Shown here in pieces: positions 1 through 64,000 of a stretch of 64,000 nt of DNA; position 1 is the first letter of the stretch; every line of letters starts with the position of its first letter. The notes below the pieces were generated by a model. It was not told where the DNA came from. It ran no database searches and saw nothing but the letters and a program-made list of their open reading frames with translations. The stretch comes from a virus, in IMG/VR virus record IMGVR_UViG_3300013117_000027. One strand, written 5' to 3'. The translations under genes and the position numbers were made by a program.

Positions 1-684
1 TTATCAGAAGGTCTTACTAGGAAAGAATATAGTAATCAAGCAAGATCTACAATGACAAGTATACTATCTCAAGGTGGTAAGTATACAGATATGTTTAGAG
101 CTGCTCAGTCTAGCGAGAAACCATATCTAGCTGCATGGTTAGATGAAACTAATCCAGAACGTAGAGATGAGATAGCTAGATTCTTACCTGAGAAGATGGG
201 TCATGCAATGAGAACATTTTGGCATTCAACTGATAACAAGATGTCTACAAGAGATTTCTTAGAATCTACTAGTGCTGACTTGGCTAACGGAAGAAAGACC
301 ACGCCTTATAGTATGAATATGTTAGATCCTACTGTAGAACTAGAGGATATAAAACTTAAAACTATACAAAATCAAGGTCTTAATCAACACGATTTTGGTC
401 TTGGATGGCAAGAACAAATGCTTAGGGTACAGAATCAGATAGATGATATGCAGATAGCTGAGATATCAGCCAGACCTTTAGAACCTGTAAATGTTAATAC
501 AGCTGGTATGAAAGCAGCTATATACGAGATGCTTAATCAGATGGGACTTAGTGGACGTGTACAATTATATGTTAATAATCATAGTACTAATAATAACAAA
601 GTAACGTTGACTGTTCAACGAGACAGATTACAAACTTTAAAGCGAAGTTTTAATTCAAGGAATAGGTGGATGAGAAATGTCTAA
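1..684 (+). CDS. C-terminal part of a virion-module protein (runs off the left edge)
   Basis: Frame is open from base 1 to TAA at 684; overlaps the start of the 2440-aa gene; no recognisable motif. Confidence 0.6.
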   Translation, partial: LSEGLTRKEYSNQARSTMTSILSQGGKYTDMFRAAQSSEKPYLAAWLDETNPERRDEIARFLPEKMGHAMRTFWHSTDNKMSTRDFLESTSADLANGRKTTPYSMNMLDPTVELEDIKLKTIQNQGLNQHDFGLGWQEQMLRVQNQIDDMQIAEISARPLEPVNVNTAGMKAAIYEMLNQMGLSGRVQLYVNNHSTNNNKVTLTVQRDRLQTLKRSFNSRNRWMRNV

Positions 685-3600
685 CTATGATAAAGATAAA
701 CCAAAACCTAACTGGTATAATAGAGTAGCTGTAGGATCTATCGGTCTTGCTAGTATTGGTGTAGTAGCTTATAAGATGGGCGGTCCTACAGGAAGACTAT
801 TAGATAATATAAGAGATGAACTTGTAGAGAAAGATGCAGCAGATAAGTATCTTAAGTGGTCAAGGAAAAGTGTTGCTCCTGAAGATGTTAAAGATCTACA
901 GGCTAAAATTGTTACTTCATCAAGAGGCGATACTATGCTAGCAGGCGGACCTCCTACAGATGAAATGATGAACGAAGCTATAGATAAAGAGTTTAAGAGA
1001 CACCAGATAACAGATGATCAACTGTTTAATAAAGCTGCTAGAATGGAAGCTGATATAGAAGCAGCGTTTAATCAGGATATCCATGGTCATGCTACTGATA
1101 AGTTAATGAAGTTAAAAGAGTTTAGACGTTACCATAAAGCTCCAACAGATGCTGAGATGAGAAGAGATATGGTAGTTTCTAAACTAAAACATCAGACCAT
1201 AACTGATTATCATAGAACATCTTATGTTGGCATGGAAGGAGTGCCAGATATAGATCTTACAGATCCTGATATCGTTAGAGATCCTTTTGCTAAGTCTGAA
1301 GAGATAGATAAGTTACATCAACATTATATGAAGAACGATAAGGTGTATGCTAGAAAATATAACAAAGCATTACATGCTTCTTTAAAAGAGATTAAAATTT
1401 CTACTGCAACATCTACTATAGCTAATCCTACTCTACAGAAGAATGGGATATTTGGTACTAATAGTGTACCTAAGTCTATGGGTTCAGTAAAGAATATGTG
1501 GTCTAGTATTCTCGATATAGAGGGCGCAAATGCTTATACGTTAGAACCTGATAAAAGTGTTATGTTACATATAACTGGTCAGGCTGGATTTTCGTCTGAT
1601 GAGATAGTAGCTAAACCTACGTCTTTTGAACTAAAGATGGATAACTCTACAAGGATAAAGTATCAAAAGTATATGCCTCAGTTAAAGAGGATTCAAGGAA
1701 GACTAGAAGAGATTCAGACTCAACTTCACGGTAGGCGCGGTTCTCACGTCATATCTGATATACAAATATCTGATCAAGTTTACTCAGTAGGATCTAATAG
1801 GCAAGTATCTTACGCTGTGGTCGAATGGGATGTTAACGTTGGTACCACGAAGAAGCACGTTACAATACCTATACCTATGGCTGAGAATAACACTGTTCCT
1901 AGTATTAAAGGTATTAATGGAAGACTACGAGCTAACGTTAATTATGTGTCTGCTAATCCATTCGGTCTTGGTTCAAGACAGGTTGTTAATACTACACAAA
2001 TGGCTTTCGAAGAATTACATAATTCACTTACAAGTTCTATGATGAATGAGATGGAAGTAGATACCTCTAAGTTTCAACGTAGAATAGTGGATCGTATTAG
2101 TAACAGAATAGAAAATGGAGTTAAACCTCTTGCTAATGAAACTAGAGATTTCTTTAGTGCTCACCAGGTGAAAGTAATAACTAATGATACTATTATGAAA
2201 AGGAAGGGTGAATCAAGAAAAGGTTTTTTTAAACAGTTAAGAAGTGGCGGTAAGAGTTTAAGAAACATGCAGTTAATAAAGAATAATCCTCATGAATACG
2301 TTACGATGTTCCTCGATATAGAGACTATTAACTTAATGACAAATTCTCCACAGTTACAAAAAGGCGATCCTTTTACAGGAATATGGCAATATGGTATTGT
2401 AGAGCAAGACATGGGTACTGGTAATATAAGAAGAGTTAAACAGATAGCTTCTGATCATGTTCTTAATGAACAGTATATGTTAATAGATAAACATATTAAA
2501 GATGGTACTTTAAAGAATGCATTAAAAGACAATGGTAATACAGGTAAGAACCTTAGATCTATGGCAGAGTATGCACAGAGAACAGTAGGTGGTTCAGATG
2601 ATCTAGACGCTTTACTAAGAATGAGAGAGATGATAAAAGCTCAAGCTAATGTTGATAATAGATACGTTAATTCTTTGTACAAAAATCCTATTAGAACATC
2701 TAATGATTTCGCGAGAGTGATAGACAGTGAGTTAAGAAATGCACAGATGAGAGCTGCTAAAGAGGGTAAGAAACTTATAATAGGTACTGCTAATGGAGAT
2801 TTTGACTTAAGTATCATTGGTAATCTATTAGGAGATTCAGCGTATGCTTCTAAGTTTGATCACCTTGATGTACAGACTATGACAAGAGCTATGACATTAG
2901 GGTTGTACGACCAACCTGCTATGTCTGCTGAGAATCTAATGCCGTGGTATGCATCTAAAACTGGAAGACCAGGTCTTTCTATGTTGTCTTTATCTAAAGA
3001 TCCTGTAGGAACTGTTAAAGCTATAAGTACTGGAGTAACACCTACTGCTCATGTAGGTACCAGGCGTGCTCTAGATATGATGGTAAACGGAGAATTATCT
3101 AAGTATGGTAAGTGGGCTATAGCGGCTGGGCACTCATCTTCTGTATACGATAATGTTAATGCCCTAGGTATAATGCATATGCAAATGGAGTTCTTTGAGA
3201 AAGATGGGTTTCAGACAGCTAGAAATATAGAAGATTTTGTACAGAACGCATCTGGTTATGATGTTAATAAAAACCTTAAATCTCACTTAGAATTAGAGTT
3301 AGGAAGACTTCCTGGACAACAACAATGGTTTTCTTATGGACTAATGTCGTCTAATGCTGCTTCTAAGAAGATAGGAAGTATGGTACATATAGCTCATATG
3401 TGGCCTGGACTATCTCTTAATCCTGGTAACAAAGATTTACACCAGTTCGCTAGACACGACATGGTAAGGAAAGATACTATTAAGAATCCTCATCGTGAGT
3501 ACATGATGAAGAATCCTTTGAGATCTAATGTTGTTACTAAGGTAGAACACTGGATGACAAGAGTGTCAGACTTTGACATGAGGTACTATGCTAATGAGTT

Positions 3601-6600
3601 ACAGTTTAATATGGCTTACGCTGTTAATATGACAGGTAGTAAGAACGGTCTTTTCAAGACAGCGGCTGATACATTAGACTTTACAGTTCATTCTACTACA
3701 AGTGTAAGGGCAGGGGATTTGCCTGCTGACTCTAAACTTGCTAACGAGTTAACAAACATATACTCTAAAATTACAAAGAAAGTTAAAGACTTGTCTAAGA
3801 CTTTACACGGTGATCCTAATCACACTATCAGTGGCGAGATGTGGAAAGAAGCTTGTTCTCTTGTCTTAGCTAAGGAAGGTGTTACATTGCCTACTTTTAC
3901 AAGAGATGCTAATGTTCCAATGAAGGTTTCTATAGGTGGTGAAGATCATGTATTTAACTCTCAACTAAACGGACGAGTAACATCGTTACGCGTTGATGGA
4001 CGTCCCGGTGAGAAAGGAACACCGGGATTTATAGCGGATATAATGTTTGAGGCATCAGGTAACGATCTTAATAATGCTGCAGTTAATCATATGGGAACTA
4101 AGAGTATTGTCACAAGACTTAATGTTAAATCTGCCGAACTAGCATATGGTAAGTTTAATGTACTTCCCGATAACTATGCTATTATGAACTTTGATTTCTT
4201 AGACAAGAAATATTGGGGATCAATGAAAGAGATGATGATTAGGAAAGGTTTGGGTGTGTCTATGTATAACGCTAAACATGCAGCTACAGCAGAGCAACGA
4301 GCTTATGCTGTTAAATCTTACAAGAGAATAGCTAACTTAATAAGAGGTTCTTTTCCTGTTACACAGAATAAAGATGGTAGTGTTCGTTTTGGACCAAGAA
4401 ATCTTTCAGAAGATCCTAAAGAAATAATGAAAAAAATGTCAGCTATACGTATGAACGACATAGTTTACGAACTAGGAGCCGTAGGACATGAAGCGTCTTG
4501 GACTCGTAAGACGATGGAATCTTACTATAATCTTAGAGGTGGCGGTGATATGTGGAGAGGGCGAGATAAGATTAGAAATGAAGTGGCTGATCTTTTATTA
4601 GGTCTAGATAGTGCTGCTAGTAAGATAGAAAAAAGAACTCAACAAGTAATGACTACTGCTGATCAACGTACTCTTATCAAATTATTAGATCCTTTAGGAA
4701 TGATAGAAGATAATCTGAGACAACGAGATGAACTAGTTGGTGGAAGTATAGAATCGCATTATAAGACATTGACTAGAGATAAACAAGAGCAACTTATAAA
4801 AGGAGCACGTATAACTCCTTTCTTACAAGAGTTACCAGATTTACAAGGAGGTGGTAGTTTCTTAGGATTCTATGGCGGGTATCAACCTTCAGCTATTTAT
4901 AATAATAACGCTGGAAGAGATATAAAGTATATGCATGACGTGAAGTGGCAAAAGTCTTACTTTGAACAAACACATGTAAAAGACTCGCTATTCTCTACAA
5001 GAACAAGAAGACTTTTAAGATCCTCGATGGGTTATAGGAGACCTGGTTCAGGCGGTAGTAAACAGTTAGATGTAGCTAAGAAGTTCTTTAGACTGTCAGA
5101 GGCTATACAGAACAAAGGGGTTGCTGACTTAGCATCTGAACATATGTTAACCTTAGATAATATAGATGCTATTATTCACAGAAGAACTACAATGAAAGCT
5201 TTTGAAAGAGACTTAGAATCTCTGGCCGATAATAAGAATACACACGAGATAGCAGCTATTAGTGATTCTCTAGATGATATGCTTAAAGATGTTAACAAGG
5301 CAGAGTCTATTAATAAGGACGCAGTTGCTCATTCAATATTCCAGAAGACTACTGGTGAAAGACGAGAGATATTAGAAACTGTTGCTAAGAGAAATAACTA
5401 TCTACATCAAACAGAGATACAAGAATGGGCTGACCTTGCTGTTAAGAAGAAAGATATATTCTTCCTTCCTAGTAAATTTAAACATAAGGATAAGATATAC
5501 GGTAACGAAAGACTTACTATAACATTAGAGGATGCTGCTGAAGCTTTTAACAAAAAAGTTTTACCTACTGAACCATTAGATTCAAACGCCTTTCTTTCTA
5601 TGTTACGACTAGTCCAAAAAGGTGAGAAGTATAAGACATTGTCTAAAACTAATCAACAACTATTCGATATTGTCGATCTAGGTAATGGGAAACATGAGAT
5701 ACACTTAGGAGGTTTTCTAATGCCAGCACATGGACACGTGGGTAATATTGCCGATATGATGGATTCACAACAATACGGTATAGGTACACAGACTACTAAG
5801 ATGTCTTTTGACATGATGGAAGGATATTATATGTATGCCAAAGATATGATAGAAGGTAGAACTGATAATCTAGGTGCTCATTCAACAAGACTTTTCACTG
5901 ATCAGATGAAGATGTATACACATGCTCTTTCAATGGACAAAATGTCTGCTATGTTTAAGTCTACACAAACTGGAGTTATGCAAGGATTTCAAGCTGTTTA
6001 TAAGTCGGTAGATACACATATAGCTTCAGCTCATCAGGTAATTCAAGATATTGCATCAGACGCTCCTTATATAAAAAAGTGGTTTGCTACTAATAAACAA
6101 TGGACAAAAAAAGATGTCACAGGGGTACTTAACAGATTTACTCAGATGAAACTTAATACTATGACTGCTATGACAAGTACGTTATTCGATGAGAAACAAG
6201 TTGCAGTAAATTTTACTACAGGCAAACAAGAAATGATAGCTGACATGATTCAGAAAGGTACTAAAGAGTTTCAAGAGATGGTAGCAGAAATGAAACTAGG
6301 AAGAAGAACATTACCTGGAGGAGTTGCAGTAAGATTTCCAATGCTGCCTAATGGTGTTAATCCTGGATTCGAAGGTCCTCTGTTTGCTATGCCAGATGAA
6401 ATAGGTACAGGTTTACTAGGCATGAGTAATAATCATATGTACATGGTAGAACCTATCGGAGAACTCGTGAAAGCTGATAATGATGTAGACTTAATGGCGG
6501 TAGTAATGAAGTCTTTTAGTACTATAGAAGATATAGATAGAGCGTCTAGTGAATCTAGGTATAGTCTTAATAAGTTAATGTCGAGACTACAAGGTGGAGG

Positions 6601-7999
6601 ATATCAGAAAGCTTACAACGACGCTAACTATGTATTAAGTACTTATTACGATAAAGGTGAACGTATGGCGCGAGTGTCTAAGTTAGATTCATCTGGTAAA
6701 TTCGTAGTCAATAAAGTGAGGTACGACGCATTAGATTTTGTATCTAACGCTCAAGGTATGGTGCGAGAAACTGGTAAGTTAGGGGGAGCACTAGCTCCTT
6801 TATCTAGTACAGAATTTGTAGCAAGATCTAACCTCCATACATCTACTAAGGCACTAGGTGACCATATAGCAACATCTGCTATGGGAGGATTCTCTAAGAA
6901 TCAGATTGGTCTATGGACTAATACTATACAAAAGAAAGTTCATGAACTATTTATGGCGAACGGTGCTATGGCTACAAAGTCTACTGTCTTAATGGACATG
7001 ATAGGCGATCTTAACCATGGACTAGCTTCTATAGCACAGAGTCCTATTAAAGCTACAAAGCATGGCGATCTAGAATCAGTGATGGATATGACAAAGATGT
7101 TATCATGGATAACAAATCCTACTAAGTCTAGAGTAGAAGATTATAATATGGCTTATAGTACATGGGTAGATCAGTTCCCTGTAGAGAAGCAGGAAGCTAT
7201 GGGAGATATCTTTAGAGTATGGACTAAGAGATCTTCAGTGTTTAGTCTGTTAGATAAATATGATCCAGAAGCAGCTAAGTTTGCTCAACGAGAACAAGGT
7301 ATAATGATGGGTAAACAAGGCACTAACTTTATGGACTACGTATCTTACAAGATGATAGGAGAAAGTAAAGTTCAAGCTAAGTTAGATAATGCGTGGAGAA
7401 TGGCTTACGAGAATGTTATGAATCTTAACGATAAGATGCGTGGCGGTATTAATCCTAAAGATGCACAACAAGCATGGGCTACTAAGTTACAACGTGAACT
7501 AGCAGAGACTTCTTTAGATAAGAGATTTAATGAAGTATTTGGTGATGCTATTACTAAGGCTAAATTTGGAATAAAACGCGGAGGCAAAGGAGCAGCAATC
7601 GCCGGACTAGCATTCCTTGCGCTTAACATGTTTAGACCTAATCAGATGTCTAGTAGTTCTAATCCATTAGATGCCTTTGTAGATCTAGGAATAGATATAC
7701 ATGGTAATAATTCTACTAATGAATTACAGTTAGGAAAAGAAGTACCATTAGATCTTGTTAACGCATCGTTTTCTAAAAAAGCTTTCATAGAAATGCAGAA
7801 TAATAATAGTGCAACTATTAAGAGAGCACAAGGTAATATGGGTATGGACGCTATTAAATCTAGGTACATGACTCCTACAATGGTTCACTCACAGTTTAAT
7901 AGTGGAGGAAGTACTACATATAGTAATCTAACCTCTAACATAGGTATCTTCGGTTCTGGTGAGACGCAAAGAAGAGCACGAAGAATTGGCAGTATATAG
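677..7999 (+). CDS. Giant virion-module protein (2440 aa) with putative two-barrel RNA polymerase motifs and a DEDD-like exonuclease region
   Basis: FLDIET (aa 545-550), NGDFD (706-710) and H819..D825 resemble Exo I/II/III. HMGTKS (~1138), VRFP (~1885), ADNDVD (1933-1938), KNQIGLWTN and QSPIKATKHG resemble double-psi-barrel RNAP motifs. Hydrophobic segments at both ends. The CDS is certain; the function is inferred. Confidence 0.5.
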   Translation: MSNYDKDKPKPNWYNRVAVGSIGLASIGVVAYKMGGPTGRLLDNIRDELVEKDAADKYLKWSRKSVAPEDVKDLQAKIVTSSRGDTMLAGGPPTDEMMNEAIDKEFKRHQITDDQLFNKAARMEADIEAAFNQDIHGHATDKLMKLKEFRRYHKAPTDAEMRRDMVVSKLKHQTITDYHRTSYVGMEGVPDIDLTDPDIVRDPFAKSEEIDKLHQHYMKNDKVYARKYNKALHASLKEIKISTATSTIANPTLQKNGIFGTNSVPKSMGSVKNMWSSILDIEGANAYTLEPDKSVMLHITGQAGFSSDEIVAKPTSFELKMDNSTRIKYQKYMPQLKRIQGRLEEIQTQLHGRRGSHVISDIQISDQVYSVGSNRQVSYAVVEWDVNVGTTKKHVTIPIPMAENNTVPSIKGINGRLRANVNYVSANPFGLGSRQVVNTTQMAFEELHNSLTSSMMNEMEVDTSKFQRRIVDRISNRIENGVKPLANETRDFFSAHQVKVITNDTIMKRKGESRKGFFKQLRSGGKSLRNMQLIKNNPHEYVTMFLDIETINLMTNSPQLQKGDPFTGIWQYGIVEQDMGTGNIRRVKQIASDHVLNEQYMLIDKHIKDGTLKNALKDNGNTGKNLRSMAEYAQRTVGGSDDLDALLRMREMIKAQANVDNRYVNSLYKNPIRTSNDFARVIDSELRNAQMRAAKEGKKLIIGTANGDFDLSIIGNLLGDSAYASKFDHLDVQTMTRAMTLGLYDQPAMSAENLMPWYASKTGRPGLSMLSLSKDPVGTVKAISTGVTPTAHVGTRRALDMMVNGELSKYGKWAIAAGHSSSVYDNVNALGIMHMQMEFFEKDGFQTARNIEDFVQNASGYDVNKNLKSHLELELGRLPGQQQWFSYGLMSSNAASKKIGSMVHIAHMWPGLSLNPGNKDLHQFARHDMVRKDTIKNPHREYMMKNPLRSNVVTKVEHWMTRVSDFDMRYYANELQFNMAYAVNMTGSKNGLFKTAADTLDFTVHSTTSVRAGDLPADSKLANELTNIYSKITKKVKDLSKTLHGDPNHTISGEMWKEACSLVLAKEGVTLPTFTRDANVPMKVSIGGEDHVFNSQLNGRVTSLRVDGRPGEKGTPGFIADIMFEASGNDLNNAAVNHMGTKSIVTRLNVKSAELAYGKFNVLPDNYAIMNFDFLDKKYWGSMKEMMIRKGLGVSMYNAKHAATAEQRAYAVKSYKRIANLIRGSFPVTQNKDGSVRFGPRNLSEDPKEIMKKMSAIRMNDIVYELGAVGHEASWTRKTMESYYNLRGGGDMWRGRDKIRNEVADLLLGLDSAASKIEKRTQQVMTTADQRTLIKLLDPLGMIEDNLRQRDELVGGSIESHYKTLTRDKQEQLIKGARITPFLQELPDLQGGGSFLGFYGGYQPSAIYNNNAGRDIKYMHDVKWQKSYFEQTHVKDSLFSTRTRRLLRSSMGYRRPGSGGSKQLDVAKKFFRLSEAIQNKGVADLASEHMLTLDNIDAIIHRRTTMKAFERDLESLADNKNTHEIAAISDSLDDMLKDVNKAESINKDAVAHSIFQKTTGERREILETVAKRNNYLHQTEIQEWADLAVKKKDIFFLPSKFKHKDKIYGNERLTITLEDAAEAFNKKVLPTEPLDSNAFLSMLRLVQKGEKYKTLSKTNQQLFDIVDLGNGKHEIHLGGFLMPAHGHVGNIADMMDSQQYGIGTQTTKMSFDMMEGYYMYAKDMIEGRTDNLGAHSTRLFTDQMKMYTHALSMDKMSAMFKSTQTGVMQGFQAVYKSVDTHIASAHQVIQDIASDAPYIKKWFATNKQWTKKDVTGVLNRFTQMKLNTMTAMTSTLFDEKQVAVNFTTGKQEMIADMIQKGTKEFQEMVAEMKLGRRTLPGGVAVRFPMLPNGVNPGFEGPLFAMPDEIGTGLLGMSNNHMYMVEPIGELVKADNDVDLMAVVMKSFSTIEDIDRASSESRYSLNKLMSRLQGGGYQKAYNDANYVLSTYYDKGERMARVSKLDSSGKFVVNKVRYDALDFVSNAQGMVRETGKLGGALAPLSSTEFVARSNLHTSTKALGDHIATSAMGGFSKNQIGLWTNTIQKKVHELFMANGAMATKSTVLMDMIGDLNHGLASIAQSPIKATKHGDLESVMDMTKMLSWITNPTKSRVEDYNMAYSTWVDQFPVEKQEAMGDIFRVWTKRSSVFSLLDKYDPEAAKFAQREQGIMMGKQGTNFMDYVSYKMIGESKVQAKLDNAWRMAYENVMNLNDKMRGGINPKDAQQAWATKLQRELAETSLDKRFNEVFGDAITKAKFGIKRGGKGAAIAGLAFLALNMFRPNQMSSSSNPLDAFVDLGIDIHGNNSTNELQLGKEVPLDLVNASFSKKAFIEMQNNNSATIKRAQGNMGMDAIKSRYMTPTMVHSQFNSGGSTTYSNLTSNIGIFGSGETQRRARRIGSI

Positions 8000-8025
8000 C
8001 TATACTAGATAGGTAAGGAGTATAT

Positions 8026-8202
8026 ATGTTTATAGAAGCTAACATTACAATAGATGTACCCGACGGCGTAGATATTACGCCTATTATACAACAAATAAAA
8101 GCAATACTAAGTCGTACTAACGACATGGATACAGATGTTCACATTATAGAAGTTGATGACCCTATAAGTACTAATCCTGTAAATTTATCAAAGGTTATAT
8201 AG
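8026..8202 (+). CDS. Small hypothetical protein (58 aa, absent from the ORF track)
   Basis: AAGGAG Shine-Dalgarno before ATG 8026; MFIEANITIDVPDGVDITPIIQQ...LSKVI; its stop abuts the next ATG at 8203. Confidence 0.7.
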   Translation: MFIEANITIDVPDGVDITPIIQQIKAILSRTNDMDTDVHIIEVDDPISTNPVNLSKVI

Positions 8203-8871
8203 ATGAAAATGTTCAAACAATGCTCTAAGTGTGGAGAGGTAAAAGAGTTAAGTGAGTTTAATAAAAAGAAAGATGGTAAGTTTGGTGTCCAAACTATGTG
8301 TAGAATGTGTAGAAGAGATTATAGAAAAAGGAACTATAATAAGGAAAAGAACGCATCACAATGTCGTAACTACAGACTTAATAATATTGATAAGTTTAAG
8401 TCTTATGATAAACTTTATTATATAAATAATAAGTCTTTGTGTAATAAAAGATCAAAAGAATACTATGAATCTAATAAAGATAGGTTAAAACTGATGCAAA
8501 AAAATAATAGATCTCATATAAATGCTAGCAGGAAACAACGTTATATCAATGATACTGGATACAGAATAGAATGTAATATAAGAAGTAGAATCTTTGGATC
8601 ATTGAATGGATTAAATAAATTCACATCTACAAGAGAACTAATAGGTTGTACAATAGATGAACTCAAAACGCATCTTCAGTCTACAGCTATTGTTAATGGT
8701 TACAAAGACTTCGATATTAATAGCTACTTAGGACAAGATTATCATATAGATCATGTACGTCCATGTTCATCTTTTAATCTTGAAGACGAAGAAGAACAAC
8801 AAAAGTGTTTCCATTATACTAATCTTCAGATTCTTTCTGCTGAAGAAAACCTTAAAAAAAGTAATAAGTAG
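8203..8871 (+). CDS. Free-standing HNH-type homing endonuclease with N-terminal CxxC zinc finger
   Basis: CSKC...CRMC; C-terminal YHIDHVRPCSSF...CFHYTNLQILSAEENLKK. Confidence 0.8.
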   Translation: MKMFKQCSKCGEVKELSEFNKKKDGKFGVQTMCRMCRRDYRKRNYNKEKNASQCRNYRLNNIDKFKSYDKLYYINNKSLCNKRSKEYYESNKDRLKLMQKNNRSHINASRKQRYINDTGYRIECNIRSRIFGSLNGLNKFTSTRELIGCTIDELKTHLQSTAIVNGYKDFDINSYLGQDYHIDHVRPCSSFNLEDEEEQQKCFHYTNLQILSAEENLKKSNK

Positions 8872-8879
8872 GAGACTTC

Positions 8880-11800
8880 ATGGCAGTAGAAAGATATCAT
8901 TTTAATAGTTCAGCAACATCAGACCTATCAGAAGTGTCTTATAACCAATTATCAAAGTATCTTAAGTTAAAGTTACACGAAGTAGAAAAGACTTCTGAGA
9001 AAGAAAGTAATCATACTGTGGTAATGGAAGACCTTAGTCAAGATCCAAATCCTGTATGGTTATCACAGTATAATGTAGAAATTCTAAAAGAGATAAGAAA
9101 GACTTTATTCGAAGATCTTGAGATAACAAAACCGCCTAGTCTTAATAGTGGTAGAGAAACTTTATCGATGCTCGATGCTCCTCTTCCTGGTGATGTACTT
9201 ATTATAAATAAATCAAATCCTGATACTAGTAAACAATACACTATTATTACATCGATTGATAGTGGTGGACGCGTGTATACGTTTCCAGCTACATCAGAAG
9301 TAGATCTACGATATGTTACTCATGTTTATAGATTCGATATTCTCTCAGATGATAATGCAGCAGAGATTATATCTAAGATGAATCAAACAATTGAAGACGC
9401 AGCTATCCTTCCGAAACCGAGAATGTCTGTCGATATAAATGTTCCTGTGTACACAGAAGAACCTCGTGGATTATTACAGATAGGTGATATTAAATTCTTA
9501 ATAGCTCCTACTCAAATGAGTTTTACTACACAGAACGGTTATCAACACTTTCCTACTGTTAGAACTAAAGGTAATCCTAAACTTCCTACGTTAGCAGAGA
9601 CTAAGTCTTTAAATTTTACGTTAATATTCCCTAATACAGAAGCTATTAATAATCAGTTGGTTCCTTTATATGCTATGTTTAAAAGGACTCCGTTCGTGAA
9701 TCTTTATAACAGAGATATATCTGAATTTTACAGTACTATAAGAAATAGAGATACTAAGTATATACCTGTAGCTCTTGAATCTATCACAGTAGAATCTGTT
9801 ACTGGATTTCCTAATACTCTACAAGCTAATATAACTGTCTTACCTTTCCAACACAAAGGTGTAGGAGAAACATTTGAAGCGTTAAAGACATTTGGAGATG
9901 TAAAATCTCAACAATACTTAAAGCGAGATATATCAGAAGGTAGGGTAGTAGAACAAATTGAAGCAAGATTAGAGAACAGAGAAGCTACACCACACTCTAA
10001 CAATATGCTTACAAATGTTATACACTCGTCTGATAACTTCGAGAAAAGTGAACCTTTCAGAGCTTTTTATCAATCGTTAATAGCAGAAAGAAAGTATGTA
10101 GAAAATGACCTAGGTGAGATAGTATATAAAACAGATGGTAGTTCTATCCCTCTTTCTACGTTCAGACCTAAACATATAGAGAATCAGTTACATTACTATT
10201 CGGCTCAGGCTAATAAGAAGAATATGACTTTCACATATGAGTTTATACCTCAGAATCTTAGAGAGTTTTCAGATGATCTTCGTGCATTAAGAAAACAAGA
10301 GATAACTACTCTAGGTAGTGAGACAGCGGAGATGTTAAAGATTATTACTAGTAGAGATTCTAAGTTTAAAAACTTCATGAGAGAAGCGCTTATTAATAGA
10401 CAAACATTCTACGATCAGATAGGAAATCATTTTAAAAAAGCTGAGAGGTATATACATGATTTCTTAGGTTTTCATAGAATTAATATTGATTCAAGTCCTG
10501 GTCCAGAGATTACTAATCTCCTAGAGTTACTACTAGAAGTGGGTGCTCATCAGTTTCCAGTAACCGCATGGGTAACAGGAACAGGAAGAGGAGTAGTATC
10601 TACCACTGCCGATCTTATAAAGAATGTATCAGATGGTAACTATTCACTTGGTAATACAAGTGGAGAAGAATTACTAAATATTTTAAATGGTGTTATGACA
10701 TGGTATGAAGGGCCTGACGAAACACGACGGTTAGGTGCTGTGGATGCTAATACTTTATCGGATATTATATCTGACCAGATATTAGATTATCTTGATGCAG
10801 TATCTGACTCTAAAGAAAACGGTGAGTCTGAAAAAGAAAAGTGGGCACAGTTCTTTGATCGTTTCTTTAAAGCGTTTGTAGATCCATCTATTATAAGAAA
10901 TTTATCTGCAGGTCAAGAGATCGTAGCTTTTAAGACAGAGAGAGATATTATAGAGATAGACAATGTTAACGATGTGGTTAATGGTTGGGGACTACAGTTT
11001 TCTAATAAGCTTGTTCCTATACATCTTAACGGTTTTCAATTTCCTTATTATCAACACGTTGGATGCGATGATGTCAATATCTTTCTTAATATAAAGTCTA
11101 TACAAGGAGGCCGAGATCAAGGTCTTAAAGAGAGACTGTCTTTATTAAATGAAAGATTACATACTACAACAAAGATTGTTACATACAATGCGCCTGAGTT
11201 AATAACTCACTTAGATCCAAGATTAAGTGTTAGTGTACAAGGTAATGATCTTGGACATATATTTAATGTATTCGGTATAAGAAAAGTTGTTTATAATGGT
11301 AGTAATGTATCAAGTGTGGAAGGTAAACCTGATTGTTGGTCTATTAATCTTAATCTTACCCAGGCTAACTTTACTTTAAAAGATTATCAGTCTATCGTAG
11401 TAAAGAAGTCTATATCCGGAATAGAAGATGAGGTCGCTAACTTACTACTTAGATCTAGAATAACTCCAGATGGAGGTATAGAGGTAATAGATTACAAGGT
11501 TAATACTGACAGATTAAAAGATTTAGATTCTGTATCACCTGAAGCTACAAAAGGATTTGTGGGTAAGTACTTTGGAGATTGGGCAAAGTCTATGATACCT
11601 AATAGTACTAAGGATCTAGTTATTCCAAAAGAGTATGTTATAGGTTCTCCAGATAATACTAATATATTCGGAGATGCCTCATTAAGTGGTGAGCAGACAA
11701 GACGTATTAATAATATGATCATGTCTATGACTTTCTATAAACGTTTTATCCAAGAAGCTTATGAACAATGGCGTGGTACACAAAAGGATTCTGAACAAGA

Positions 11801-14800
11801 AGCAGGATTTGAAGTAGATGATAACTTCGATGGTGCTCATAAGAATAGTCCTGATAAAGAGGATAGGAACTCAAGGATAGGTAAAGCTTTACAATATATG
11901 ACCTTATTATTTAATCCTGGATCTAACAATGATAAATGGATAATACAAGAGGTTAAGAATGAATCTGACACGGTTAGACTTAATAAGTCATTAGGTGATC
12001 TAAAGATAAAGACTATATACAAAGGTATTGTAAATGATATGGACAATCTACATTATCAACACGCTGGTGTTTTAATGCAAGGTGCCGAAAGAGCAAGAGG
12101 TTACTGGGAAATACTATGGTATGATCTTAGAAATAATAGTTCAGGTTTTATAGCAGGAACAATATTCGGTGCATTACTATGTTATCTAGCAGGAGCAGGA
12201 ACGTTTGTATGGACTGTATTCACCGGTATAGCAAGCTTACTAGGATTCGGTATACCTGGAGTCAAGACAGGTAAAGAAGCTGCTGTAGCAGCCACGTTTG
12301 ACATTTTATCAGAGTCATTACCTTCATTAATGAACGGTATTAAATCTTCTGTTGTACAAGATATGGTAAATAATATTATTAGAGATCCTGTTGCTAGAAG
12401 AAAGTTCTTTGATAATAAATATGAAGATATTGTCGGTGAGATATATTCTAGCGATGGTATGAACTGTTACGAAGACTTTGATATACCTACAAATTTTCTT
12501 GCTGGTTACACAGATGCTAATAATGATCCATTAGGTATAAAGTTTTCACCAGACTTCTATCTTTTCGATAAAGACTTTACTGGTATAGAAAAGTATTCTT
12601 ATGTTAATCAGTTCATAGACACTACATCTAGGATGGCCAAGCTCGCTTTACAGTTAACTCTTGAAGAAAATAAAGAAGTTATAGAAAAGTTAAAGCAAGT
12701 AGAAGAATTAATATTCGATGCATCAGAACTAGATAGTGTTGTTAAGCGTCAACTTTACGATGAAGTATCAATGACAACAGATGGTGGAACTAATACACAA
12801 ACTAATCAGACTATTGAAAGCGACATAAATAATAAGTTAGAAGAACTCAAGGACGTATATGTTCATCTTGCTCTTGATCAAAGAAATAATAAAGTTAATC
12901 CTGATGCACAGAAATTAAACCTAATGAGATCTGCTAGGAATAAGAGAGTATTAGAGTTAAAAGTTATTCAAACAGCTATCAATCTCGCTCTTGCTGGATC
13001 AAAATTAGACACAGATCATGGTAAAGATAAGTATTCAGGAACTAATCAACCAGCTTATTTATCAGACGACAAATCGTTGATAAGTGATACAAGGCTAAGA
13101 AGTTCCTTAGAAGGCGCGTCGTATCAACAACTAAGGAAGATGGCAGATCTTATAAGAAAATACTTTAGACATTATACTAACGAAGAACAAATGAAACACG
13201 AAGAAGTTATCAATAAAGATACACCAAGTATACGTTTTTTCGAAGAGACTGTATACACTCTTGTTACACAGTTAATAATCTTAGGAGATGCTATAGCTGA
13301 GTTCGAATCTGGTAATCTTACTGTTACGTCATTATTAACCGACATACCTGAGATGGGATTACTAGATTGGTATAACTGGAGAAATATAGATGATATCAAT
13401 GATAAGAAAATATCTTTAATGAGTGACTTCTTAGAAGAAGACACTAATAGAACTCGTGGGTATAACCAAAAAATGTTTCCTACATTTAAGGTATTCTTTG
13501 TAGAAGAAGATGGTAAGACTATAAGCGTAGATGACTACTACGCTTATAACGCTGTACAGTCTATAGACATTATTAAGAATAAGTATTCAGCATCTTCTAC
13601 CGCTGTTATAAAATTAGGTAACGTATACGGTAATCTTACTAATAAGATATCTTTAATGAAAGAATCTGATCAGATTCTAGACATACTTCTTAACCAAAGA
13701 GATAATAGAATATTCTTAGGAAGTCTAGATATTAAGCCAGGTGTTAAGATAATAGTAAAAATGGGATACGGAGCTAATGATAGAGATCTTAAGATAGTTT
13801 TTATCGGTAAGGTAGTAGAGATGAGTGCTGGTCCTATCACTGAGTTAGTAGCTCAATCTTACGGTGCACAATTATCACATGAGATTACTAAGATGCACTT
13901 TGGAGTTCTTAACTCTAGAAAAGAACATGGAGATATAGCATCAGCTGTTTTAGACGCTATACCATCATTAGATGGTCTAGGTAAACCATCACTCTTAGGA
14001 TTAAATCCAGTTAATTATAGTGGAAGACGTAGCGCTTTCTATGATGGAACATTGTTTGATAGATTCTTAATGTCTAATATAACTACAAGAGTTAATACCA
14101 CGTTGTTTCAAGAAGATAATCCTAGAGATGAGAACATATACCTTCCGGTGGATCTGATACCTGATATTACAAAGAACGTTACATTCGACTGGATAGTTTA
14201 TAATCAAACAGTATGGCAAGCTTTACATGAGTTAAGTCTTTATCACGATAATACTATTCCTATTATAAGACCTTATAATGATGGTATGTTCTCTACGTTG
14301 GATGACGCAAGAGAAACTATTGTAGTAGGTAAGAAGAGTGGGTGGTATAAACACACAGATGCATTCAGATATACTACAAGAGATATCGATAAACTAGGTA
14401 ACCTTATAGATGATTGGAACACTAAGTACTGGAAGTTCTTAATGGAATTAAGACAGAAGATACAGAAAACTAGAACTTTACTAATAGATGCACCATCTGG
14501 CCAAGCAGCTCCAAAAGATGTAATTCTTGCCGAGTACCTTGTTCAAGAAGGATTAATGAAGAAGGAAGTTCAAGAAGTAAGGAAGACTGGTATTGATGTT
14601 ACTGTTACTATTACTAATTACTATCCAAGAGGCAAGTTAAAGAATTTACTTGTAGGTCTGTCTAGTAAACAGTTAGCTCTCGTAGTTACTAAAGCTATAG
14701 AAGATAATGCTCCTCAGGTAGACACTAGAAATCTTGGTACTATGCAATTACTCGTAGACACTGTAGCTAGAGTTGTTCCAGGTATATGGGAAACTACAGC

Positions 14801-16283
14801 TAACAAACTAAGAACTTCTATATTAAAAGTAGGATTCAATGAAGCTATAAGTGATAGAAAAGCTGACGAAGTTATCGTCATGGAAAGTAGAGTATTTCAA
14901 AGAGCTAATTCTAGTCCAGGCACACCAACTGTTACTATAAGACATTCTATATTTGATGTTATACTTAACTTTGGTAGTGTGCCTCGACGATATGAGAATT
15001 TTGTACAAAGACTTAATGATCTTAAGCCTTATCAATTCTTAGGTGTGTCTGCTAAGGAGTTAGATAATAATCAAGATAAATTTGTTAACGATCCAAGATA
15101 TAGAAAGATTCAACGTCAACATTTAATAACAGATACTAGTGATATTATATCTAACGAGATAGTCTTATCTGAAGATTTTAACAACGCCGTGAAGGTATAC
15201 TATTTATCAGAACCTAAGTTTTATACAGACTTAGGAAGTATAAGTGCTGATGATCAAGAGAAGTTATCATGGGACACTGTTAAAGCTTTTGGAGATACAA
15301 GAGATACAGACGTACGACTTCTAGAAACTTATCAGAAGAACATAGATACAAACTGGTATGAGATACGAAAGTACAATGAGGAAGTTCTTGGTAAATATAG
15401 TACTATGTATAAGAAGAATAGAGAGTCAGATAATCAAAATAATAAGAACTATAAGATTACAATGAACGAATTACCATCTTACAAGAAAGTTGGTATTAAT
15501 CTTCTTATACGAGAAGTTGAAAAGATGTATAGAGGTAATATAACTATTATAGGAAATCCAGCTATAGAACCGATGGACATTGTTCATATAGAAGATTCTA
15601 TGAATAACATGGATGGACCTATAGAGATAGAAGAAGTTATACATTCATTCTCTCCCACAACCGGGTACACGACTACACTTACTCCTTCGTTAATAACATA
15701 CGATAGAGATCCTATAGCTATGAGTGATCTTAGTGTTATACATAGAATACTTACAACTGCTGAAAGTAAGAGAAGTTCTACAAGGATGTGGGCATTCGCA
15801 CAAGCAACTGCGGCTGGTATAGCTTCGACGTTCGCTATTGCTGACATAGTAGGTGGAACAAAAATAGGTGGTATTATGACACTTATAGGTACTGTTCCTG
15901 CTATGGCATCTTCGTTGTGGAATATGGTTGTAGGTGTAGAGAAAAGATATAACAAGTTCATATACGATCATATGGCAAATGTGTTCGGACGTGATTGTAT
16001 AAACTTCTCAGCTTTACACTACAAAGATAAACCTTATATGACAGGTTTTGGTGGTGTAGACTACACTAATATAAAGACATTAATAAATCACCAATGGCAA
16101 GGTCTTGGGGTTATAGAAAGATTAGCAACATCTAATGATGTAGAAGGTAAGTGGATTGAAAACTCAACATTCTCTAAAGATTTACCAGTATTTAAATATC
16201 TTCTTCAGGAAGATGTACCAGTTGTTGGTAAACCGTTATACTATATAATGAAATTCTTTGGAAACGATTCATGGGGACAATAG
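8880..16283 (+). CDS. Giant baseplate hub-like (gp27/GPD-fold-containing) virion protein, 2467 aa
   Basis: Hub-like segments IKPGVKIIVKMGYG...VFIGKVVEM...VAQSYG and MYRGNITIIGNPAIEPMDIVHIED...EVIHSFS..GYTTTLTP; lies upstream of gp25-like and baseplate-J genes; internal hydrophobic helices. Confidence 0.6.
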   Translation: MAVERYHFNSSATSDLSEVSYNQLSKYLKLKLHEVEKTSEKESNHTVVMEDLSQDPNPVWLSQYNVEILKEIRKTLFEDLEITKPPSLNSGRETLSMLDAPLPGDVLIINKSNPDTSKQYTIITSIDSGGRVYTFPATSEVDLRYVTHVYRFDILSDDNAAEIISKMNQTIEDAAILPKPRMSVDINVPVYTEEPRGLLQIGDIKFLIAPTQMSFTTQNGYQHFPTVRTKGNPKLPTLAETKSLNFTLIFPNTEAINNQLVPLYAMFKRTPFVNLYNRDISEFYSTIRNRDTKYIPVALESITVESVTGFPNTLQANITVLPFQHKGVGETFEALKTFGDVKSQQYLKRDISEGRVVEQIEARLENREATPHSNNMLTNVIHSSDNFEKSEPFRAFYQSLIAERKYVENDLGEIVYKTDGSSIPLSTFRPKHIENQLHYYSAQANKKNMTFTYEFIPQNLREFSDDLRALRKQEITTLGSETAEMLKIITSRDSKFKNFMREALINRQTFYDQIGNHFKKAERYIHDFLGFHRINIDSSPGPEITNLLELLLEVGAHQFPVTAWVTGTGRGVVSTTADLIKNVSDGNYSLGNTSGEELLNILNGVMTWYEGPDETRRLGAVDANTLSDIISDQILDYLDAVSDSKENGESEKEKWAQFFDRFFKAFVDPSIIRNLSAGQEIVAFKTERDIIEIDNVNDVVNGWGLQFSNKLVPIHLNGFQFPYYQHVGCDDVNIFLNIKSIQGGRDQGLKERLSLLNERLHTTTKIVTYNAPELITHLDPRLSVSVQGNDLGHIFNVFGIRKVVYNGSNVSSVEGKPDCWSINLNLTQANFTLKDYQSIVVKKSISGIEDEVANLLLRSRITPDGGIEVIDYKVNTDRLKDLDSVSPEATKGFVGKYFGDWAKSMIPNSTKDLVIPKEYVIGSPDNTNIFGDASLSGEQTRRINNMIMSMTFYKRFIQEAYEQWRGTQKDSEQEAGFEVDDNFDGAHKNSPDKEDRNSRIGKALQYMTLLFNPGSNNDKWIIQEVKNESDTVRLNKSLGDLKIKTIYKGIVNDMDNLHYQHAGVLMQGAERARGYWEILWYDLRNNSSGFIAGTIFGALLCYLAGAGTFVWTVFTGIASLLGFGIPGVKTGKEAAVAATFDILSESLPSLMNGIKSSVVQDMVNNIIRDPVARRKFFDNKYEDIVGEIYSSDGMNCYEDFDIPTNFLAGYTDANNDPLGIKFSPDFYLFDKDFTGIEKYSYVNQFIDTTSRMAKLALQLTLEENKEVIEKLKQVEELIFDASELDSVVKRQLYDEVSMTTDGGTNTQTNQTIESDINNKLEELKDVYVHLALDQRNNKVNPDAQKLNLMRSARNKRVLELKVIQTAINLALAGSKLDTDHGKDKYSGTNQPAYLSDDKSLISDTRLRSSLEGASYQQLRKMADLIRKYFRHYTNEEQMKHEEVINKDTPSIRFFEETVYTLVTQLIILGDAIAEFESGNLTVTSLLTDIPEMGLLDWYNWRNIDDINDKKISLMSDFLEEDTNRTRGYNQKMFPTFKVFFVEEDGKTISVDDYYAYNAVQSIDIIKNKYSASSTAVIKLGNVYGNLTNKISLMKESDQILDILLNQRDNRIFLGSLDIKPGVKIIVKMGYGANDRDLKIVFIGKVVEMSAGPITELVAQSYGAQLSHEITKMHFGVLNSRKEHGDIASAVLDAIPSLDGLGKPSLLGLNPVNYSGRRSAFYDGTLFDRFLMSNITTRVNTTLFQEDNPRDENIYLPVDLIPDITKNVTFDWIVYNQTVWQALHELSLYHDNTIPIIRPYNDGMFSTLDDARETIVVGKKSGWYKHTDAFRYTTRDIDKLGNLIDDWNTKYWKFLMELRQKIQKTRTLLIDAPSGQAAPKDVILAEYLVQEGLMKKEVQEVRKTGIDVTVTITNYYPRGKLKNLLVGLSSKQLALVVTKAIEDNAPQVDTRNLGTMQLLVDTVARVVPGIWETTANKLRTSILKVGFNEAISDRKADEVIVMESRVFQRANSSPGTPTVTIRHSIFDVILNFGSVPRRYENFVQRLNDLKPYQFLGVSAKELDNNQDKFVNDPRYRKIQRQHLITDTSDIISNEIVLSEDFNNAVKVYYLSEPKFYTDLGSISADDQEKLSWDTVKAFGDTRDTDVRLLETYQKNIDTNWYEIRKYNEEVLGKYSTMYKKNRESDNQNNKNYKITMNELPSYKKVGINLLIREVEKMYRGNITIIGNPAIEPMDIVHIEDSMNNMDGPIEIEEVIHSFSPTTGYTTTLTPSLITYDRDPIAMSDLSVIHRILTTAESKRSSTRMWAFAQATAAGIASTFAIADIVGGTKIGGIMTLIGTVPAMASSLWNMVVGVEKRYNKFIYDHMANVFGRDCINFSALHYKDKPYMTGFGGVDYTNIKTLINHQWQGLGVIERLATSNDVEGKWIENSTFSKDLPVFKYLLQEDVPVVGKPLYYIMKFFGNDSWGQ

Positions 16284-16294
16284 AAAGGTAAGAA

Positions 16295-17110
16295 ATGGAA
16301 TATTTAGAAAATAGTCAACTGAAGTTCTTTGTAGCAGAGATAGCTTCTAGTAACTACTATAATCAAGAGCAGAATGTTATACGTATAAAACTGCCTATAG
16401 ATGATACAACATATAAGTACTTTGATATGTACTTTATTCAAAGTGTCGATTTCCCTAACCCGGACGATCATCACGCCTTAGTTGCTACAAATCCTGATGT
16501 TATAACAGGCTTAAAGAATGCTATATTAGATGGAGACGATAGACTAGAATTAATGCCTGGTTATAAAGATCAACAGACACTAAACGAACAGATAACGTTC
16601 GGGTTTGTATGGTTAATTAATAAGAGACTTAAAACTTCTACAACAGGTTCTAATGATGGTAGTGCGGGTATGCATAATCAGAACGCATCCTCTACAACAG
16701 ATACATCCAAACTTAAGTATTCGATATCTCCATCGTTAGCTAGAGACTATACTACTACACGAGGTAGTTCAAGAGACAACTATAATAACGAGAATATAGG
16801 TCTATTTATTACTGATAATTCTGTCACATTAAAGTCTTCTGAAGCTTCTCTAGTATTAGGACCAGACGGTATGTCTTTACTAGGACCGAAATTTGAAAGT
16901 AATACAAAAGGCGGGAAAGGCATGATGGCAGACAATCCTTTCTGTGGATGGTTCCCATCTACGATAATGACTATACCGTTAGGTATAGAGTACATACCTA
17001 ACTTTAACTATATTCTGAGTATAGGAAGTGCATGTCAACGACTTAATAAAGGGATGGCTACAATAGGTAAGGTTACCAAGAATGTTACTAACTTTATAAG
17101 GAGAAAATAA
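16295..17110 (+). CDS. Hypothetical baseplate protein (possible spike, by position)
   Basis: Lies between hub-like and gp25-like genes; beta-strand-like stretch LFITDNSVTLKSSEASLVLGPDGMSL. Confidence 0.35.
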   Translation: MEYLENSQLKFFVAEIASSNYYNQEQNVIRIKLPIDDTTYKYFDMYFIQSVDFPNPDDHHALVATNPDVITGLKNAILDGDDRLELMPGYKDQQTLNEQITFGFVWLINKRLKTSTTGSNDGSAGMHNQNASSTTDTSKLKYSISPSLARDYTTTRGSSRDNYNNENIGLFITDNSVTLKSSEASLVLGPDGMSLLGPKFESNTKGGKGMMADNPFCGWFPSTIMTIPLGIEYIPNFNYILSIGSACQRLNKGMATIGKVTKNVTNFIRRK

Positions 17111-17619
17111 TGGATTTATTCGGAGGACGAGTAGATGTACATATGTCTTATGATGGAGATCTAGAGTTTGAACAAGGCGATATCAAGTTGGTACGTGGTA
17201 TAGATTATATAAAGCATCTTATATACAAGGTTCTTACAACAGAAAAAGGTGATTGGAAAATATATCCTCAAGAAGGTGGAAGTCCTGTAGTATTCTTAGG
17301 TGAACAAAACACTAGGGATACAGCTAAGTTACTAGAAGGACATTTAGTATCGTCATTATCAGAATACGTTTTACCAGCTACAGTAGAAGCCAGAGTAGTT
17401 CCTATATCTCATGACTCAGTAAAGTGTTACGTTGATATTATTATATTAGGTCTTACTATTGCACAAGTTCCATTTATGCTTGATTATATTAACGGTATAA
17501 AGTATGAAGACTTTGACGAGACAGTAGATACGGTAGTCGCATCTAAAGAGCACAGACCGAACGATAATCGTTCGCTCACAAATCCTAATCCGTATCTAGA
17601 TAGAATAAGGAGACAATAA
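17110..17619 (+). CDS. gp25/GPW-like baseplate wedge (sheath initiator) protein
   Basis: GDLEFEQGDIKLVRGIDYIKHLIYKVLTTEKGDWKIYPQEG pattern; directly upstream of baseplate J. Confidence 0.7.
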   Translation: MDLFGGRVDVHMSYDGDLEFEQGDIKLVRGIDYIKHLIYKVLTTEKGDWKIYPQEGGSPVVFLGEQNTRDTAKLLEGHLVSSLSEYVLPATVEARVVPISHDSVKCYVDIIILGLTIAQVPFMLDYINGIKYEDFDETVDTVVASKEHRPNDNRSLTNPNPYLDRIRRQ

Positions 17620-18884
17620 TGGCAACACGCAGAAACTTCATAGACGTACAGAATGACGCAAAGTATAGGTTAGAGAACTTCACACCTGTAACATCTTTCG
17701 AGAATCTAAGTACTTCTATGACTCTTATAAATATACTTAGTAACGAGACAGAGAAGTTGTATGATGAAGCTGAGTATCTTTTCAGTATAAATGATATAAC
17801 AAGAGCTTATGGTAGAGATCTCGATAATATAGGAAGGATTATAGGATCCGAACGAGGGGATGCTACCACATCTAATGATATGACATATACTAATTTCTAT
17901 TTTTATCTTGACACGAGGTTAGGAATAGATATAGGTACGTTAATCGATAGAGTTTATCCTACAAGTACTCACTATAATATTAGACAAAGATTAGAAGATC
18001 AAGGTTATATAGATAATAAAGATGTTCCTACTCAGTTAAAACTTCCTAGAGGTATGTACGTGTCCAGCGACGATAGACGTATACTTTATACTACAGTTGA
18101 AGACGCTTATCTAACAAATGATTCTAACGAGGTATACGTTCCTGTCATAGCAACCGCTACAGGATCCGGACAGAATGTTGGAGCTAATGTTATTATAAAG
18201 CATTCTCTTAACGAGGTTAATATTATAAAAGATCTATCTAAGTATATACTTTGTACTAATAGATTCCCTATTACAAACGGATCGAATACTGTAAGTGATG
18301 ATGACTATAGATATAATATGTCTATTAGTAGAATAAACCTTGGTGCGAACGAGGTAGCTATACGACAAGCCGCTCTTTCTGTACCAGGTGTTAGAAACGT
18401 TCTGTTTGAGCGCGCAAGATTTGGTAATGGTACATTTAATCTTATAGTAGAAGGTGTTAGTCCTCTTGTATCAGAAGGTCTTGTTACTACAGTAAAAGAG
18501 AGAGTCCAAAGTATCGTAGGTGGAGACTCAGTATATGTTCACAGACCTGAGTACATAGGCGTTGAACTGAACTTAGATCTTATTACAGAGGTAGGTACAG
18601 ATACTGATCTGTTAAGAGAGACTGTTAGAAATGATATTATATCATATATAAATGATACTACTATAGGCGGAAGACTTATATGGAACCAATTAGTAGATAT
18701 TATTATAAGAGAGGGCGTTATAGACTTTGTTCTATCTTACTACAAGTTCGGAGAATATGACATCTTTAACAAGATAAACCTTAACCAAATAGTATTAAGA
18801 CCTTCTAATCAAGGTGCTAATTATAACGAGAAATTTTATATTGATGCGGGATTGTGTTCCATCTGTGTTAGGGAGCAGGGTTAA
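17619..18884 (+). CDS. Baseplate J-like wedge protein
   Basis: AYGRDLDNIG..IG..R; VPVIATATGSGQNVGAN; TNGSNTVSDDDYRY; AALSVPGVRNV. Confidence 0.85.
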   Translation: MATRRNFIDVQNDAKYRLENFTPVTSFENLSTSMTLINILSNETEKLYDEAEYLFSINDITRAYGRDLDNIGRIIGSERGDATTSNDMTYTNFYFYLDTRLGIDIGTLIDRVYPTSTHYNIRQRLEDQGYIDNKDVPTQLKLPRGMYVSSDDRRILYTTVEDAYLTNDSNEVYVPVIATATGSGQNVGANVIIKHSLNEVNIIKDLSKYILCTNRFPITNGSNTVSDDDYRYNMSISRINLGANEVAIRQAALSVPGVRNVLFERARFGNGTFNLIVEGVSPLVSEGLVTTVKERVQSIVGGDSVYVHRPEYIGVELNLDLITEVGTDTDLLRETVRNDIISYINDTTIGGRLIWNQLVDIIIREGVIDFVLSYYKFGEYDIFNKINLNQIVLRPSNQGANYNEKFYIDAGLCSICVREQG

Positions 18885-18887
18885 TGA

Positions 18888-21167
18888 ATGAACGGTAAGA
18901 ATGTATATTTTTCTAATAACACTGGTAGGATTATCAATGCTGTTGTTCCTGAACACTTTAAGATGGCCAGTGACAAGACCTCTAATGGGTACAAGTATGT
19001 AAATCTTCTCTACACTATAGAAGTAGATTTACTGTACGATTATCTAGATGACGCTAGGTATAGTAATAGTCTTGAATATTTTGACTACGGAACAGACTAT
19101 GATTATTTCGAGGTTACTCTTAACGAGAATGTTATTAGTGATACTGTTTATGGTGACAATATACCTATTAAGATAACTACACAACAAGAGTTTAATGACG
19201 GATTTCCTACGCGATTTAATATTGAATCTATTATACCAGTAAGTGGAGTAAGTTATGGCGCGTTAGGAATAGAGTACGTAAGAAAAACAGCTGAGGGTTC
19301 TGGTGTTCTTCTTATTAATACTGACGTAGACGCTTCTGAAATATTTCCTTCTGGTTATCAAACTATATCAATCAATATAGATCCTGTCGGAAGAGGTGTG
19401 TATGGTTCACCTTTATCTGGTTATAACTTTTTGGTAAGAGAACAGTCTTACGATGTAGCAGGTAATGATGAGATAATAGTCCCTCCTACAAGGCAAGAAC
19501 TCTTACAGTTATATCCTGAACAAAAAAAGATATGGGCCCAGTCTGGTGTAAGTGAGTTTTCTTATAACTATTGGGTTGATCATTATACTCCTAACAATGG
19601 AGCAGTGTGGAATGACACTTTAAAAACTTGGGAAGCGCGCGGATATTCAGAAGATTATTATCTTGATATGAATAATAACAAGGTGTACTATCGTACGTTT
19701 CTTAACAATCCACATGGTACAGGTAATTATAATGAAACGTATATGCCTTTAAAGTATGTTCCTATTAGTGGGACGTTTAAACTTTATGATCTAGATATAC
19801 TTCAAAGTGGACAGCTCGTCAATATAGATGCATCAGGAACTACATTGTACATACATAGTGGTATGTATGACTTTAGTCAGTTCGATGATAGAGATGAATG
19901 GTTCTCTCCTTACAAAGGTTATGATGAAAATGTTCCTCATGAATTTATTCCTAATGGTTACAAAGAGTTAAATCCTACAGGAGTTCTTCCTGCGATTCCT
20001 TACCAAGAAGTATCTTGGGAGTTACAACACGAAGGTGCAAGAGTAGGAGACGATTTTACATGGCAAGACGACGATACAGAACCTATTACTAATATGCTTA
20101 AGATTAAGAATGGCCAGAGTAGGTATATAGCAGAGTACTTTTATAAGATAGCTAATAAGATAGGTTACCTAACAACATTAGATTCTACCAAGTATATACG
20201 TTATGGTAATGGTAACTATACTTTCTCTATACAAGATATTACTAACAATAGACAAGAGTTTGATGTATCTTTATCCAAAGATCCTACAGATAGGAAAGCA
20301 GCTTGCTTTCATGGACTTCTTGTAAGACCATTTAGTACTATTGATCAATTAAACGTTACTTTCGACGTTGCATCAGATCCATTAGATCTTCAGGACTCTA
20401 GTATAAATATTTACGCAAGAGCACCTAAAGTTGGAACATCTTACAGCGAGATAAAACCTATTATACATGATAAACGAACTTATATGTTTAATAAACATTG
20501 GGGAGATGTTGATCTTTCTGGAGTAGTAGATCTTCATCAAGCTACAAATGATATAGTTTCTAGTGTACCATATGGTACATATAAAGGTGTATCGCTTATA
20601 CACGTTGACACTAGCGAGAATACTTACTATGAAACAATAGGTCAGTATTCTGGTTATATGGATCTTATAACAGAAACTTCTACTAATTCTAATAGATATG
20701 TTAAGATGGGATTTAAGGTAACAAAGAGAGTTGGTGATGTAGGTGAGCAAATGCTAGCAATGTCATGTAATTCAAGCGGAGAGTTTTGGGCACTAGATCT
20801 ACTTCCTAATGGAAGATTTAGAGTTAGGGATAATCTTAATACACTTATAAGTTATGACGGTATATTTGAAGAAGGAGATAACTTTGAAAGAGAACTTATT
20901 CTTGAGCGCGATACTGATTATGATTATGGTCCAGGTTTATATCCTTACCGACTTTATACAAGATCAACAGATACTAATCAAAGAGTAGCAGATAGTAGAA
21001 AAGATATATTTACTCAACATGGATTTGACTTAAGCGTTAACGCAAATGATCCTTCTGGAATTGTTGGTGATGTGTACGACTTTACTAAGTTATTTTACAA
21101 TACATGTACTGACATAGAATATGTACAAATTTATGAAGAATCAAGGGAGTTCGTAGATGGCCAATAA
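18888..21167 (+). CDS. Putative baseplate/tail structural protein, Ser-Gly rich
   Basis: 759-aa ORF following baseplate J; acidic, aromatic-rich. Confidence 0.5.
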   Translation: MNGKNVYFSNNTGRIINAVVPEHFKMASDKTSNGYKYVNLLYTIEVDLLYDYLDDARYSNSLEYFDYGTDYDYFEVTLNENVISDTVYGDNIPIKITTQQEFNDGFPTRFNIESIIPVSGVSYGALGIEYVRKTAEGSGVLLINTDVDASEIFPSGYQTISINIDPVGRGVYGSPLSGYNFLVREQSYDVAGNDEIIVPPTRQELLQLYPEQKKIWAQSGVSEFSYNYWVDHYTPNNGAVWNDTLKTWEARGYSEDYYLDMNNNKVYYRTFLNNPHGTGNYNETYMPLKYVPISGTFKLYDLDILQSGQLVNIDASGTTLYIHSGMYDFSQFDDRDEWFSPYKGYDENVPHEFIPNGYKELNPTGVLPAIPYQEVSWELQHEGARVGDDFTWQDDDTEPITNMLKIKNGQSRYIAEYFYKIANKIGYLTTLDSTKYIRYGNGNYTFSIQDITNNRQEFDVSLSKDPTDRKAACFHGLLVRPFSTIDQLNVTFDVASDPLDLQDSSINIYARAPKVGTSYSEIKPIIHDKRTYMFNKHWGDVDLSGVVDLHQATNDIVSSVPYGTYKGVSLIHVDTSENTYYETIGQYSGYMDLITETSTNSNRYVKMGFKVTKRVGDVGEQMLAMSCNSSGEFWALDLLPNGRFRVRDNLNTLISYDGIFEEGDNFERELILERDTDYDYGPGLYPYRLYTRSTDTNQRVADSRKDIFTQHGFDLSVNANDPSGIVGDVYDFTKLFYNTCTDIEYVQIYEESREFVDGQ

Positions 21168-23385
21168 AGATATATTTGTTAGAGCAGTAGCATCAGGAGA
21201 CGGAACAGGTCTCGACTGGTATAATGCTTATACTACATTACAAGATGCTCTTACAGAGGCAATGGCTGAGCCTGCAGCTAACACAGTTAACGTATATGTT
21301 GATGATGATATTTACACGTTGGCTTCTCTTACAGTCAGTCATAACTCAATTAATCTGTATGGTGGTAATATTCTTACTGCTGACGTTGTTGTGTCTGGAT
21401 ATAATGAGATACCTGTTGGTACAACTTTTAAAAGTATTGTTTACCTAGAAGACTCAGTGTACGTACAAAGTGGTGTATTTATAACAGATTCTGTTAGGTT
21501 TATTAACTCTTCTGGAGGCTACGCTATCCAAGGTGAAGATCTTACTGACATACTTCTGAAGAAAGTTAACTTTGAAACAGACTACGGTATTGATACTAGT
21601 GGTAATCTTAGATGTGAGTTCATAAATGCTATATCGTATACTCCTCAGGAGTATACATATGGATTTGGAGGTTCTTACATAGCAGAGTCTGGATATTCGG
21701 ACGCATTGTCTGGCAACATATTTATTAATAGTGTCGGAGAAGAGACAGTAGTTAATAATTCCTCAATGATAGGTTACTATAACACTATAGTATTTAATGG
21801 TATCAACGACAATGAATGTATTATAGACGACGTACTTATAAAGCAGGCATCTAATGGTATAGTTTATCAATCAGTGGGCGGTAGTGGTACATTGCGTACC
21901 AATAATATCGTTATATACGATACAGATAAATCTTTCTTATTTAAAGATACTACTATATCAGGTGGATTAAACGGAGAGATAGGTAACTGTACATTATATA
22001 CACCTTATTCATTCTCTATATCTCCTATGATAACAGGTCTTATACAGATAACAGATTCTATAATGTCCGGCGAAATGATCTACGGAGACGGTTCTCTTAC
22101 TCTTACTACAGAGTACACTTTATTAGATACTACTCCCAGTGGTTACGGATTTGTTCCTGGAACAGGTATAGTCTATGGAGATCCTAAGTATATAGATGTA
22201 ACAAAAGGTGACTTCAGTCTTGGAATAGGTACTGCTGACGATAGAGTATCATCTGATGGTCTTAATGTGGGATCTTATACAGAGATAGGAAGAAGTATAC
22301 AATTGTCTGACTCCAAAGGATTTAGATTATCAGATTCAAGTGTAGAAGGATATGATATGTTCTTACATAAGAGCGACGAGACCGTCGTATGGTCAGATCA
22401 TATGAAAGAGATTCCTATGGCCACATTTAGAGATAATAATGGTACGTTATCGTATGTTTATAATCATACTACTACAGTAGTATTGTCTGGTGTTGTTACT
22501 ATTCCTGCATTTTCTAGAGAACCTTCTTTAAACGATTGGATGTACGAATGGGACTATGAGATAATGAACAGTCCTGGTATCGAGAATAATCCTAGGATCA
22601 TTCCTAAGTCTATTATAGATATTACAAATATCTTACAGAATATAGACTACGGTAAGAATAAATCTAATATAAGCGTAAGAGCATTTAAGAATATAGATAA
22701 TAGAGGCATTAGTTATGACTATGACTCTTCTAACAATACAAGTAAAATCGTATGGTCTTTGGATGGAGATCAGATGTTAACAAAGACAGACTTTTGGAAC
22801 GGAAACGTTATAGATAAGTATCCACTTGTTCCTCCTATTCATCCTTCTGGTGAGAAATTATTTATTAAACCTTCTGGACTTATACCTTATGGAGTTAATA
22901 AATATGTGACAGAGGATGATCCTGATACTATCCTAGAAAGTGTAAATGATGACGGTTCGTTTGAATGGTTATCTACAGAGAAACATAGGAAGTGGGATTT
23001 AAAAGGTATTTTAACTCATAAGGGAACTATGTATGTAACAGCATCTTTTGCTGACCAAGCATCTACAACTCCTTACGTTCTAATATATCCTAGTAGAGGT
23101 TACTATGCTGATTATCAATGTCCTGATCCTACAAAGTTAGAATTACACGATGATAACAATGATCCAAGAGGCATAACTGTTTATGAAGACGGAAGCATTC
23201 TTATTAGCAACTACGATGTTATGTCATCCGGAATTGCTAACTATGTGAATATATTTCACTATAAGCCATGCTTTGACTATGCTTTAAAAGAAAATAATAA
23301 CTATATGAATACAAAACTTATACTTCGTGAGGCTTATGACGAAGTAACATTAGAACAGGCATTAGAAGAGCCTGATACACCATAA
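21157..23385 (+). CDS. Virion protein with N-terminal right-handed beta-helix (pectate-lyase-like) region
   Basis: IFVRAVASGDGTGLDWYNAYTTLQDAL start and GDPKYID..KGDFSL end are typical of beta-helix domains; the C-terminal part looks beta-propeller-like (PRGITVYEDGSILIS). Confidence 0.55.
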   Translation: MANKDIFVRAVASGDGTGLDWYNAYTTLQDALTEAMAEPAANTVNVYVDDDIYTLASLTVSHNSINLYGGNILTADVVVSGYNEIPVGTTFKSIVYLEDSVYVQSGVFITDSVRFINSSGGYAIQGEDLTDILLKKVNFETDYGIDTSGNLRCEFINAISYTPQEYTYGFGGSYIAESGYSDALSGNIFINSVGEETVVNNSSMIGYYNTIVFNGINDNECIIDDVLIKQASNGIVYQSVGGSGTLRTNNIVIYDTDKSFLFKDTTISGGLNGEIGNCTLYTPYSFSISPMITGLIQITDSIMSGEMIYGDGSLTLTTEYTLLDTTPSGYGFVPGTGIVYGDPKYIDVTKGDFSLGIGTADDRVSSDGLNVGSYTEIGRSIQLSDSKGFRLSDSSVEGYDMFLHKSDETVVWSDHMKEIPMATFRDNNGTLSYVYNHTTTVVLSGVVTIPAFSREPSLNDWMYEWDYEIMNSPGIENNPRIIPKSIIDITNILQNIDYGKNKSNISVRAFKNIDNRGISYDYDSSNNTSKIVWSLDGDQMLTKTDFWNGNVIDKYPLVPPIHPSGEKLFIKPSGLIPYGVNKYVTEDDPDTILESVNDDGSFEWLSTEKHRKWDLKGILTHKGTMYVTASFADQASTTPYVLIYPSRGYYADYQCPDPTKLELHDDNNDPRGITVYEDGSILISNYDVMSSGIANYVNIFHYKPCFDYALKENNNYMNTKLILREAYDEVTLEQALEEPDTP

Positions 23386-23395
23386 GGAGATTAAG

Positions 23396-24655
23396 ATGGC
23401 ATATCCACAAGGTAACGCATCTCAAAATATGGACTTAGGGATTTACTCGTCTGACTTTAGTCCTGATATAACCGTAGCTGGTATAGTAGATAATCATACA
23501 ACTGTAAATAAGTTAGGATTACGTAATTCATTAGGTAACCAAATTTCGTTGCTACAAAATTTTGTATGTGAGCAATATTTAGGACGTCTATCTAGTCCTG
23601 TTGGTAGTGGATATATAAACTATCTAAGAGGTGGTCAGTATAGTAATATACATTACGGTATAGATCCAACAGGTACAGGTTCTTATACTTATGCTGAACC
23701 TGGTATCCTAATGACGAAGTATGTATACGATACTTCTACAAGTGGGGTAACTATAAGTGAGAGTGATATTAACTCTTATAGAACAATAGGAACAAGAACT
23801 TATCAAAGTAAAGCAAATGGTAGTTGGATCCAATTAAACGACTACGCAACAGATGGTACATGGTCACAATGGGGCTCTGGACTTTTAAAAATGGTTGCAG
23901 GATATGGTAACGATAGTTCTAACTTTTCTAGTTTTATAATGAAATCTACAGGAGATATCATCTTAGATACTGGTCCAGATCCTTACACATCAGAGGTAAT
24001 AATAAGTGGTAATCTTTCCCTCCCTACAGTTAATGCTACAATGACTATACATAATGACTTCGGTAATAATCAATTATTTATGGACGGAGCCACATTCGCA
24101 CTTAATAACTATTCTACAGGCAATAATACACAACTATTTCCTAGTTCAATACAGATGACACAAAATGCATCTATATACGGATTTAATAATTTTGCTTTGA
24201 ACGGTAACGGTCCTATTATACTTAACTCAGAACGAGGATCTTTCAATGAATCTTATCTTACTATGAGTGGTGAGAATATATATATTCAAGCTGATAGAAT
24301 GTTCTTAGAAGGTGAAGTATATATAAGTGGTACATTGTATAGTGATGGGGATAACAATATAATGCTTAGACAAAATCCTTTGATATCTTTATCACAACAA
24401 GCTTATACGTCTGTAGCAGCAGGAAATATTCTTGTAGGTTCAGGTACTACAAGCTACATGACTTTAAAATTTGAAGAAACAGAACCTGATACAATAGAGA
24501 TATACGGAAGAAATCACTTAAGATTAGGCGCACTACAAAACTTACTGTTAGGATACAATACTAATATAATCATAGAAGGTGGACTACCATCATCTGATCC
24601 ATCTGTATCAGGTGCGTTGTATGAGTCATCTGGTGTAGTAATGATCTCATTATAA
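23396..24655 (+). CDS. Putative tail fibre/spike protein
   Basis: G/S/T/N-rich beta-strand sequence ending LPSSDPSVSGALYESSGVVMIS; AGGAG SD. Confidence 0.45.
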   Translation: MAYPQGNASQNMDLGIYSSDFSPDITVAGIVDNHTTVNKLGLRNSLGNQISLLQNFVCEQYLGRLSSPVGSGYINYLRGGQYSNIHYGIDPTGTGSYTYAEPGILMTKYVYDTSTSGVTISESDINSYRTIGTRTYQSKANGSWIQLNDYATDGTWSQWGSGLLKMVAGYGNDSSNFSSFIMKSTGDIILDTGPDPYTSEVIISGNLSLPTVNATMTIHNDFGNNQLFMDGATFALNNYSTGNNTQLFPSSIQMTQNASIYGFNNFALNGNGPIILNSERGSFNESYLTMSGENIYIQADRMFLEGEVYISGTLYSDGDNNIMLRQNPLISLSQQAYTSVAAGNILVGSGTTSYMTLKFEETEPDTIEIYGRNHLRLGALQNLLLGYNTNIIIEGGLPSSDPSVSGALYESSGVVMISL

Positions 24656-24664
24656 GGAGTATAA

Positions 24665-26263
24665 ATGGCTAAGCCTGTAAAAAAGAATAGATGGACTAAC
24701 GTAGATGCGTTCGCATTACTTAACGGTATAAGTACTTGGGATAAGAATTATCTTAATCTTAAGTATGTTCGTATACCTGGTGAAAGTAATATAGAACTAA
24801 GACAAAAAATTTATAATAGTCATTCAAATCCAGCTGAAGATACGTCTTTACAAAGTCTTATTCGAGGTCTTTCTAACGAGTTAAATCTTACTACATATGA
24901 TATAGAATCAAAGACTACGTTTGATCTTATACGAACACCATTTCCATCAGGAGATGTTGGGATTCAAGATATATGGCTTTTCTACAAGCCACCTGGTAGT
25001 GGAGAATGGTACGAGATAGCTCCACAATTATGGGGATCTGGCTATTATACTGACTATGAAGCTAGCGAGACACAGTCTTCTGGATTTATAGTGTGGGAAG
25101 AATCTTACTATAAAGATTCGTTAGGAGTTACTACTAAGACTAGTACGTATAGTACTTTACTAAGTGTGCTTCCTAATCCTAATCTCGAAGTTCCTCTTGT
25201 TGATAAGAGTCTCATAAAGATTATATACAATGTAAGACTTTATGATAAAGATAATAATTCTTCTACTTATCTTTACACTGATATGCCCAACGAGTATGAT
25301 GTAGATGACGATAGACTCATATATAGAATACCTTATGTTGTTCAATCAGGCGATTACTATAATTCAGTTATAGCTTATCATCTAGATGAGGTACAAAGTT
25401 TTGCATCTGGTCTTTACTATACGTCTGGCGGTCTACCTACAGGGATGCTTTATAAGTTAAGAGACATCATAGATAATAACTTTCAACATAAATGGAAGAA
25501 TGTAAGAGATAAACAATCTATATGGGATGTACATAAAGATTACAGTAAAGGTACTATACAAAGTTTCTATGATATACCTACTGTTGTTTCTCCAGAGAAT
25601 TCAGGAGAAGCATTAGATGTAGAAGATCTTTTTACCGGCGGTATAGAGTATCAAGATCCAGTACTTAATATATCAGATATATATATATCAGAAGAAGACT
25701 CTGTAGAGAGATGGTATCCTATCATGTATCCTGGCAAGTTCTATATAGGTGGTCAACAATATTACCTAATGGAGAATCCACAGTTTTCTACTATTGAGTT
25801 ATTAGATAGTTACTCGGATATATATGGTACTTGTGGTTCAGGAGTTCTACCATCTGGTATAGAAAGATGGTATAAGATTATAACACACTTTAATAGTAAT
25901 CCTTCTGGTGAAAGTTTTGTGTTTGAAGACTACAATTATAAGATACCATATAGACAATATGATCCTAATGACGCATCAGGTCTATATAACTTTAACACTT
26001 TGATATACAGAAAAAGACCTTATATTACAGCTGCAATGGGATATCAATTAGATCTAGGTTCTGGTGAATATAATATCGACTTTGATCAATCACCTCCTGT
26101 TATACATGTTAGTGGGGTGCATAATACAGAGTTAAACATTGTATGGGATGAGGTTACCGTTCCTAGTGGACGTATATGTAGTAACGATTATGCTGATCTT
26201 AATCCTTTAAATGGAGACAATGTAGACTTTAGTAAGTATTTCTTTGTTATAGGAGATGAGTAA
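24665..26263 (+). CDS. Putative baseplate wedge/tail protein
   Basis: N-terminal RIPGESNIELRQKI resembles the R..GE.D..YR.RI motif of baseplate wedge proteins; AAGGAG SD. Confidence 0.5.
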   Translation: MAKPVKKNRWTNVDAFALLNGISTWDKNYLNLKYVRIPGESNIELRQKIYNSHSNPAEDTSLQSLIRGLSNELNLTTYDIESKTTFDLIRTPFPSGDVGIQDIWLFYKPPGSGEWYEIAPQLWGSGYYTDYEASETQSSGFIVWEESYYKDSLGVTTKTSTYSTLLSVLPNPNLEVPLVDKSLIKIIYNVRLYDKDNNSSTYLYTDMPNEYDVDDDRLIYRIPYVVQSGDYYNSVIAYHLDEVQSFASGLYYTSGGLPTGMLYKLRDIIDNNFQHKWKNVRDKQSIWDVHKDYSKGTIQSFYDIPTVVSPENSGEALDVEDLFTGGIEYQDPVLNISDIYISEEDSVERWYPIMYPGKFYIGGQQYYLMENPQFSTIELLDSYSDIYGTCGSGVLPSGIERWYKIITHFNSNPSGESFVFEDYNYKIPYRQYDPNDASGLYNFNTLIYRKRPYITAAMGYQLDLGSGEYNIDFDQSPPVIHVSGVHNTELNIVWDEVTVPSGRICSNDYADLNPLNGDNVDFSKYFFVIGDE

Positions 26264-26760
26264 TGAGACGTAAAAGAAGACCAAATCTTATAATAACTAA
26301 TCGTAGTGTACTTCCATATAATATAGATGGTGATACTATGAAATTCAAGATTATATATCGCGATGATCAACAGCAAAGTTATGTTGCTGGTATTAGTGGA
26401 TACGTATATGGTAATATAGGAGTTAGTGGCGCTACTATTAATATGGGTCTATTTGTGACTGACAAGTTTGGTCAATGTGACTTCTTATATAATACCGACT
26501 TAATAGAAGATAGGAATATAAATACTGCTAAGTTTTGGGCTTCTGGAGTTCATGAAAATTGGGGACTAGATGTTAATTCTTGTATAGCAAGAGCAGACTA
26601 TATATACATAGATCAACTAAGCGGTATTATTATAACAGCTGGTACTTGTGGAGACTTTAATGATCTTGGAACAAGATATGACTTTGATGAATTTGATGGA
26701 TATAGAATAACAGAATCAGGATTAAATAATATTACTGTTATAGAAAGGCCTTGGATATAA
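26263..26760 (+). CDS. Hypothetical virion protein
   Basis: TAATG overlaps on both sides; 165 aa. Confidence 0.5.
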   Translation: MRRKRRPNLIITNRSVLPYNIDGDTMKFKIIYRDDQQQSYVAGISGYVYGNIGVSGATINMGLFVTDKFGQCDFLYNTDLIEDRNINTAKFWASGVHENWGLDVNSCIARADYIYIDQLSGIIITAGTCGDFNDLGTRYDFDEFDGYRITESGLNNITVIERPWI

Positions 26761-28844
26761 TGTCAGTAAACTTCCTTAAGAAGAAAGATGGATACGATAT
26801 AAGTATGTGTCCTATAGCTACAGTACGATTAGATGGATTTAGTCCTACAAAGATAACTAAACTCATAGATTACTCTAATGATGTCCACGAGAATAGTGAA
26901 AACTATGTACAGACACAAATAATATTAGCTGATAGAGATGGAGCAGAAGATACTACTCCTATCTCAGGATTTCCTCTTACATATTATGAGACAACATTCA
27001 GATATAAGTCTACATTCTTTGTAACAGATAAAGTTAACGATAACAATGATCCTTTATACTTTTCTTACGAGTTAAAGTTTGATGTAAACGGCGTTACAGA
27101 TACAGATATAATAGAAGTATTAAAGAATAATACTACACCTTTAAGACCTGATCAGTTTAAGCTACAGTTTGGACATGTATCTCTTACAGATAACTACTAT
27201 GGTACCAAGGATGCAGGATTAGATAGGTATGGAAGGGATATAGTATGGGGTCCTATAGATGGATCTAAGAATATACATAGGGTTAGAGTTTTACTGCCTA
27301 TAGATGTTGTTAATAGAAGTGATTTTTACACTGTTAGATACAATAAGAGCCTGTTTAACATCAGTTATCCTGCTCATTTTGAGTTAATAGAGTTAACAAC
27401 ACTGTATACAGAGACAATAGACTGGGATATACAGGAAGATAAGGTAGTCTTACCGACGACATCCTTTATATCTAACGTTAACACTAAGCAGCTCTACATA
27501 ACAAAAGATCCTAATGCACACATAGCCGTCGAAGGTGTTATAAGTATGAACGCTGAAGGATATCAAAGTGACGCTGAGTCATCGTGGAACGCACGCATAT
27601 CACACGGTTCATTTCTTACTAACCTCGATGAAAGATTTTATCAAGCTAAGTTTGTACCGATAGACGTCGATAACCCTCAAGAGAAATACCAGTTGATAAC
27701 GTACGTTAATCCAAAGCTTCTCGGTGGTAACATCGTTAGAATCGAAGATGCTCCTATTCATATTACCACAGTAGACGATTTAGGTTCGCCATCTGGATAT
27801 GTATATCCTTACTATGACGTGACTATCTTTCCTAAAGAGTCGTTTGATAATATTATACCTATTGGAACATTCGGTATAGACGTAGATGGTGTTGATGTTT
27901 CAAGAATAAAGATCTCATCTATAGACAGACAAAAGGGATACATACTGTTTAATAAGCAATTTAATCCACAAGAAGATGTAGATTTCTTCTTTTATACTGA
28001 TTGTTCTAGTAAGTCTTATATATATAATCTAGAACTTAATCCTAGAATTAGTGGAGAGTATGGTATATCACATATATGTGAGAATACTATAAAGAATATA
28101 GGTGTTGCAGTAAGAGAGTCCCCAGAAGTTGGTGTCGGAGATTCTTATACTAATAGACTAAGATATCATAGTCTTTATTTCTTTGATTATGAAGCTGTTG
28201 CTGATGACGGTCAGGTCACTTTCTACAGGGGTAACCAAATTCCGGGGCTAAGTACATATAGTGAGGTAGGATACTTAAGATGGAATCCTTTCGACGGAAA
28301 AGAAAGTTCTACGGGACAGTTTATACCTTTATCACATGTTTCTGTTAATAGAATGTTTCCAGATATACTTACAGTGAGAGATGCTAGGATCATAGCAGGC
28401 GGTTTCACATCACAAGAACAGAAAAGGCTTAATAACGAACAAAAGAATTCATACACAGATATAGGCTATTGGGATGGTGAACCATTACCTCACGCTGGAC
28501 TTATAGTTATTCACTTACCTAGCACTATATATCCTAATCTTATAACCAAGTGGAAAGAGTCAGGTCTATTTAATCCTGACATGTATACAGATATAACAAA
28601 AGAAGAGATAGAACAACTAGCTGCAGCTAGTGGAGAAGATTATGATGAATATTATAGTAAACTTCTAGAGGGTTACTCTGTTAATAACGAGAAAGTAAAA
28701 GATCCTTACGAGACTATGTTAACTTCATGGGCTAAGAAGGAAGCATCTCATTACTTAGATCAACTTATAAAGAAGTATATACCAGCAGGAACGCAGTATA
28801 TACTATTAGATGAGAACTTTAATCAAATAAAATTGGATTTATAA
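26760..28844 (+). CDS. Hypothetical baseplate/tail protein (start moved to ATG 26760)
   Basis: ATG overlaps the upstream TAA; C-terminal DIGYWDGEP...IKKYIPAGT. Confidence 0.5.
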   Translation: MSVNFLKKKDGYDISMCPIATVRLDGFSPTKITKLIDYSNDVHENSENYVQTQIILADRDGAEDTTPISGFPLTYYETTFRYKSTFFVTDKVNDNNDPLYFSYELKFDVNGVTDTDIIEVLKNNTTPLRPDQFKLQFGHVSLTDNYYGTKDAGLDRYGRDIVWGPIDGSKNIHRVRVLLPIDVVNRSDFYTVRYNKSLFNISYPAHFELIELTTLYTETIDWDIQEDKVVLPTTSFISNVNTKQLYITKDPNAHIAVEGVISMNAEGYQSDAESSWNARISHGSFLTNLDERFYQAKFVPIDVDNPQEKYQLITYVNPKLLGGNIVRIEDAPIHITTVDDLGSPSGYVYPYYDVTIFPKESFDNIIPIGTFGIDVDGVDVSRIKISSIDRQKGYILFNKQFNPQEDVDFFFYTDCSSKSYIYNLELNPRISGEYGISHICENTIKNIGVAVRESPEVGVGDSYTNRLRYHSLYFFDYEAVADDGQVTFYRGNQIPGLSTYSEVGYLRWNPFDGKESSTGQFIPLSHVSVNRMFPDILTVRDARIIAGGFTSQEQKRLNNEQKNSYTDIGYWDGEPLPHAGLIVIHLPSTIYPNLITKWKESGLFNPDMYTDITKEEIEQLAAASGEDYDEYYSKLLEGYSVNNEKVKDPYETMLTSWAKKEASHYLDQLIKKYIPAGTQYILLDENFNQIKLDL

Positions 28845-31048
28845 TGGTAAAGCAATACGATATAAAAAACAATATAAAGAGTATACAAAGTGTACTTGTT
28901 AGTGAGTCTATAAAAGAACGTTCTAATCTACAGTTACTCAAATCAGAGGAAGCTATAAGAAATGTTCTACAATCGTACTCAGATAAAATGAATGCAACAG
29001 GTGATAAACTTACAAAGTTATCTCAACATCTTGTTAATTCTAAAGATATAATATCTAAAGATAAGTTCAATGATCTGTTTAATAGTCTTTACATTGATAT
29101 CAAGACCTTGTATCAACACATAGACTATGTTGATGAAGTCTTATCCCTTAATCTTCATAGAAATAGAAAGTTCTTTAATGTTCTTAAGAAAAGGATGAGA
29201 GAGTTATGGAATAAGTTAGTTCTTACAAGACTTAATATTACAGATAGTTCTCAGTTTGACGAATCATACTTTGAAGCATTCTCTACTATTAATTCTAAAC
29301 ATAGATATGTAGGAGTTTTAATAGACAAGAAATCTGGCGTAATGACTCTAGAACCAAGAGAAAGTTTTATTCATAATAAGAAATACTTAATAAAAGATAT
29401 ACAGACCAAAACATATCCTGTTCATAACAAAGAAGGTGGAGTTATCCATACTACTAGTTATCTTAATAGTTTTGCATCGTCTTATAGAAGAGATGGACAG
29501 CGTGACATGTTAGAGAACGGATTATGGAAAGAACAGATACTTTGTAATGATATTCCTGATATCAAGTACGATATCAAAGATGATCTAACAGAGATAGACC
29601 AACTCTTTAAGTCTGTTAACGGTATTCTATCGTTTGTAGACATAGAGTTTACACAACCTATTCAATTTAACGACATAGAGATTGACTTATTCGGTGACTA
29701 CCCTATAACGTTAGTTTCTATAATGTGTAAGAGTGAAAGCGATGGTGTTTGGCAACCAGTAAAGAAGCTTGATAGTATTGAAGTTGATAATGGGTATCAG
29801 ACTTATGATAACTCAAAAGAAGAGACGGCTTTCGACGTACTTTCTATCAAGAATATTGAACGTACCAATGCTAGATTTATGAGACTAGTATTCAACCAGA
29901 ACAACTACGACATCCTTGATAGCAGTGAGTTTTCTATTAAAGATCTAGAGGATAAGATTAATAATGATCTCTCTGAAAGACGTTATGAGGTTGTTAAGTT
30001 AGATGGAGGATCTGATGATCGCCCAGCGATCCCAAAGAGTTATGATAATGACTCTCTATATTCACAGGTAACTGACGTAATAGAAGATACTAGAAGTTTA
30101 GAGGAGACTATAACTAAAATTATAAATATATTGGAACCGACACCTAAGCTTCAGTCTATCGACTTTAAAAAGACACTTAAGTATGAAGTTGGCGCTTGGT
30201 CTATAGAACCAAGGTACCAATCTTACTCAGGAACAGGTAAGTTTAACTCAGGAGATTATCCTATACGTGATAGGTCACTGATCTCCGTTAACTTACTTAC
30301 AAAGCAAGAAGATATAAAATATAATACTTGTAACTGGTTCGTTAGTAACCGAGGATATAATAAACATATACCTATTATAGAAAATGATAGGAGAGTTAGA
30401 AAAGAACCTGCTTATATTATAAATCCTGATTATTTTACAGATTATACTCAAGGTACATTTATTCACTTAGACTTACCTTCTTCTAATATAGACTTTGCTG
30501 ATAATACAAAGATATGGATAAATGGCGGAAGGGAGAACGGTGGAGAACCTTATCCTTTAACAGCTTTTACTTGGATAAGACTTAATTCTACTCTTATACA
30601 CATAGAAGATATACAGGATATTTATAAGAATGATTATGTTATACAATATGTGCCAGCGTCATTAGATGCAGTATATATGTATACTCTAGAGAAATTAGGA
30701 GAGGAAGAAGAAGGAGATCTTCTACCTTATGAGGTTGTAGCGTCTAGAAAATCTATGTTAAGGTACTTCCTTAGTTCGATAGATAAGACTAATGAGTACG
30801 TCATAAAGACGACGAGAGCTACTACGTTAGAGGCTGAGCTATGGTTTAGAACTAATAGACACACTTTATGTATCACGAAGGCTGTAGAAATGTTATACAG
30901 TGATAAGATACCTCCTGCTATGAGACCGACTTTAAATGTTATCACAGGTACTAGATCTAGTAAAGACCTCATAGTGTCTAGAGATATAGATAGTAATATG
31001 GACTTACCACCAATGATGCCTATAATCATCGAAAGGGACATTACATAA
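28844..31048 (+). CDS. Virion protein, member of a local paralogous family
   Basis: N-terminal coiled coil FNDLFNSLYIDIKTLY, then E.F and IDKKSGVMTL motifs shared with the genes at 32438 and 38651. Confidence 0.5.
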   Translation: MVKQYDIKNNIKSIQSVLVSESIKERSNLQLLKSEEAIRNVLQSYSDKMNATGDKLTKLSQHLVNSKDIISKDKFNDLFNSLYIDIKTLYQHIDYVDEVLSLNLHRNRKFFNVLKKRMRELWNKLVLTRLNITDSSQFDESYFEAFSTINSKHRYVGVLIDKKSGVMTLEPRESFIHNKKYLIKDIQTKTYPVHNKEGGVIHTTSYLNSFASSYRRDGQRDMLENGLWKEQILCNDIPDIKYDIKDDLTEIDQLFKSVNGILSFVDIEFTQPIQFNDIEIDLFGDYPITLVSIMCKSESDGVWQPVKKLDSIEVDNGYQTYDNSKEETAFDVLSIKNIERTNARFMRLVFNQNNYDILDSSEFSIKDLEDKINNDLSERRYEVVKLDGGSDDRPAIPKSYDNDSLYSQVTDVIEDTRSLEETITKIINILEPTPKLQSIDFKKTLKYEVGAWSIEPRYQSYSGTGKFNSGDYPIRDRSLISVNLLTKQEDIKYNTCNWFVSNRGYNKHIPIIENDRRVRKEPAYIINPDYFTDYTQGTFIHLDLPSSNIDFADNTKIWINGGRENGGEPYPLTAFTWIRLNSTLIHIEDIQDIYKNDYVIQYVPASLDAVYMYTLEKLGEEEEGDLLPYEVVASRKSMLRYFLSSIDKTNEYVIKTTRATTLEAELWFRTNRHTLCITKAVEMLYSDKIPPAMRPTLNVITGTRSSKDLIVSRDIDSNMDLPPMMPIIIERDIT

Positions 31049-31770
31049 TGGATGAAAAACAGACTCTTTATCCTGAGAGTGCTTTACTAACATCGACATT
31101 TATACCTTATTACTTTGAGCCAAAGAAGGTATCAACAATAGATAGTACTCTTATTAAGGATGATAATTATACTATAGAACAAGATGTTAACGGACTATCA
31201 TCTATCATATCAGTAAGAGATATACCTTATATTGATATATCTAAATATGATCACCTAAGGAAGCGTTTTTTCTGGACAGATCAGTTTGATAATAGATGGA
31301 GAGTATTTCTCCCAGGAGACTGGATAGAACAAGAGCAATCATTTTGGCCAGAAGACTTCACATATAATGTTTATCAAAGTATAGAAGGATTACTTGATGG
31401 TGATCTATGGACTGTAACATCTTTAAAGTTAGAAGACTTTAATATACAACAGTTTAGACCTATATCTGTGAGAGTTAACGGAGTTGAACTAGAGGATGTA
31501 AGTAACTACGCAGGAGATAGAAATATTATACCTAAGTTAGACAATATAGATCCTTCTACTAATAAACAGTTTTACTACGATATGAAGAACACTATATATA
31601 CTAACCAAGATTTCGATCTTTTTGAAGATGATAATATAGAGATTACTTATTTTAAGAACATTGATAGTGTTCAGATCTATGGAAGACTGAATACTAATGT
31701 TACAAATCTCTCATCTTACACACCGGTGGTAGATTACTACATAATAAAACTGTCTAGCCAGAACCTTTAG
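31048..31770 (+). CDS. Hypothetical virion protein
   Basis: TAATG coupling; C-terminal TPVVDYY motif shared with neighbours. Confidence 0.5.
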   Translation: MDEKQTLYPESALLTSTFIPYYFEPKKVSTIDSTLIKDDNYTIEQDVNGLSSIISVRDIPYIDISKYDHLRKRFFWTDQFDNRWRVFLPGDWIEQEQSFWPEDFTYNVYQSIEGLLDGDLWTVTSLKLEDFNIQQFRPISVRVNGVELEDVSNYAGDRNIIPKLDNIDPSTNKQFYYDMKNTIYTNQDFDLFEDDNIEITYFKNIDSVQIYGRLNTNVTNLSSYTPVVDYYIIKLSSQNL

Positions 31771-31778
31771 GAGTTTAA

Positions 31779-32438
31779 ATGCATAAAATAGATATACAAC
31801 AGTTAAAACTTGATTGGGATGAATGTAGAAATTTAACACAGTTAGAAAAAATATATAGTTGTTCAAGAAAGACATTAGCTAGAAGACTTAACGGTATAGG
31901 TATAGACACAAATAAAAGACTATATCCTATTATAGAAGGTAAGAAAGAGTGTAGAGAATGTGGTAATACATTAACTATAGACAACTTTCATTCTATAAAA
32001 GTGACTATATGCAGAAAGTGTATTAAGAAGTATAATAAACAGTATCAATGTAATAATAGATCTCATATAAATGCTAGCAGGAAACAACGTTATATCAATG
32101 ATACTGGATACAGAATAGAATGTAATATAAGAAGTAGATTATGTAATGTTCTTGCTGGTAAGAATAAATCTGCTTCAACTAAAGAACTTTTAGGTTGTAC
32201 AATAGATGAACTCAAAACGCATCTTCAGTCTACAGCTATTATTAATGGTTACAAAGACTTCGATATTAATAGCTACTTAGGACATGAATATCACATAGAC
32301 CATATACGTCCATGTTCTTCTTTTAATCTTAAAGATGAAGAAGAACAAAGACAGTGTTTTAACTGGTCTAACTTACAAATCCTTTCAGCTAAAGAGAATT
32401 TTAAGAAGGGTAATAAACTAACAGGACAAAATCTATAA
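31779..32438 (+). CDS. Free-standing HNH-type homing endonuclease, paralog of 8203..8871
   Basis: CREC...CRKC; YHIDHIRPCSSF...CFNWSNLQILSAKENFKK; 87 bp identical to the first copy. Confidence 0.8.
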   Translation: MHKIDIQQLKLDWDECRNLTQLEKIYSCSRKTLARRLNGIGIDTNKRLYPIIEGKKECRECGNTLTIDNFHSIKVTICRKCIKKYNKQYQCNNRSHINASRKQRYINDTGYRIECNIRSRLCNVLAGKNKSASTKELLGCTIDELKTHLQSTAIINGYKDFDINSYLGHEYHIDHIRPCSSFNLKDEEEQRQCFNWSNLQILSAKENFKKGNKLTGQNL

Positions 32439-33820
32439 TGAATAGTTACGTAAGAAAAATAAATGAGAAGTATATATCTGATTTTAAATTTAGAATACAA
32501 TCTGGTATAGCAGAGCTTGTCCGTAGTACAGATGCTACAGTTTTAAAAGTTATATTACAAGAGGTTAATAGACTTTTTAGAATAATGTCAGGAAGACTTG
32601 TTTCAAGATTAGACATTCCTATGCCTGATAGATTCCCTGATGCTGACAAGTTTAACAGTTTTATATCTGATATAGATATAGATCTTGATAAAGTATTTAC
32701 TGCTCAAGAGTTAGTCTCTAACGATGTTCAGAATGTCGTTAATTTTAACTCTCTTGAAAGAGAAAAAGCTAGAAGAAATCTAGCAGACGCTCAGAAGAAA
32801 GTTTATAATGTATATATAAAGTCTAAGATGGGTTTAGATGGTGCAACTGTTATAAGAGAAGACTTTAGAGATGATAGGTTGTATGCTGAATCTAATGGTG
32901 TACAGATAAATCTTAACAAAGAGAATCTTACACTTAAAGTAGAAGAAAGTTTTGTAGATAGAAAGTCTGTTCATAAAGATAAGGTTGATATATATTTTAC
33001 GGAGTTACCAGACGAGGGTTTCAAACTTTATCCTAATAATAGAAACTTAGCTTTAGGATCATTCTGGAAGCGCGGTACCAGTGATATTCATTTCACTGCT
33101 AAAAACGACGAAGGAAGATACAAGACTTATATGGTAGATGAGAACGATGGAGTTAACGTCGGTAGCACTCAATTCGAAGCTGTTTATACGTACGAACAAG
33201 CATCTAATCTTAGTATCAGAGATAGAGTTGAACGCGAGTTAGGTAATTATCTTAATCTTCATCCTAGCTTTATAATGATAGACGATGCTATATCTATTCG
33301 TAGAACTTATATTACTCAGAAGTCAATGGAAGGTATAGAGGAAGTTATTAACCCTAGTATTAAACTTGTAGTACCTTTTAAAGGAGAAGCTCCGGTTGGT
33401 ACAACGTTTATAGTAGACTTAGAAGGTAACGATGCTAATGTTATTCCTACGATTGATGTTGCTAAGTCTTTTGTTTACGACGAAAATAATAGGAAAGTTA
33501 AATTTCAAAAGATACCTGATTCTAAAGTGGATGAGTACGGTAAGACAGGTAGATATGAGTTAGTCTTTAACGAACCATTAAGACCTACAAGGATGGAACT
33601 TATATGTTTCTTTAACTCTAATGCTTGGGCTGATATAACAGAATATATGATTTCTGAATATTTATTCGAGAAAATTAAAAAGATAACTTTACAGACTAAT
33701 CTAGGTAATATAGAAACTATTTTAAGAAAGAAAGCATACGTGTTCGTTGATGCTGAAAGTGATCTTTTAAATGAAAGACGTAGAGCTAACGACGTAATGC
33801 AGTTTAAAGGAGTTAAGTAA
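32438..33820 (+). CDS. Virion protein, member of a local paralogous family
   Basis: FNSFISDIDIDLDKVF, IREDF, INLNKENLTL motifs. Confidence 0.5.
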   Translation: MNSYVRKINEKYISDFKFRIQSGIAELVRSTDATVLKVILQEVNRLFRIMSGRLVSRLDIPMPDRFPDADKFNSFISDIDIDLDKVFTAQELVSNDVQNVVNFNSLEREKARRNLADAQKKVYNVYIKSKMGLDGATVIREDFRDDRLYAESNGVQINLNKENLTLKVEESFVDRKSVHKDKVDIYFTELPDEGFKLYPNNRNLALGSFWKRGTSDIHFTAKNDEGRYKTYMVDENDGVNVGSTQFEAVYTYEQASNLSIRDRVERELGNYLNLHPSFIMIDDAISIRRTYITQKSMEGIEEVINPSIKLVVPFKGEAPVGTTFIVDLEGNDANVIPTIDVAKSFVYDENNRKVKFQKIPDSKVDEYGKTGRYELVFNEPLRPTRMELICFFNSNAWADITEYMISEYLFEKIKKITLQTNLGNIETILRKKAYVFVDAESDLLNERRRANDVMQFKGVK

Positions 33821-35224
33821 ATGTTAACAGGACTACCAGGAACTAATAAAGGCACAACAAGAGATACAAAGTACACATATATAGCTGCGATAGATGATGA
33901 GATAACAACAGGAAATTCTAATGCGGAGTTTAAAGGTTTAAGTATATATGTTAAAGAAACTGATACCAGACTTGATAGGAATAAGACAACCGATGTTGCC
34001 GCGTGGGAAAAGCACGAAATTAATACTCCACTTCGAGCAAGAATATTTGGGATGCAATCTTACTATCATAGAGTTTTAAAAAAGGTGAATGTTGCTAAAT
34101 GGGATAATGACATAGACGAGTTTAGTGGTAAGAATGATCTATGGGTAGTAGAAAAGATTCCAGAGATGTGGATAGATCAGAATCAACACTATGAATATCA
34201 AAAATTGTTAGAAGATAATCTTGCTAACGATATCCATTACGATAATGACTTTAACTATATAGTCGATTCTGATTCGTACGGTGATGATAGTAACGGGTTA
34301 TATATTATTTCTAAGAGAAATACTCTTAAAGGTAATAGAACAGATCAACTCGGTGGGAATCCATTTAATGTAAGTATACAATCTTTTAAAGATGGAAGCA
34401 AACGTAGAGTATATCTTGTATATGTTATGGAACACACACTTATACTTCCTAAAGCTTACTTTTGTTATAGTATAAACGGTAAGATAAGCGATTATTTTAA
34501 TAAGACACCTTTATATTCTGAGAATTCTTATCAAAAAGGTAGGAGTAGATATAAACGAGATATTTCTGCTAAATATTATGTACCTGTTATAATGGAATTA
34601 AGGTACGAAGATCAAAAGATGAAGTTCAAAGCTGTAGCATCTCCTGTTGCTGATACTAATAATAAGATTGCGGCAAGTGTTGGTGATTACGCACATAACT
34701 TTAACCTTATTCCATGGAAAAGGTACGAGAAACCTTTATTAGGCGGAAGTAGTACCCAATGCGATGGAGATCTATATCTTCCTAGTAATAATAGATGTCT
34801 TACGTCGTCTTACCTTGATTACGAAGAAGAACATCTTATGATTATAACTACATATGAGGGAGGGAAGAGTGATACATCTTTTCCTGAACATAGACTATAC
34901 GTCAGTAGATATGATACTACAAGTGAGATAGATCCTCTTCCTGATAGAATGAAATATATAGATCTTTTATCAGTTATAAAATCTGGTGGTGGATCTCATT
35001 ATGGTAACGACACTAACGTATCTTATATAGATATTACTAAGTGGCAGGATAACTATATTATATCTGTTTCTTATGATAACGGTACGGCTACTTCTCTTCA
35101 GACCGTATTATTAAAAATGCCTGTTGGTACTAGTTATAACGAGAGTGATATAGAGTATTACACTAAGATTAAAAACTCCGGATTTGCTGGTATACAAGGT
35201 TTAACAGAAGGATGGGCAACGTAA
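33821..35224 (+). CDS. Hypothetical protein in virion module
   Basis: 467-aa ORF abutting neighbours. Confidence 0.5.
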   Translation: MLTGLPGTNKGTTRDTKYTYIAAIDDEITTGNSNAEFKGLSIYVKETDTRLDRNKTTDVAAWEKHEINTPLRARIFGMQSYYHRVLKKVNVAKWDNDIDEFSGKNDLWVVEKIPEMWIDQNQHYEYQKLLEDNLANDIHYDNDFNYIVDSDSYGDDSNGLYIISKRNTLKGNRTDQLGGNPFNVSIQSFKDGSKRRVYLVYVMEHTLILPKAYFCYSINGKISDYFNKTPLYSENSYQKGRSRYKRDISAKYYVPVIMELRYEDQKMKFKAVASPVADTNNKIAASVGDYAHNFNLIPWKRYEKPLLGGSSTQCDGDLYLPSNNRCLTSSYLDYEEEHLMIITTYEGGKSDTSFPEHRLYVSRYDTTSEIDPLPDRMKYIDLLSVIKSGGGSHYGNDTNVSYIDITKWQDNYIISVSYDNGTATSLQTVLLKMPVGTSYNESDIEYYTKIKNSGFAGIQGLTEGWAT

Positions 35225-37263
35225 TGGCATATTGGAACGAGTTACTTATAACTTGCTTAGATGAAGATGGAAGACTACGTTTATATACAATGGACGATAT
35301 AGGTAGTACATCTATGACACTTGTATCTGATAGGAGTGATAAATACGATAAAGAATGGAATAAAAAACGTATAAAACAAGTCGATCCATTACCTTCTAAC
35401 TTTGATTTTAATGGCAAAACTGTCGATGAAGCTTATCACCTAAAGTCTGGTAAGAAAAGATTAAGATATGACCAATGTTCAAATACATGGACATCGAAAC
35501 ACGATAAGACTTACTATCTTACCACATACCCTACTATCTATCTAGGTAATGTTTTTATACATAATGTGAGATCTTACTATGAGAATAACTATAAGATAGA
35601 AGACGATTTCTTTGGACAAGGATGGTACGATGTATCTTATGGTAATTTTACACCTCTGACTCACGGACACCAAGAATATTTAGATAGTATAGATCATGAA
35701 CAAGGGATGTTTATTAATAAGATCCAAGGACCCGGAACAGATAAGACAGATAGTATTGTTTATATTAACTCTAGAACATACAATAGTCAGTCTCAACCAG
35801 GATATAACTACGTAGTTCAACCTATTGATATTCTTACTAACTACTCAGGTGTATACTTTGGTTATCCTGAGTTTGATAATGATGATCTTGGTAATAATCT
35901 GATAGTAAAACTAAAAGATTTAGATTCTGCATCAGATACGTTACGAGATATCTCTATAAAAGGATATTTTAACGTACAACCTAACTACATGGACGATGAG
36001 TATGATGGTCAATCAGCAGGAGACGGTGGGAATGAAGTGATACTTCCTCATTTGTACGGAGCTAGTCCTAGAATGGATCATGTTACGAGCATTAGTGATG
36101 AACAAGTGAAGTTTACTGTCACGTGGGAAGATAAAGAGTACAAAGATTATACTGGTGAGAACTACACCGGTCCACATATATCTGAGAATAACTATACATT
36201 AACAGGATGGATAAATCCTACTCTTTACAAGTGGAATTCTGGTGCACCGTTGGCTTCAACTGAGTTATACGTTAGCTATACGTTTATACCTCCTTTCTCT
36301 CAAGATCCTATTCTTACATACGGTGGAGTAGAGCAATCAGGATATGTATCAGTGTCAGAACTTGTTGTATCAGGAGAGTATGAGACTCCTGAATATATAG
36401 GTACTTGGTTACAATGGAAAGATACAGATGGAACATGGATAGATTTAGAGAGTAAACCTGATAGACATTATAGATTCGATACAGATGACTCTGCTAAGCA
36501 GATTCTAGGGTCTCCTGTACGAGCTAAGGTTGGATATGAGTTCATGGGCGGTAACGTTTATAGATACTCTAAGGAAGTATGTCCTTCTTACGATAACTAC
36601 TTTGATATAAGTGAGATAACTGTAGCGTTAAGTGGTGTTAAATATGATAAACAAGCAGCTTCTAATGTTCCTTACTATCAGACATGGATACAGAGTGTTG
36701 GTGAACAGGTACAGGTTAACTCTATGGGCTCTACGTTCTTCACTGTTACAGATGTATACGCTGAGGCAGAGTTTACTTTAGACGGAAATGCTAGAAATAT
36801 ACAAGGCAAGACAGTAGGATATATACCTTACCCTAAGTACATATGGTTAGTAGGCGTTAACTACGATAAGATATTCGACGCCAGTGCAAATACAAAGAAC
36901 ACATGGATGAGAATAACAGAAAACTTTGTTAACAAGGACAGGGTTAAAAATGGATATCAGTTAGCTTATCCTAATATAACAAGTAGTAAAGCTAATGATA
37001 TGATAGATGACTGCACAGGTGGTCAGAATGTAGAGAACGCTGATGGTATAGTATGGACCAGGTACGACGCTAGTATATGGTATGACAATCACAATGACGG
37101 TAGTTTTGATTCAAATGATTATACTATGAGTGTTAAACTAGGTGGCGGAAAATATGCATTGTTTGTTATTGTACAAGATAGTACAGGATGGGCAACAGCT
37201 TACTGTCTTACTAATCCAAAAGATAACTACTTCGACTCGCCTACAAGATTCAAGTTTGAATAG
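35224..37263 (+). CDS. Hypothetical protein in virion module (start at 35224 or 35212)
   Basis: ATG at 35224 overlaps the upstream TAA; D/Y/G-rich. Confidence 0.5.
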   Translation: MAYWNELLITCLDEDGRLRLYTMDDIGSTSMTLVSDRSDKYDKEWNKKRIKQVDPLPSNFDFNGKTVDEAYHLKSGKKRLRYDQCSNTWTSKHDKTYYLTTYPTIYLGNVFIHNVRSYYENNYKIEDDFFGQGWYDVSYGNFTPLTHGHQEYLDSIDHEQGMFINKIQGPGTDKTDSIVYINSRTYNSQSQPGYNYVVQPIDILTNYSGVYFGYPEFDNDDLGNNLIVKLKDLDSASDTLRDISIKGYFNVQPNYMDDEYDGQSAGDGGNEVILPHLYGASPRMDHVTSISDEQVKFTVTWEDKEYKDYTGENYTGPHISENNYTLTGWINPTLYKWNSGAPLASTELYVSYTFIPPFSQDPILTYGGVEQSGYVSVSELVVSGEYETPEYIGTWLQWKDTDGTWIDLESKPDRHYRFDTDDSAKQILGSPVRAKVGYEFMGGNVYRYSKEVCPSYDNYFDISEITVALSGVKYDKQAASNVPYYQTWIQSVGEQVQVNSMGSTFFTVTDVYAEAEFTLDGNARNIQGKTVGYIPYPKYIWLVGVNYDKIFDASANTKNTWMRITENFVNKDRVKNGYQLAYPNITSSKANDMIDDCTGGQNVENADGIVWTRYDASIWYDNHNDGSFDSNDYTMSVKLGGGKYALFVIVQDSTGWATAYCLTNPKDNYFDSPTRFKFE

Positions 37264-37271
37264 GAGAACTA

Positions 37272-38651
37272 ATGCCAAAATATAGTGATATTTTTATCAA
37301 AATTATGGATCAAGGGATTGATCCTGTTCCAATGACAATGCTGTCGAAGTGGAGTAACGAAGGTAACTCTATTGTTCATGTTGAATCTTCTGGTCTTGTT
37401 CCTGAGAATATAGAGTTAAGAACATTACTGTATCCATCAGGTGCTGGGTTATCTAGTGCTACTATACAGTACTTACTAGATAGAGATAATACTAACATCT
37501 TGTTAGGATACGTACGGAACTCTGGGTACTATTTTAATGTACAACATTTCTATGATAATCTTAGAAAGTATAAGTATGACCATGTAATAGCTCATGATGA
37601 CCAGAATGATTACTACTTCCTAGCTTACTCAGCAAGTGCCATAGGTGAAACTTCTATATTTCAGGAGGTTATAGCCGAGGTTCCAGGTGTAGTTCTTACA
37701 AAGCCTGCTGTTCCTAACCCTAATAACATATCGGTAGAAGCACAGGTACTGTCAGAGAATCCTGAAGTGTCAGATATACAGTTATCTTTATACCATAAGC
37801 GAGAAATTAACAACTTCTGGTTATCAGATCCAGATCCTTACAAGGTTTATATCTGGGGTAAAGAAACTAATCTTTACTACGAGCCAGATGGCACACCTAT
37901 ACCGTCTCCTGGCCAGGCAACAGCTAACAACTTCTTCGAAGACTCTTTAAGTGGTATGTTTCTTACTCTTCCTTTTGTTTCAGGAGATATAGGTAGTTCT
38001 AAGAAGAGAACTTATGAGATATCTATGACTTACTATGATCAAGATGGTGATCAGACACCGGCGATAACATTTGATACTGATAAGATCAACGAAAGTTCAG
38101 ACCTTTTCGACGTAGGAGAGATAGAATCTTTCTTAGATGTTAAAGCTGAAAAGGTAGAAGAAATACCTATAAAGAAAGACGTTGTTCTAAAGAAAAGACT
38201 GGCTGTAGGAGTAGAAGATCTAGGTATAATGAACGAGTTATACTCTAAAGAAGGAGTATACGTGTCAGAGTACTATAACCTAGACGATCCATTGTATACA
38301 TTTTATATGAAAGCAGGGGAAACTCTTCCTGAAACTGACGGGTACAGTATTGTTAGGTACTACGTACAGTTTAATAACCAGGATTGGGTAAGATTCTCTC
38401 CTGTAACAAGACTAAATGAGGTAGATGATGACGGGAACTTTTTACCAAAGTTCTTTGTTCTAGATGACCTTAATATAGGACATATATCTACACAGTTAAC
38501 AGAGCTAAAGTACGACTTTCCTGTTTACTCGTTTAGGATTAGAATAGAGATAGATATGTCGTTCATGGAGACTAACAACTTTATATCTCCAGCTATAGAC
38601 TATTACGAATGTCATGTGACAGATCGTAATTCATTCATGAGGGTTGAATAA
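37272..38651 (+). CDS. Hypothetical virion protein
   Basis: AGGAG SD; C-terminal SPAIDYY motif. Confidence 0.5.
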   Translation: MPKYSDIFIKIMDQGIDPVPMTMLSKWSNEGNSIVHVESSGLVPENIELRTLLYPSGAGLSSATIQYLLDRDNTNILLGYVRNSGYYFNVQHFYDNLRKYKYDHVIAHDDQNDYYFLAYSASAIGETSIFQEVIAEVPGVVLTKPAVPNPNNISVEAQVLSENPEVSDIQLSLYHKREINNFWLSDPDPYKVYIWGKETNLYYEPDGTPIPSPGQATANNFFEDSLSGMFLTLPFVSGDIGSSKKRTYEISMTYYDQDGDQTPAITFDTDKINESSDLFDVGEIESFLDVKAEKVEEIPIKKDVVLKKRLAVGVEDLGIMNELYSKEGVYVSEYYNLDDPLYTFYMKAGETLPETDGYSIVRYYVQFNNQDWVRFSPVTRLNEVDDDGNFLPKFFVLDDLNIGHISTQLTELKYDFPVYSFRIRIEIDMSFMETNNFISPAIDYYECHVTDRNSFMRVE

Positions 38652-41600
38652 TGAGCATAAAGATAGAACTTTTATACGAGAAGATATTTCTTAACTTTAC
38701 CACAGGAGTGTACGGTGTTCCTAAGATACCTACAGAACGTGAAATAGCTAAGAAGATAGAGGAAATCACTAAGGACGATGAAGATCCTATAACAAAGAAT
38801 GTCATGCTTAAAGATGTGTTCATCGATGAGATTCATGATACTTTCGATGATGTTATAGATGACCTTGATGTTCTTTATAATGCTATTGAGAATCAATCTA
38901 TTAATATATTAGAACAACTTACTAACTCATTGAAAGAACACAATGGAGTTAAACGTGAACTTAGAAATATAAAGTCTAGAGCTGACGATATTCGTGCAGG
39001 AAAACTGGGTAAGAATTATTTACAGTATGTTCACACAGAAAACTTCACAGATATGGACAATCTTAATGTTACTAGGACTACAAATGATCCTGATACTAAG
39101 TCTCCTGTTGTAGATATAAAAGCAGGTACTATGTACATACCTAATGTTCTTTCTAATCTTGTAGATTTAACACATTATTATCAACGAAAATTAGACATTG
39201 TTAATACTGAATTCGTAGGTACTATAAAAGAAGCAGGGTATATGGGTATAGCAGATTCGAATATTATATTCGATGTTTCAGATGATAGACGACTTGTTTA
39301 TAGAGTCCAAACAGATGTTCCGTCTGCTATGAAAACTTCGTTTGTTATACAATTAGATCCTCAAAGAGAATCTATACAGATAAATGGTATAGCTATTAAT
39401 GTTGATGCTGATAATACTGTTGGTCACTTAAGAGTTCAGTATAAAAAAGATACAGGATGGGAAAACATCCCTGAAGTACCTATTTCGGAGATAACAAGTG
39501 ATAGAATTCTATTAAGATTCGAGAACATAGAGACTACTCACCTTAAGTTTCAGTTTATCAAACAGACACCTGATATACTAGATTCTAATGAATACTTTGT
39601 AGTGATAAATAACTTGTCTATATTTCATGCGTTAACCTATAAATCGTCTACTTATCATTCTAAGTCTATTTTATTAGAACCTTATAATAACGAGAAACCT
39701 GTTATAGGAAATGTTGCTGTAGAGGCTAATGGGTATATTCCTGAAGGATGTGCAGCAGACGTATACGTGTCTAAAGATAAGATTATACGTGGTTATTTTG
39801 TAGATGTTAATGATGAATATGTCCTTCCTACAAGTGCCCACGTGTATAAGTTTGTAGAAGATGAAGATCAGACTTATCCTACAAGACATGTTTTACTATC
39901 AGATATTTATAACAATTTAGAGGCTCAAGATCTTGATGATTATAGAAATATTGACTATGACTGGCAGCTTGTTAAAAGTTTTACAGATGCTGATAGTATA
40001 AAACCAGCTATTATACAATTCATCGGTTCTGTAGACAAGGTTCCTAACGATAACAGACTTTATAACGAACTTAATGTACTATTCGGAGATCCTGCATATA
40101 CCGGTGAGTATCCTCAAAATCCTCATCCAGACAATCCAGACACATGGTTTTTATCAGGAGTAATAGATGAATCAAATCCTTATTGGGATCTTTACATGTC
40201 AGGTCTTGTAGCGTCTGGATACATAGCTAGTAGTGGTACTTATGGAGATCCTACTGGATATCCTTTTAATTACTATGATTATTCAAGTCTTAGTTACCTT
40301 AAATTTGGAGAGATAATAGAATCTTTAGATGGATGGTACCGACCTAGTGTAGATATTGTTACTCCGTCTGGTTATAACGAGGTTATTCATGGAAGAGTTA
40401 CAGAAAATGTACCAGATTATTACTTTAACGGTATACGATACTATCATGTATATAAGTTCTCATTAGATAGTAATGTAGTAGAATCTACTATAAAACTATA
40501 CACTTACCAGACTGGTCCTAATACAGGCACGAGAGAAAGCTATGTATCTAATAACGGAGTATGGGTATATAATACCAAAGATGTTATAAAAAGTTTAGAA
40601 TATTCTACAGCAGACCCTAATCCGTTCACAGATGATGATCCAATAGGACCTCCAGCGTCAGGTGCTATCTTGATACCTATTCCTTCTGGGGATGTATTTG
40701 TTCAAGACAGCGTTAGAGAGTTACATTATACCGGATATAATAATATACTACAGCGCGGAATACATTACGACGTCGTGTTAGACTATAGTCTTAATTGGTG
40801 GGTAGATATGTGGAAATCGCAGACTACAGAATCTTACTCTCCGTTACAGAACGTCGAGTTTACATACTCTTACAGAACAGAAGATAAATACGCTTCTTAC
40901 TGGGAAGGGTACATTATAACAGGTGTAGATGGATCATTAACCGTACATCAACTGGTAGACAGTGATAACGAAAATATTGTAAATAGAATTCTAATAGAAG
41001 ATCTAGAAGGTAAGAGTATATACAACGACGTTATGGATGATGTAACAAAGATTGTGACTATACCTAAAGGTGTTTATAGATATAAATTCTTCTGTCAGAC
41101 AGACAACTATACAAAGTATGCTAAGAATAACTGGTCACCTTATTCTGATCAATTTGTAAAAACTAGTAGCGAAATGAAATTAGTGTCTAAAGTTGAACCA
41201 CTTAACATAGTTGATTTTGATATCTTACTTCATAGTACACCATATGAACGCGACGATAGAGCAGCGTTAGTACATAAGAGAGACGGTAAATACCTAGTTG
41301 TTAAAGAACCATCATTAAATATAGTACAAGGATACTACTTCCACGCTGGTAAAAGTATATATCAAAATATTCCTGCTGATAGATCTCGTAATATAGGCCA
41401 TTATCAACGTAAGTTTCTACAACATGTAGGTACTACTGGGTATTACTTAGAAGAATATATTACAGGTTCTAGTGGTAATATAGTTAACAGTACTACAGGA
41501 AGTCACTACAATGTAACATCTGGATATCAACAAGATCTTACCTGGAATGATGGTATACTATATCCTGAGGACTTCTCTAATACACGTAATGATGTACAAT

Positions 41601-41866
41601 ACGCACAGCACTCATCTTATGGTTACTCATTACACATTGATGATGTAACAGATGAGTCTACATCTAGAGGACATTTATTTTATAATACCGCTGAAAACTT
41701 AGCCGATTTCTATACTATTACATACGGCGAAGTAGACACTGATGATCCTACAGTAGATAGATTTCTTTATAAGATAGAGTTAAAGAGTGAACATAAGATT
41801 AATACTCCTATCTTAGAATCAGTTAAGTTTACAATGAACGTAATGGAGGAAGAATATGAGGACTAA
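38651..41866 (+). CDS. Large virion protein, member of a local paralogous family
   Basis: HDTFDDVIDDLDVLY, HTENF, VDIKAGTMYI motifs; C-terminal TPILES. Confidence 0.5.
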   Translation: MSIKIELLYEKIFLNFTTGVYGVPKIPTEREIAKKIEEITKDDEDPITKNVMLKDVFIDEIHDTFDDVIDDLDVLYNAIENQSINILEQLTNSLKEHNGVKRELRNIKSRADDIRAGKLGKNYLQYVHTENFTDMDNLNVTRTTNDPDTKSPVVDIKAGTMYIPNVLSNLVDLTHYYQRKLDIVNTEFVGTIKEAGYMGIADSNIIFDVSDDRRLVYRVQTDVPSAMKTSFVIQLDPQRESIQINGIAINVDADNTVGHLRVQYKKDTGWENIPEVPISEITSDRILLRFENIETTHLKFQFIKQTPDILDSNEYFVVINNLSIFHALTYKSSTYHSKSILLEPYNNEKPVIGNVAVEANGYIPEGCAADVYVSKDKIIRGYFVDVNDEYVLPTSAHVYKFVEDEDQTYPTRHVLLSDIYNNLEAQDLDDYRNIDYDWQLVKSFTDADSIKPAIIQFIGSVDKVPNDNRLYNELNVLFGDPAYTGEYPQNPHPDNPDTWFLSGVIDESNPYWDLYMSGLVASGYIASSGTYGDPTGYPFNYYDYSSLSYLKFGEIIESLDGWYRPSVDIVTPSGYNEVIHGRVTENVPDYYFNGIRYYHVYKFSLDSNVVESTIKLYTYQTGPNTGTRESYVSNNGVWVYNTKDVIKSLEYSTADPNPFTDDDPIGPPASGAILIPIPSGDVFVQDSVRELHYTGYNNILQRGIHYDVVLDYSLNWWVDMWKSQTTESYSPLQNVEFTYSYRTEDKYASYWEGYIITGVDGSLTVHQLVDSDNENIVNRILIEDLEGKSIYNDVMDDVTKIVTIPKGVYRYKFFCQTDNYTKYAKNNWSPYSDQFVKTSSEMKLVSKVEPLNIVDFDILLHSTPYERDDRAALVHKRDGKYLVVKEPSLNIVQGYYFHAGKSIYQNIPADRSRNIGHYQRKFLQHVGTTGYYLEEYITGSSGNIVNSTTGSHYNVTSGYQQDLTWNDGILYPEDFSNTRNDVQYAQHSSYGYSLHIDDVTDESTSRGHLFYNTAENLADFYTITYGEVDTDDPTVDRFLYKIELKSEHKINTPILESVKFTMNVMEEEYED

Positions 41867-42125
41867 GTTTATAACTTACAGTGAGGAGTTAAATGACGCG
41901 TTTACTGAAGCTTATTCTCACTACGTATACTTACTAGGATACGATGACTACGAAGGTAATACTACATACAGTGGTCTATACGATATACTTGAACGTGAAG
42001 TTCAGTATAATAATCAAGAGTATATAATCTTAAGAAATGACTATATCCCTGATGAATATAGTACTAGCATTCCTAAATATTTGGGAATGATTGATTATAA
42101 AATTAAGAAACTCGGGAGACAATAA
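41856..42125 (+). CDS. Small hypothetical protein
   Basis: GGAGGA SD; coupled to neighbours. Confidence 0.55.
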   Translation: MRTKFITYSEELNDAFTEAYSHYVYLLGYDDYEGNTTYSGLYDILEREVQYNNQEYIILRNDYIPDEYSTSIPKYLGMIDYKIKKLGRQ

Positions 42126-43306
42126 TGACAACCAAGATTAATAGAAGAAAAACCTTATCAGTATACCCTGATATAACCGAGATAGAGTATGGTTCAGCGA
42201 TAGAAAGTTCAGAACTTAATAAACAACTTAGGTCTATCGAAGAGTCGGCTTTAAGAGCTATCTTAAGAGGTCGTGAACTGTCTTCTGAAGTACAAAGATT
42301 ACAGTTAGGGGTTATAAAATCTTATCAAGCTATGTCTAACTTTGTTGGATCATTAGAGTATCAAGAAGATGGACTTTTATACGCTAGTACCTACGATGTA
42401 GATACTAATCTTACAGCAACTAGCGACGTTTTCTACGACTCTAACTACGGGTATACGTCTCTTAATCCTATAGGTTCTTACTCAAAGATTCCTAGAGGTG
42501 AAAACTATGACGGAAGAGTATCTCCTCAGGTTGTTATAGAGTTAGACAGTGTAGAAGTAGAACCTAACTCAGAGATATACGATGCACTTGATGGAACTAA
42601 CAAAAGTTTTTGGTTACAAGAGACAGATAGCTCTTCTCATACAATAGATATACATTTACCACCAGCTTTAACCAAGAGATTTAACTATGTGGAGTTATAT
42701 CCATTTCCTTTATACGGATGCACTATAGATTCTGTAGAGTATATGCCTTTTAGAGGTGGTACACTAGAAGATGTTACAAAGAATATATACGGTATGAACC
42801 CTCTACAAGATAATAAGGGACAGGCTGTTAAGTTATACCTTTCTCCTAAAGAATACAATGGTACAGTAAGGGTTACTGTTACTCCGTTAGATGGATACAT
42901 AGGATTTAGTAATATAGATATAAAATTTCTAGATTTTGATAACACATCTAAACCTGGATATTTACTGTTTAAAGGATTAGAAGGCAAAGACGATGGATAT
43001 GGTATAACTGTCAACGAACTAACAGTAGATTGGTATTTTGATGGACCAGAAACGATGATACTTTCAGACGAAACACCGGTTAGAATGTGGCTTTCTATTG
43101 GCGAGGTTAGTGATACAGATGGTACATTTACTTACACTACATTTAGACATCCTGTAGAGCTTGCTGATATAAGAACATTAACAGTAGATAAACCTCTTAC
43201 TATTAATACTGGTGAAGTATTAGCGTTAGAATTTCAACTAAAAGAACATAATGTTACAACACCTGTTATAAGAGGCGCTAAGATTTCTTATACGGAGACA
43301 CCATAA
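42125..43306 (+). CDS. Virion protein, distant member of the local paralogous family
   Basis: N-terminal coiled coil; ALDGTNKSFW carbohydrate-binding-like strand; C-terminal TPVIRG. Confidence 0.5.
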   Translation: MTTKINRRKTLSVYPDITEIEYGSAIESSELNKQLRSIEESALRAILRGRELSSEVQRLQLGVIKSYQAMSNFVGSLEYQEDGLLYASTYDVDTNLTATSDVFYDSNYGYTSLNPIGSYSKIPRGENYDGRVSPQVVIELDSVEVEPNSEIYDALDGTNKSFWLQETDSSSHTIDIHLPPALTKRFNYVELYPFPLYGCTIDSVEYMPFRGGTLEDVTKNIYGMNPLQDNKGQAVKLYLSPKEYNGTVRVTVTPLDGYIGFSNIDIKFLDFDNTSKPGYLLFKGLEGKDDGYGITVNELTVDWYFDGPETMILSDETPVRMWLSIGEVSDTDGTFTYTTFRHPVELADIRTLTVDKPLTINTGEVLALEFQLKEHNVTTPVIRGAKISYTETP

Positions 43307-43437
43307 TGAAAAGAATATATTTCTTGTATAGAACTACTAACTTGTTAAACAACAAAAGATATTACGGAAAACATTCTACTGTAGATATTAACGATAGACT
43401 TAAGTCTACAAATTTTAACAATTATATGTATATATAA
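43306..43437 (+). pseudogene. Truncated GIY-YIG (Seg-like) homing endonuclease remnant
   Basis: MKRIYFLYRTTNLLNNKRYYGKHST... matches the N-terminus of Seg-type GIY-YIG nucleases; stops after 43 codons. Confidence 0.65.
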
Positions 43438-43447
43438 TAGAAAGGAA

Positions 43448-44376
43448 ATGCCTATGCCACGCCGGATATTACAACTAGACGGGGGCGGATGAGAGCTAAA
43501 GGACTTATACAGATAGCTATTCTTAAAGAGATAGAGAAAGTTACTGGAAAGAGGATACATGAACTGTTTGACATGATTGTTGCTACTAGTGTTGGAACAA
43601 TACTAGGAGGGCCGCTGGCGTGCGGCGTTTCTGCTGTTAGCCTATTCGATACAATGTATGAAGAGGTAGACAACGTGTTCGATACGACTTTTTGGAGGAG
43701 TATAAACTTCTTCGGAAATGGAAAGTACTCTAAGAAACCTGTTGTTAAGGTGTTAAGGAAGTATATAGACAAGAATGCTAAGATGCGTTCTACTATAATA
43801 AAACTTATATCTACATCTTACTGCGTGAATGATGGACGGAATCATTACTTTAAGTCATGGGAGATAAAAGACGGCAGTTTAAACCTAATCGACGCCATCA
43901 ATAGAAGCTACGCTGCGCCATACTACTTTGACCCGATTAATGATGATAAAGAAAAGAAGACATGGTTAGATGGAGGTATAGGGGATAGTAACTGCTCAAT
44001 AGATCAAGCATGGATTGAAGCCGAGAGGTTAGGTTGGTTAAAAGATGAGGAAGTTGTAATACTTTCCATAGGAACAGGTTATAGTGCTAAACATATACCT
44101 TATAAGAAGTCCAAGAAGTATAGAAATATCCGTAGCGTTGCTAAGGTGTATCTTAATCCTGGACAGGGTGGAGCTGCTAGAGCACAGGCGGTTGCAACAA
44201 AGATGGCAGCTGCAAGGGCTGTTGAAAGAATGGTAGATAATCTTACTATCGTAAGACTTGATACAAGGATTTTATCCAAGATAGACAAGCTAGATAAGGC
44301 TAAGTACAAAGATAAGTACGTTAAGATAGGCGAGAAGCTTGCTGCGAAACTAGATTATAGAAAGTTAGGTTTATAA
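43448..44376 (+). pseudogene. Patatin-like phospholipase with a frameshift in the DGGG motif (pseudogene, recoding or sequence error)
   Basis: SD and ATG 43448 give MPMPRRILQLDGGG* (TGA 43490); the -1 frame (ORF 43489..44376) continues AKGLIQ..., with ATSVG nucleophile elbow, SYAAPYYF and LDGG. Confidence 0.75.
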
Positions 44377-44732
44377 TGAATTATTCACCAGATTTAAGTA
44401 ATAAGATAAGAGCCATGGACGCTGATATAAAGGCTTTAACGAAGAGAGTTGCAGACCTTGAAAATATACTAGGTATGTCTGTTAGTTTATCACACCTTAA
44501 AACTTCAGAAGAAGCTACTAAAGTGTTAATAAATAGCAATGCTCAGAATATAAGAGATATTGAAGAGAAGTTATCTAAGATAACTCTTCCAGATGACACT
44601 AGGTACTATCTAGAAGAGTCTGAGGTTCAAGATTTCAGATCAAACTTTCAAAAGCTCAACGCATTGATGGTAGATGTTAGGAATCTGTACGATCAGATGG
44701 TTGCTTACTTAGCAAACAACACTCCTACGTAA
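44376..44732 (+). CDS. Coiled-coil hypothetical protein
   Basis: Heptad pattern; TAATG coupling; converges on the Cas4-like gene. Confidence 0.55.
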   Translation: MNYSPDLSNKIRAMDADIKALTKRVADLENILGMSVSLSHLKTSEEATKVLINSNAQNIRDIEEKLSKITLPDDTRYYLEESEVQDFRSNFQKLNALMVDVRNLYDQMVAYLANNTPT

Positions 44733-45756
44733 GTCTAACGCCTTCGTCCTCAAGACACTTTACCCTGTAGTTACAATAAGAACATTTCTTATCGCCTGAA
44801 CAGGATTGTGCTACAGGTTTACCTGTTTTATAGTTTTTACCAATGTGCTTGTTATACTTAGCAGTGGTAAGCCTTCCGCAATGAAACTCTTTATAAGCTT
44901 TATTATCATCCCACAATAGTTCATAGTCTTTAGGTGGTAACACTTGTTCTCTTATGTAAGAGTATGACTCATCGAATTTCTTGAATATATCATGAACACA
45001 TATACGTAGTTCAGCTATTCTAGCCTGTTCTTGAGTAGCAACTGTAGAGTTTCTTTCTAGCTCATCGAACGATGGATGCTTCTGTGTTTCTATAGTTGTA
45101 TACTCTCTACCAGACATATCTATTGGTGTTATTACTGGATAACCTTCAGCATCTAAGTCTATCTTAAAGAACATTGTTGTATAGTCGCCTCTATTAATGT
45201 ACGCAAGGTATATCTCATCTACACTATGACTATCAATCTCTTCATGCATTGCTTTCCATTTATATAACATGGCTTGCATCAAGTTGTTAGGTGCTGGTAA
45301 CGGTTGACACATAGGTTCTCCCCATTTTGTACCAAATATTTTGTCCGCTTTAAAGCCTTCTACAGTCTTTATTTCGATACCTTTTACTTTTCCATCGTCA
45401 GCTATTATCTCATCGATTTTTCCGCTTAAAAGCACCTTATTCAGCGTCTCAGGCATTGTATATTCTATACGAACCTGTTCAGCAATGTGTTTGTTTGTAT
45501 CTTTGAACTTTTTGATGAAGTGATCTTCATACATATTTCCAGAGTCGCAGATTCTTCTGACTCTTACAGCCATTTCATTGGTTGGTGGAACGCCCAGAGC
45601 CTTGTAAAATAGCTCTCTTTGACATGAGCCTACATTGAAGCTGCCTAGATTTGCTAAAGCCTCAGAAGGCCATCCTACGTTCACCTCACGGTAGGTAGGT
45701 TTTCTATCATTTTTGATGCGATCAATATCTTCTTTGTACTGGTCTTTTATAAACAT
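44725..45756 (-). CDS. Cas4-like / PD-(D/E)xK exonuclease with probable Fe-S cluster (start moved to 45756)
   Basis: PSEA..SCQRELFY, SGKIDEI, IEIKT, QAMLY, CSYCNYRVKC; AGAAAGGAAA SD before MFIKDQ; its promoter overlaps the longer start called in the ORF track. Confidence 0.8.
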   Translation of the reverse strand: MFIKDQYKEDIDRIKNDRKPTYREVNVGWPSEALANLGSFNVGSCQRELFYKALGVPPTNEMAVRVRRICDSGNMYEDHFIKKFKDTNKHIAEQVRIEYTMPETLNKVLLSGKIDEIIADDGKVKGIEIKTVEGFKADKIFGTKWGEPMCQPLPAPNNLMQAMLYKWKAMHEEIDSHSVDEIYLAYINRGDYTTMFFKIDLDAEGYPVITPIDMSGREYTTIETQKHPSFDELERNSTVATQEQARIAELRICVHDIFKKFDESYSYIREQVLPPKDYELLWDDNKAYKEFHCGRLTTAKYNKHIGKNYKTGKPVAQSCSGDKKCSYCNYRVKCLEDEGVRLT

Positions 45757-45783
45757 ATTTTCCTTTCTATATAGTACTTTATA

Positions 45784-45812
45784 AATATACGTTATTTGCA
45801 TATGATTGTCAA
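45784..45812 (-). promoter_or_regulatory. Sigma70-like promoter for the Cas4-like gene
   Basis: TTGACA-atcatatgcaaataacg(17)-TATATT on the minus strand. Confidence 0.75.
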
Positions 45813-45855
45813 TACATATATAGTATAGGCTAAAATAAAAAAGTCAAAATAATCC

Positions 45856-45884
45856 TTGACATTACCTTGCTAATCAGGTATATT
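45856..45884 (+). promoter_or_regulatory. Sigma70-like promoter
   Basis: TTGACA-ttaccttgctaatcagg(17)-TATATT. Confidence 0.8.
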
Positions 45885-45920
45885 AAGACTGCCGGGAGCC
45901 TTTAAAAACAGATAACAGAT

Positions 45921-45980
45921 AGATTAAAGAGATTAAAGATAGATTAAAGAGATTAAAGATAGATTAAAGAGATTAAAGAT
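45921..45980. repeat. Tandem repeat, 3 x 20 bp AGATTAAAGAGATTAAAGAT
   Basis: Three exact copies with no spacers. Confidence 0.95.
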
Positions 45981-45982
45981 TA

Positions 45983-46007
45983 AGATTGGTTACCTCTTAA
46001 CCAATCT
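45983..46007. repeat. Perfect 10-bp inverted repeat (hairpin)
   Basis: AGATTGGTTA-cctct-TAACCAATCT. Confidence 0.85.
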
Positions 46008-46019
46008 AGAAAGTAGAAT

Positions 46020-46461
46020 ATGAGATTACAGATACAACTAGTTCCAAAAGCTCTTTGGGGGACAAACTTAAGGAGTAGATAGGAAAGTCTGATTGGAGTA
46101 TAGTCTCTAAGTATGTTAGAAACAGTAATGATAATACATGTTGGTACTGTGGGGGGACACAAAGGGAGAGATGGATTGTCATGAAGAATGGATATACGAA
46201 GTTAGTATGACCTCTAAGACTGGTATACAACATCTACATGCTTTGAGATGTGTATGTAAGATGTGTCATAGTGTCATACACTATGGTAGATCTAAGAGAA
46301 CTTTATCTAAAGATCAAATGGAAACATTAAATCTACATGCTATACGTGTAAATGGTGTGATACCACAAGCTTGGTACTTTCATCTAGCGGAAGCATTTAT
46401 TAACTGGCAGAAAGCCAGTGAGACAGTTAAACAATGGATACATGATCGTAGGGGATTATAA
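46020..46461 (+). pseudogene. HNH-like nuclease gene broken by two -1 frameshifts
   Basis: MRLQIQLVPKALWGTNLRS | IGKSDWSIVSKYVRNSNDNTCWYCG | GDTKGEMDCHEEW...CKMCHSVIHYG read across three frames; breaks at ~46078 and in the G6 run 46151-46156. Confidence 0.7.
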
Positions 46462-46730
46462 TGCATAGAAGAGATGGACAGGTAGAAGTAAGAATAACAA
46501 TAGAAGCTTTATGCGAGCTTATACGTACAGCTCCACACCTTAACGATAAGTGGGAGATGTCAGATGTAGAACCTTCACATGTATACTACGAACCTAAATG
46601 TGGTATAGTACATATAGTAGGAAAGAAATGTGGAGTATCTGGTCTTAAGAAAGAAAAAGTATGCGAAGGTGGAATACGTAAATGTGTTATTGCACTTATT
46701 ACTACAGAAGATTTAAAGAAAAAATATTAA
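46461..46730 (+). CDS. Hypothetical protein
   Basis: 89 aa; TAATG coupling. Confidence 0.55.
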   Translation: MHRRDGQVEVRITIEALCELIRTAPHLNDKWEMSDVEPSHVYYEPKCGIVHIVGKKCGVSGLKKEKVCEGGIRKCVIALITTEDLKKKY

Positions 46731-46736
46731 AAACTA

Positions 46737-46765
46737 TTGACATTTCATTGCGAATGAGGTATATT
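46737..46765 (+). promoter_or_regulatory. Sigma70-like promoter for the Rad52-like gene
   Basis: TTGACA-tttcattgcgaatgagg(17)-TATATT. Confidence 0.8.
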
Positions 46766-46796
46766 ATAACAGTAACATTCAACATAAGGAGAATGA

Positions 46797-47091
46797 ATGG
46801 ATTTAACAAAACTAAAAGACGATATGCCATACAAATGGAAGCCTAACAATGCAGTAGGAAAACGAATGAACTGTGTGGCGTATGTTGACTCAAGACAGGT
46901 TCAAGATAAACTTGATCAGGTTGTCGGACCTGATAACTGGCAGGATGACTATAAAGTCATTAATGGAAATATGTATGCAGGTGTTGGTATCAACGTAAGT
47001 AGTGATTCTTCATCACCTAGATGGGTGTGGAAGTGGGACTGTGGTACAGAAAGTAATACAGAACAAGCTAAGGGAGAAAGTAGCGATGCCT
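46797..47091 (+). CDS. Rad52/Rad22 (Sak-like) single-strand annealing protein, exon 1
   Basis: AYVDSRQVQDKLDQVVGPDNWQDDY...WKWDCGTESNTEQAKGESSDA; AAGGAG SD. Confidence 0.85.
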
Positions 47092-47116
47092 TGGTCGACC
47101 TTTTATAACTAACCTT

Positions 47117-47227
47117 TATTTCGAAAATAGTGATAAGTTTTATATTGAACGTTGGAGTAAAATATGAAAACAAAAATATATGTAGTGTATAAACTATATT
47201 TCGAAAATAGTGATAAGTTTTATATTG
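47117..47227 (+). repeat. 31-bp exact direct repeat (47117-47147 and 47197-47227)
   Basis: TATTTCGAAAATAGTGATAAGTTTTATATTG twice, offset by 80 bp. Confidence 0.9.
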
Positions 47228-48162
47228 GTAAGACTTGTAATATGAAATCTAGAATAAATGCTCATAAGAAGGAAGCATTAGCTAGAAAGTATAGAACATA
47301 TAAAATCAATTGGCTTAGAAAACATTTACTCAATGACGAAGAGTTAAAGAGTGAGATTTTATTTAGAACTAATGACGAGCGCGAAGCTTATGATGTTGAA
47401 CAAAAATTTATTATTAAGACATCTAATGATAATGTTAACTGTTCATATAATCTTCAATATCCATCTAATAAATCAGAAGCTGGTCTTTTAAGAATGGCTG
47501 AAATATTTGGAAAAGATTATATTATCATAAATAAACAAGGCACATTTCTATATGTACATAGTTTATCTAGATTCAGTAGAGAGAATAATCTTAACTATAA
47601 AGATCTTAATGCTTGTGCTCGTAAAAAAATAAATTCTTCACAAGGTTATAAAGTGTTCTATAAAGATGATTGGGATGACTTTTCTGAAGAAGAGAAGCAA
47701 CTTGAGATAGAAAAACATAAAAAATACAATCAATATAAAACAGAGAAGTTTAAATGTAGTGGTGATAAATATAGAAAAGAATATATTATTATAGAACCAA
47801 CTGGTAATGTTACCGAAATAGTTGGATTGTCTAGATATGTTAAAGATAATAAGTTAAATGATGGTAATATGACTTCAGCTTTAACTAATAATAAACTATA
47901 TAAAGGTTATCAGGTATTTTATAAGTCTGAATGGTATGAATTTGATCAAGATACACGGACTAAACTCATATCAAACTCTAAGAACTATCTTCCTAGAGGA
48001 TCAAAGAGATATAAAATAACAGATCCAAATGATAATATCGAGATAATCGTTGGACTTAGTAACTATGCTAATAAACATAAGTTACATGCACCTTCTTTAT
48101 CATCTTTAGCTACTGGTAAACTAAATAAATACAAAGGTTATAAAGTAGAAGTACTTGAATAG
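47164..48162 (+). CDS. Intron-encoded GIY-YIG homing endonuclease with three C-terminal DNA-binding repeats
   Basis: YVVYKLYF...FYIGKT...R...H; three ~50-aa repeats each ending in (Q/K)GY(K/Q)V. Confidence 0.88.
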   Translation: MKTKIYVVYKLYFENSDKFYIGKTCNMKSRINAHKKEALARKYRTYKINWLRKHLLNDEELKSEILFRTNDEREAYDVEQKFIIKTSNDNVNCSYNLQYPSNKSEAGLLRMAEIFGKDYIIINKQGTFLYVHSLSRFSRENNLNYKDLNACARKKINSSQGYKVFYKDDWDDFSEEEKQLEIEKHKKYNQYKTEKFKCSGDKYRKEYIIIEPTGNVTEIVGLSRYVKDNKLNDGNMTSALTNNKLYKGYQVFYKSEWYEFDQDTRTKLISNSKNYLPRGSKRYKITDPNDNIEIIVGLSNYANKHKLHAPSLSSLATGKLNKYKGYKVEVLE

Positions 48163-48421
48163 GGCCTTCAGGATGGAAGTCTTGAAGCAAACTCCTCTAA
48201 TTCAGGGGATACCCAAACAGATAAAGCTGTGGGCAATCCTGAGCGAAGCTCTGTAAAGAGAACGTGCAACGACTAACTGTGATGAATGTAGCAGTGTAGG
48301 CCTAAGTAGGTCGAAACGGGGAGCATCCTTTGGGATGGTGATATAGTCTAGTCTGCATGGAAACATGCAGCTGCGAGTAATGTCGCGGGATAAGATTAAC
48401 GACCTTGTCTGAATATAAACG

Positions 48422-48894
48422 TTAAGAGAGCTGCAGTTAAGTGGGGAGTTGGAAGATTCTTATACACTTTAGACATGATACTCTTAGATCAGAAAGATTA
48501 CAAAGGTCGACTCAAACCTTGTACAAAAGATGGTAAGATTCTTTGGAGTGGTGATGAAATCACTAACTACATCAATAAAACTATTAAGAATAAGAATACT
48601 AGTAAAACTTCTTACAGTAATGACCATAAACCAACTGCTGGAAGATATAATCCAGATAAAGGTGGTGCAAACGTTACGTATAGCAACAGTAGTGCTTATT
48701 CGCCTAATACTATTACTAAGGTCAAGAAACTGTCTAGAGATGGTAAGAAAGGTAAGGAAGTTCTTAAGGCTTACATACCTGCTTACAATAAAGTAAAGAA
48801 GACTGACTATAACAGTATAACGCAGTTTACTACAGACGTATTAATAAATGATCTTATATCGTTTGTTGAGAATACACCACCAGCAGACGTGTAA
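48422..48894 (+). CDS. Rad52/Rad22 (Sak-like) single-strand annealing protein, exon 2
   Basis: (F)KRAAVKWGVGRFLYTL is in frame with ORF 48475..48894; spliced CDS is 768 nt, 255 aa. Confidence 0.85.
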
Positions 48895-48917
48895 TATCAT
48901 AGATTACTTTCCTTTAC

Positions 48918-48953
48918 AGAGAATCTCCCTAAAAAGAGGTTCTCTTTTTTTTT
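48918..48953 (+). terminator. Rho-independent terminator
   Basis: AGAGAATCTC-cctaaaaa-GAGGTTCTCT followed by a T run. Confidence 0.75.
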
Positions 48954-48956
48954 GTA

Positions 48957-48985
48957 TTGACTTTTTTATGCTAATGTGGTATATT
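48957..48985 (+). promoter_or_regulatory. Sigma70-like promoter for primase-helicase
   Basis: TTGACT-tttttatgctaatgtgg(17)-TATATT. Confidence 0.8.
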
Positions 48986-49013
48986 ATAGTGTAAAATTAA
49001 AGGAAAGGAAAAT

Positions 49014-52000
49014 ATGAATTATCAAGAAGTAATAAAAGAACTTCATGGAAAACTCGAAGACTATCTTAAGTCTCAAGGAGTTGAAATAACATCAAATGGA
49101 TTCTTCTGCTGTATTCATCCGGATCATCCAGACAGATATCCTTCTGCTTCTCTTAACTACGGTAACGAGTTAAAAGGAAAGGTATTCCACTGCTTTAGTG
49201 GTAGAAGTCATGATGGAAACATATTTACTGCTGCTCATTGGTTAGAAGGTCTACCTTTACAAGGACATGACTTTTGGGAGCATACAATGGTAGAGCTATG
49301 TAAAAGATATAACATAGACTATGAGCCATTGGAAGTAGATGAAGGCACAAGAAGACAGTATCAAGCTTATAAAGCCACAAGAGATGCTGCTAAGATTATA
49401 CATAACATGATCTATGATGGTGATGATCTGAAAGATCACGTAGGTATACGTCATCTTCTAGAAAGAGGAGTAACAAGAGAAAGTATAGAGAAGTGGGGTA
49501 TAGGTGTCCTTACATCTTTCAAAGACTATAAGCACGGTATTCAACAGCTAGGCCACAATGATGAGAACTTCCTGTACTCTAAGGACTTGATGAACAAGAA
49601 TCTGTTCAACAGAGACAGCTTCATCATACCTATACATGACCACTCTTCAAGAGTTGTAGGGTTTGTTACAAGGAACTGTAGGATTAATCCTAATGATCAT
49701 GTGACAAGAAAGTATATTAATACTATTAATACTGACATCTATGAGAAGGGTAGCATACTCTTTGGATATCATAGAATAAAGAACATGAGCGGGCCTCTCT
49801 ACATAGTAGAAGGTTACTTAGATGCTATCATGTTAGAGCAAGCTGGTCTACAAAAAGTTGTAGCAATAGGTGCTACTGTTCTTACTAACCATCACATTAC
49901 AGAAACTTTGTTTAATGATCAGACAGATATAATACTATGTCTAGATGCTGACAAGGGTGGTGAGGATGGAGTTAAGTTAGCATTAGAAAGAATGGCGTGC
50001 TACCGTAAGTTCAACGTTACTATCATAGATCTACCTAGAGACTACGATCCTGACACATACGTTAGAGAGTTTGGAATAGAAGCTTTCCAAGCGTTAGAAA
50101 AGTTGTCTCCATTTGCATGGTCTTTAAAGCACAGTGAGTACAGTGACGACATGACAATTGTAGCAGAAAAGATGATACCTATCATCGCAGCAGAAGAGTC
50201 TTCTATCACTAGACTTAGAATGATAAGAGATTTGTCTAACTATACAGCTATACCTGAACTAGATATCAGAAGAGATGTAGACGCATTAGTATCTAAAGAA
50301 GATGATAAGTACTTACAAGGTATACGTGATATTAATCAGTATGCTGGTGCTCAGTTATCTAGACGTAAGGTCAGTGACACTAAGAGTATTCTAAGAGATG
50401 CTCTTAATAAAGTAGAGATCTTAGACGAGAAACACAATAGTGTAAAAGATATGCAGAATGAGTATATGAATAAGTTACAACATCTAGATAATAAGTTACA
50501 AGAAGGTGACTTTAAGTACGGACTTCTATGTCCAAAACATAAAGGTATTGAGACTACATTAGATGGTATACCTTACTGGACTTGTATGACACTGTTCGGC
50601 GGAAGACCATCGGCAGGAAAAAGTTTGAGACCTGGAACACAGGTATTAATGTACAATGGTAATATAAAAAAGATAGAAGATGTTAAAGTAGGTGATCAAT
50701 TAATGGGACCAGACTCTAATCCTAGAAACGTTCTTGCATTAGGTACAGGTGAAGAGGAGATGTATGATATCATACCTAAACGTGGCATGAAGTGGGGATG
50801 TAATGAACCACATATACTGTCTCTTCGTATGAGTTCTGATAATGGTGATGTATATAAAAAAGATGATATTATTAACTTACCAATAAAGGATTATATGTGT
50901 AAAAATACTAAGTTTAAACATCATGCTAAACAATGGAGAACTGGTTGGGAGTTACCAACTAAACGTATACCATATGATGCATATTATATAGGTAGTTGGT
51001 TAGGTGATGGTAGTAAAGATAGTGCTGAGATAACAACTGGTGATCCAGAGTATGTAGAATCTTACTATAAAGCGTTTGCTAATAAGTTTGGATTTAGAAT
51101 GTCTAAATATCATCAAGAACGTAATACATACGTATATAGAATGTGTAAAACTTCTGGTAAAACTAATCCGCTCTTAAATTATTTAAGAGATAAGTGTTTG
51201 GTTAATAATGAGAAACGTATACCTAAAGAATACTTACATAACTCAAGAACCATAAGACTAGAACTATTAGCTGGACTTATAGATACTGATGGATATCTTG
51301 TAAGAAAAGATTCTGGAACATATGAAATTACTACAAAATACGCACGTCTAAGAGATGATATACTTTACCTTGGAAATTCATTAGGATTCTTATCTACATA
51401 TAGTGATAAGAAAGTAACCATAAAAGAAGGAGATGTTAGAACTTACTATAGAATACATATATCAGGTAATATACGTGAAGTTCCAGTTAAGATAGAACGT
51501 AAGAAGTCTATAACTTCTAATAGAAGAACTAATCATCAAAACGTTGGCTTTGATATAAAACATACTGGAAAAGGTAAGTACTACGGAGTTGTTCTTGATA
51601 ATGATCATCTATTCTTACTAGCAGATGGTACCGTGACACATAATACGGCTTTCATGACAGACTTGTCTCTAGATATAGTAGAAGCTAACGACGACGCTGC
51701 TATCTTTTACATGTCTATAGACGATAACATGGATTTACTAACAACCAAGATGTTAGCTGTAAGAAGTGGTCTATCTACTACTGAGATAAAAGGTTACAAA
51801 GATCTTAGAGGTGAAGACAGAGATTCTTACCATGAAGCTATGCAGTTCTTAAAGAACAATGCTGACAGGTTTATCATAGCTGACGCTATACAAGGAAACA
51901 GTGTAGACGCATTAGAGAATCATGTAAGATGGTTTTGTAGAGAGTTCAAAGACCAGAAGAAAGTGTTCTTACTAGATAACTTTCACAAACTTAGGATGGA

Positions 52001-52433
52001 GATAAGAGGTCAGACAAGAAAGAGCGACGCTATCAGTGATACGTCTCAACAGATTAAAGAGATTACTCAGTTAAATGACATACATATAATGTCTACAGTA
52101 GAGCTTAGAAAGCTTCAGACTAATACTGATAGACCTACAAGGAATGATATGCAAGGTAGTGCTAAGCTAGACTACGATGCAGATGTTATAGGACTTGTTC
52201 ACAATGATATGCAGGTGAATAGGAATACAAGACTTGTTCACTACCAAGATGTTCACGGAAAATCGAGAGCGATGCCATGGATAGAGTTATCAATAGATAA
52301 GAACAAGATAAACGGTAAGGACTCACAGATAGTGTATAAGTACAATAAGCACAACATGCAGTTCTCCGAAGGTAGTACTAAAGACTTTTATAAGTTAAAA
52401 GATCAGATGAAACAACGTAACATAAACTTCTAA
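49014..52433 (+). CDS. DnaG-type primase / DnaB-type helicase fusion with intein
   Basis: Zn-finger CIHPDHPD...FHCF; KYINT..TDIYEKGSILFG; Toprim IVEGYLD and LDAD; Walker A GGRPSAGK|T; LLDNFH; GSAKLDYDAD. Confidence 0.9.
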   Translation: MNYQEVIKELHGKLEDYLKSQGVEITSNGFFCCIHPDHPDRYPSASLNYGNELKGKVFHCFSGRSHDGNIFTAAHWLEGLPLQGHDFWEHTMVELCKRYNIDYEPLEVDEGTRRQYQAYKATRDAAKIIHNMIYDGDDLKDHVGIRHLLERGVTRESIEKWGIGVLTSFKDYKHGIQQLGHNDENFLYSKDLMNKNLFNRDSFIIPIHDHSSRVVGFVTRNCRINPNDHVTRKYINTINTDIYEKGSILFGYHRIKNMSGPLYIVEGYLDAIMLEQAGLQKVVAIGATVLTNHHITETLFNDQTDIILCLDADKGGEDGVKLALERMACYRKFNVTIIDLPRDYDPDTYVREFGIEAFQALEKLSPFAWSLKHSEYSDDMTIVAEKMIPIIAAEESSITRLRMIRDLSNYTAIPELDIRRDVDALVSKEDDKYLQGIRDINQYAGAQLSRRKVSDTKSILRDALNKVEILDEKHNSVKDMQNEYMNKLQHLDNKLQEGDFKYGLLCPKHKGIETTLDGIPYWTCMTLFGGRPSAGKSLRPGTQVLMYNGNIKKIEDVKVGDQLMGPDSNPRNVLALGTGEEEMYDIIPKRGMKWGCNEPHILSLRMSSDNGDVYKKDDIINLPIKDYMCKNTKFKHHAKQWRTGWELPTKRIPYDAYYIGSWLGDGSKDSAEITTGDPEYVESYYKAFANKFGFRMSKYHQERNTYVYRMCKTSGKTNPLLNYLRDKCLVNNEKRIPKEYLHNSRTIRLELLAGLIDTDGYLVRKDSGTYEITTKYARLRDDILYLGNSLGFLSTYSDKKVTIKEGDVRTYYRIHISGNIREVPVKIERKKSITSNRRTNHQNVGFDIKHTGKGKYYGVVLDNDHLFLLADGTVTHNTAFMTDLSLDIVEANDDAAIFYMSIDDNMDLLTTKMLAVRSGLSTTEIKGYKDLRGEDRDSYHEAMQFLKNNADRFIIADAIQGNSVDALENHVRWFCREFKDQKKVFLLDNFHKLRMEIRGQTRKSDAISDTSQQIKEITQLNDIHIMSTVELRKLQTNTDRPTRNDMQGSAKLDYDADVIGLVHNDMQVNRNTRLVHYQDVHGKSRAMPWIELSIDKNKINGKDSQIVYKYNKHNMQFSEGSTKDFYKLKDQMKQRNINF
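50622..51644 (+). mobile_element. Intein (341 aa, LAGLIDADG) in helicase Walker A
   Basis: Starts SLRPGTQVLM, ends LADGTVTHN, +1 Thr; IGSWLGDG and LAGLIDTDG. Confidence 0.92.
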
Positions 52434-53101
52434 TGCCATATAATCAAATAAAATGTGAGACATATTGTAATAGAGCATTCGGTTGCTCTTTTTACAAGAA
52501 AGGAAATAACTATGATAAGTATATTGGGAATGGGCTTAAGAGCATTCTTATTGAATATAAGTCAGATCGCGAAGGTGGTAACGACAGCAGTCTCTTTGAT
52601 ATTCTTAGTAGACAATATAAGCCACGGTACTTTGCTAAGATAGCATACAAAGAAGATAGAAAGAGAATAGAGTCTGTGTTCATTGATTGTATCAAGAACC
52701 TAGACCAGTTCTTCTCCAAGTATGAAGTGTCAGATATCTCTGGCACTTACTTGTACAGAGGAAGGATCAGAGGACAGATAGGTGCACGAGCTATCATTAA
52801 AGGTAAGGAGTACAATGTAGACTTCTCTTATAGTGATACCAAGGAGACATTTTATAACCTCTTCTACCATTCATTCAACTCGTACCTTTATAATGTTTGT
52901 AACAATACTGAGAATGACTTACTAGTGTATATGCCTCGTACGGATACATATTACTCTATAAAGAATAAGAACTATACTATTAAGTATGGGTTCTTGCAAG
53001 GTACTATTCAACGCAAGACATATAGACCTGGGCACCAGTGCCTTACTTGTTCGGTAAGAGGCTGTACTCCACGTCTTATAACTAATATAGAAAGGATATA
53101 A
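52433..53101 (+). CDS. Hypothetical protein, possibly a degenerate Cas4/PD-(D/E)xK fold
   Basis: N-terminal Cys plus C-terminal PGHQCLTCSVRGC; catalytic motifs not evident. Confidence 0.4.
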   Translation: MPYNQIKCETYCNRAFGCSFYKKGNNYDKYIGNGLKSILIEYKSDREGGNDSSLFDILSRQYKPRYFAKIAYKEDRKRIESVFIDCIKNLDQFFSKYEVSDISGTYLYRGRIRGQIGARAIIKGKEYNVDFSYSDTKETFYNLFYHSFNSYLYNVCNNTENDLLVYMPRTDTYYSIKNKNYTIKYGFLQGTIQRKTYRPGHQCLTCSVRGCTPRLITNIERI

Positions 53102-53102
53102 C

Positions 53103-53291
53103 ATGAGTTGTGAAATCAGATCAAAAGGTGGAAAACTCTTAGGTCATCTATCAGATTCGTTAGACGGTGAAGATTATCTTATTGTTGATAACAAGAAGGT
53201 TCCTCTAGCAGAGGTTCAATCCAACAAGAAGCTAAAAGACGCGTTTAATGACAGTGTGAAAGATGATACTGAGGTAAAAGATGAAGAATAA
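53103..53291 (+). CDS. Small hypothetical protein
   Basis: AAAGGA SD; 62 aa. Confidence 0.55.
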   Translation: MSCEIRSKGGKLLGHLSDSLDGEDYLIVDNKKVPLAEVQSNKKLKDAFNDSVKDDTEVKDEE

Positions 53292-53535
53292 CATCATCAA
53301 TAATATAAGTATAGACAAGCTTCCTCCTGAAGTACAAGATGCTATATTGAGAGAGTTTTCAACTCTCTCGTTAAAGCATAAAGTTATTGTCTATTCTAAA
53401 CTTGTACACGGACATATGTTTAAGGTGACTTCTAATGACTTTTTCAACATTAACAAGCAGACACCTAGTGTAGTGTACAGAACGTTTTTAAGGAACGTTA
53501 CAGATAGAGTGAGAGGTGAATATGAATCATGTTAA
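53281..53535 (+). CDS. Small hypothetical protein, possible helix-turn-helix
   Basis: GAGGT SD; weak resemblance to sigma region 4. Confidence 0.4.
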   Translation: MKNNIINNISIDKLPPEVQDAILREFSTLSLKHKVIVYSKLVHGHMFKVTSNDFFNINKQTPSVVYRTFLRNVTDRVRGEYESC

Positions 53536-53608
53536 AGAAATTCCTAAGATAGTGAAGTACGGGAAAAGAATACCTGTTGCAATAAATAATACTATTCCGA
53601 AAAAACAC

Positions 53609-53637
53609 TTGACTTCTGTATGCGAATCAGGTATATT
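53609..53637 (+). promoter_or_regulatory. Sigma70-like promoter for the glycosylation cluster
   Basis: TTGACT-tctgtatgcgaatcagg(17)-TATATT. Confidence 0.75.
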
Positions 53638-53654
53638 AGAAGGGAAGATACAAG

Positions 53655-53909
53655 ATGAATCTAAGACTAGATATAGACAAGTCAGATCTGGAACTGATGA
53701 AAGACAGAGCAATACTAGAACTAAATCCAAGCAGAAGAGAAAGAATACAGATAGCAACAGTTCAAACGTTTCAACAACTAAAGGATACGATAGACTTCAT
53801 AAGGAAGGAAAGGGAACTAAAGACGAACCTGCTTCAAAGTCTAGGAAAAAGAAAGTTAGATCCAACCAAACCAGTGATTAGTTCAACAACGTTTATAGAA
53901 TTAATATAG
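53655..53909 (+). CDS. Hypothetical protein (84 aa)
   Basis: Follows the promoter and an AGGGAAG SD-like motif; helical composition; ends just before the GT gene. Confidence 0.6.
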   Translation: MNLRLDIDKSDLELMKDRAILELNPSRRERIQIATVQTFQQLKDTIDFIRKERELKTNLLQSLGKRKLDPTKPVISSTTFIELI

Positions 53910-53917
53910 GAAATAAT

Positions 53918-56539
53918 ATGAAGAAAAAACTACTAATAATAGCGGACAGTATCAAGCGACAAACTGGCTATTCTACTGTCGCTACTAACATAATCAATAA
54001 CATAGACCATTCGAAGTTTGAGGTAGCCCAACTAGGTCTTGCTGATATACCTGTTGACTATACTAAGACTAAGTTACCAGTACATCACTACTCTGTGATG
54101 AAAGATCATTCTCAGTGTTGTAAACGTGGTCACTTAATAGAATACTATAATAAAGATACAGGTGAGCTAACTAATATTGTTCCTAACCTTACTGTAGACA
54201 ATCATCCACAACAAGGTATATGTCCAAGAGGAACTAATTTACCAGGAGATGTGTTCGCACAAGAATCAGCATTCTTTGTTATACAACACTATAAACCTGA
54301 TATAGTAATAGCTATCAATGATGTATGGGCGTTGTATCATTATAATTTTCTACGTAACAGAAAAGACTTTGTGTATGTACCTTACCTAGCAGTCGATAGT
54401 GAGTGTTTTCCAATGCACATCCATGCTCAGAAACCAGGAATGCCACCTATAGATACTTTAAAGTTTCTTGGACTGAACGATGAGACTGTAGTATTTACCA
54501 ACTTCGCTAAAAAAGAGGTAGATAAAACAGTAGAACTTGCTACAGACGGTGGAAAACTTGCTAAAGATATTAAGATTATACCTCATGGTGTTGATATTTC
54601 ATCTTTTAAACCTCTTGATAACAAGAAAGAACTAAGGAAGAAATATTTTCAGATAGAAGATGATAGTGTATTCTTGATAGGATGTGTTCAACGTAATCAA
54701 CCTAGAAAAAGAATGGATGCTATCTTTCAAACTTTAAAGATACTTAAAGATAAGTATGAAGAAAAAGGAAGAAAGATAATGGTTCACTTTCACTGCGCTA
54801 TGAATGATAACCTCGGATGGGATCTTCCGCACTTAGGAAAAGTATACGGAGTACTAGATTCGTGTGTGTTTGATAATAAGTTATCTCCAGGAATGGGTGT
54901 ACCAGTTGATGTTCTAAACGAGATTATTAATTGTTATGATATGCACTTAACTTTAACAAATTCGGAAGGATGGTGTAGTTACGGTCATACCAATGTCTTA
55001 ACGGAAAGTTGTATTAAAAGATTAGATGAGATAACTGATAATGATAAAGTTATTACTCACACAGGTAAGATAAAGAAAGTTCTTAAGCCGTTATCTAGAC
55101 ATTATAGTGGTGATATGATAAAAATTAAATATACTGGTGCGACAAGAGAAGTGTCTTTCACGCCTAATCATAATGTGTTAGTTCGTAGAAATGATACTAA
55201 TGCGTGGGTAAGATCTGATGAGTTAACTATATCAGATAGGTTATGTTTACCTATTCCTAAATTTGAAAAACAAGATTCAATATTACATATAAAAGATCTT
55301 ATTCAAGGTATAAATGTAGTCAATGAAGATGATCAACTGTTAATATTGACTGATTATAATAAGAAAGACGGAACATATGTATCACACATTAATAAAAAGA
55401 CAGTTCCCATTAAAGCTGTATGGAACATAGATGAACAAATGGCCACACTATTTGGAAACTTTATAGCAGAAGGATCAACTAATAGTAGTCAAATAACATT
55501 TTCTATTAATGCTCAAAGAGATAATATTATTAGAAAAAATGTTATAGACTTTGCAACAAAGTTTAAACTTAAGTATAATCAATATATCATGGAAAGAAAC
55601 AGAGAAAATATATCTGTAAGTTCGACGATATTATCGCATATGTTTAAATCTTTTGGACAAGGTGCTAAGAATAAAGTAATACCTCATGAAATATTTAATA
55701 TAGTTTCAGGAAATAGTAAGTTAACCAAAGCGTTATTAAACGGATTAATAGAAGGCGATGGATGTTTTAATACACAGAATGCTATTACTTATACAACTAT
55801 ATCAAAAACACTGGCATACCAAGTGAAGACTTTATTTCTTAGTCTTGGCATATTTGCGAGAATATATGAACACAAAGAACGAAAATCATTTGATGTTTGG
55901 GTGCAAGGTGGAAATAATATTAATGAAATGTCTAAATGGATAGATAAGATACCTAATAACATAAATCTTCCACAACAAAAACGTAATATTCAAACAAAAC
56001 AAGATAATGATTATTTCTATCCTAAGATTAAAGGAATCATAAAAGAAGAATATAACGGTGTAGTGTATAATATAAGTGTGGAAGACGATGAGTCATATAT
56101 AACTGAAGGATTTGCTGTTCACAACTGTCTTCCTATCTTAGAGACAATGAGCGCAGGAATACCTAATGTTATAACTGACTACTCAGCTCATGGAGACTGG
56201 GCATCTGGAACAGCATTAAAGGTAAAGCTAGCGGCTAAGATACATGAAGTTAAAACTAACCACATCAAAGGTATAGCTGACATCAACGACGCAGCTAAAA
56301 ATGTGTCACTACTATATAAGTCAAAGAAACTATTGAAAGATTATCAGAAGAGATCATTAAAGCTTGCTAACAAGTTAGAATGGTCAAAGGTTTGCACTCA
56401 ATGGAACAAGCTTCTAGATGAACTAGACTTAAGTAAGTTAGAAGATGGAAGATATGATCTTACAGTAATAGAACCTGCTAACGAAAGCATTATCCCTGAT
56501 AACCCAGTAACAACACCTTTTACCCTAGTGGAGGTATAG
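53918..56539 (+). CDS. GT-B (GT4-like) glycosyltransferase with intein
   Basis: TGYSTV; IIPHGVD..SFKP; VQRNQPRKR; EGW|CLPILETMSAGIP. Confidence 0.88.
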   Translation: MKKKLLIIADSIKRQTGYSTVATNIINNIDHSKFEVAQLGLADIPVDYTKTKLPVHHYSVMKDHSQCCKRGHLIEYYNKDTGELTNIVPNLTVDNHPQQGICPRGTNLPGDVFAQESAFFVIQHYKPDIVIAINDVWALYHYNFLRNRKDFVYVPYLAVDSECFPMHIHAQKPGMPPIDTLKFLGLNDETVVFTNFAKKEVDKTVELATDGGKLAKDIKIIPHGVDISSFKPLDNKKELRKKYFQIEDDSVFLIGCVQRNQPRKRMDAIFQTLKILKDKYEEKGRKIMVHFHCAMNDNLGWDLPHLGKVYGVLDSCVFDNKLSPGMGVPVDVLNEIINCYDMHLTLTNSEGWCSYGHTNVLTESCIKRLDEITDNDKVITHTGKIKKVLKPLSRHYSGDMIKIKYTGATREVSFTPNHNVLVRRNDTNAWVRSDELTISDRLCLPIPKFEKQDSILHIKDLIQGINVVNEDDQLLILTDYNKKDGTYVSHINKKTVPIKAVWNIDEQMATLFGNFIAEGSTNSSQITFSINAQRDNIIRKNVIDFATKFKLKYNQYIMERNRENISVSSTILSHMFKSFGQGAKNKVIPHEIFNIVSGNSKLTKALLNGLIEGDGCFNTQNAITYTTISKTLAYQVKTLFLSLGIFARIYEHKERKSFDVWVQGGNNINEMSKWIDKIPNNINLPQQKRNIQTKQDNDYFYPKIKGIIKEEYNGVVYNISVEDDESYITEGFAVHNCLPILETMSAGIPNVITDYSAHGDWASGTALKVKLAAKIHEVKTNHIKGIADINDAAKNVSLLYKSKKLLKDYQKRSLKLANKLEWSKVCTQWNKLLDELDLSKLEDGRYDLTVIEPANESIIPDNPVTTPFTLVEV
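54974..56125 (+). mobile_element. Intein (384 aa, LAGLIDADG) in the GT4 E-x7-E motif
   Basis: Starts CSYGHTNVLT, block B FTPNHNVL, FGNFIAEG and LNGLIEGDG, ends GFAVHN, +1 Cys. Confidence 0.92.
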
Positions 56540-56540
56540 A

Positions 56541-56783
56541 ATGGTATTTCCTAAAGAATGGAAGAACTCAACATCCGAAGAAGGTAAGTATACATTTGGT
56601 AATAATGACTCACAGATAGTAAACGTTAACGACCTTGAGATAGGAGATCTATTCTTCGCAACAGACGAAGACGGAAATCTTATCGAGGATGATGATGGTA
56701 ATACATTGTTTAGACTAGACGGTGATATGGATAAAGATAGATGTGGAGATTACTTACCATGTATTCCAGTAGGAAAGGTGTAA
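56541..56783 (+). CDS. Small acidic hypothetical protein
   Basis: GGAGGT SD; 80 aa. Confidence 0.55.
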   Translation: MVFPKEWKNSTSEEGKYTFGNNDSQIVNVNDLEIGDLFFATDEDGNLIEDDDGNTLFRLDGDMDKDRCGDYLPCIPVGKV

Positions 56784-56784
56784 T

Positions 56785-57084
56785 ATGAGCACACAAGATT
56801 TATATAACTATGTTGCTAAAATAGAAAAGATATCCCCACGAGACGGGGATATCATAGCACTGAAACTTAATATAAGCGAGACACAAATGAGTGAAACACT
56901 TGTTCAAAGTATAGGAGAGCTTGCTGGTTTGCTAGAAGACTATGGTATTCAAAATCCTTTACTGGTGTTAGGAAAAGATTCTTCTATAGAATCTATAGAC
57001 GATAAGACTTTAGCACACCTAGGACTTGCACGTATACCTAAGACAACAGAAACAGACTCAATCGTAGACGATTTATACCAATAG
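56785..57084 (+). CDS. Hypothetical protein
   Basis: AAGGTG SD; 99 aa. Confidence 0.55.
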   Translation: MSTQDLYNYVAKIEKISPRDGDIIALKLNISETQMSETLVQSIGELAGLLEDYGIQNPLLVLGKDSSIESIDDKTLAHLGLARIPKTTETDSIVDDLYQ

Positions 57085-57093
57085 GATATATAG

Positions 57094-58230
57094 ATGAAGA
57101 TACTTGTAAGAGGACCTTACTCACAATCAGGTTTCGGCGTTGCCTGTATAGGACTTATCAAAGTCCTGTTAAACGCTGGTCACGACGTTCAGTTTATCCC
57201 ACTTAATACTAACCCAGGACAACATAAGATAGGATTCTCTCAAGAGCTTGCTACACTTATAGATAGTCTCGTGGTAGATGAGGACGCAAAGAAACATACT
57301 GAAGTAGGAATAGATGTAGGAAGTCTTATCTATGGGCTTTCTGTTCCGCCTTTAGAAGTTGATAAGAATATACTGTACTGCACAACAGAGACAACAGACA
57401 TACACGAAGACTACGTTGCTATGATGAACGAAAAGTATGATGAAATATGGACAGCTACTAATTTTAATAAGATAGGTTTCATGTCATCTGGCGTTAGTAA
57501 TACTATTAAAGTACTACCTCACGTCATAGATACTGATCACTTCAATCCGGAAGCATTGCCACTGAACATAGCTAATAAAAGAGAGTTTAACTTTGTTGCT
57601 AACTTTGATCTATCATATAGAAAAGGATTACACTTACTACTCCCAGCATATACGGAAGTATTTGATGCGGATGATGATGTTGCGTTGATACTTAAGATTA
57701 CTAACAATAACTTTAAGGATAGAAATGCTGCTGTTCAAAAACTGAATGAGTTATTCTTTATGATGGATATTAATAGTAAAAAACATGCACCTATACTGTT
57801 CATGTTTGATATGTTACCAGATAACTATCTACCAGGACTTTATACAACAGGTGATGTTTATGTGGCACCTAATCTAGGGGAAGGATTCGCACTTCCTATT
57901 GCTGAGGCAATGGCGTGTGGTATTCCACCTATTGTGACAAGATGTGGTGGACCATTAGACTATGTTAATAGTAAGAGTGGATTCCTTGTATCATTAGATA
58001 AAGAGAAATCTACTATACCTATTCAAGATCAATCATTACTACAACGTGACCCTCGATACAGAGGAAGAAGCATCTTTAACATAGACATAGAATCTTTAAA
58101 AGAGAAGCTAAAAGATGCACACTTAAACGCAACAGAGACAAAAGAAAAAGGATTAAAAGCTAGAGAGCGTGTGCTTTCAAAGTTATCCCTAGAAGCAGTC
58201 ACTAAGAAACTAGAGAAGATACTATGTTAA
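57094..58230 (+). CDS. GT-B (GT4-like) glycosyltransferase
   Basis: SGFG; LPHVIDTDHFNP; RKGLHLLL; GEGFALPIAEAMACGIP. Confidence 0.9.
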   Translation: MKILVRGPYSQSGFGVACIGLIKVLLNAGHDVQFIPLNTNPGQHKIGFSQELATLIDSLVVDEDAKKHTEVGIDVGSLIYGLSVPPLEVDKNILYCTTETTDIHEDYVAMMNEKYDEIWTATNFNKIGFMSSGVSNTIKVLPHVIDTDHFNPEALPLNIANKREFNFVANFDLSYRKGLHLLLPAYTEVFDADDDVALILKITNNNFKDRNAAVQKLNELFFMMDINSKKHAPILFMFDMLPDNYLPGLYTTGDVYVAPNLGEGFALPIAEAMACGIPPIVTRCGGPLDYVNSKSGFLVSLDKEKSTIPIQDQSLLQRDPRYRGRSIFNIDIESLKEKLKDAHLNATETKEKGLKARERVLSKLSLEAVTKKLEKILC

Positions 58231-58667
58231 GACTTAACTTAGGATGTGGATCCGTCAAACATGACGGGTTCACTAATGTAGATATACTAGACAATGATAA
58301 TGTAGATATTGTTCATGATCTCAATCAGATACCATGGCCGTTCGAAGATGAATCTATAGAGGAGATAATAGCAGAGGATGTGTTAGAACATTTACAGGAT
58401 ACACCAGCTATTATGAATGAAATGTGGAGAATATTAGAAGACGGTGCGACAGCAACCATTCAAGTTCCCGACGTAATAAGAAATCCTCAATCAGCATACA
58501 CCGACCCAACACATATACGTTTCTTCACCGATAGAACATTTGATTATTGGGATGAGAATACAGAGTTTGGTGAGAAGTATGGATACTATTATGATAATAA
58601 ATACTCAATTATACATAAGTCATTCCCTTACGGTAATGTAAAAGTAGTGATGCAGAAGGTGACATAA
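58224..58667 (+). CDS. Class I SAM-dependent methyltransferase (type 11-like)
   Basis: LNLGCG...NVD...HDL..PWPFED; DVLEHL; EMWRIL; DPTH. Confidence 0.85.
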   Translation: MLRLNLGCGSVKHDGFTNVDILDNDNVDIVHDLNQIPWPFEDESIEEIIAEDVLEHLQDTPAIMNEMWRILEDGATATIQVPDVIRNPQSAYTDPTHIRFFTDRTFDYWDENTEFGEKYGYYYDNKYSIIHKSFPYGNVKVVMQKVT

Positions 58668-59377
58668 TGAAAACTATTACACTACCAGTAGCTACAAGAC
58701 CACACTATCTTAGACAAATGCTTGACACTCTTAAAGAGAATAACCTCGAAGGTTATAAGCTATACGTTAATGCAGAACCTAATCAAGCTGTTATAGATGT
58801 TATTAGATCTGTAGACTTTATACCTACTACTGTTATAGTTAATAGAGACAGACTAGGTGTAAGACAAAATCCTTACAACTGTATCCAACGAGCGTTTGAT
58901 GATGGTAGTACGTTTAATGTACACTTAGAAGATGATATAATATTATCACCAGATACATTACAGTTAGCTTCATGGTACTATAAAGAGTACAAAGATAAAC
59001 CTTTGACTCATCTTAACTATGGTATGTTTAACTATAAAAGCAATCCGGATGAACCTGATAAGATTCAAGTTATAGAAGGTAAGTTTATAGGACTAGGATG
59101 GTGTACTTTTAAGGAGTGTTGGAATAAATGGTATAAGCCTTACTGGTTTGACGATAAGATTAACGCAGAGGTATGGTCACCACAGACTGTTGGATGGGAT
59201 TGGTCTATAGCTGCCATAGCTAAGACAGATAACCTTACATCTCTACAACCTTTAACCTCTAGGACTAACCATATTGGAAGAGTAGGTGGTACTTATTGTG
59301 GAGCAGACTTTCACGATAAAACTTTTCCGCAGATAATTATTAACGACGAAGAAGTAGACACATTCGAGGTAATATAA
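58667..59377 (+). CDS. GT-A glycosyltransferase resembling GT13 (GnT-I/POMGnT1) catalytic domain
   Basis: RPHYL; HLEDDIILSPD; GLGW; WDW; P..SRTNHIG..G. Confidence 0.7.
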   Translation: MKTITLPVATRPHYLRQMLDTLKENNLEGYKLYVNAEPNQAVIDVIRSVDFIPTTVIVNRDRLGVRQNPYNCIQRAFDDGSTFNVHLEDDIILSPDTLQLASWYYKEYKDKPLTHLNYGMFNYKSNPDEPDKIQVIEGKFIGLGWCTFKECWNKWYKPYWFDDKINAEVWSPQTVGWDWSIAAIAKTDNLTSLQPLTSRTNHIGRVGGTYCGADFHDKTFPQIIINDEEVDTFEVI

Positions 59378-61452
59378 TGAAAGATAAGAAACTGCTTATT
59401 ACTGGAGGCACAGGTTCCTTTGGGAACGCTGTGCTAGACTTGTTCTTGCCTACTGACATAGGTGAGATAAGAATCTTCTCTAGAGATGAGAAGAAGCAAC
59501 ATGATCTTAGAATGAAGCATCAGAATGATAAGATAAAGTATGTCATAGGTGATGTAAGAGACTATCAAAGTGTTAACGCTGCTATGGTAGGAGTAGACTA
59601 CGTGTTCAGTGCTGCTGCTTTAAAGCAAGTACCTTCGTGTGAGTTCCATCCTATAGAAGCGGTTAAGACTAACATTCTTGGCACAGAGAACGTTCTAAAT
59701 GCTGCTGTTCATAACGGCGTGAAGAAGGTTGTTTGTTTATCAACAGATAAGGCATGTCTTGATTTTCATTCACCTATTGAATTAGACGATGGTACAACTG
59801 TTAAAATATCAGATATTGTTAGAGATAAAAAATGTGTCTCAGTAAAAACATTTGATGAAGATTCTAAAAAGTTTAAGATATCGGAGACAGTTGGATGGTA
59901 TAAAACTAAACTTAATGGAAGAAAAATGATTTCTATTTCTTATGAAAATGGATTAGTCCATGGTAGATATCATCAGCGCGTTTTAGCTACAGAAGATCAT
60001 GATATTTTAACAAGTAAAGGTTGGAAAAGTGCTGGAACTTTATCAAATAAAGATATGATAGTTACTAACGAATATAAACCAAATGATAAACAAAAGTGTG
60101 TTCTTCTTGGGACTATTTTAGGAGATTCATCTTTAGTTAAATCTAATAGTAATAGAGCTTATCTGAAAATGGGACATGCTAAAGATCAACTACAGTGGTT
60201 AAGACTAAAAGCGGACGCTCTAGATATGAACTATAGAAAAGATACTGTTAATATAAATAAAGATAATAGACAAGATTTTTACAATGTATATAGCAAAAGT
60301 AGCGCATATTTAACAGATATTTACGATGATATCTATATTAATAAAGTGAAAATTATTCCAAGAAAAATGTTTGCTGAATGTTTTAATATAGATAGTAAGC
60401 TATTATTATCTACATTATTACAAGATGATGGTTGTATTACACGAGATAACTTAATAAGACTTGCTACACATAGTTTTACAAAAGATGATGTTGAATGGTT
60501 AACAAAATATTTAACAAAGAATGGATATGAATGTAGTCCGTATAAATGTGTTGTTAATAATGAAAAATATAATACTGTTTATTATGAAACAAGATTTACA
60601 AGACGTGGATCTAATAAACTAATCAAAGATTTACGTGGATATTTTATATTAGACTATAAGATTAACTGTGTAGATTCATTTGATAAAACTATATGGAATA
60701 TAAATAATGTTAAAGAAATATATTATGGTAAAGCTATTGTTAATAATCATAAATATATATCAAAAGATGTATATTGTTTAGATATTAAAGATACACATAA
60801 CTTTATTGTTAATAATGTAGTTGTTCACAATTGTTATCCTATCAACGCTATGGGAATGTCTAAAGCTTTGATGGAAAAGGTATCTATAGCTAAGGCTAGA
60901 ACTAACATAGATACTATTATTTGTAATACAAGATATGGTAATGTAATGGGAACTAGAGGATCTGTTCTTCCTGTGTTCATTGAACAGATAAAGAGCGGTA
61001 AACCTATAACTATCACTGATCCATTGATGACAAGGTTTATGATGTCACTACAAGAGGCTGTAGAGTTGGTACTGTATGCGTTTAACCACGGATTACAAGG
61101 AGATACCTTTGTACAAAAATCACCAGCTGCGACAATAGCAGACATAACTGTGGCCATGGCTGAGATATTTAATGTTAATCCTATGTACAAGGTTATAGGC
61201 ACTAGACATGGTGAGAAAAAGCATGAAGTGTTAATAGGTAAGGAAGAGATTTTGGTAGCTTCAGACCGTGGGGCTTACTACAGTGTTCCTATGAACAATA
61301 AGTCTATTAACTACCACAACTACTGTGCAGGTGATGACAGACTTACTCAAAATGAATACTACGGTTCAGATAACACTAACAGACTTAGTGTTAAAGAACT
61401 AGTGGAGTTACTTAGTAAACAAGACTTTGTTAAGGAGGCACTAAGTGCGTAA
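59377..61452 (+). CDS. fnlA: UDP-GlcNAc 4,6-dehydratase/5-epimerase (FnlA/CapE/WbjB family) with intein
   Basis: TGGTGSFG; FSRDEKKQ; AAALKQVPSCEFHP; STDKA|CYPINAMGMSKALME; TRYGNVMGTRGSV; IGTRHGEK. Confidence 0.9.
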   Translation: MKDKKLLITGGTGSFGNAVLDLFLPTDIGEIRIFSRDEKKQHDLRMKHQNDKIKYVIGDVRDYQSVNAAMVGVDYVFSAAALKQVPSCEFHPIEAVKTNILGTENVLNAAVHNGVKKVVCLSTDKACLDFHSPIELDDGTTVKISDIVRDKKCVSVKTFDEDSKKFKISETVGWYKTKLNGRKMISISYENGLVHGRYHQRVLATEDHDILTSKGWKSAGTLSNKDMIVTNEYKPNDKQKCVLLGTILGDSSLVKSNSNRAYLKMGHAKDQLQWLRLKADALDMNYRKDTVNINKDNRQDFYNVYSKSSAYLTDIYDDIYINKVKIIPRKMFAECFNIDSKLLLSTLLQDDGCITRDNLIRLATHSFTKDDVEWLTKYLTKNGYECSPYKCVVNNEKYNTVYYETRFTRRGSNKLIKDLRGYFILDYKINCVDSFDKTIWNINNVKEIYYGKAIVNNHKYISKDVYCLDIKDTHNFIVNNVVVHNCYPINAMGMSKALMEKVSIAKARTNIDTIICNTRYGNVMGTRGSVLPVFIEQIKSGKPITITDPLMTRFMMSLQEAVELVLYAFNHGLQGDTFVQKSPAATIADITVAMAEIFNVNPMYKVIGTRHGEKKHEVLIGKEEILVASDRGAYYSVPMNNKSINYHNYCAGDDRLTQNEYYGSDNTNRLSVKELVELLSKQDFVKEALSA
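59755..60831 (+). mobile_element. Intein (359 aa, LAGLIDADG) in FnlA active-site loop
   Basis: Starts CLDFHSPIEL, ATEDHDIL, LGTILGDS and LLQDDG, ends NVVVHN, +1 Cys. Confidence 0.92.
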
Positions 61453-62551
61453 AGTAATGACGGTTGTAGGAACGCGACCTGAGATCATTAAACTGGCTGA
61501 GGTTATTAAGAAGTTAGATGAACACTTTGAACATATCCTTGTCCACACTGGACAGAACTATGACTATGAACTCAATGAAGTATTCTTTAAAGACTTAGGT
61601 ATACGTGAACCAGATGTCTTTCTTGATGCTGCAAGAGATACAGCTATAAGAACTATTGGGAATATTATGATGGAGATAGAAGCTCAGTTTGAAGAACATA
61701 AACCTGATGCGTTACTTATATACGGTGATACCAATAGTTGCTTATGTGCATACGTAGCTAAGAGAATGAAGATACCTGTGTTTCATATGGAAGCTGGTAA
61801 TCGCTGTTTTGATCAGAGAGTTCCAGAGGAACTTAATAGGAAGGTTATAGATCACATCAGTGACATAAATATGACTGTAAGTGAGCACGCTAGGCAGTAC
61901 CTTATCCAAGAAGGTATACGTCCTGAGACAGTTATAAAGGTGGGTTCATCTATGAGAGAAGTAATGTCTAAGAATATGAAACTCTTAGACTTAAATAGTA
62001 CACTAAGTGATAACAGCCTAATAGAAGGAAAGTACTTCCTTGTGTCTCTTCATAGAGAAGAGAACGTAGATAGTGATAACTTCGAGAAGACTATCGATGC
62101 TTTGAACGGACTAGCGGAAAAGTACAGTTATCCTATCATTGTTAGTACCCATCCTAGAACTAGAGCAAGACTAGATAAGAGTGGGGTAAAGTGTAACGAA
62201 CTTATAAACTTTAGTAAGCCTTTCGGATTTTATGCTTACCAAGAACTACAAATGAACGCAGCGTGCGTAATATCTGACAGTGGAACTATAACAGAAGAGT
62301 GTTCTTTACTGGAGTTCCCAGCGGTTACTATAAGAGAAGCACATGAAAGACCAGAAGGAATGGACAACGGAGTACTTATAATGTCTTCCCTTGATAAGGA
62401 AAGCTTATTAGACTCAGTTAAGATAGCAACGGAGATTCCTCAAGCGCAGGAATACGTAGATGATTACTTTGTAGATGACGTGTCTTGTAAGGTGGTAAAG
62501 ATTATATCTAGTTACATAGATTATGTTAATAGAACAGTATGGAGGAAGTAG
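61445..62551 (+). CDS. fnlC: UDP-N-acetylhexosamine 2-epimerase (FnlC/CapG/WbjD family)
   Basis: VVGTRPEIIK; HTGQNYDYEL; GDTNS; HMEAGNRCFDQRVPEE; HREENVD; SDSGTITEE; ERPEG. Confidence 0.9.
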   Translation: MRKVMTVVGTRPEIIKLAEVIKKLDEHFEHILVHTGQNYDYELNEVFFKDLGIREPDVFLDAARDTAIRTIGNIMMEIEAQFEEHKPDALLIYGDTNSCLCAYVAKRMKIPVFHMEAGNRCFDQRVPEELNRKVIDHISDINMTVSEHARQYLIQEGIRPETVIKVGSSMREVMSKNMKLLDLNSTLSDNSLIEGKYFLVSLHREENVDSDNFEKTIDALNGLAEKYSYPIIVSTHPRTRARLDKSGVKCNELINFSKPFGFYAYQELQMNAACVISDSGTITEECSLLEFPAVTIREAHERPEGMDNGVLIMSSLDKESLLDSVKIATEIPQAQEYVDDYFVDDVSCKVVKIISSYIDYVNRTVWRK

Positions 62552-63363
62552 TGAAAGTATTAGTTTTCGGAGCAAAAGGTATGGCTGGTTATATGATATC
62601 TAAGTACCTTAGAAGTAGAGGTCATTATGTTGTTACAGTATCAAGAGACGACGATACAGACTATACGTTCAGTATAAGATATTCTAATATCTTAGCTCAT
62701 CCTTTACCAGAGTCTATCATTCAGAAAGAAGAACCTGACGTGGTTATAAATGCTGTCGGACTACTTGTGCAAGGTTGTAAAGATGATATACTATCTGGTA
62801 TCCTTGTCAATACAGCGTTTCCACACATGTTAGAATACTTATCTGGATTCTATAAGTTCAAACTTATACATATAAGTACTGACTGTGTATTCTCTGGTAA
62901 GGTAGGTAACTATAAAGAGACTGACCAAACAGATGGTGAGGATAACTATGCTAAGACTAAAGCGCTAGGAGAGGTTACTGGGGAACATTCTCTTACCTTA
63001 AGAACGTCTATCATAGGTCCAGAGTTAAAAGATGGTACAGGCCTATTACATTGGTTTCTAAAACAAGATGAATGTGAAGGATGGGTCAACGCTTTCTGGT
63101 CTGGAGTTACTACACTAGAGTTAGCTAAAGCTATAGATTTCTTTATGCAATCAGATAAGACCGGATTTTATCATCTTACTTCAGACGAAAAGATATCTAA
63201 GTACGACCTACTTAAGTTAATAGCAGAGGTGTACGGCAAAGATACAAAGATATCAAGAATAGCGGCACCTAAGTTCTGCGATAAGTCATTGTTAGATACT
63301 ATCGGGACTTATACGCCACCTAGTTACTATGATATGTTAACGGAGTTAAGAGACTATGAATAG
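62539..63363 (+). CDS. RmlD-like NDP-4-keto-6-deoxysugar reductase
   Basis: GAKGMAG; HISTDCVFSG; YAKTKALGE; LRTSIIG; ISKYDLL. Confidence 0.85.
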   Translation: MEEVVKVLVFGAKGMAGYMISKYLRSRGHYVVTVSRDDDTDYTFSIRYSNILAHPLPESIIQKEEPDVVINAVGLLVQGCKDDILSGILVNTAFPHMLEYLSGFYKFKLIHISTDCVFSGKVGNYKETDQTDGEDNYAKTKALGEVTGEHSLTLRTSIIGPELKDGTGLLHWFLKQDECEGWVNAFWSGVTTLELAKAIDFFMQSDKTGFYHLTSDEKISKYDLLKLIAEVYGKDTKISRIAAPKFCDKSLLDTIGTYTPPSYYDMLTELRDYE

Positions 63364-63555
63364 AATAATAGGACTAACACATAACTATCTCCCTCAAAAT
63401 GGTAGCCTTCTTTGTGGTGCTATGGAAATGAATACGATATACATAAAAGTTTATGGGGACCAGAAGACTTTTTTGATTGGAAACAAATAACTGAAACATT
63501 ATTCCCTGGTTCTAACCAATACTTTATAGGAGTATGGAATGCAACAAATACCTAA
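63356..63555 (+). pseudogene. Possible deletion remnant of a gene (methyltransferase-like tail)
   Basis: Short ATG ORF from 63356, plus a second-frame segment YGNEYDIHKSLWGPEDFFDW...VWNATNT* with no start of its own. Confidence 0.3.
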
Positions 63556-64000
63556 GATTATGCACCTTTATTGGGGCAGGAACAAACCGCTCAGTTTTAT
63601 GAGATACCTAACTCCTTACTCGTTTGCTAAATATAATTCTGATTGGACGATTAAGATATATTCCCCCTTGGCCCCCGGCAAAGAACCCACATGGACTAAC
63701 ACAACAGAAAACAAAGCTGAGTTAGATGTTGAATGTTACTTTAATCGTCTTAAAGATATATCTAATGTTGAGATGATAGAGATAGACTTCAAGAACGATA
63801 CTAATGACGTCTTTAGGTCTGATAAACTCAGGTTAGAGTTGTTGTCCACTGAAGGTGGACTATGGTCTGACTTCGACATTTTGTACTTCAAACCTATAAC
63901 ACAGATGTGTGTCATAGACGCTAGTACACAGATGTGTGTCATAGACGCTAGTACATACATGTCTTACAATAAATGGTCAAGAGATCCTAATGATTGGTAC
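63539..64000 (+). CDS. GT32-like (DXD sugar-binding) glycosyltransferase, partial, runs off the right edge
   Basis: MQQIPKIMHLYWG...RSDKLRLELLSTEGGLWSDFD; AGGAG SD; absent from the ORF track because it has no stop in the window. Confidence 0.85.
   Translation, partial: MQQIPKIMHLYWGRNKPLSFMRYLTPYSFAKYNSDWTIKIYSPLAPGKEPTWTNTTENKAELDVECYFNRLKDISNVEMIEIDFKNDTNDVFRSDKLRLELLSTEGGLWSDFDILYFKPITQMCVIDASTQMCVIDASTYMSYNKWSRDPNDWY
63899..63952 (+). repeat. 27-bp in-frame tandem duplication
   Basis: ACACAGATGTGTGTCATAGACGCTAGT x2 (TQMCVIDAS x2). Confidence 0.9.

What the first reader, a model, noticed from the sequence alone, without database searches (positions are those of the whole stretch)
4050..7070. 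Cryptic single-chain two-barrel RNA polymerase inside a 2440-aa virion-module protein
Seen, in the order expected for a fused beta/beta' core: NHMGTKSIV (aa ~1137-1145, like beta RHGNKGVV); VRFP (R1886); ADNDVD (D1934/D1936/D1938) 48 residues later; then KNQIGLWTN and AQSPIKATKHG. Known: two-barrel polymerases use R-x-P followed by DxDxD (NADFDGD in beta', DFDID in the crAss-like phi14:2 virion RNAP). The IG..N and D/Q...K.G motifs follow it in YonO/QDE-1-type enzymes, and Thermus phage P23-45 has a tape-measure-fused virion RNAP. Inference: this gene sits in the tape-measure position, just upstream of the hub and baseplate genes, and has hydrophobic ends, so it may be an ejected, highly divergent RNAP with a non-canonical DNDVD site. 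The first beta-barrel Lys is not obvious, so it could be inactive.
Basis: partly seen in the sequence, partly recalled or inferred. Interest (0 to 1): 0.85.

Follow-up and report, generated by a model that had tools for sequence, protein, structure and literature searches.

The report
Tail-module giant protein hiding RNA polymerase
A 2440-residue gene among the tail genes of an uncultured contractile-tailed phage contains a very diverged, one-chain version of the cell-type (beta plus beta') RNA polymerase core behind an exonuclease-like segment, so the phage probably injects its own transcription enzyme, a strategy shown by experiment in only a few unrelated phages.

Summary
ORF 677-7999 (+) encodes 2440 aa, and every quoted motif is at the stated position. 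No sequence method recognises the protein (Pfam, PHROGs, NCBIfam, PDB sequences, 50,697 phage genomes). It has 16 full-length metagenomic relatives (16-38% identity). Only 24 columns are invariant, and they include R1886, P1888, D1934, D1936, D1938, Q2121 and K2128. K1177 and K1184 are nearly invariant.

A model of aa 846-1500 matches only second-largest RNA polymerase subunits (Foldseek E 1.9e-4; VIA Z up to 9.2, about 230 aligned) and isolated double-psi beta-barrels. In a weaker model, aa 1478-2237 aligns colinearly with whole beta'/Rpb1 chains (Z 5.3-7.0). A two-chain fold places K1142-1149 and 1175-1180 at the same interface as ADNDVD (score 0.71, best control 0.00).

- The enzyme looks like a fused beta-beta' type, and likeness to YonO/QDE-1 was not shown.
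- It is the second of three giant tail-module genes.
- Conserved barrel lysines are present.

Packaging into the virion and catalytic activity are inferred, not shown. This scan has reported similar tail-module polymerases on other DNA. I found no paper describing this family.

The parts
677..7999 (+). Gene for the 2440-aa giant protein (P0001), the second of three giant tail-module ORFs. Its start overlaps the end of the upstream giant ORF by 8 nt.
   Evidence: family of 17 full-length members of 2348-2491 aa; conserved synteny
725..781 (+). N-terminal hydrophobic, Gly-rich segment (aa 17-35); G36 and P37 just after it are nearly invariant
2294..3166 (+). DEDDh (DnaQ-like) 3'-5' exonuclease-like segment, aa ~540-830: ExoI D547-x-E549, ExoII N706-G-x-x-F-D710, ExoIII H819-x5-D825, all invariant
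   Evidence: motifs and invariance only; fold not tested; Pfam, NCBIfam and hhalign vs E. coli DnaQ gave nothing:
3566..4930 (+). beta/Rpb2-like module (aa ~964-1418) containing a double-psi beta-barrel with a large internal insertion
   Evidence: model m00a6e7277b75; Foldseek: all top 50 hits are RNAP second-largest subunits, best E 1.9e-4; VIA Z 9.2/222 aligned to ASFV RPB2, 8.7/239 to vaccinia Rpo132, 7.6 to AR9, 7.4 to phiKZ, plus isolated DPBB domains at Z ~7; BFVD poxvirus Rpo132 E 3.4e-5
4085..4111 (+). NHMGTKSIV motif; K1142 is conserved as K/R in 15 of 17 members and lies in the predicted interface with the DxDxD module
4199..4228 (+). LDKKYWGSMK motif (aa 1175-1184): K1177 (16 K, 1 R), G1181 (invariant), K1184 (15 K, 1 R); residues 1175-1180 lie in the predicted interface
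5108..7387 (+). beta'/Rpb1-like module (aa ~1478-2237), colinear with whole largest subunits from their N-terminus to their C-terminus
   Evidence: model mbe238a23d8ac (low to moderate confidence); VIA wide and second look: all 50 rows are RNAP largest subunits, Z 5.3-7.0, 130-370 aligned; Foldseek top ranks are beta'/A190 but E >= 0.12
6329..6340 (+). VRFP: invariant R1886 and P1888, preceded by a conserved LPGG
6473..6490 (+). ADNDVD: invariant D1934, D1936, D1938, the presumed Mg-binding triad
   Evidence: the best (non-significant) hhalign placement against E. coli beta' is on NADFDGD; residues 1933-1939 lie in the predicted interface with the beta-like module
6842..6955 (+). 38-residue helix (aa 2056-2093) carrying S-K-x-x-I-G-L-x-T-N-T; bridge-helix-like (inference)
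   Evidence: helix H967-1004 of model 1; conservation
7004..7066 (+). G2110 ... Q2121-x-x-I-x-x-x-K2128-H2129-G segment; trigger-loop-like (inference)
   Evidence: invariant G2110, Q2121, K2128 and near-invariant H2129
7514..7996 (+). C-terminal tail (aa ~2280-2440), the best-conserved part of the protein, with a hydrophobic Gly/Ala stretch at aa 2303-2318; role unknown (virion anchoring or membrane insertion are guesses)
   Evidence: conservation profile; invariant F2319 and R2432
8026..8202 (+). 58-aa ORF in the position of the conserved 53-66-aa ORF that separates giants B and C in all relatives
8880..16283 (+). Third giant ORF (2467 aa), followed by baseplate genes; places the locus in the tail/baseplate module
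   Evidence: phrog_20474 match at aa 2073-2288; phrog_975, phrog_6 baseplate genes at 17110-18884
1..684 (+). C-terminal end of the first giant ORF; its counterparts in relatives carry a Cas4/PD-(D/E)xK nuclease domain
   Evidence: phrog_1706 E 1e-17 in L003 and L012 counterparts; weak intein Pfam hits

Best explanation
P0001 is a multi-domain giant protein of the tail module. Its C-terminal 1500 residues are a single-chain, extremely diverged two-barrel RNA polymerase of the fused beta-beta' type. The beta-like module (aa ~964-1418) supplies a double-psi barrel with conserved lysines K1142, K1177 and K1184. The beta'-like module (aa ~1478-2237) supplies R1886-x-P and the D1934-x-D-x-D metal triad, followed by bridge-helix-like and trigger-loop-like segments. 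A DEDDh exonuclease-like segment (aa ~540-830) and hydrophobic N- and C-terminal segments flank the core. The most likely mechanism is as follows. The protein is made late with the tail proteins and packed in or at the tail. On contraction it is ejected together with the other two giant proteins. It then transcribes the first phage genes independently of host RNA polymerase. Shown here: the family's conservation pattern, the beta-like fold with a barrel, the colinear beta' likeness, and a predicted interface containing both the Lys motifs and the Asp triad. Inferred: catalytic activity, RNA as the product, packaging and ejection, and the role of the exonuclease. My estimates are about 0.9 that a two-barrel polymerase core is present, about 0.75 that it is an active DNA-dependent RNA polymerase, and about 0.65 that it is virion-delivered.
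For: Conservation: 24 invariant columns among 17 members at 16-38% identity include R1886, P1888, D1934, D1936, D1938, G2110, Q2121 and K2128; K1177, H2129, I2077, T2081 and N2082 are near-invariant; K1142, K1177 and K1184 counts are. beta module: the AF2 model of aa 846-1500 has pLDDT 70-88 over aa 975-1405. In Foldseek PDB all 50 top hits are beta/Rpb2/Rpo132 chains, best E 1.9e-4, prob 1.00. VIA wide gives ASFV 8q3b_B Z 9.2 (rmsd 4.2, 222 aligned), vaccinia 6rfl_B Z 8.7 (239), Pol IV 8.3, Pol I 8.2, AR9 7s00_C 7.6, phiKZ 7ogp_C 7.4, and isolated DPBB domains 7dbo_B 7.1 and 7dww_A 7.0. In the second look, 65 chains reach Z >= 8 and all 50 rows shown are second-largest subunits. BFVD gives poxvirus Rpo132 at E 3.4e-5. 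beta' module: VIA rows are colinear from chain residue ~20 to the chain's C-end for Pol II, Pol I, Pol III, bacterial beta', ASFV and vaccinia, Z 5.3-7.0. Two-chain fold (aa 965-1420 with aa 1760-2140): score 0.71, best of 3 controls 0.00 (the mark was reached by 58 of 80 solved complexes and 2 of 110 mismatched pairs); runs agree in at least 57% of contacts; partner pLDDT at least 65. The interface includes 1142-1149, 1175-1180 and 1933-1939. This pass may reflect likeness to solved RNA polymerases. Context: the gene is co-oriented and overlapping within the tail/baseplate block, and the three-giant-gene synteny is conserved in 11 related contigs.
Against: No sequence method links the protein to any RNA polymerase. 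hhalign against E. coli beta' only places its best, non-significant hit (E 0.47) on NADFDGD, and it finds nothing against beta or phi14:2 gp66. The stretch around RxP and DxDxD has pLDDT below 50 in the only model that covers it, so the catalytic barrel is not seen directly. The beta' matches have Z below 8, a range the tool warns can be a common arrangement. The protein has one cysteine, so the Zn-binding elements of beta' are absent. There are no data on virion content, transcripts or activity. The models rest on 13-sequence alignments.
Confidence: 0.68

Rival explanations
1. The protein is a real two-barrel RNA polymerase but is not packaged. It would be a non-virion enzyme for middle or late transcription that merely happens to be encoded among the tail genes.
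For: Packaging was not tested. Jumbo phages of the phiKZ/AR9 type have non-virion enzymes, which are among the structural matches (7s00_C, 7ogp_C).
Against: The gene overlaps the preceding giant tail-module ORF and keeps the same place between the chaperone-sized ORFs/giant A and the baseplate genes in all 11 related contigs. It has hydrophobic ends and a highly conserved C-terminal tail unrelated to polymerase function. An enzyme made with late structural genes is of little use for late transcription unless it is carried into the next cell.
Confidence: 0.12
2. The protein is a two-barrel nucleotidyl transferase with a different job. It could be a DNA polymerase or primase (in analogy to archaeal PolD, with the DEDDh domain as proofreader) or an RNA-dependent RNA polymerase.
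For: An exonuclease-like segment with invariant DEDDh residues is fused upstream. A polymerase plus a 3'-5' exonuclease is the normal arrangement for replicative DNA polymerases. Substrate choice cannot be read from these models.
Against: Both modules match RNA polymerase subunits over their whole length, including the clamp-like N-terminal part of beta' and the parts of beta around the barrel. PolD chains did not appear in the rows shown, which does not exclude them.
Confidence: 0.1
3. The protein is a structural tail, tape-measure or ejection protein in which a polymerase-derived fold survives as an inactive scaffold.
For: The gene lies in the tape-measure region. The protein is large and has hydrophobic ends.
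Against: The residues that stay invariant at 16% identity are exactly the catalytic ones (RxP, three Asp, barrel Lys, Q/K/H of the loop after the long helix) and the DEDDh set. A scaffold would not keep these.
Confidence: 0.06
4. The motifs are chance and the fold matches are artefacts of weak models, so there is no polymerase.
For: DxDxD arises by chance in 47% of shuffles. Model pLDDT is only 63-64 overall. No sequence-level link exists.
Against: Two independent models of non-overlapping cores each hit only the matching RNA polymerase subunit (beta for aa 964-1418, beta' for aa 1478-2237), in the right order. Isolated DPBB domains are also hit. The catalytic residues are invariant.
Confidence: 0.04

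Closest known systems
Thermus phage P23-45 gp96 (virion two-barrel RNA polymerase fused to the tape measure protein; PMC10770324)
   Same: Both are two-barrel polymerases that form part of a giant tail-module protein and are presumed or shown to be ejected to transcribe the first genes. Both are recognisable by sequence only through DxDxD.
   Different: gp96 belongs to a siphovirus and carries the polymerase at the N-terminus of the true tape measure. The paper's dendrogram places it in the clade of single-subunit phage/plasmid enzymes together with QDE-1. Here the phage has baseplate-wedge (contractile-tail type) genes, the polymerase is C-terminal and preceded by an exonuclease-like segment, the gene is the second of three giants, and the fold matches are to beta and beta' of multisubunit enzymes. 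No direct comparison with gp96 was possible.
Virion and non-virion multisubunit RNA polymerases of jumbo phages (phiKZ, AR9; PMC7598289, PMC7824862; PDB 7ogp, 7s00)
   Same: They have beta- and beta'-like modules without alpha and omega subunits. Their beta-barrel subunits are among the structural matches (Z 7.4-7.6; AR9 beta' N-half Z 5.5). Their virion form is injected for early transcription.
   Different: Those enzymes are split into four or five separate polypeptides encoded outside the tail module. This one is a single chain with fused extra domains, and tblastn against 50,697 phage genomes finds no relative.
crAss-like phage phi14:2 gp66 (2180-aa virion RNA polymerase; 10.1101/2020.03.07.982082)
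   Same: Both are giant virion-type proteins with a hidden two-barrel core and a DxDxD-type loop.
   Different: gp66 is QDE-1-like and belongs to a podovirus. hhalign of this family against gp66 found nothing, and gp66 was not among the fold-search rows shown.
Cellular and nucleocytoplasmic-virus RNA polymerase beta/Rpb2 and beta'/Rpb1 (e.g. ASFV 8q3b, vaccinia 6rfl, Pol II 8uhd)
   Same: These are the best structural matches for both modules, in the same order along the chain as rpoB-rpoC.
   Different: Sequence identity in the structural alignments is only about 4-14%. Both modules are much shorter. The protein has a single cysteine, so no Zn sites. The two modules are fused in one chain with an exonuclease-like segment and hydrophobic ends.

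Membership tests
Two-barrel (double-psi beta-barrel) nucleic-acid polymerase superfamily | A beta-type double-psi barrel (DPBB-B) carrying conserved basic residues | tested here: met
   The model of aa 846-1500 matches RNAP second-largest subunits (Z up to 9.2, about 230 aligned) and isolated DPBB domains (Z ~7). K1142, K1177 and K1184 are conserved. This is a prediction, not an experimental structure.
Two-barrel (double-psi beta-barrel) nucleic-acid polymerase superfamily | A beta'-type barrel (DPBB-A) with an invariant DxDxD metal-binding loop | tested here: inconclusive
   DxDxD and the upstream RxP are invariant, and the region lies in a beta'-colinear module. The barrel itself has pLDDT below 50 in the model.
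Two-barrel (double-psi beta-barrel) nucleic-acid polymerase superfamily | The two barrels face each other, with the Asp triad next to the basic residues | tested here: met
   In the two-chain fold (score 0.71, best control 0.00; mark reached by 58 of 80 solved and 2 of 110 mismatched pairs; contacts agree at least 57%; partner pLDDT at least 65), the interface holds 1142-1149, 1175-1180 and 1933-1939. This is a prediction only and may reflect likeness to solved polymerases.
Two-barrel (double-psi beta-barrel) nucleic-acid polymerase superfamily | Template-dependent nucleotide polymerisation | not testable with these tools
   This needs an in vitro primer-extension assay.
Multisubunit-type (beta/beta') RNA polymerases, including fused derivatives | The beta' homologue is colinear from the N-terminal clamp through the active site, bridge helix and trigger loop to the C-terminal module | tested here: inconclusive
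   All 50 rows run from chain residue ~20 to the chain's C-end, but Z is 5.3-7.0 on a model with pTM 0.41. A long helix at aa 2056-2093 and a conserved Q..KHG loop fit a bridge helix and trigger loop by inference.
Multisubunit-type (beta/beta') RNA polymerases, including fused derivatives | A domain inserted inside the beta barrel (the flap/SBHM insert that the YonO/RdRP type lacks; PMC7824862) | tested here: inconclusive
   DPBB matches span model residues 128 to ~566 with only 75-80 aligned residues, so the barrel holds a large insertion that includes beta strands. The fold of the insert was not identified.
Multisubunit-type (beta/beta') RNA polymerases, including fused derivatives | Zn-binding cysteine clusters of beta' | tested here: not met
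   The whole 2440-aa protein has one cysteine.
Multisubunit-type (beta/beta') RNA polymerases, including fused derivatives | Detectable sequence homology (Pfam RNA_pol_Rpb1/Rpb2 families) | tested here: not met
   No RNAP family matched any of the 17 members at E up to 10. hhalign against E. coli beta and beta' was non-significant.
Single-subunit YonO / QDE-1 / phi14:2 gp66 / P23-45 gp96 type | Sequence or fold likeness to these enzymes | tested here: inconclusive
   hhalign against gp66 found nothing. None of these chains was among the rows shown, which does not exclude them.
Tail tape measure protein | The gene directly follows the tail assembly chaperone pair and precedes the hub/baseplate genes | tested here: not met
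   In all related contigs the ~100-aa and ~200-aa ORFs are followed by giant A, and P0001 comes second. It does precede giant C and the baseplate genes.
DEDDh (DnaQ-like) 3'-5' exonucleases | ExoI DxE, ExoII NxxxD/FD and ExoIII Hx(4-5)D in order and conserved | tested here: met
   D547, E549, N706, D710, H819 and D825 are invariant in 17 members.
DEDDh (DnaQ-like) 3'-5' exonucleases | RNase H-like fold, or a profile match to an exonuclease family | tested here: inconclusive
   There was no Pfam or NCBIfam match except one member to PF13482 at E 0.037. hhalign against E. coli DnaQ found nothing. This segment was not folded.

The most novel reading that the evidence does not exclude
The three consecutive giant proteins are a Cas4-like nuclease giant, this exonuclease-polymerase giant and the hub-proximal giant. 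They would form an ejected enzyme assembly anchored in the envelope by their hydrophobic segments. Within it, a self-contained fused beta-beta' polymerase with its own built-in 3'-5' exonuclease would start transcription at the tail exit and help pull the genome in. The exonuclease could act on transcripts, replacing Gre/TFIIS-type factors, or on host nucleic acids. This would be a lineage of cell-type RNA polymerase that is single-chain and cysteine-free, and it has no counterpart among the cultured phages searched.
Probability: 0.2. Interest if true: 0.88.

Novelty: new variant of a known kind. Interest (0 to 1): 0.72.

Why it matters
Virion-delivered RNA polymerases let a phage start its programme without the host enzyme. 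They have been shown by experiment in only a few groups: N4-like, phiKZ/AR9-like, crAss-like and P23-45-like phages. This family would add a fifth solution, a complete beta-beta' core fused in one chain within a giant tail-module protein of contractile-tailed phages and joined to an exonuclease-like domain. It is invisible to every sequence library tried. If confirmed, three things follow. Hidden polymerases may be common among the giant 'structural' genes of uncultured phages. The family offers a minimal, cysteine-poor single-chain model of the cell-type enzyme. It also bears on whether fused or split forms of two-barrel polymerases are ancestral.

Tried and rejected
**Sequence libraries with no informative match**
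- Pfam, PHROGs and NCBIfam gave nothing for P0001 or for any of the 17 family members.
- PDB sequence search with profiles A1 and A3 gave nothing relevant.
- tblastn of P0001, its C-terminal part, P0022 and P0014 against 50,697 phage genomes gave no real match.

**Profile comparisons (hhalign)**
- Family profiles against phi14:2 gp66, E. coli beta and E. coli DnaQ gave nothing.
- Against E. coli beta', the only result was a non-significant placement on NADFDGD.

**Searches for more family members**
- IMG/VR found no relative.
- The metagenome contig scan returned one locus that was already known.
- A word-indexed protein search with the 17-sequence profile returned only the query.

**Other look-ups**
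- The ESM Atlas look-alike search gave no usable lead.
- Sequencing-run look-up: no run was listed and no RNA holder was listed.
- No paralogy was found between P0001 and the two neighbouring giants, and they share no terminal motif.
- An HMM search of all frames found no second copy of either polymerase module in the window.

**Fold-search absences**
- phi14:2 gp66, QDE-1, P23-45 gp96/gp64 and PolD were not among the rows shown. This does not exclude them.

**Lead and literature**
I could not follow it because I had no accession and found no paper.
- Literature searches found no description of this family.
Full report
**What is there.** The window is a co-oriented block of a large, AT-rich (about 35% GC) phage genome.
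- ORF 677-7999 (+) encodes 2440 aa (P0001).
- Its start overlaps the end of a giant ORF that runs in from the window's left edge.
- It is followed by a 58-aa ORF (8026-8202), an HNH/endonuclease VII gene (8203-8871) and a 2467-aa ORF (8880-16283).
- Baseplate genes come next: phrog_975 at 17110-17619 and baseplate wedge phrog_6 at 17619-18884.

**Is it more than chance?** The motifs alone are weak. A DxDxD occurs in 47% of shuffles of this protein, and RxP followed 30-60 residues later by DxDxD in 2.9%.

No library recognises the protein. Pfam, PHROGs, NCBIfam, PDB sequences and tblastn against 50,697 phage genomes all gave nothing.

An exhaustive HMMER search of 1.84 billion representatives found a family: 17 full-length members of 2348-2491 aa, plus fragments. 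Aligned at 16-38% identity to the query, they share only 24 invariant columns:
- R1886, P1888, D1934, D1936, D1938, G2110, Q2121 and K2128;
- D547, E549, N706, D710, H819 and D825, which form a DEDDh exonuclease motif set;
- G1181.

K1177, H2129, I2077, T2081 and N2082 are conserved at 90% or more. K1142 is K or R in 15 of 17 members and K1184 in 16 of 17.

**Fold evidence.** I fetched 11 related contigs to cut sub-alignments by DNA reference.

*Model 1* covers aa 1090-2250 from 13 sequences. It is weak (pLDDT 62.6, pTM 0.41), and the RxP and DxDxD stretches are below 50.
- Foldseek found nothing significant, but its top ranks were almost all RNA polymerase largest subunits.
- VIA-align, both without Foldseek and as a second look, gave only largest subunits among the long matches.
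- These matches always run from model residue 389 (aa 1478) at chain residue ~20 to model residues ~1140-1161 at the chain's C-end, with Z 5.3-7.0 and up to about 370 residues aligned.
- This is suggestive rather than decisive. Z is in the range the tool calls common, but the matches are colinear, span whole chains and come from bacteria, eukaryotes and viruses.

*Model 2* covers aa 846-1500 and has pLDDT 70-88 over aa 975-1405. It gave clear and independent results.
- All 50 top Foldseek PDB hits are second-largest subunits. The best are E. coli beta at E 1.9e-4 and vaccinia Rpo132 at 8.3e-4, both with probability 1.00.
- VIA wide puts ASFV RPB2 (Z 9.2, rmsd 4.2, 222 aligned), vaccinia (8.7), Pol IV (8.3) and Pol I (8.2) on top. 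Phage AR9 (7.6) and phiKZ (7.4) beta subunits follow.
- Isolated double-psi barrels also match at Z ~7: the VAT/Cdc48 N-domain and designed DPBB proteins.
- In the second look, 65 chains reach Z >= 8.
- BFVD gives poxvirus Rpo132 at E 3.4e-5.
- The barrel matches span model residues 128 to ~566 with only 75-80 aligned residues, so the barrel carries a large insertion.

**Do the two halves form one site?** I folded aa 965-1420 against aa 1760-2140 as two chains.
- The score was 0.71 and the best of three controls was 0.00.
- The mark was reached by 58 of 80 solved complexes and 2 of 110 mismatched pairs.
- Runs agree in at least 57% of contacts, and partner pLDDT is at least 65.
- The confident interface contains 1142-1149 and 1175-1180 (the conserved Lys motifs) on one side, and 1913-1929 and 1933-1939 (ADNDVD) on the other.
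- Two-barrel polymerases place the basic residues of one barrel against the Asp triad of the other (PMC7824862; PMC10770324), and this interface is compatible with that arrangement.
- The pass may stem from the predictor's memory of solved polymerases. It shows likeness, not binding.

**Reading.** The order along the chain is:
1. a hydrophobic N-terminus;
2. an unknown domain with invariant H214, Y224 and Y332;
3. a DEDDh-like segment;
4. a beta-like module;
5. a beta'-like module with RxP, DxDxD, a 38-residue helix carrying SK..IGL.TNT, and a G...Q..I...KHG loop;
6. a highly conserved hydrophobic C-terminal tail.

The bridge-helix and trigger-loop labels are inferences from position and conservation.

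The type looks like a fused beta-beta' enzyme rather than the YonO/QDE-1 type. This was not settled: gp66, QDE-1 and gp96 simply did not show up, and hhalign against gp66 found nothing. The protein has a single cysteine, so the beta' zinc sites are absent.

**Context and mechanism.** In every related contig the order is the same:
- a ~100-aa ORF and a ~200-aa ORF;
- giant A (2043-2560 aa);
- giant B (this protein);
- a 53-66-aa ORF;
- giant C (2413-2592 aa);
- ~275-aa and ~170-aa ORFs, then baseplate J.

Giant A carries a Cas4/PD-(D/E)xK nuclease domain (phrog_1706, E 1e-17). In some contigs it also has weak intein hits.

The polymerase is thus embedded in a conserved tail-internal module of three giant, partly enzymatic proteins. 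By analogy with P23-45 gp96, N4, crAss-like and phiKZ-like phages, I infer that it is packaged, ejected on contraction, and transcribes the first genes. Packaging, ejection and activity are not shown.

The exonuclease could trim transcripts, degrade host nucleic acids, or proofread if the enzyme made DNA. I cannot decide between these roles.

**Novelty.** I found no paper describing this family, and no cultured phage in the collection has a detectable relative. This scan has already reported similar tail-module two-barrel polymerases on other DNA, including one fused to an exonuclease. Those notes are unchecked by me and do not count as support. I class the finding as a new variant of a known kind, namely virion-type two-barrel RNA polymerases fused into tail-module giants.

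Noticed in passing
window 2294-3166 (aa 540-830 of P0001): A complete DEDDh exonuclease motif set (D547-x-E549, N706-G-x-x-F-D710, H819-x5-D825) is invariant in all 17 family members, with unusually long spacers. No profile or hhalign support was found, and the segment was not folded.
   Followed up: partly
window 1-684; L003:3705-10001; L012:3886-10017; L002:1966-9648; L005:205-7602: The giant ORF upstream of P0001 carries a Cas4/PD-(D/E)xK nuclease domain in relatives (phrog_1706, E 1e-17). In two contigs it has weak intein/LAGLIDADG Pfam hits. Its length varies from 2043 to 2560 aa or more, probably because of inteins.
   Followed up: partly
window 8203-8871: A 222-aa HNH/endonuclease VII-like gene sits between the conserved 58-aa ORF and giant C. 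None of the 11 related contigs has a gene there, so it looks like a recent homing-endonuclease insertion. A similar gene lies at 31779-32438.
   Followed up: partly
window 7514-7996 (aa 2280-2440): The C-terminal 160 residues, which include a hydrophobic Gly/Ala stretch, are the most conserved part of the whole protein. They are more conserved than the catalytic regions, and their function is unknown.
   Followed up: no
window 1316-1672 (aa 214-332): H214, Y224 and Y332 are invariant in the N-terminal ~530 residues, which match nothing. This may be a further unrecognised functional domain.
   Followed up: no
window 15096-15743 (aa 2073-2288 of the 8880-16283 ORF): The C-terminal part of giant C matches phrog_20474 (labelled endolysin, a 1954-position profile) at E 1.4e-41. 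It may be a cell-wall-degrading or hub-associated domain.
   Followed up: no
window 59377-61452: A 691-aa ORF matches a nucleotide-sugar epimerase profile at aa 1-124 and a LAGLIDADG homing endonuclease at aa 237-416. The next ORF but one (62539-63363) matches the same epimerase family. This may be an intein or an endonuclease insertion in a sugar-pathway gene.
   Followed up: no
window 44725-45801 (-): This is the only sizeable minus-strand gene in the window. It matches Cas4-like exonuclease PHROGs (phrog_1706, E 2.3e-9), so the phage has a second PD-(D/E)xK nuclease besides the one in giant A.
   Followed up: no

Follow-up and report, generated by a model that had tools for sequence, protein, structure and literature searches.

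A viral contig of 64,000 nucleotides (IMG/VR record IMGVR_UViG_3300013117_000027; "the window" below means this whole stretch) carries, directly after the gene for a gp6-like baseplate wedge, five genes whose products are rich in the dipeptide Ser-Gly (SG), and the locus raises the question of what that dipeptide is for. The initial annotation took SG to be an O-glycosylation site written by the phage's own glycosyltransferase (GT) cluster. Our analysis suggests that SG looks like a selected surface tag on outward-facing virion proteins, most plausibly a site of sugar attachment. The lineage concerned consists of contractile-tailed phages of 140-230 kb, with six contigs of the group in IMG/VR.

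Ser-Gly excess in the post-wedge proteins

An exact count gave 57 SG in the 2,617 aa of the five proteins (2.18 per 100 aa), against a composition-based expectation of 19.5 (observed/expected [O/E] 2.92; Poisson P = 4e-12), distributed as follows.

18888..21167, plus strand: first post-wedge protein, 759 aa; 13 SG, O/E 3.2; 2 GS
21157..23385, plus strand: 742-aa protein; 15 SG, O/E 2.6; 6 GS
23396..24655, plus strand: Ser/Gly-rich protein, 419 aa; 9 SG, weak O/E of 1.6 (P = 0.07); 6 GS
24665..26263, plus strand: 532-aa protein; 15 SG, O/E 4.4; 4 GS
26263..26760, plus strand: 165-aa protein; 5 SG, O/E 6.5; no GS

The initial annotation had counted correctly except in the second protein, to which it gave 14 SG, and it was right that the reverse dipeptide is the rarer one, both in the 759-aa protein (2 versus 13) and over all five (18 versus 57). 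The per-protein O/E calculation that it proposed as a check shows that the excess survives correction for composition and that it is directional and specific to serine. Within-protein shuffles gave P < 0.001 for four of the five proteins (P = 0.07 for the 419-aa protein), and among all 400 dipeptides SG is the sole strong outlier (z = 8.5; runner-up, z = 3.2). Amino acid composition and local Ser/Gly-rich loops are ruled out as causes by the O/E values of GS (0.92), GG (0.54) and TG (0.82); those of NG and DG are 1.02 and 0.82. One quarter of the serines, and likewise of the glycines, lie inside SG. The dipeptide is encoded by 14 different codon pairs, used as often as Ser and Gly codon usage at large predicts; this rules out a DNA-level motif or codon-pair bias, and an SG-specific excess with ordinary codon use means that selection acts at the level of the protein. 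A general depletion of Ser-Ala was considered and set aside: that dipeptide is missing from the five proteins (8.1 expected), yet its value in a larger set is 0.85. Pfam and PHROGs searches with all five proteins, the 759-aa protein included, returned no match.

The SG sites are scattered along the length of the proteins, with no periodic spacing found, and this aperiodicity, together with the absence of any BLASTP match among the 14 post-wedge proteins, argues against paralogy or a single duplicated domain. The sites share a fuller motif, hydrophobic-x-[Ala/Pro]-Ser-Gly-[Val/Tyr/Ile]-[aromatic/Leu], in which positions -3, -1, +1 and +2 are hydrophobic (V/I/L/P, A/P, V/Y/I and Y/W/F/L). This extended motif is enriched 8.5- to 9.5-fold in outer proteins and about 1-fold in non-virion genes, and the values for NG, TG, GS and DG with two hydrophobic residues after them are only 0.6-1.8. 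Lys, Arg, Asp and Glu are depleted from -4 to +6 of SG, with Asp/Glu depletion at -1 and +3, and Lys content is low in the SG-rich proteins (4.5% versus 8.5%).

Outer virion proteins and the spread of the trait

Enrichment begins at a sharp edge, and the genes that define it and those that carry SG further downstream are listed here.

677..16283, plus strand: two giants (2440 aa and 2467 aa) that occupy the tape-measure slot; SG-depleted as a class
17619..18884, plus strand: gp6-like baseplate wedge (phrog_6, E = 1.6e-28); 1 SG, neutral; the edge of the enrichment
37272-38651 and 38651-41866, plus strand: two distal structural proteins, 459 and 1071 aa; O/E 2.6 and 2.2, orthologs 2.6-5.0

The low SG content claimed for the two giants is borne out (8 and 11 in 4,907 aa, or 0.39 per 100 aa). 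Pooled over four genomes, the giants hold 82 SG against 127.6 expected (0.64; P = 1e-5), with GS at 1.04, so that SG is rarer in them than in non-virion proteins, which are neutral, and the form hydrophobic-x-[APCLV]-S-G does not occur in them at all (5.9 copies expected). An endonuclease gene sits between the two giant-protein genes. Clusters of SG had also been reported at 35224-41866, and the peptide quoted for them is encoded at nucleotide 40196, in the 1071-aa protein, where enrichment is moderate. The division between outer and internal proteins extends even to the inside of one protein: 12 of the 14 SG of the sheath protein fall in an inserted domain, where about 4.3 are expected, and the sheath core has 1-2 against about 3.3. 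In the head module an Ig-like Big_5 protein, probably a head decoration, has an O/E of 3.4, and the capsid protein shows a milder excess (O/E 2.1). Tube-like proteins (O/E 0.5-0.8), gp25, gp6, the protease and the portal candidate are SG-neutral.

The same step is seen in seven of nine related genomes, in which the gene directly after the gp6-like wedge takes O/E from below 1 to about 3 (pre-wedge values 0.14-0.9, post-wedge values about 3.1-3.3 in the relatives). The enrichment sets in jointly for the post-wedge proteins in the window, G002, G003, L006, L051, L053 and L055, and at least 10 unrelated families within a genome share this switch; the excess is thus a genome-level trait across unrelated proteins. 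All orthologs of the 759-aa protein (G001, G002, G003, L051, L053, L055 and L006) have O/E values of 3.1-3.8. Those of the 742-aa protein lie at 3.2-4.0 in SG-rich relatives and at 1.25 in G001, and those of the 419-aa protein at 1.9-2.9. For the 532-aa protein 46 homologs were found, with a family O/E of 4.38 (GS 0.81), and 42 of them hold 457 SG where 104 are expected.

In this family the individual sites turn over, with 82 alignment columns used for about 10.9 sites per protein. When the Ser of SG is replaced, Asn, Asp and Thr account for 40% of cases. At the columns where SG is most frequent, SG-poor homologs carry ET, ND, RD, DK or NN, and the P0029 and G001 orthologs likewise have charged or polar pairs there, which shows that the fold has no need of SG. 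The SG-rich state is ancestral, with two nested losses. G001 is SG-weak, having lost most SG in four post-wedge proteins, and L004 (JGI contig Ga0502773_0000373) is the only SG-negative relative. Genomic GC content is rejected as the cause, since SG-rich L053 has 27% GC and SG-negative L004 has 34%. The fibres of two cultured phages have O/E values near 1, and a tblastn search of cultured phages with the 532-aa protein gave no useful match.

Glycosyltransferases and sugar islands

The cluster that the initial annotation proposed as the writer of the motif occupies 53.9-64 kb of the window.

53918..56539, plus strand: GT4-like glycosyltransferase bearing an intein, with intein and LAGLIDADG domains; candidate writer
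57094..58230, plus strand: GT1-family glycosyltransferase, 378 aa (PF13692, PF00534)
58224..64000, plus strand: lineage-specific sugar genes, assigned by Pfam: methyltransferase, FnlA-like dehydratase with an intein, UDP-GlcNAc 2-epimerase, RmlD-like reductase and the start of a GT32-like gene (from 63539)

As a link to the whole cluster that proposal is wrong in detail. Of the sugar genes listed, the GT4-like gene alone is conserved in all relatives searched, with orthologs of 44-48% identity in G001-G003 (that of G002 free of the intein) and others in G005 and G006; G002 and G003, both SG-rich, lack homologs of the FnlA-like, RmlD-like and methyltransferase genes, which indicates that these three are not required for the trait. 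The UDP-GlcNAc 2-epimerase has only a weak match (27%), in G003, and the GT1 protein is 46% identical to the product of a G001 gene and 21-25% identical to the GT1 of about 385 aa in G002 and G003. The conserved GT gene heads co-oriented sugar islands, which differ from relative to relative. The GT families identified by Pfam in the window cluster and in 18 island genes of G002 were GT1/GT4, GT8, GT9 and GT32-like only. Among 66 island ORFs of four genomes none has two or more TM-like segments and one has a single segment; the priming transferase, flippase and polymerase or ligase of a lipid-carrier pathway (Wzx/Wzy or OTase) were not found in the islands.

The AF2 model of the conserved enzyme (pLDDT 85, pTM 0.87) has a GT-B fold with two Rossmann domains. 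Its best fold match is chlorovirus B736L (3oy2; Foldseek E = 2e-20, TM 0.79 on the target), with MshA, BshA and PimB' next in order, and its best PDB sequence matches are B736L (E = 1.2e-6) and PimB'. The EX7E region is present, E355 being at least 90% conserved and E363 invariant in 13 sequences, and no TM segment was found. About 100 extra residues contain an invariant set of His and Cys, which at a guess from sequence might form a metal site. The gene adjoins a primase-helicase gene, outside the virion module, a location that speaks against the enzyme as writer of the motif. A role in T4-type DNA glucosylation was considered: the PF00303 hydroxymethylase (thymidylate-synthase type) is absent from G001, G002, G003, G005 and G006 (completeness at least 95% for three of these genomes), and the control search recovered it in 10 of 14 reference genomes; its absence from the five genomes is evidence against such a role.

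GT genes, orthologous or analogous, are present in G001, G002, G003, G005 and G006, and the conserved GT and the GT1 of about 385 aa occur in every reasonably complete relative. Co-occurrence of GT and SG, which the initial annotation offered as a check, gave no sign of co-variation among the genomes searched, as SG-weak G001 keeps the conserved GT together with two GT1 genes. A JGI scan with the conserved GT gave 21 matches, the SG-negative contig not among them, the inclusion of its sample in the collection being unconfirmed. The cultured phages TJE1 and S-CBS4 have GT relatives of 23-26% identity and no clear SG excess, and are too distant to weigh either way.

Possible roles of the Ser-Gly motif

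Glycosylation of the SG serines is a plausible reading of these data, and we infer that the motif has an enzymatic reader acting in trans, that the conserved GT fills this role and that what is attached to the serine is a sugar. We give somewhat less than an even chance to the proposal that the motif is under selection on outer proteins and that its serine is O-glycosylated by soluble phage enzymes, with the conserved GT as the leading candidate. More tentatively, Ser-Gly in a hydrophobic turn may be the sequon of a phage-encoded, cytoplasmic O-glycosylation that is independent of lipid carriers and consists of a GT4-like primer, often with an intein, and variable islands. The motif would mark exposed turns on peripheral baseplate and fibre proteins, the Ig-like head protein, the sheath insertion and, mildly, the capsid; a soluble enzyme of the phage would modify its serine in the cytoplasm, O-glycosylation of the folded outer proteins being begun by the product of 53918-56539 and the glycan extended by the variable soluble sugar enzymes of each phage (in the window, putatively the GT1, the methyltransferase, an Fnl-type acetamido-sugar pathway and the GT32-like enzyme). 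Each phage would thereby have a glycan coat particular to it, covering baseplate, fibres, sheath and head decorations, and proteins that travel inside the tail or are ejected through it would have been purged of the sequon.

A different possibility is that Ser-Gly is a structural idiom of the lineage, with which its beta-rich outer proteins would build a tight turn before a strand where other proteins use Asn-Gly, Asp-Gly or Pro, with no enzyme as reader and nothing attached. In the single AF2 model of the 532-aa protein (pLDDT 75; no fold match in a Foldseek search of the PDB), 10 of the 15 SG are in coil or at the edge of a strand, and about half of the sites immediately precede a beta-strand, as such a turn would predict. 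The hydrophobic neighbours, the Asn, Asp and Thr among the replacements, the mild enrichment (1.8-fold) of NG with two hydrophobic residues and the retention of GTs by SG-weak G001 are in keeping with it as well. Nevertheless, we regard the idiom as rather unlikely. The P0029 and G001 orthologs have the same folds without SG at the main columns, the SG effect is 3.5-4 times that of the NG or TG equivalents, beta-rich buried proteins (tube-like, gp25 and gp6) are unenriched, unrelated families switch on jointly, the giants actively avoid the motif, and in the same model sites occur in helices and strands as well as in turns. From substitution tolerance and domain position we infer that the sites are exposed to solvent.

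Much of the evidence that favors a reader of the motif would suit one other than a GT, such as an enzyme of phosphorylation, acylation or nucleotidylation, or an assembly chaperone that recognizes SG as a mark of outer tail proteins. The genome-level pattern, its restriction to outer proteins and the turnover of sites fit such a factor equally well, as do the strict specificity for Ser (TG near 1) and the lack of demonstrated GT/SG co-variation. We nonetheless think it improbable, because no kinase, acyltransferase or other candidate is found among the genes of the window region conserved across four genomes, the conserved enzymatic feature that stands out is the large soluble sugar islands, and chaperone motifs so short or so dense are not known. 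A similarly low probability attaches to selection by the environment with no modification, in which charge-poor Ser-Gly turns would lower susceptibility to proteases or unwanted adhesion: the limitation of SG to the outer surface, the depletion of charged residues around it and the low Lys content agree with this idea, but it explains neither the preference over Thr-Gly, Gly-Ser and Asn-Gly nor the avoidance of SG by the giants, and it has no known precedent.

With glycosylation as the favored reading, comparison with known systems shows partial likenesses. Xylosylation of animal proteoglycans, to which the initial annotation had likened the sites, requires acidic residues beside Ser-Gly and is carried out by enzymes of a GT family other than GT4. 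The acceptor dipeptide and the strict use of Ser over Thr are the same here, but the analogy breaks down in that Asp and Glu are depleted near SG, the flanks are hydrophobic or aromatic and the fold of the conserved GT is GT-B of the GT4 type. In chloroviruses the capsid is glycosylated by virus-encoded cytoplasmic enzymes, independently of host machinery, at atypical sequons for N-linked glycans and not at Ser-Gly. Chlorovirus B736L (of PBCV NY-2A) is the closest protein to the phage GT in both sequence and fold, although identity is only 18-23%, it differs by the extra residues with their His/Cys set, and its own substrate is not established. Staphylococcal SdgA and SdgB and streptococcal GtfA are cytoplasmic Ser-O-GlcNAc transferases of GT4 fold, and SdgB reads a dipeptide context, Ser-Asp. 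SdgB and GtfA are among the fold matches of the phage GT (E of about 1e-13 to 1e-12), at ranks (32-48) no better than those of many small-molecule GT4 enzymes; the substrates of these three transferases are disordered tandem Ser-Asp or Ser-rich repeats, whereas the sites considered here are spread over beta-rich proteins that are folded.

The bacterial autotransporter heptosyltransferases TibC/AAH act in the cytoplasm on TibA and AIDA-I, beta-rich surface proteins that are folded and become heavily glycosylated on many serines, and the enzyme recognizes its substrate by means of a Cys-bound metal module (PMC4358343). TibC, however, is dodecameric and uses ADP-heptose, the phage GT has no homology to it, and the top fold matches listed for that GT are all GT4 enzymes, TibC not among them. 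In mycobacteriophages, virion glycans added by phage-encoded GTs are reported to sit on capsid and tail-tube subunits, at the C-terminus of each (PMC12619734, summarising Freeman et al. 2023, Cell Host Microbe 31:1216, PMC10527164). Those phages and the present lineage are alike in being tailed and having soluble GT genes of their own, with which the phages here would decorate exposed virion proteins before release from the cytoplasm, the glycan here being putative. They differ in that the candidate sites here form a dispersed, not C-terminal, dipeptide on baseplate, fibre, sheath insertion and Ig-like head protein, the tube being unenriched and the capsid only mildly enriched. To our knowledge, glycosylation of virions by phage enzymes is established in very few cases, and a sequence rule in none.

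Were SG a glycosylation signal, glycosylated phage surfaces would be predictable from sequence across metagenomes, and the large sugar islands without membrane export genes in many large environmental phages would be explained. A modifying enzyme would then have left an unusual footprint across the proteome, in that proteins inside the tail avoid the motif. If its role is purely structural, SG is still a striking lineage-specific rule for the turns of outer proteins; if it is a sequon, it would give a direct handle on the part played by a glycan coat in host recognition, virion stability and escape from receptors or antibodies.

Ser-Gly excess downstream of the baseplate wedge gene

The window has all its large genes on the + strand, where two giant proteins occupy the usual tape-measure position and a block of five proteins (759, 742, 419, 532, and 165 aa), with no Pfam and no PHROG matches, follows the baseplate wedge gene.

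Main features of the window
677-7999 and 8880-16283, + strand: two giant proteins, usual tape-measure position
between the giants and the gp25-like gene: 271-aa protein
17110, + strand: gp25-like protein (phrog_975)
17619-18884, + strand: gp6-like baseplate wedge protein (phrog_6, E 1.6e-28)
18888-26760, + strand: five Ser-Gly-rich proteins, immediately 3' of the wedge gene
downstream of the five proteins to 41866, + strand: further structural genes
49014-52433: primase-helicase with intein, past the structural genes and before the sugar-gene cluster
53918-56539, + strand: GT4-like glycosyltransferase with intein, sugar-gene cluster
57094, + strand: GT1 glycosyltransferase, sugar-gene cluster
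59377-61452: FnlA-like dehydratase with intein, sugar-gene cluster
also in the sugar-gene cluster: methyltransferase, UDP-GlcNAc 2-epimerase, RmlD-like reductase, start of a GT32-like gene

The inteins of the primase-helicase, the GT4-like transferase, and the FnlA-like dehydratase all contain homing-endonuclease domains. Two endonuclease VII/HNH-like genes (phrog_1035) within the structural block, at 8203-8871 and 31779-32438, match one and the same gene in the related genome G001, and likewise in G002, and are probably mobile homing elements. Directly past the structural block lies a patatin-like phospholipase gene (43489-44376) that lacks homologs in G001, G002, and G003. A 358-aa protein of unknown function (44725-45801, - strand) has orthologs in all four genomes (41 to 45% identity) and contains 4 Ser-Gly dipeptides (SG), versus 0.8 expected, only in the phage of the window.

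The initial annotation held that SG is enriched in the five proteins and that the reversed pair, GS, is not, so that composition alone could not be the explanation. Both points stand after composition correction. SG counts of 13, 15, 9, 15, and 5 total 57 in 2,617 aa, versus 19.5 expected from each protein's composition (observed/expected [O/E], 2.9; Poisson P, 4e-12), compared with an O/E of 0.92 for GS. Within-protein shuffles gave P values of <0.001 for four of the five and 0.07 for the Ser/Gly-rich 419-aa protein. SG was the sole outlier among the 400 dipeptides (z, 8.5; runner-up, 3.2), and O/E was 0.82 for TG, 1.02 for NG, 0.82 for DG, and 0.54 for GG. The 57 SG are written with 14 codon pairs in proportions matching ordinary Ser and Gly codon use, which rules out a DNA word as their source and implies that the signal is selected at the protein level. 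A single duplicated domain is also ruled out as the source, since BLASTP found no similarity among 14 proteins encoded after the wedge gene.

The comparison covered nine genomes or contigs. Besides the window, these were six IMG/VR records (G001 to G006), of which two are complete and carry terminal repeats, and a single contig each from Logan and JGI. Seven of these nine show a rise in SG O/E from values of 0.1 to 0.9 upstream of the wedge gene to about 3 downstream. Public data yielded 46 homologs of the 532-aa protein, and the 42 that were aligned (32 to 52% identity) contain 457 SG, versus 104 expected (O/E, 4.4), with GS at 0.81. SG enrichment is a trait of the phage lineage, not of a single genome. 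Base composition as its cause is ruled out by L053 (27% GC), which is SG rich, and L004 (34% GC), which is SG negative. As an outside baseline, tail proteins and fibres of two cultured phages lie near an O/E of 1; a Ser/Gly-rich 995-aa fibre, for example, has 24 SG and 23 GS.

One homolog of the 532-aa protein (P0036, on a 229-kb contig) is assigned in NCBI to a 'Candidatus Omnitrophica bacterium' MAG; its contig probably represents a phage genome of this group that was sorted into a bacterial bin. The group is similar to, but not necessarily the same as, the moraphages (PMC12619734). Those large phages come from freshwater; their core genome includes contractile-tail and baseplate genes and four glycosyltransferase families, and no tape-measure gene can be recognised in them.

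Sequence context and location of the motif

The context of SG, derived from 471 sites in 38 proteins, favours V, I, L, M, or P at position -3, A or P at -1, V, Y, or I as the first residue past the Gly, and Y, W, F, or L as the second, and both flanks are depleted in K, R, D, and E. In an outer set of proteins defined solely by position, the longer motifs are the more strongly enriched: 2.5x for SG, 5.9x for [A/P]SG, 6.4x for SG plus two hydrophobic residues, 8.5x for hydrophobic-x-[APCLV]-SG, and 9.5x for hydrophobic-x-x-SG-hydrophobic-hydrophobic. The last two are absent from the giants (5.9 and 2.3 copies expected, respectively), and the extended motifs are near 1 in nonvirion genes. Control motifs with NG, TG, GS, or DG ahead of two hydrophobic residues reach only 0.6 to 1.8, so a generic "turn before a strand" effect would amount to about 1.8x at most.

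In the complete genome G003, O/E is 2 to 4 for the proteins encoded after the wedge gene, 3.4 for an Ig-like Big_5 protein of the head module, 5.6 and 2.3 for two unknown proteins of that module, 2.1 for the major capsid protein, and 1.9 for the sheath. The portal candidate, protease, terminase, tube-like proteins, gp25, and gp6 are SG neutral, as are nonvirion genes (0.91 to 0.95). The giants (window 677-16283 and orthologs in G001 to G003, pooled) fall below this neutral level, with 82 SG versus 127.6 expected (O/E, 0.64; P, 1e-5) and normal GS (1.04). Within the sheath, 12 of 14 SG (about 4.3 expected) lie in residues 196 to 470, a poorly conserved insertion separating the PHROG-matched N- and C-terminal core, which itself has 1 or 2 SG versus about 3.3 expected. 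In the contractile sheaths known so far, inserted domains project outward and the conserved core faces the tail interior. In the simplest summary, SG is rich on outer surfaces and neutral or depleted in inner parts.

A conserved glycosyltransferase and variable sugar islands

SG had initially been read as O-glycosylation sites written by the phage's own glycosyltransferase cluster (53.9 to 64 kb). The link does not extend to the cluster as a whole: the FnlA-like, RmlD-like, and methyltransferase genes have no homologs in G002 and G003, both SG rich, the 2-epimerase has a 27% match in G003 only, and the GT1 gene at 57094 has relatives of just 21 to 25% in these two genomes. The GT4-like gene at 53918 has orthologs of 44 to 48% identity in G001 to G003 and is also found in G005 and G006, always 3' of the primase-helicase and heading a co-oriented sugar island. 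Its orthologs carry an intein in G003 (1253 aa) and G005 (about 1240 aa) and lack one in G001, G002, and G006 (480 to 494 aa); that a glycosyltransferase should carry an intein suggests strong conservation of the gene. The model has a confident GT-B/GT4 fold (pLDDT 85), and the closest relative by both sequence and fold is chlorovirus B736L; the Ser-O-GlcNAc transferases SdgB and GtfA are among the matches, at unremarkable ranks. H63, C66, C67, C105, C166, and C298, invariant in 13 aligned orthologs (alignment A4), lie within and beside an N-lobe stretch that standard GT4 enzymes appear to lack. To judge from the sequences, they could form a metal-binding module, recalling the TibC iron finger in role but not in sequence. 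The cultured siphovirus Tetrasphaera phage TJE1 has a 23% relative of this transferase within a sugar-gene cluster, and its pooled distal tail proteins (orf38-41, 30112-33495) show a weak signal, with 19 SG versus about 7.7 expected and 7 GS.

The G002 island (55840-74443, ~18 kb; L015/L016) encodes GT9-like, GT8-like, and GT1 enzymes, a DegT aminotransferase, B12 and SPASM radical-SAM enzymes, a cytidylyltransferase, an aldolase, and a HAD phosphatase, a chemistry unlike that of the window's Fnl-type genes, and no membrane proteins. No polytopic membrane protein was found among 66 island open reading frames from four genomes, implying that the islands lack a flippase, a polymerase, and an enzyme for lipid-carrier priming and hence that the acceptor should be soluble. 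The five genomes searched contain no thymidylate-synthase-type hydroxymethylase, which speaks against DNA glucosylation of the T4 type.

SG enrichment was not seen to covary with the glycosyltransferases. Every relative with a reasonably complete genome, the SG-weak G001 among them, encodes the conserved transferase and a GT1 of ~385 aa, so glycosyltransferase presence or absence does not track the SG trait in this sample, outside which the one truly SG-negative relative, L004/P0029, falls. Matches to the transferase in JGI metagenomes did not include the L004/P0029 contig, whose sample may lie outside the collection scanned.

Site turnover and possible readers of the motif

In the AF2 model of the 532-aa protein (pLDDT 75), which has no fold match in the PDB, 10 of the 15 SG lie in coil or at strand edges, with 3 more in helices and the remaining 2 within strands. 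Across the family alignment, conservation of SG serines (0.44) exceeds that of other serines (0.26) but is only about average among all residues (0.42). At least one member has SG in 82 columns, with about 10.9 sites per protein. Where the Gly is lost, the Ser is kept in just 13% of pairs, and the two residues thus behave as a unit. The commonest SG columns read VG, ET, QG, ND, RD, DK, or NN in SG-poor homologs; these are permissive, charge-tolerant positions, and the family fold, judged from this alignment, does not need SG. Both major clades of the family tree (quick maximum-likelihood search, midpoint root) contain SG-rich members, and the SG-poor lineages G001/P0028 and P0029 are long branches nested inside SG-rich clades, indicating two derived losses. 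The loss in G001 is partial, since the first protein after the wedge gene and three others retain O/E values of 2.3 to 3.4.

The main rival to a modification is that SG is a lineage-specific way to build turns, with nothing attached. We consider this rather unlikely, yet it keeps real weight because the site context is turn-like and the glycosyltransferases do not covary with the trait. What probability remains is split between a different modification or reader of SG and surface selection acting directly, with no modification involved. Overall, the data fit best with a motif selected for density on exposed virion surfaces and counterselected in tail-internal proteins, a combination that points to a trans-acting reader. 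That reader would be a soluble phage glycosyltransferase, which we regard, at a little short of an even chance, as the most plausible candidate because a GT4-like enzyme is conserved and the sugar islands are free of export genes.

Follow-up and report, generated by a model that had tools for sequence, protein, structure and literature searches.

A group I intron with an endonuclease gene in its P1 loop interrupts the Rad52-type annealase gene of an uncultured marine phage

An annealase gene split at its most conserved motif

The 64,000-nucleotide stretch of DNA analysed here (the window; IMG/VR record IMGVR_UViG_3300013117_000027) comes from a large uncultured marine phage whose annealase gene, a recombination gene, is interrupted by an intron. 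A megablast search of the INPHARED phages with the locus returned no match; close relatives in culture are lacking for this phage. Coordinates are those of the window, and all features lie on the plus strand except where stated. Exon 1 of the annealase gene, a member of the Rad52_Rad22 family, occupies positions 46797–47091 and holds 98 codons plus the first base of a phenylalanine codon; exon 2 (48422–48894) supplies the last two bases of that codon, a further 156 codons, and the stop. Upstream lies a candidate sigma70-like promoter, assigned solely from its match to the consensus (TTGACA-17-TATATT, 46737–46765, 11 of 12 consensus positions), and 3′ of the gene a putative intrinsic-terminator-like hairpin is followed by a T run (48918–48945).

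The initial annotation had placed the splice junction between 47091 and 48422, and it falls exactly there: the joined DNA reads ...GATGCCT followed by TTAAGAGA... and encodes a 255-aa protein containing ...GESSDAFKRAAVKWGVGRFLY... In the RNA, the predicted junction brings ...GAUGCCU to UUAAGAGA..., restoring the annealase, with ...GATGCCTTTAAGAGA... as the predicted ligated exon sequence. The spliced protein is colinear with the intronless homologues P0001–P0003 (255–261 aa; 79–83% identity over exon 1). Additionally, the profile of PHROG 1097 ("Erf-like") runs contiguously across the split codon, with profile positions 32–104 matching exon 1 and 106–216 matching exon 2. On the Pfam family Rad52_Rad22 (PF04098, cut-off 20.3 bits), exon 1 alone scores 18.9 bits, just below the cut-off, and the intronless homologues score 38.9–41.7 bits; a search by sequence among solved structures found no Rad52 or Sak match.

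A syntenic intronless allele (L002) reads GATGCT followed by TTCAAGAGA at the insertion site. The insertion point lies at the Ala-Phe codons of SDA|FKRA, the most conserved motif of the annealase. As a rule, homing elements target the most conserved sites, and an insertion beside the conserved KR residues of this motif fits that rule; homing also requires recombination functions. At least ten related phage sequences carry this intron at the identical codon. Together with a related endonuclease (33–67% identity), it follows GAUGCNU in L003, L004/L005/L010, L006/L007, L008, and L009, and likewise in L012, L013, L014/L015, and L016; the relatives include both intron-plus and intron-minus alleles.

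The ribozyme and a P1 helix across one kilobase

The intron is 1330 nt long (47092–48421) and ends in G48421; every intron that we compared terminates in G, and every 5′ exon in U. The group I assignment had been made from the letters of the sequence, with an Infernal search suggested as a check, and that search bears it out: the Rfam model RF00028 matches over its full length (model positions 1–253) at 48129–48370 with 86.7 bits (gathering score 50; E 2.8e-22). Rfam searches of the whole window, at the gathering threshold and at an E-value threshold, did not find the ribozyme, which is an artefact of the speed filters rather than an absence, as it is seen in a 1.7-kb search. Annotation is affected in practice: the gene has been called as two fragments, and the ribozyme that separates them escapes standard whole-contig Rfam scans. 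A ribozyme profile search of the window found no second intron of the same family.

The ribozyme core extends from 48166 to 48421. Directly after the 3′ strand of P1 comes P2, an 8-bp hairpin (48166–87), and it is followed by P3 (48192–97/48318–23), P4 (48202–07/48237–42), P5 (48212–14/48231–33), P6 (48243–65), P7 (48271–75/48344–48), P8 (48324–37), P9 (48353–70), P9.1 (48373–86), and P9.2 (48388–410), with the P3–P9 core and its P3/P7 pseudoknot present. Two further hairpins, P7.1 (48276–95) and P7.2 (48299–312), both bear compensatory changes, and P7 itself covaries, GACUA/UAGUC alternating with GACCA/UGGUC. RNAalifold applied to six homologous ribozymes recovers P2 through P9.2, with compensatory changes in 34 of the 64 consensus pairs. 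Compared as DNA over ~180 nt, the core has 70–74% identity with a set of phage introns in which the Twort-like and T4-like ones are the top matches; these matches, and the position of P7.1 and P7.2 between P7 and the 3′ strand of P3, suggest an IA2-like subgroup. Judged on its sequence, the intron is real and apparently functional in self-splicing. Among sequencing runs, no RNA run was found to contain the sequence. Two marine DNA runs share 5–10% of words with it, but their reads assembled only into 151-nt contigs that contain no joints and are uninformative on splicing or on intronless variants.

The endonuclease gene fills the loop of P1, so the 5′ splice site, after U47091, must pair with a guide sequence, UAGGGC (48160–65), some 1.07 kb downstream (1070 nt from the splice site). 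P1 comprises six base pairs, G47088-C48165, C47089-G48164, C47090-G48163, U47091.G48162, U47092-A48161, and G47093.U48160, of which the U47091.G48162 wobble marks the 5′ splice site. That the endonuclease gene sits in L1 had been proposed before and is upheld by the position of the open reading frame (ORF) between splice site and guide, and by the retention of P1 in all eight related loci, in which L1 spans 830–1076 nt. The four base pairs formed by the exon are kept in 8 of 8 introns, with C-G, G-C, and A-U found at one position (GCCU/GGGC, GCGU/GCGC, and GCAU/GUGC); in a permutation test, all pairs were kept in only 0.34% of cases. We considered and rejected an alternative in which the guide sequence lies upstream of the ORF and the ORF would fall in P2, as inspection by eye of 47095–47163 found no RGGC complement to GCCU, and all loci have a covarying GNGC immediately 5′ of P2.

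Beyond these six pairs, P1 may well be extended by pairing of the first ~26 nt of the intron with ~30 nt at the end of the endonuclease ORF into an interrupted stem of ~25 bp, a reading of the sequence that we hold to be somewhat better than even. On the 5′ strand (47088–47117 with P1 included), the putative extension consists of UCGA (47095–98), CUUUUAU (47100–06), and UAACCUUU (47110–17); on the 3′ strand (48133–48165), it consists of AAAGGUUA (48133–40), GUAGAAG (48145–51), and UUGA (48155–58). The in-frame stop that ends the exon-1 frame, TAA 47106–08, falls inside the 5′ strand of this extension. Cofolding recovers the extended P1 in seven of eight loci, the exception being L008, whose minimum-energy cofold lacks the extension. 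Against all other windows of the same intron, the extended P1 ranks in the top 0.5–3.6% in four loci and in the top 7–13% in the other four (combined p 0.004 with close relatives collapsed). The UAACCUUU/AAAGGUUA section contains no compensatory change among the relatives; in L006 and in L008, a change on one side only has broken one of its pairs, and its 3′ arm is also constrained by conserved YKGYK codons. The locus provides a test case for the formation of P1 over a translated loop of 1 kb.

The endonuclease gene and its overlap with the guide sequence

The gene in the P1 loop (47164–48162) encodes a 332-aa GIY-YIG homing endonuclease with three ~45-aa C-terminal repeat modules. It matches the Pfam GIY-YIG family (PF01541) with 27.2 bits (cut-off 22.6), and residues Y20, G22, R30, H34, and E79 are unchanged across seven homologues. 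A structure model (pLDDT 82.8) aligns with the catalytic domain of I-TevI (TM 0.74–0.75) and also matches I-HmuI (E 2e-3), the DNA-binding domain of I-TevI being weakly matched. The repeats match PHROG 2081 (6.5e-15); no Pfam NUMOD family is matched even at E 10, and we refrain from naming them NUMOD1. From sequence conservation, we infer that the protein cleaves DNA and that the intron homes.

The start region differs from that of the relatives. A 38-nt direct repeat (47110–47147), 95% identical to positions 47190–47227 inside the endonuclease ORF, takes the place of a 5′-UTR element that is conserved in the relatives. A weak, A-U-rich 9-bp hairpin (47138–47169, z −1.97) holds the Shine-Dalgarno sequence GGAG (47153–56) in its loop and pairs the AUG (47164–66), and the relatives have a different, stronger hairpin around the ribosome-binding site and AUG. 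Upstream of the relatives' endonuclease genes stands a conserved element, TATACTA, which we assessed as a possible promoter. The window has 67 matches to the motif where 61 are expected, which is no enrichment; a hairpin in which the element is the 5′ arm and pairs with the GUAGUGUAUAAG codons accounts for it better.

The 3′ end of the gene runs into the ribozyme. The stop codon, TAG 48160–48162, supplies three of the six nucleotides on the 3′ side of P1, among them the G that forms the splice-site U.G wobble. The initial annotation had drawn attention to this overlap, and the overlap itself is there; as a conserved device, though, the stop within the guide sequence does not hold up, since only this allele has it, its relatives carrying a sense codon, GAG or AAG, at that place. 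The relatives' ORFs all run over the guide sequence and extend 12–246 nt further into the ribozyme ("core creep"), such that, counted from where the P1 3′ strand starts, the endonuclease stops of the eight loci lie at 3, 12, 90, 144, 186, 192, 202, and 246 nt, a range that reaches from the guide sequence to J8/7. Is the stop in the guide sequence ancestral or derived? An endonuclease tree leaves every fork open on this point, and the direction of the change would have to be taken from counts, in which six of the eight loci, the most divergent members included, read through.

Since the end of the ORF, TAG included, doubles as the 3′ strand of P1, no single RNA can at once hold a folded P1 and a ribosome that is completing the endonuclease ORF, and competition between endonuclease translation and splicing would be physically unavoidable; we infer that the conflict may also be put to regulatory use. 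Such a conflict between translation and splicing is already a known principle, established for I-TevI in td, and ORFs in P1 are known as well (I-Ssp6803I). Previous work has described ORF/core overlap, in-frame stops closely following the 5′ splice site, and splicing disturbed by ribosomes (PMC3073962, PMC3984707). Published ORF/core overlaps range from 0 to 81 nt (PMC3073962, Table 1), far below the 246 nt reached here, and the present family of at least ten related introns is a ready-made series on which to examine the "core creep" hypothesis.

Readings of the locus and its kinship with known introns

The best explanation, which we hold with considerable confidence, is that of a mobile, self-splicing, IA2-like group I intron in an annealase gene, with a GIY-YIG gene in its P1 loop. 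The intron would be related to those of phages Twort and T4 and would have inserted into the gene for a phage single-strand annealing protein of the Rad52 family. Formation of the long-range P1 is probably aided by the interrupted ~25-bp stem, which would close the endonuclease ORF into a loop, and splicing would then join GAUGCCU to exon 2 and restore the annealase. Translation of the endonuclease is probably kept low by the start-site hairpin, or else takes place mainly on the excised intron.

How, then, should a stop codon in the guide sequence be read? A strong version of the initial annotation's reading would see in it, and in a P10 helix formed by the last endonuclease codons, a selected device that couples termination to the splicing of an annealase needed for homing. 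The TAG does sit in P1, the ORF crosses the guide sequence in all relatives, homing does call for recombination functions (PMC3073962, Figure 3 legend), and CUUGA (48154–48158) is indeed complementary to UUAAG (48422–48426), so that the pairing is possible. The proposed P10 nevertheless fares poorly, as a site of this type is expected by chance within 8–12 positions in 9–13% of cases, and the closest relative, L003, has an identical exon-2 start but AUCGA in place of CUUGA. Moreover, the T that creates the TAG costs one of the two pairs of an adjacent P10, retained in the relatives as GA/UC or AA/UU, and UUGA 48155–58 seems better explained by its pairing with UCGA 47095–98 of the intron in the extended P1. 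With the stop confined to this allele, six of eight loci reading through for 90–246 nt, and another stopping 12 nt in, we regard a selected device as unlikely. It is also doubtful, slightly more so, that splicing in this intron family has to wait for ribosomes to clear the two ends of the long-range P1. In that reading, the stop of the exon-1 frame lies in the extended P1's 5′ arm and the endonuclease ORF provides the 3′ arm with its last codons; in this phage, the amber codon in the guide sequence could be read through by the phage's own tRNA(CUA), and annealase and endonuclease would become alternative, temporally switched fates of one transcript. If true, this gating would act in the very gene that repairs the cut made by the endonuclease.

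Leakiness of the TAG has also to be weighed by itself. A phage amber-suppressor-like tRNA could yield an endonuclease that is 37 residues longer, with translation invading P2–P7 and the suppressor timing a switch between splicing and endonuclease. A candidate tRNA with anticodon CUA is detected by the Rfam tRNA model (41.6 bits, E 2.9e-7) ~8.8 kb past the end of the window, on the near-identical contig L017 (20224–20366, minus strand); read-through would add 37 codons up to TAA 48274–76, and the relatives carry a sense codon at the TAG and similar extensions. The candidate, however, has a 72-nt insertion in its variable region and is seen by the Rfam model only, ARAGORN having called no tRNA in the window or on L017. 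TAG terminates 11 of the 39 genes of the window and is hence an ordinary stop here, and conservation of the ribozyme RNA explains the similarity of the extensions; this reading strikes us as very improbable. Least probable of all is a decaying relic, with inefficient splicing or a dead endonuclease and the annealase gene effectively a pseudogene. A duplication of ~80 nt did rewrite the 5′ UTR of the endonuclease in this allele, yet both exons are intact and in frame, the core helices, U.G wobble, and terminal G are all present and covary with those of the relatives, and the endonuclease ORF is full length with conserved catalytic residues.

A mobile intron with its ORF in the P1 loop, the reading that we prefer, has counterparts among known systems. 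The layout, with the endonuclease ORF's 3′ end in P1 or beyond and variable stops, is of the I-Ssp6803I type, an uncommon but known kind, and the tRNA-fMet intron of Synechocystis PCC 6803, in which the I-Ssp6803I ORF lies in P1 and overlaps P1/P2 by 61 nt (PMC3073962, Table 1), is the closest published architecture. I-Ssp6803I is of the PD-(D/E)XK class, with a short ORF in a bacterial tRNA gene, whereas here a ~1-kb GIY-YIG ORF lies in a protein-coding phage gene and, among relatives, the ORF covers as much as 246 nt of the core. With the td intron of T4 and I-TevI, the present intron shares the IA2 features P7.1 and P7.2, a GIY-YIG catalytic domain (TM 0.75 to 1mk0), putative modular DNA-binding repeats, an ORF whose 3′ end lies over ribozyme helices, a start region in an RNA hairpin, and the conflict between ribosome and splicing (PMC3073962). 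The I-TevI gene, however, is housed by the P6 loop, with a 20-nt overlap with P6a/P7, in a thymidylate synthase host, whereas here the gene lies in the P1 loop, overlaps the guide sequence, and has an annealase as its host; unlike in td/I-TevI, no late promoter was identified here. The orf142 introns of Staphylococcus phage Twort are among the strongest DNA similarities (core ~74% over 174–178 nt) and have the same P7.1/P7.2 fold, in a host gene unlike the annealase.

As hosts of introns, recombinase genes are already known for the RecA type: the recA intron of Bacillus phage 0305phi8-36, with I-Bth0305I, likewise combines a group I intron and a homing endonuclease in a phage recombination gene (PMC3239194). 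Its host encodes a RecA-type strand-exchange ATPase and its endonuclease is of another family, whereas the host here is a Rad52-type annealase. A literature search for an intron in a Rad52 or single-strand annealing protein gene found no such paper, in keeping with the earlier remark that an annealase is an atypical host for a group I intron. With this locus, Rad52-type annealases join the list of phage genes in which mobile group I introns are known to reside.

The interrupted annealase gene and its ribozyme

The segment 46737-48945 is one transcription unit, bounded by a sigma70-like promoter (TTGACA-17-TATATT, 46737-46765) and a hairpin resembling an intrinsic terminator (48918-48945); ORF calling with table 11 places three ORFs between them, of 103 aa (46797-47108), 332 aa (47164-48162) and 139 aa (48475-48894). 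The first has a weak Pfam Rad52_Rad22 match (18.9 bits) and covers positions 32-104 of the PHROG 1097 profile, and the frame entered at 48424 covers positions 106-216, so the two pieces follow directly on each other in a single protein, with the break falling inside a codon. Of 96 longer database proteins that match exon 1, 84 carry PF04098 in their precomputed annotation; the three nearest, P0001-P0003 (255-261 aa), share 79-83% identity over exon 1, have no interruption and by themselves reach 38.9-41.7 bits on Rad52_Rad22 (cut-off 20.3). Joining 47091 to 48422 yields a 768-nt reading frame for a 255-aa protein reading ...GESSDA-F-KRAAVKWGVGRFLY.... A syntenic intronless contig, L002, carries one of the P0001-P0003 genes among the same neighbours, primase-helicase included, and reads GATGCT followed directly by TTCAAGAGA at the insertion site. 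The intact homologues and this empty site thus place the junction exactly where the initial annotation had put it, to the base. On the transcriptional side, we also see that this phage group encodes a Sigma70_r2 protein (L004 1976-2764, L006 1450-2262, L008 1672-2499, and 17365-18213 on L017, a contig near-identical to the window), and the window's own promoters look sigma70-like.

The ribozyme itself is readily detected at short range: an Infernal search of 1.7 kb matches the whole of Rfam RF00028 (group I intron) at 48129-48370 with 86.7 bits (gathering score 50; E 2.8e-22). Searching the whole 64-kb window with Rfam missed RF00028 both at gathering and at the E-value threshold, a filter loss; introns may likewise stay hidden in other windows scanned only whole. 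RNAalifold on six ribozymes draws P2, P3, P4, P5, P6, P7.1, P7.2, P8, P9, P9.1 and P9.2, with both-sided changes preserving pairing in 34 of 64 pairs. P7, a pseudoknot that RNAalifold does not draw, was judged from the alignment, in which GACUA/UAGUC covaries with GACCA/UGGUC, and all of the introns have the terminal G. The best DNA matches of the ribozyme, at 70-74% over ~180 nt, are to Twort-like and T4-like introns and those of other phages, and together with P7.1 and P7.2 they group it among the IA2 introns of phages. No further copy turned up in the window with a profile built from the related ribozymes. Overall, a group I intron that carries a GIY-YIG gene in L1 is well supported.

Short proteins resembling exon 1, together with relatives of the endonuclease, led to further loci in assembled metagenomes (L003, L004, also present as L005 and L010, L006, also as L007, L008, L012, L013, L014, also as L015, and L016) and in IMG/VR (L009), several of them on contigs 58-230 kb long. 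All of these loci interrupt the annealase gene at the same codon, after GAUGCNU; next comes a GIY-YIG gene 33-67% identical to that of the window and, wherever the contig extends far enough, a homologous ribozyme with exon 2 behind it. Only a few alleles bear the intron (about six protein clusters vs more than 90 intact), and such a mixture of occupied and vacant sites in a highly conserved motif is the expected product of a homing element. Insertions of ~70 nt occupy L6 in L012 and L014, and one of ~65 nt occupies L5 in L008. Ribozyme homology in L006 is split at positions 116/136; this locus has, besides its L1 GIY-YIG gene, another gene for a homing endonuclease (HNH_3, 182 aa, L006 5129-5677, equal to L007 1426-1974) that appears to lie in the P6 loop.

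The intron type is known; its host gene family appears to be new. In the full-text literature searched, of incomplete coverage, no account emerged of a Rad52, Sak, Erf or SSAP gene interrupted by a group I intron, which is weak evidence of a novel host. A phage recA gene with a group I intron has been published (PMC3239194). That homing might depend on the interrupted gene is a reasonable idea, though not one special to the annealase case.

Pairing across the endonuclease gene

A guide sequence is required directly 5' of P2, and there the window has UAGGGC (48160-48165), with an 8-bp hairpin (48166-48187) immediately after it. The partner of UAGGGC is GCCU at the end of exon 1 plus UG at the start of the intron (47088-47093), with U47091.G48162 as the splice-site wobble. 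The four exon pairs of P1 form in all eight loci, and the third changes on both sides: GCCU/GGGC in the window, L003 and L012, GCGU/GCGC in L004, L006, L014 and L009, and GCAU/GUGC in L008. Only 0.34% of permutations keep all P1 pairs; since the loci are related, the series counts as two or more compensated events and not as eight independent cases. Between splice site and guide sequence lie 830-1076 nt in the eight loci, occupied by the endonuclease gene, which is therefore in L1 with P1 spanning it, as first proposed. Between the splice site and the endonuclease ORF, we see no other candidate for the guide sequence.

How might so distant a pairing be held together? When the first ~45 nt of the intron are cofolded with the ~60 nt that end at the guide sequence, an interrupted helix prolonging P1 forms in seven of the eight loci; its segments in the window are UCGA (47095-98) with UUGA (48155-58), CUUUUAU (47100-06) with GUAGAAG (48145-51) and UAACCUUU (47110-17) with AAAGGUUA (48133-40). 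Compared with every other 40-nt stretch of the same intron, the true partner ranks 7 in the window, 3 in L003, 1 in L004 and 5 in L006, each of about 195, and 24 of 191 in L008, 10 of 150 in L012, 18 of 146 in L014 and 14 of 150 in L009, where the helix sequences differ; Fisher's combination, with the four close relatives collapsed to one value, gives p = 0.004. The UAACCUUU/AAAGGUUA helix has no compensatory change, one-sided changes in L006 and L008 each break one pair, and its 3' arm is also constrained by conserved YKGYK codons. On balance, a closure stem continuing P1 is probable, not proven, and the long-range P1 is testable. The exon 1 frame meets its stop within the 5' arm (TAA at 47106-08; UAACC supplies the UAA in four relatives), and an in-frame stop soon after the junction is the usual arrangement (PMC3073962).

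Translation into the ribozyme

The initial annotation had also singled out the endonuclease stop codon. TAG (48160-62) does lie in P1, but only the window has it; its relatives carry GAG or AAG there, and the other seven ORFs end elsewhere. With distances counted from where the P1 3' strand begins, the ORF ends 3 nt in for the window (in that strand), 12 for L008 (reaching P2), 90 for L006, 144 for L004 (P7.2), 186 for L014 (P7.1), 192 for L003 (P9), 202 for L009 and 246 for L012 (J8/7-P7). The "conserved" C-terminal extensions in the endonuclease alignment are merely ribozyme sequence in translation. Under the core-creep hypothesis of Edgell, Chalamcharla and Belfort, stops are lost and extension lengths vary (PMC3073962), and the series of ORF ends follows this pattern, with overlaps far longer than the 0-81 nt of Table 1 in that paper; the family is a good comparative series for core creep. 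An endonuclease tree does not resolve which stop state is ancestral; since six of eight loci read through, the most divergent included, the window's TAG may be a secondary truncation.

Is this TAG always a stop? On L017 (139,679 bp), ~8.8 kb past the window's end, Rfam finds a tRNA-like gene with the amber anticodon CUA (20224-20366, minus strand; 41.6 bits, E 2.9e-7); if it works, the endonuclease would gain 37 residues and ribosomes would reach P7. However, the gene has a 72-nt insertion in its variable region, ARAGORN does not call it on L017, and TAG ends 11 of the 39 main window ORFs (TAA 28, TGA 0). We consider such read-through very unlikely.

Several points count against the P10 proposed alongside the stop. 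CUUGA can pair with UUAAG of exon 2, but a site pairing with UUAAG is expected by chance 9-13% of the time within 8-12 positions, three nucleotides separate CUUGA from P1, L003 has AUCGA there with the same exon 2, and UUGA (48155-58) is taken by the P1 extension. Relatives instead have a 2-3-bp P10 adjoining P1 that covaries (GA with UC, AA with UU), of which the window retains just one pair, since the T creating TAG displaces a pairing base. The stop-codon/P10 device first proposed finds no support as a conserved mechanism.

What does hold generally is that the guide sequence lies inside the endonuclease ORF in all members, so a ribosome on the last codons must open P1 along with its extension and, in the case of the relatives, most core helices too. 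That translation and splicing conflict is therefore a physical fact; its regulatory use we infer. Such ORFs are known, for example that of I-Ssp6803I, in P1 and overlapping P1/P2 (Table 1, PMC3073962), and the idea of such a conflict is established for I-TevI, where opening the start-site hairpin let ribosomes onto core sequences with a resulting splicing defect (Gibb and Edgell 2010, as cited in PMC3073962 and PMC3984707). In L003 (3020-3088), L004 (4328-4396), L008 (3968-4036) and L006 (3973-4032), a conserved element of the 5' UTR, AGCUUAUACUA, forms a hairpin with the GIY-motif codons, GUAGUGUAUAAGCU, around Shine-Dalgarno and AUG (z down to -4.3, in L003). This hairpin resembles the start-site hairpins of I-TevI and mobE and seems a comparable control element to I-TevI's. 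The window's AGCUUAUACUA element is overwritten by a ~80-nt tandem duplication of the ORF start (47110-47182 vs 47190-47260; 38 nt at 95% identity, then 22 nt at 82%), which supplies the present Shine-Dalgarno, the AUG and a new, weak hairpin pairing the AUG itself (47138-46 with 47161-69, z -1.97).

The endonuclease and its surroundings

The endonuclease gene looks intact: Pfam GIY-YIG scores 27.2 bits (cut-off 22.6), and Y20, G22, R30, H34 and E79 are kept in seven homologues. Its AlphaFold model (pLDDT 82.8) matches the I-TevI catalytic domain (TM 0.74-0.75, probability 0.98), I-HmuI (E 2e-3) and, weakly, the I-TevI DNA-binding domain. The C-terminal two thirds form three ~45-aa repeats, each ending in YKGY, which match PHROG 2081 and no Pfam NUMOD family. 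The predicted endonuclease is probably active. The genome region around the intron is dense in homing elements.

Inteins occur in neighbouring genes of the window (49014-52433, 53918-56539 and 59377-61452). The primase-helicase has 1139 aa in the window vs 803-814 aa in L002, L003 and L006 and contains a LAGLIDADG-type block, and the glycosyltransferase and epimerase have Intein_splicing and LAGLIDADG matches. ORF 53516-53881 ends in a TAG in frame with the gene 53918-56539, and read-through would fuse both. On L002, a free-standing 228-aa gene (2970-3656) with a weak I-TevI_DNA-bd match lies a few genes upstream of the annealase.
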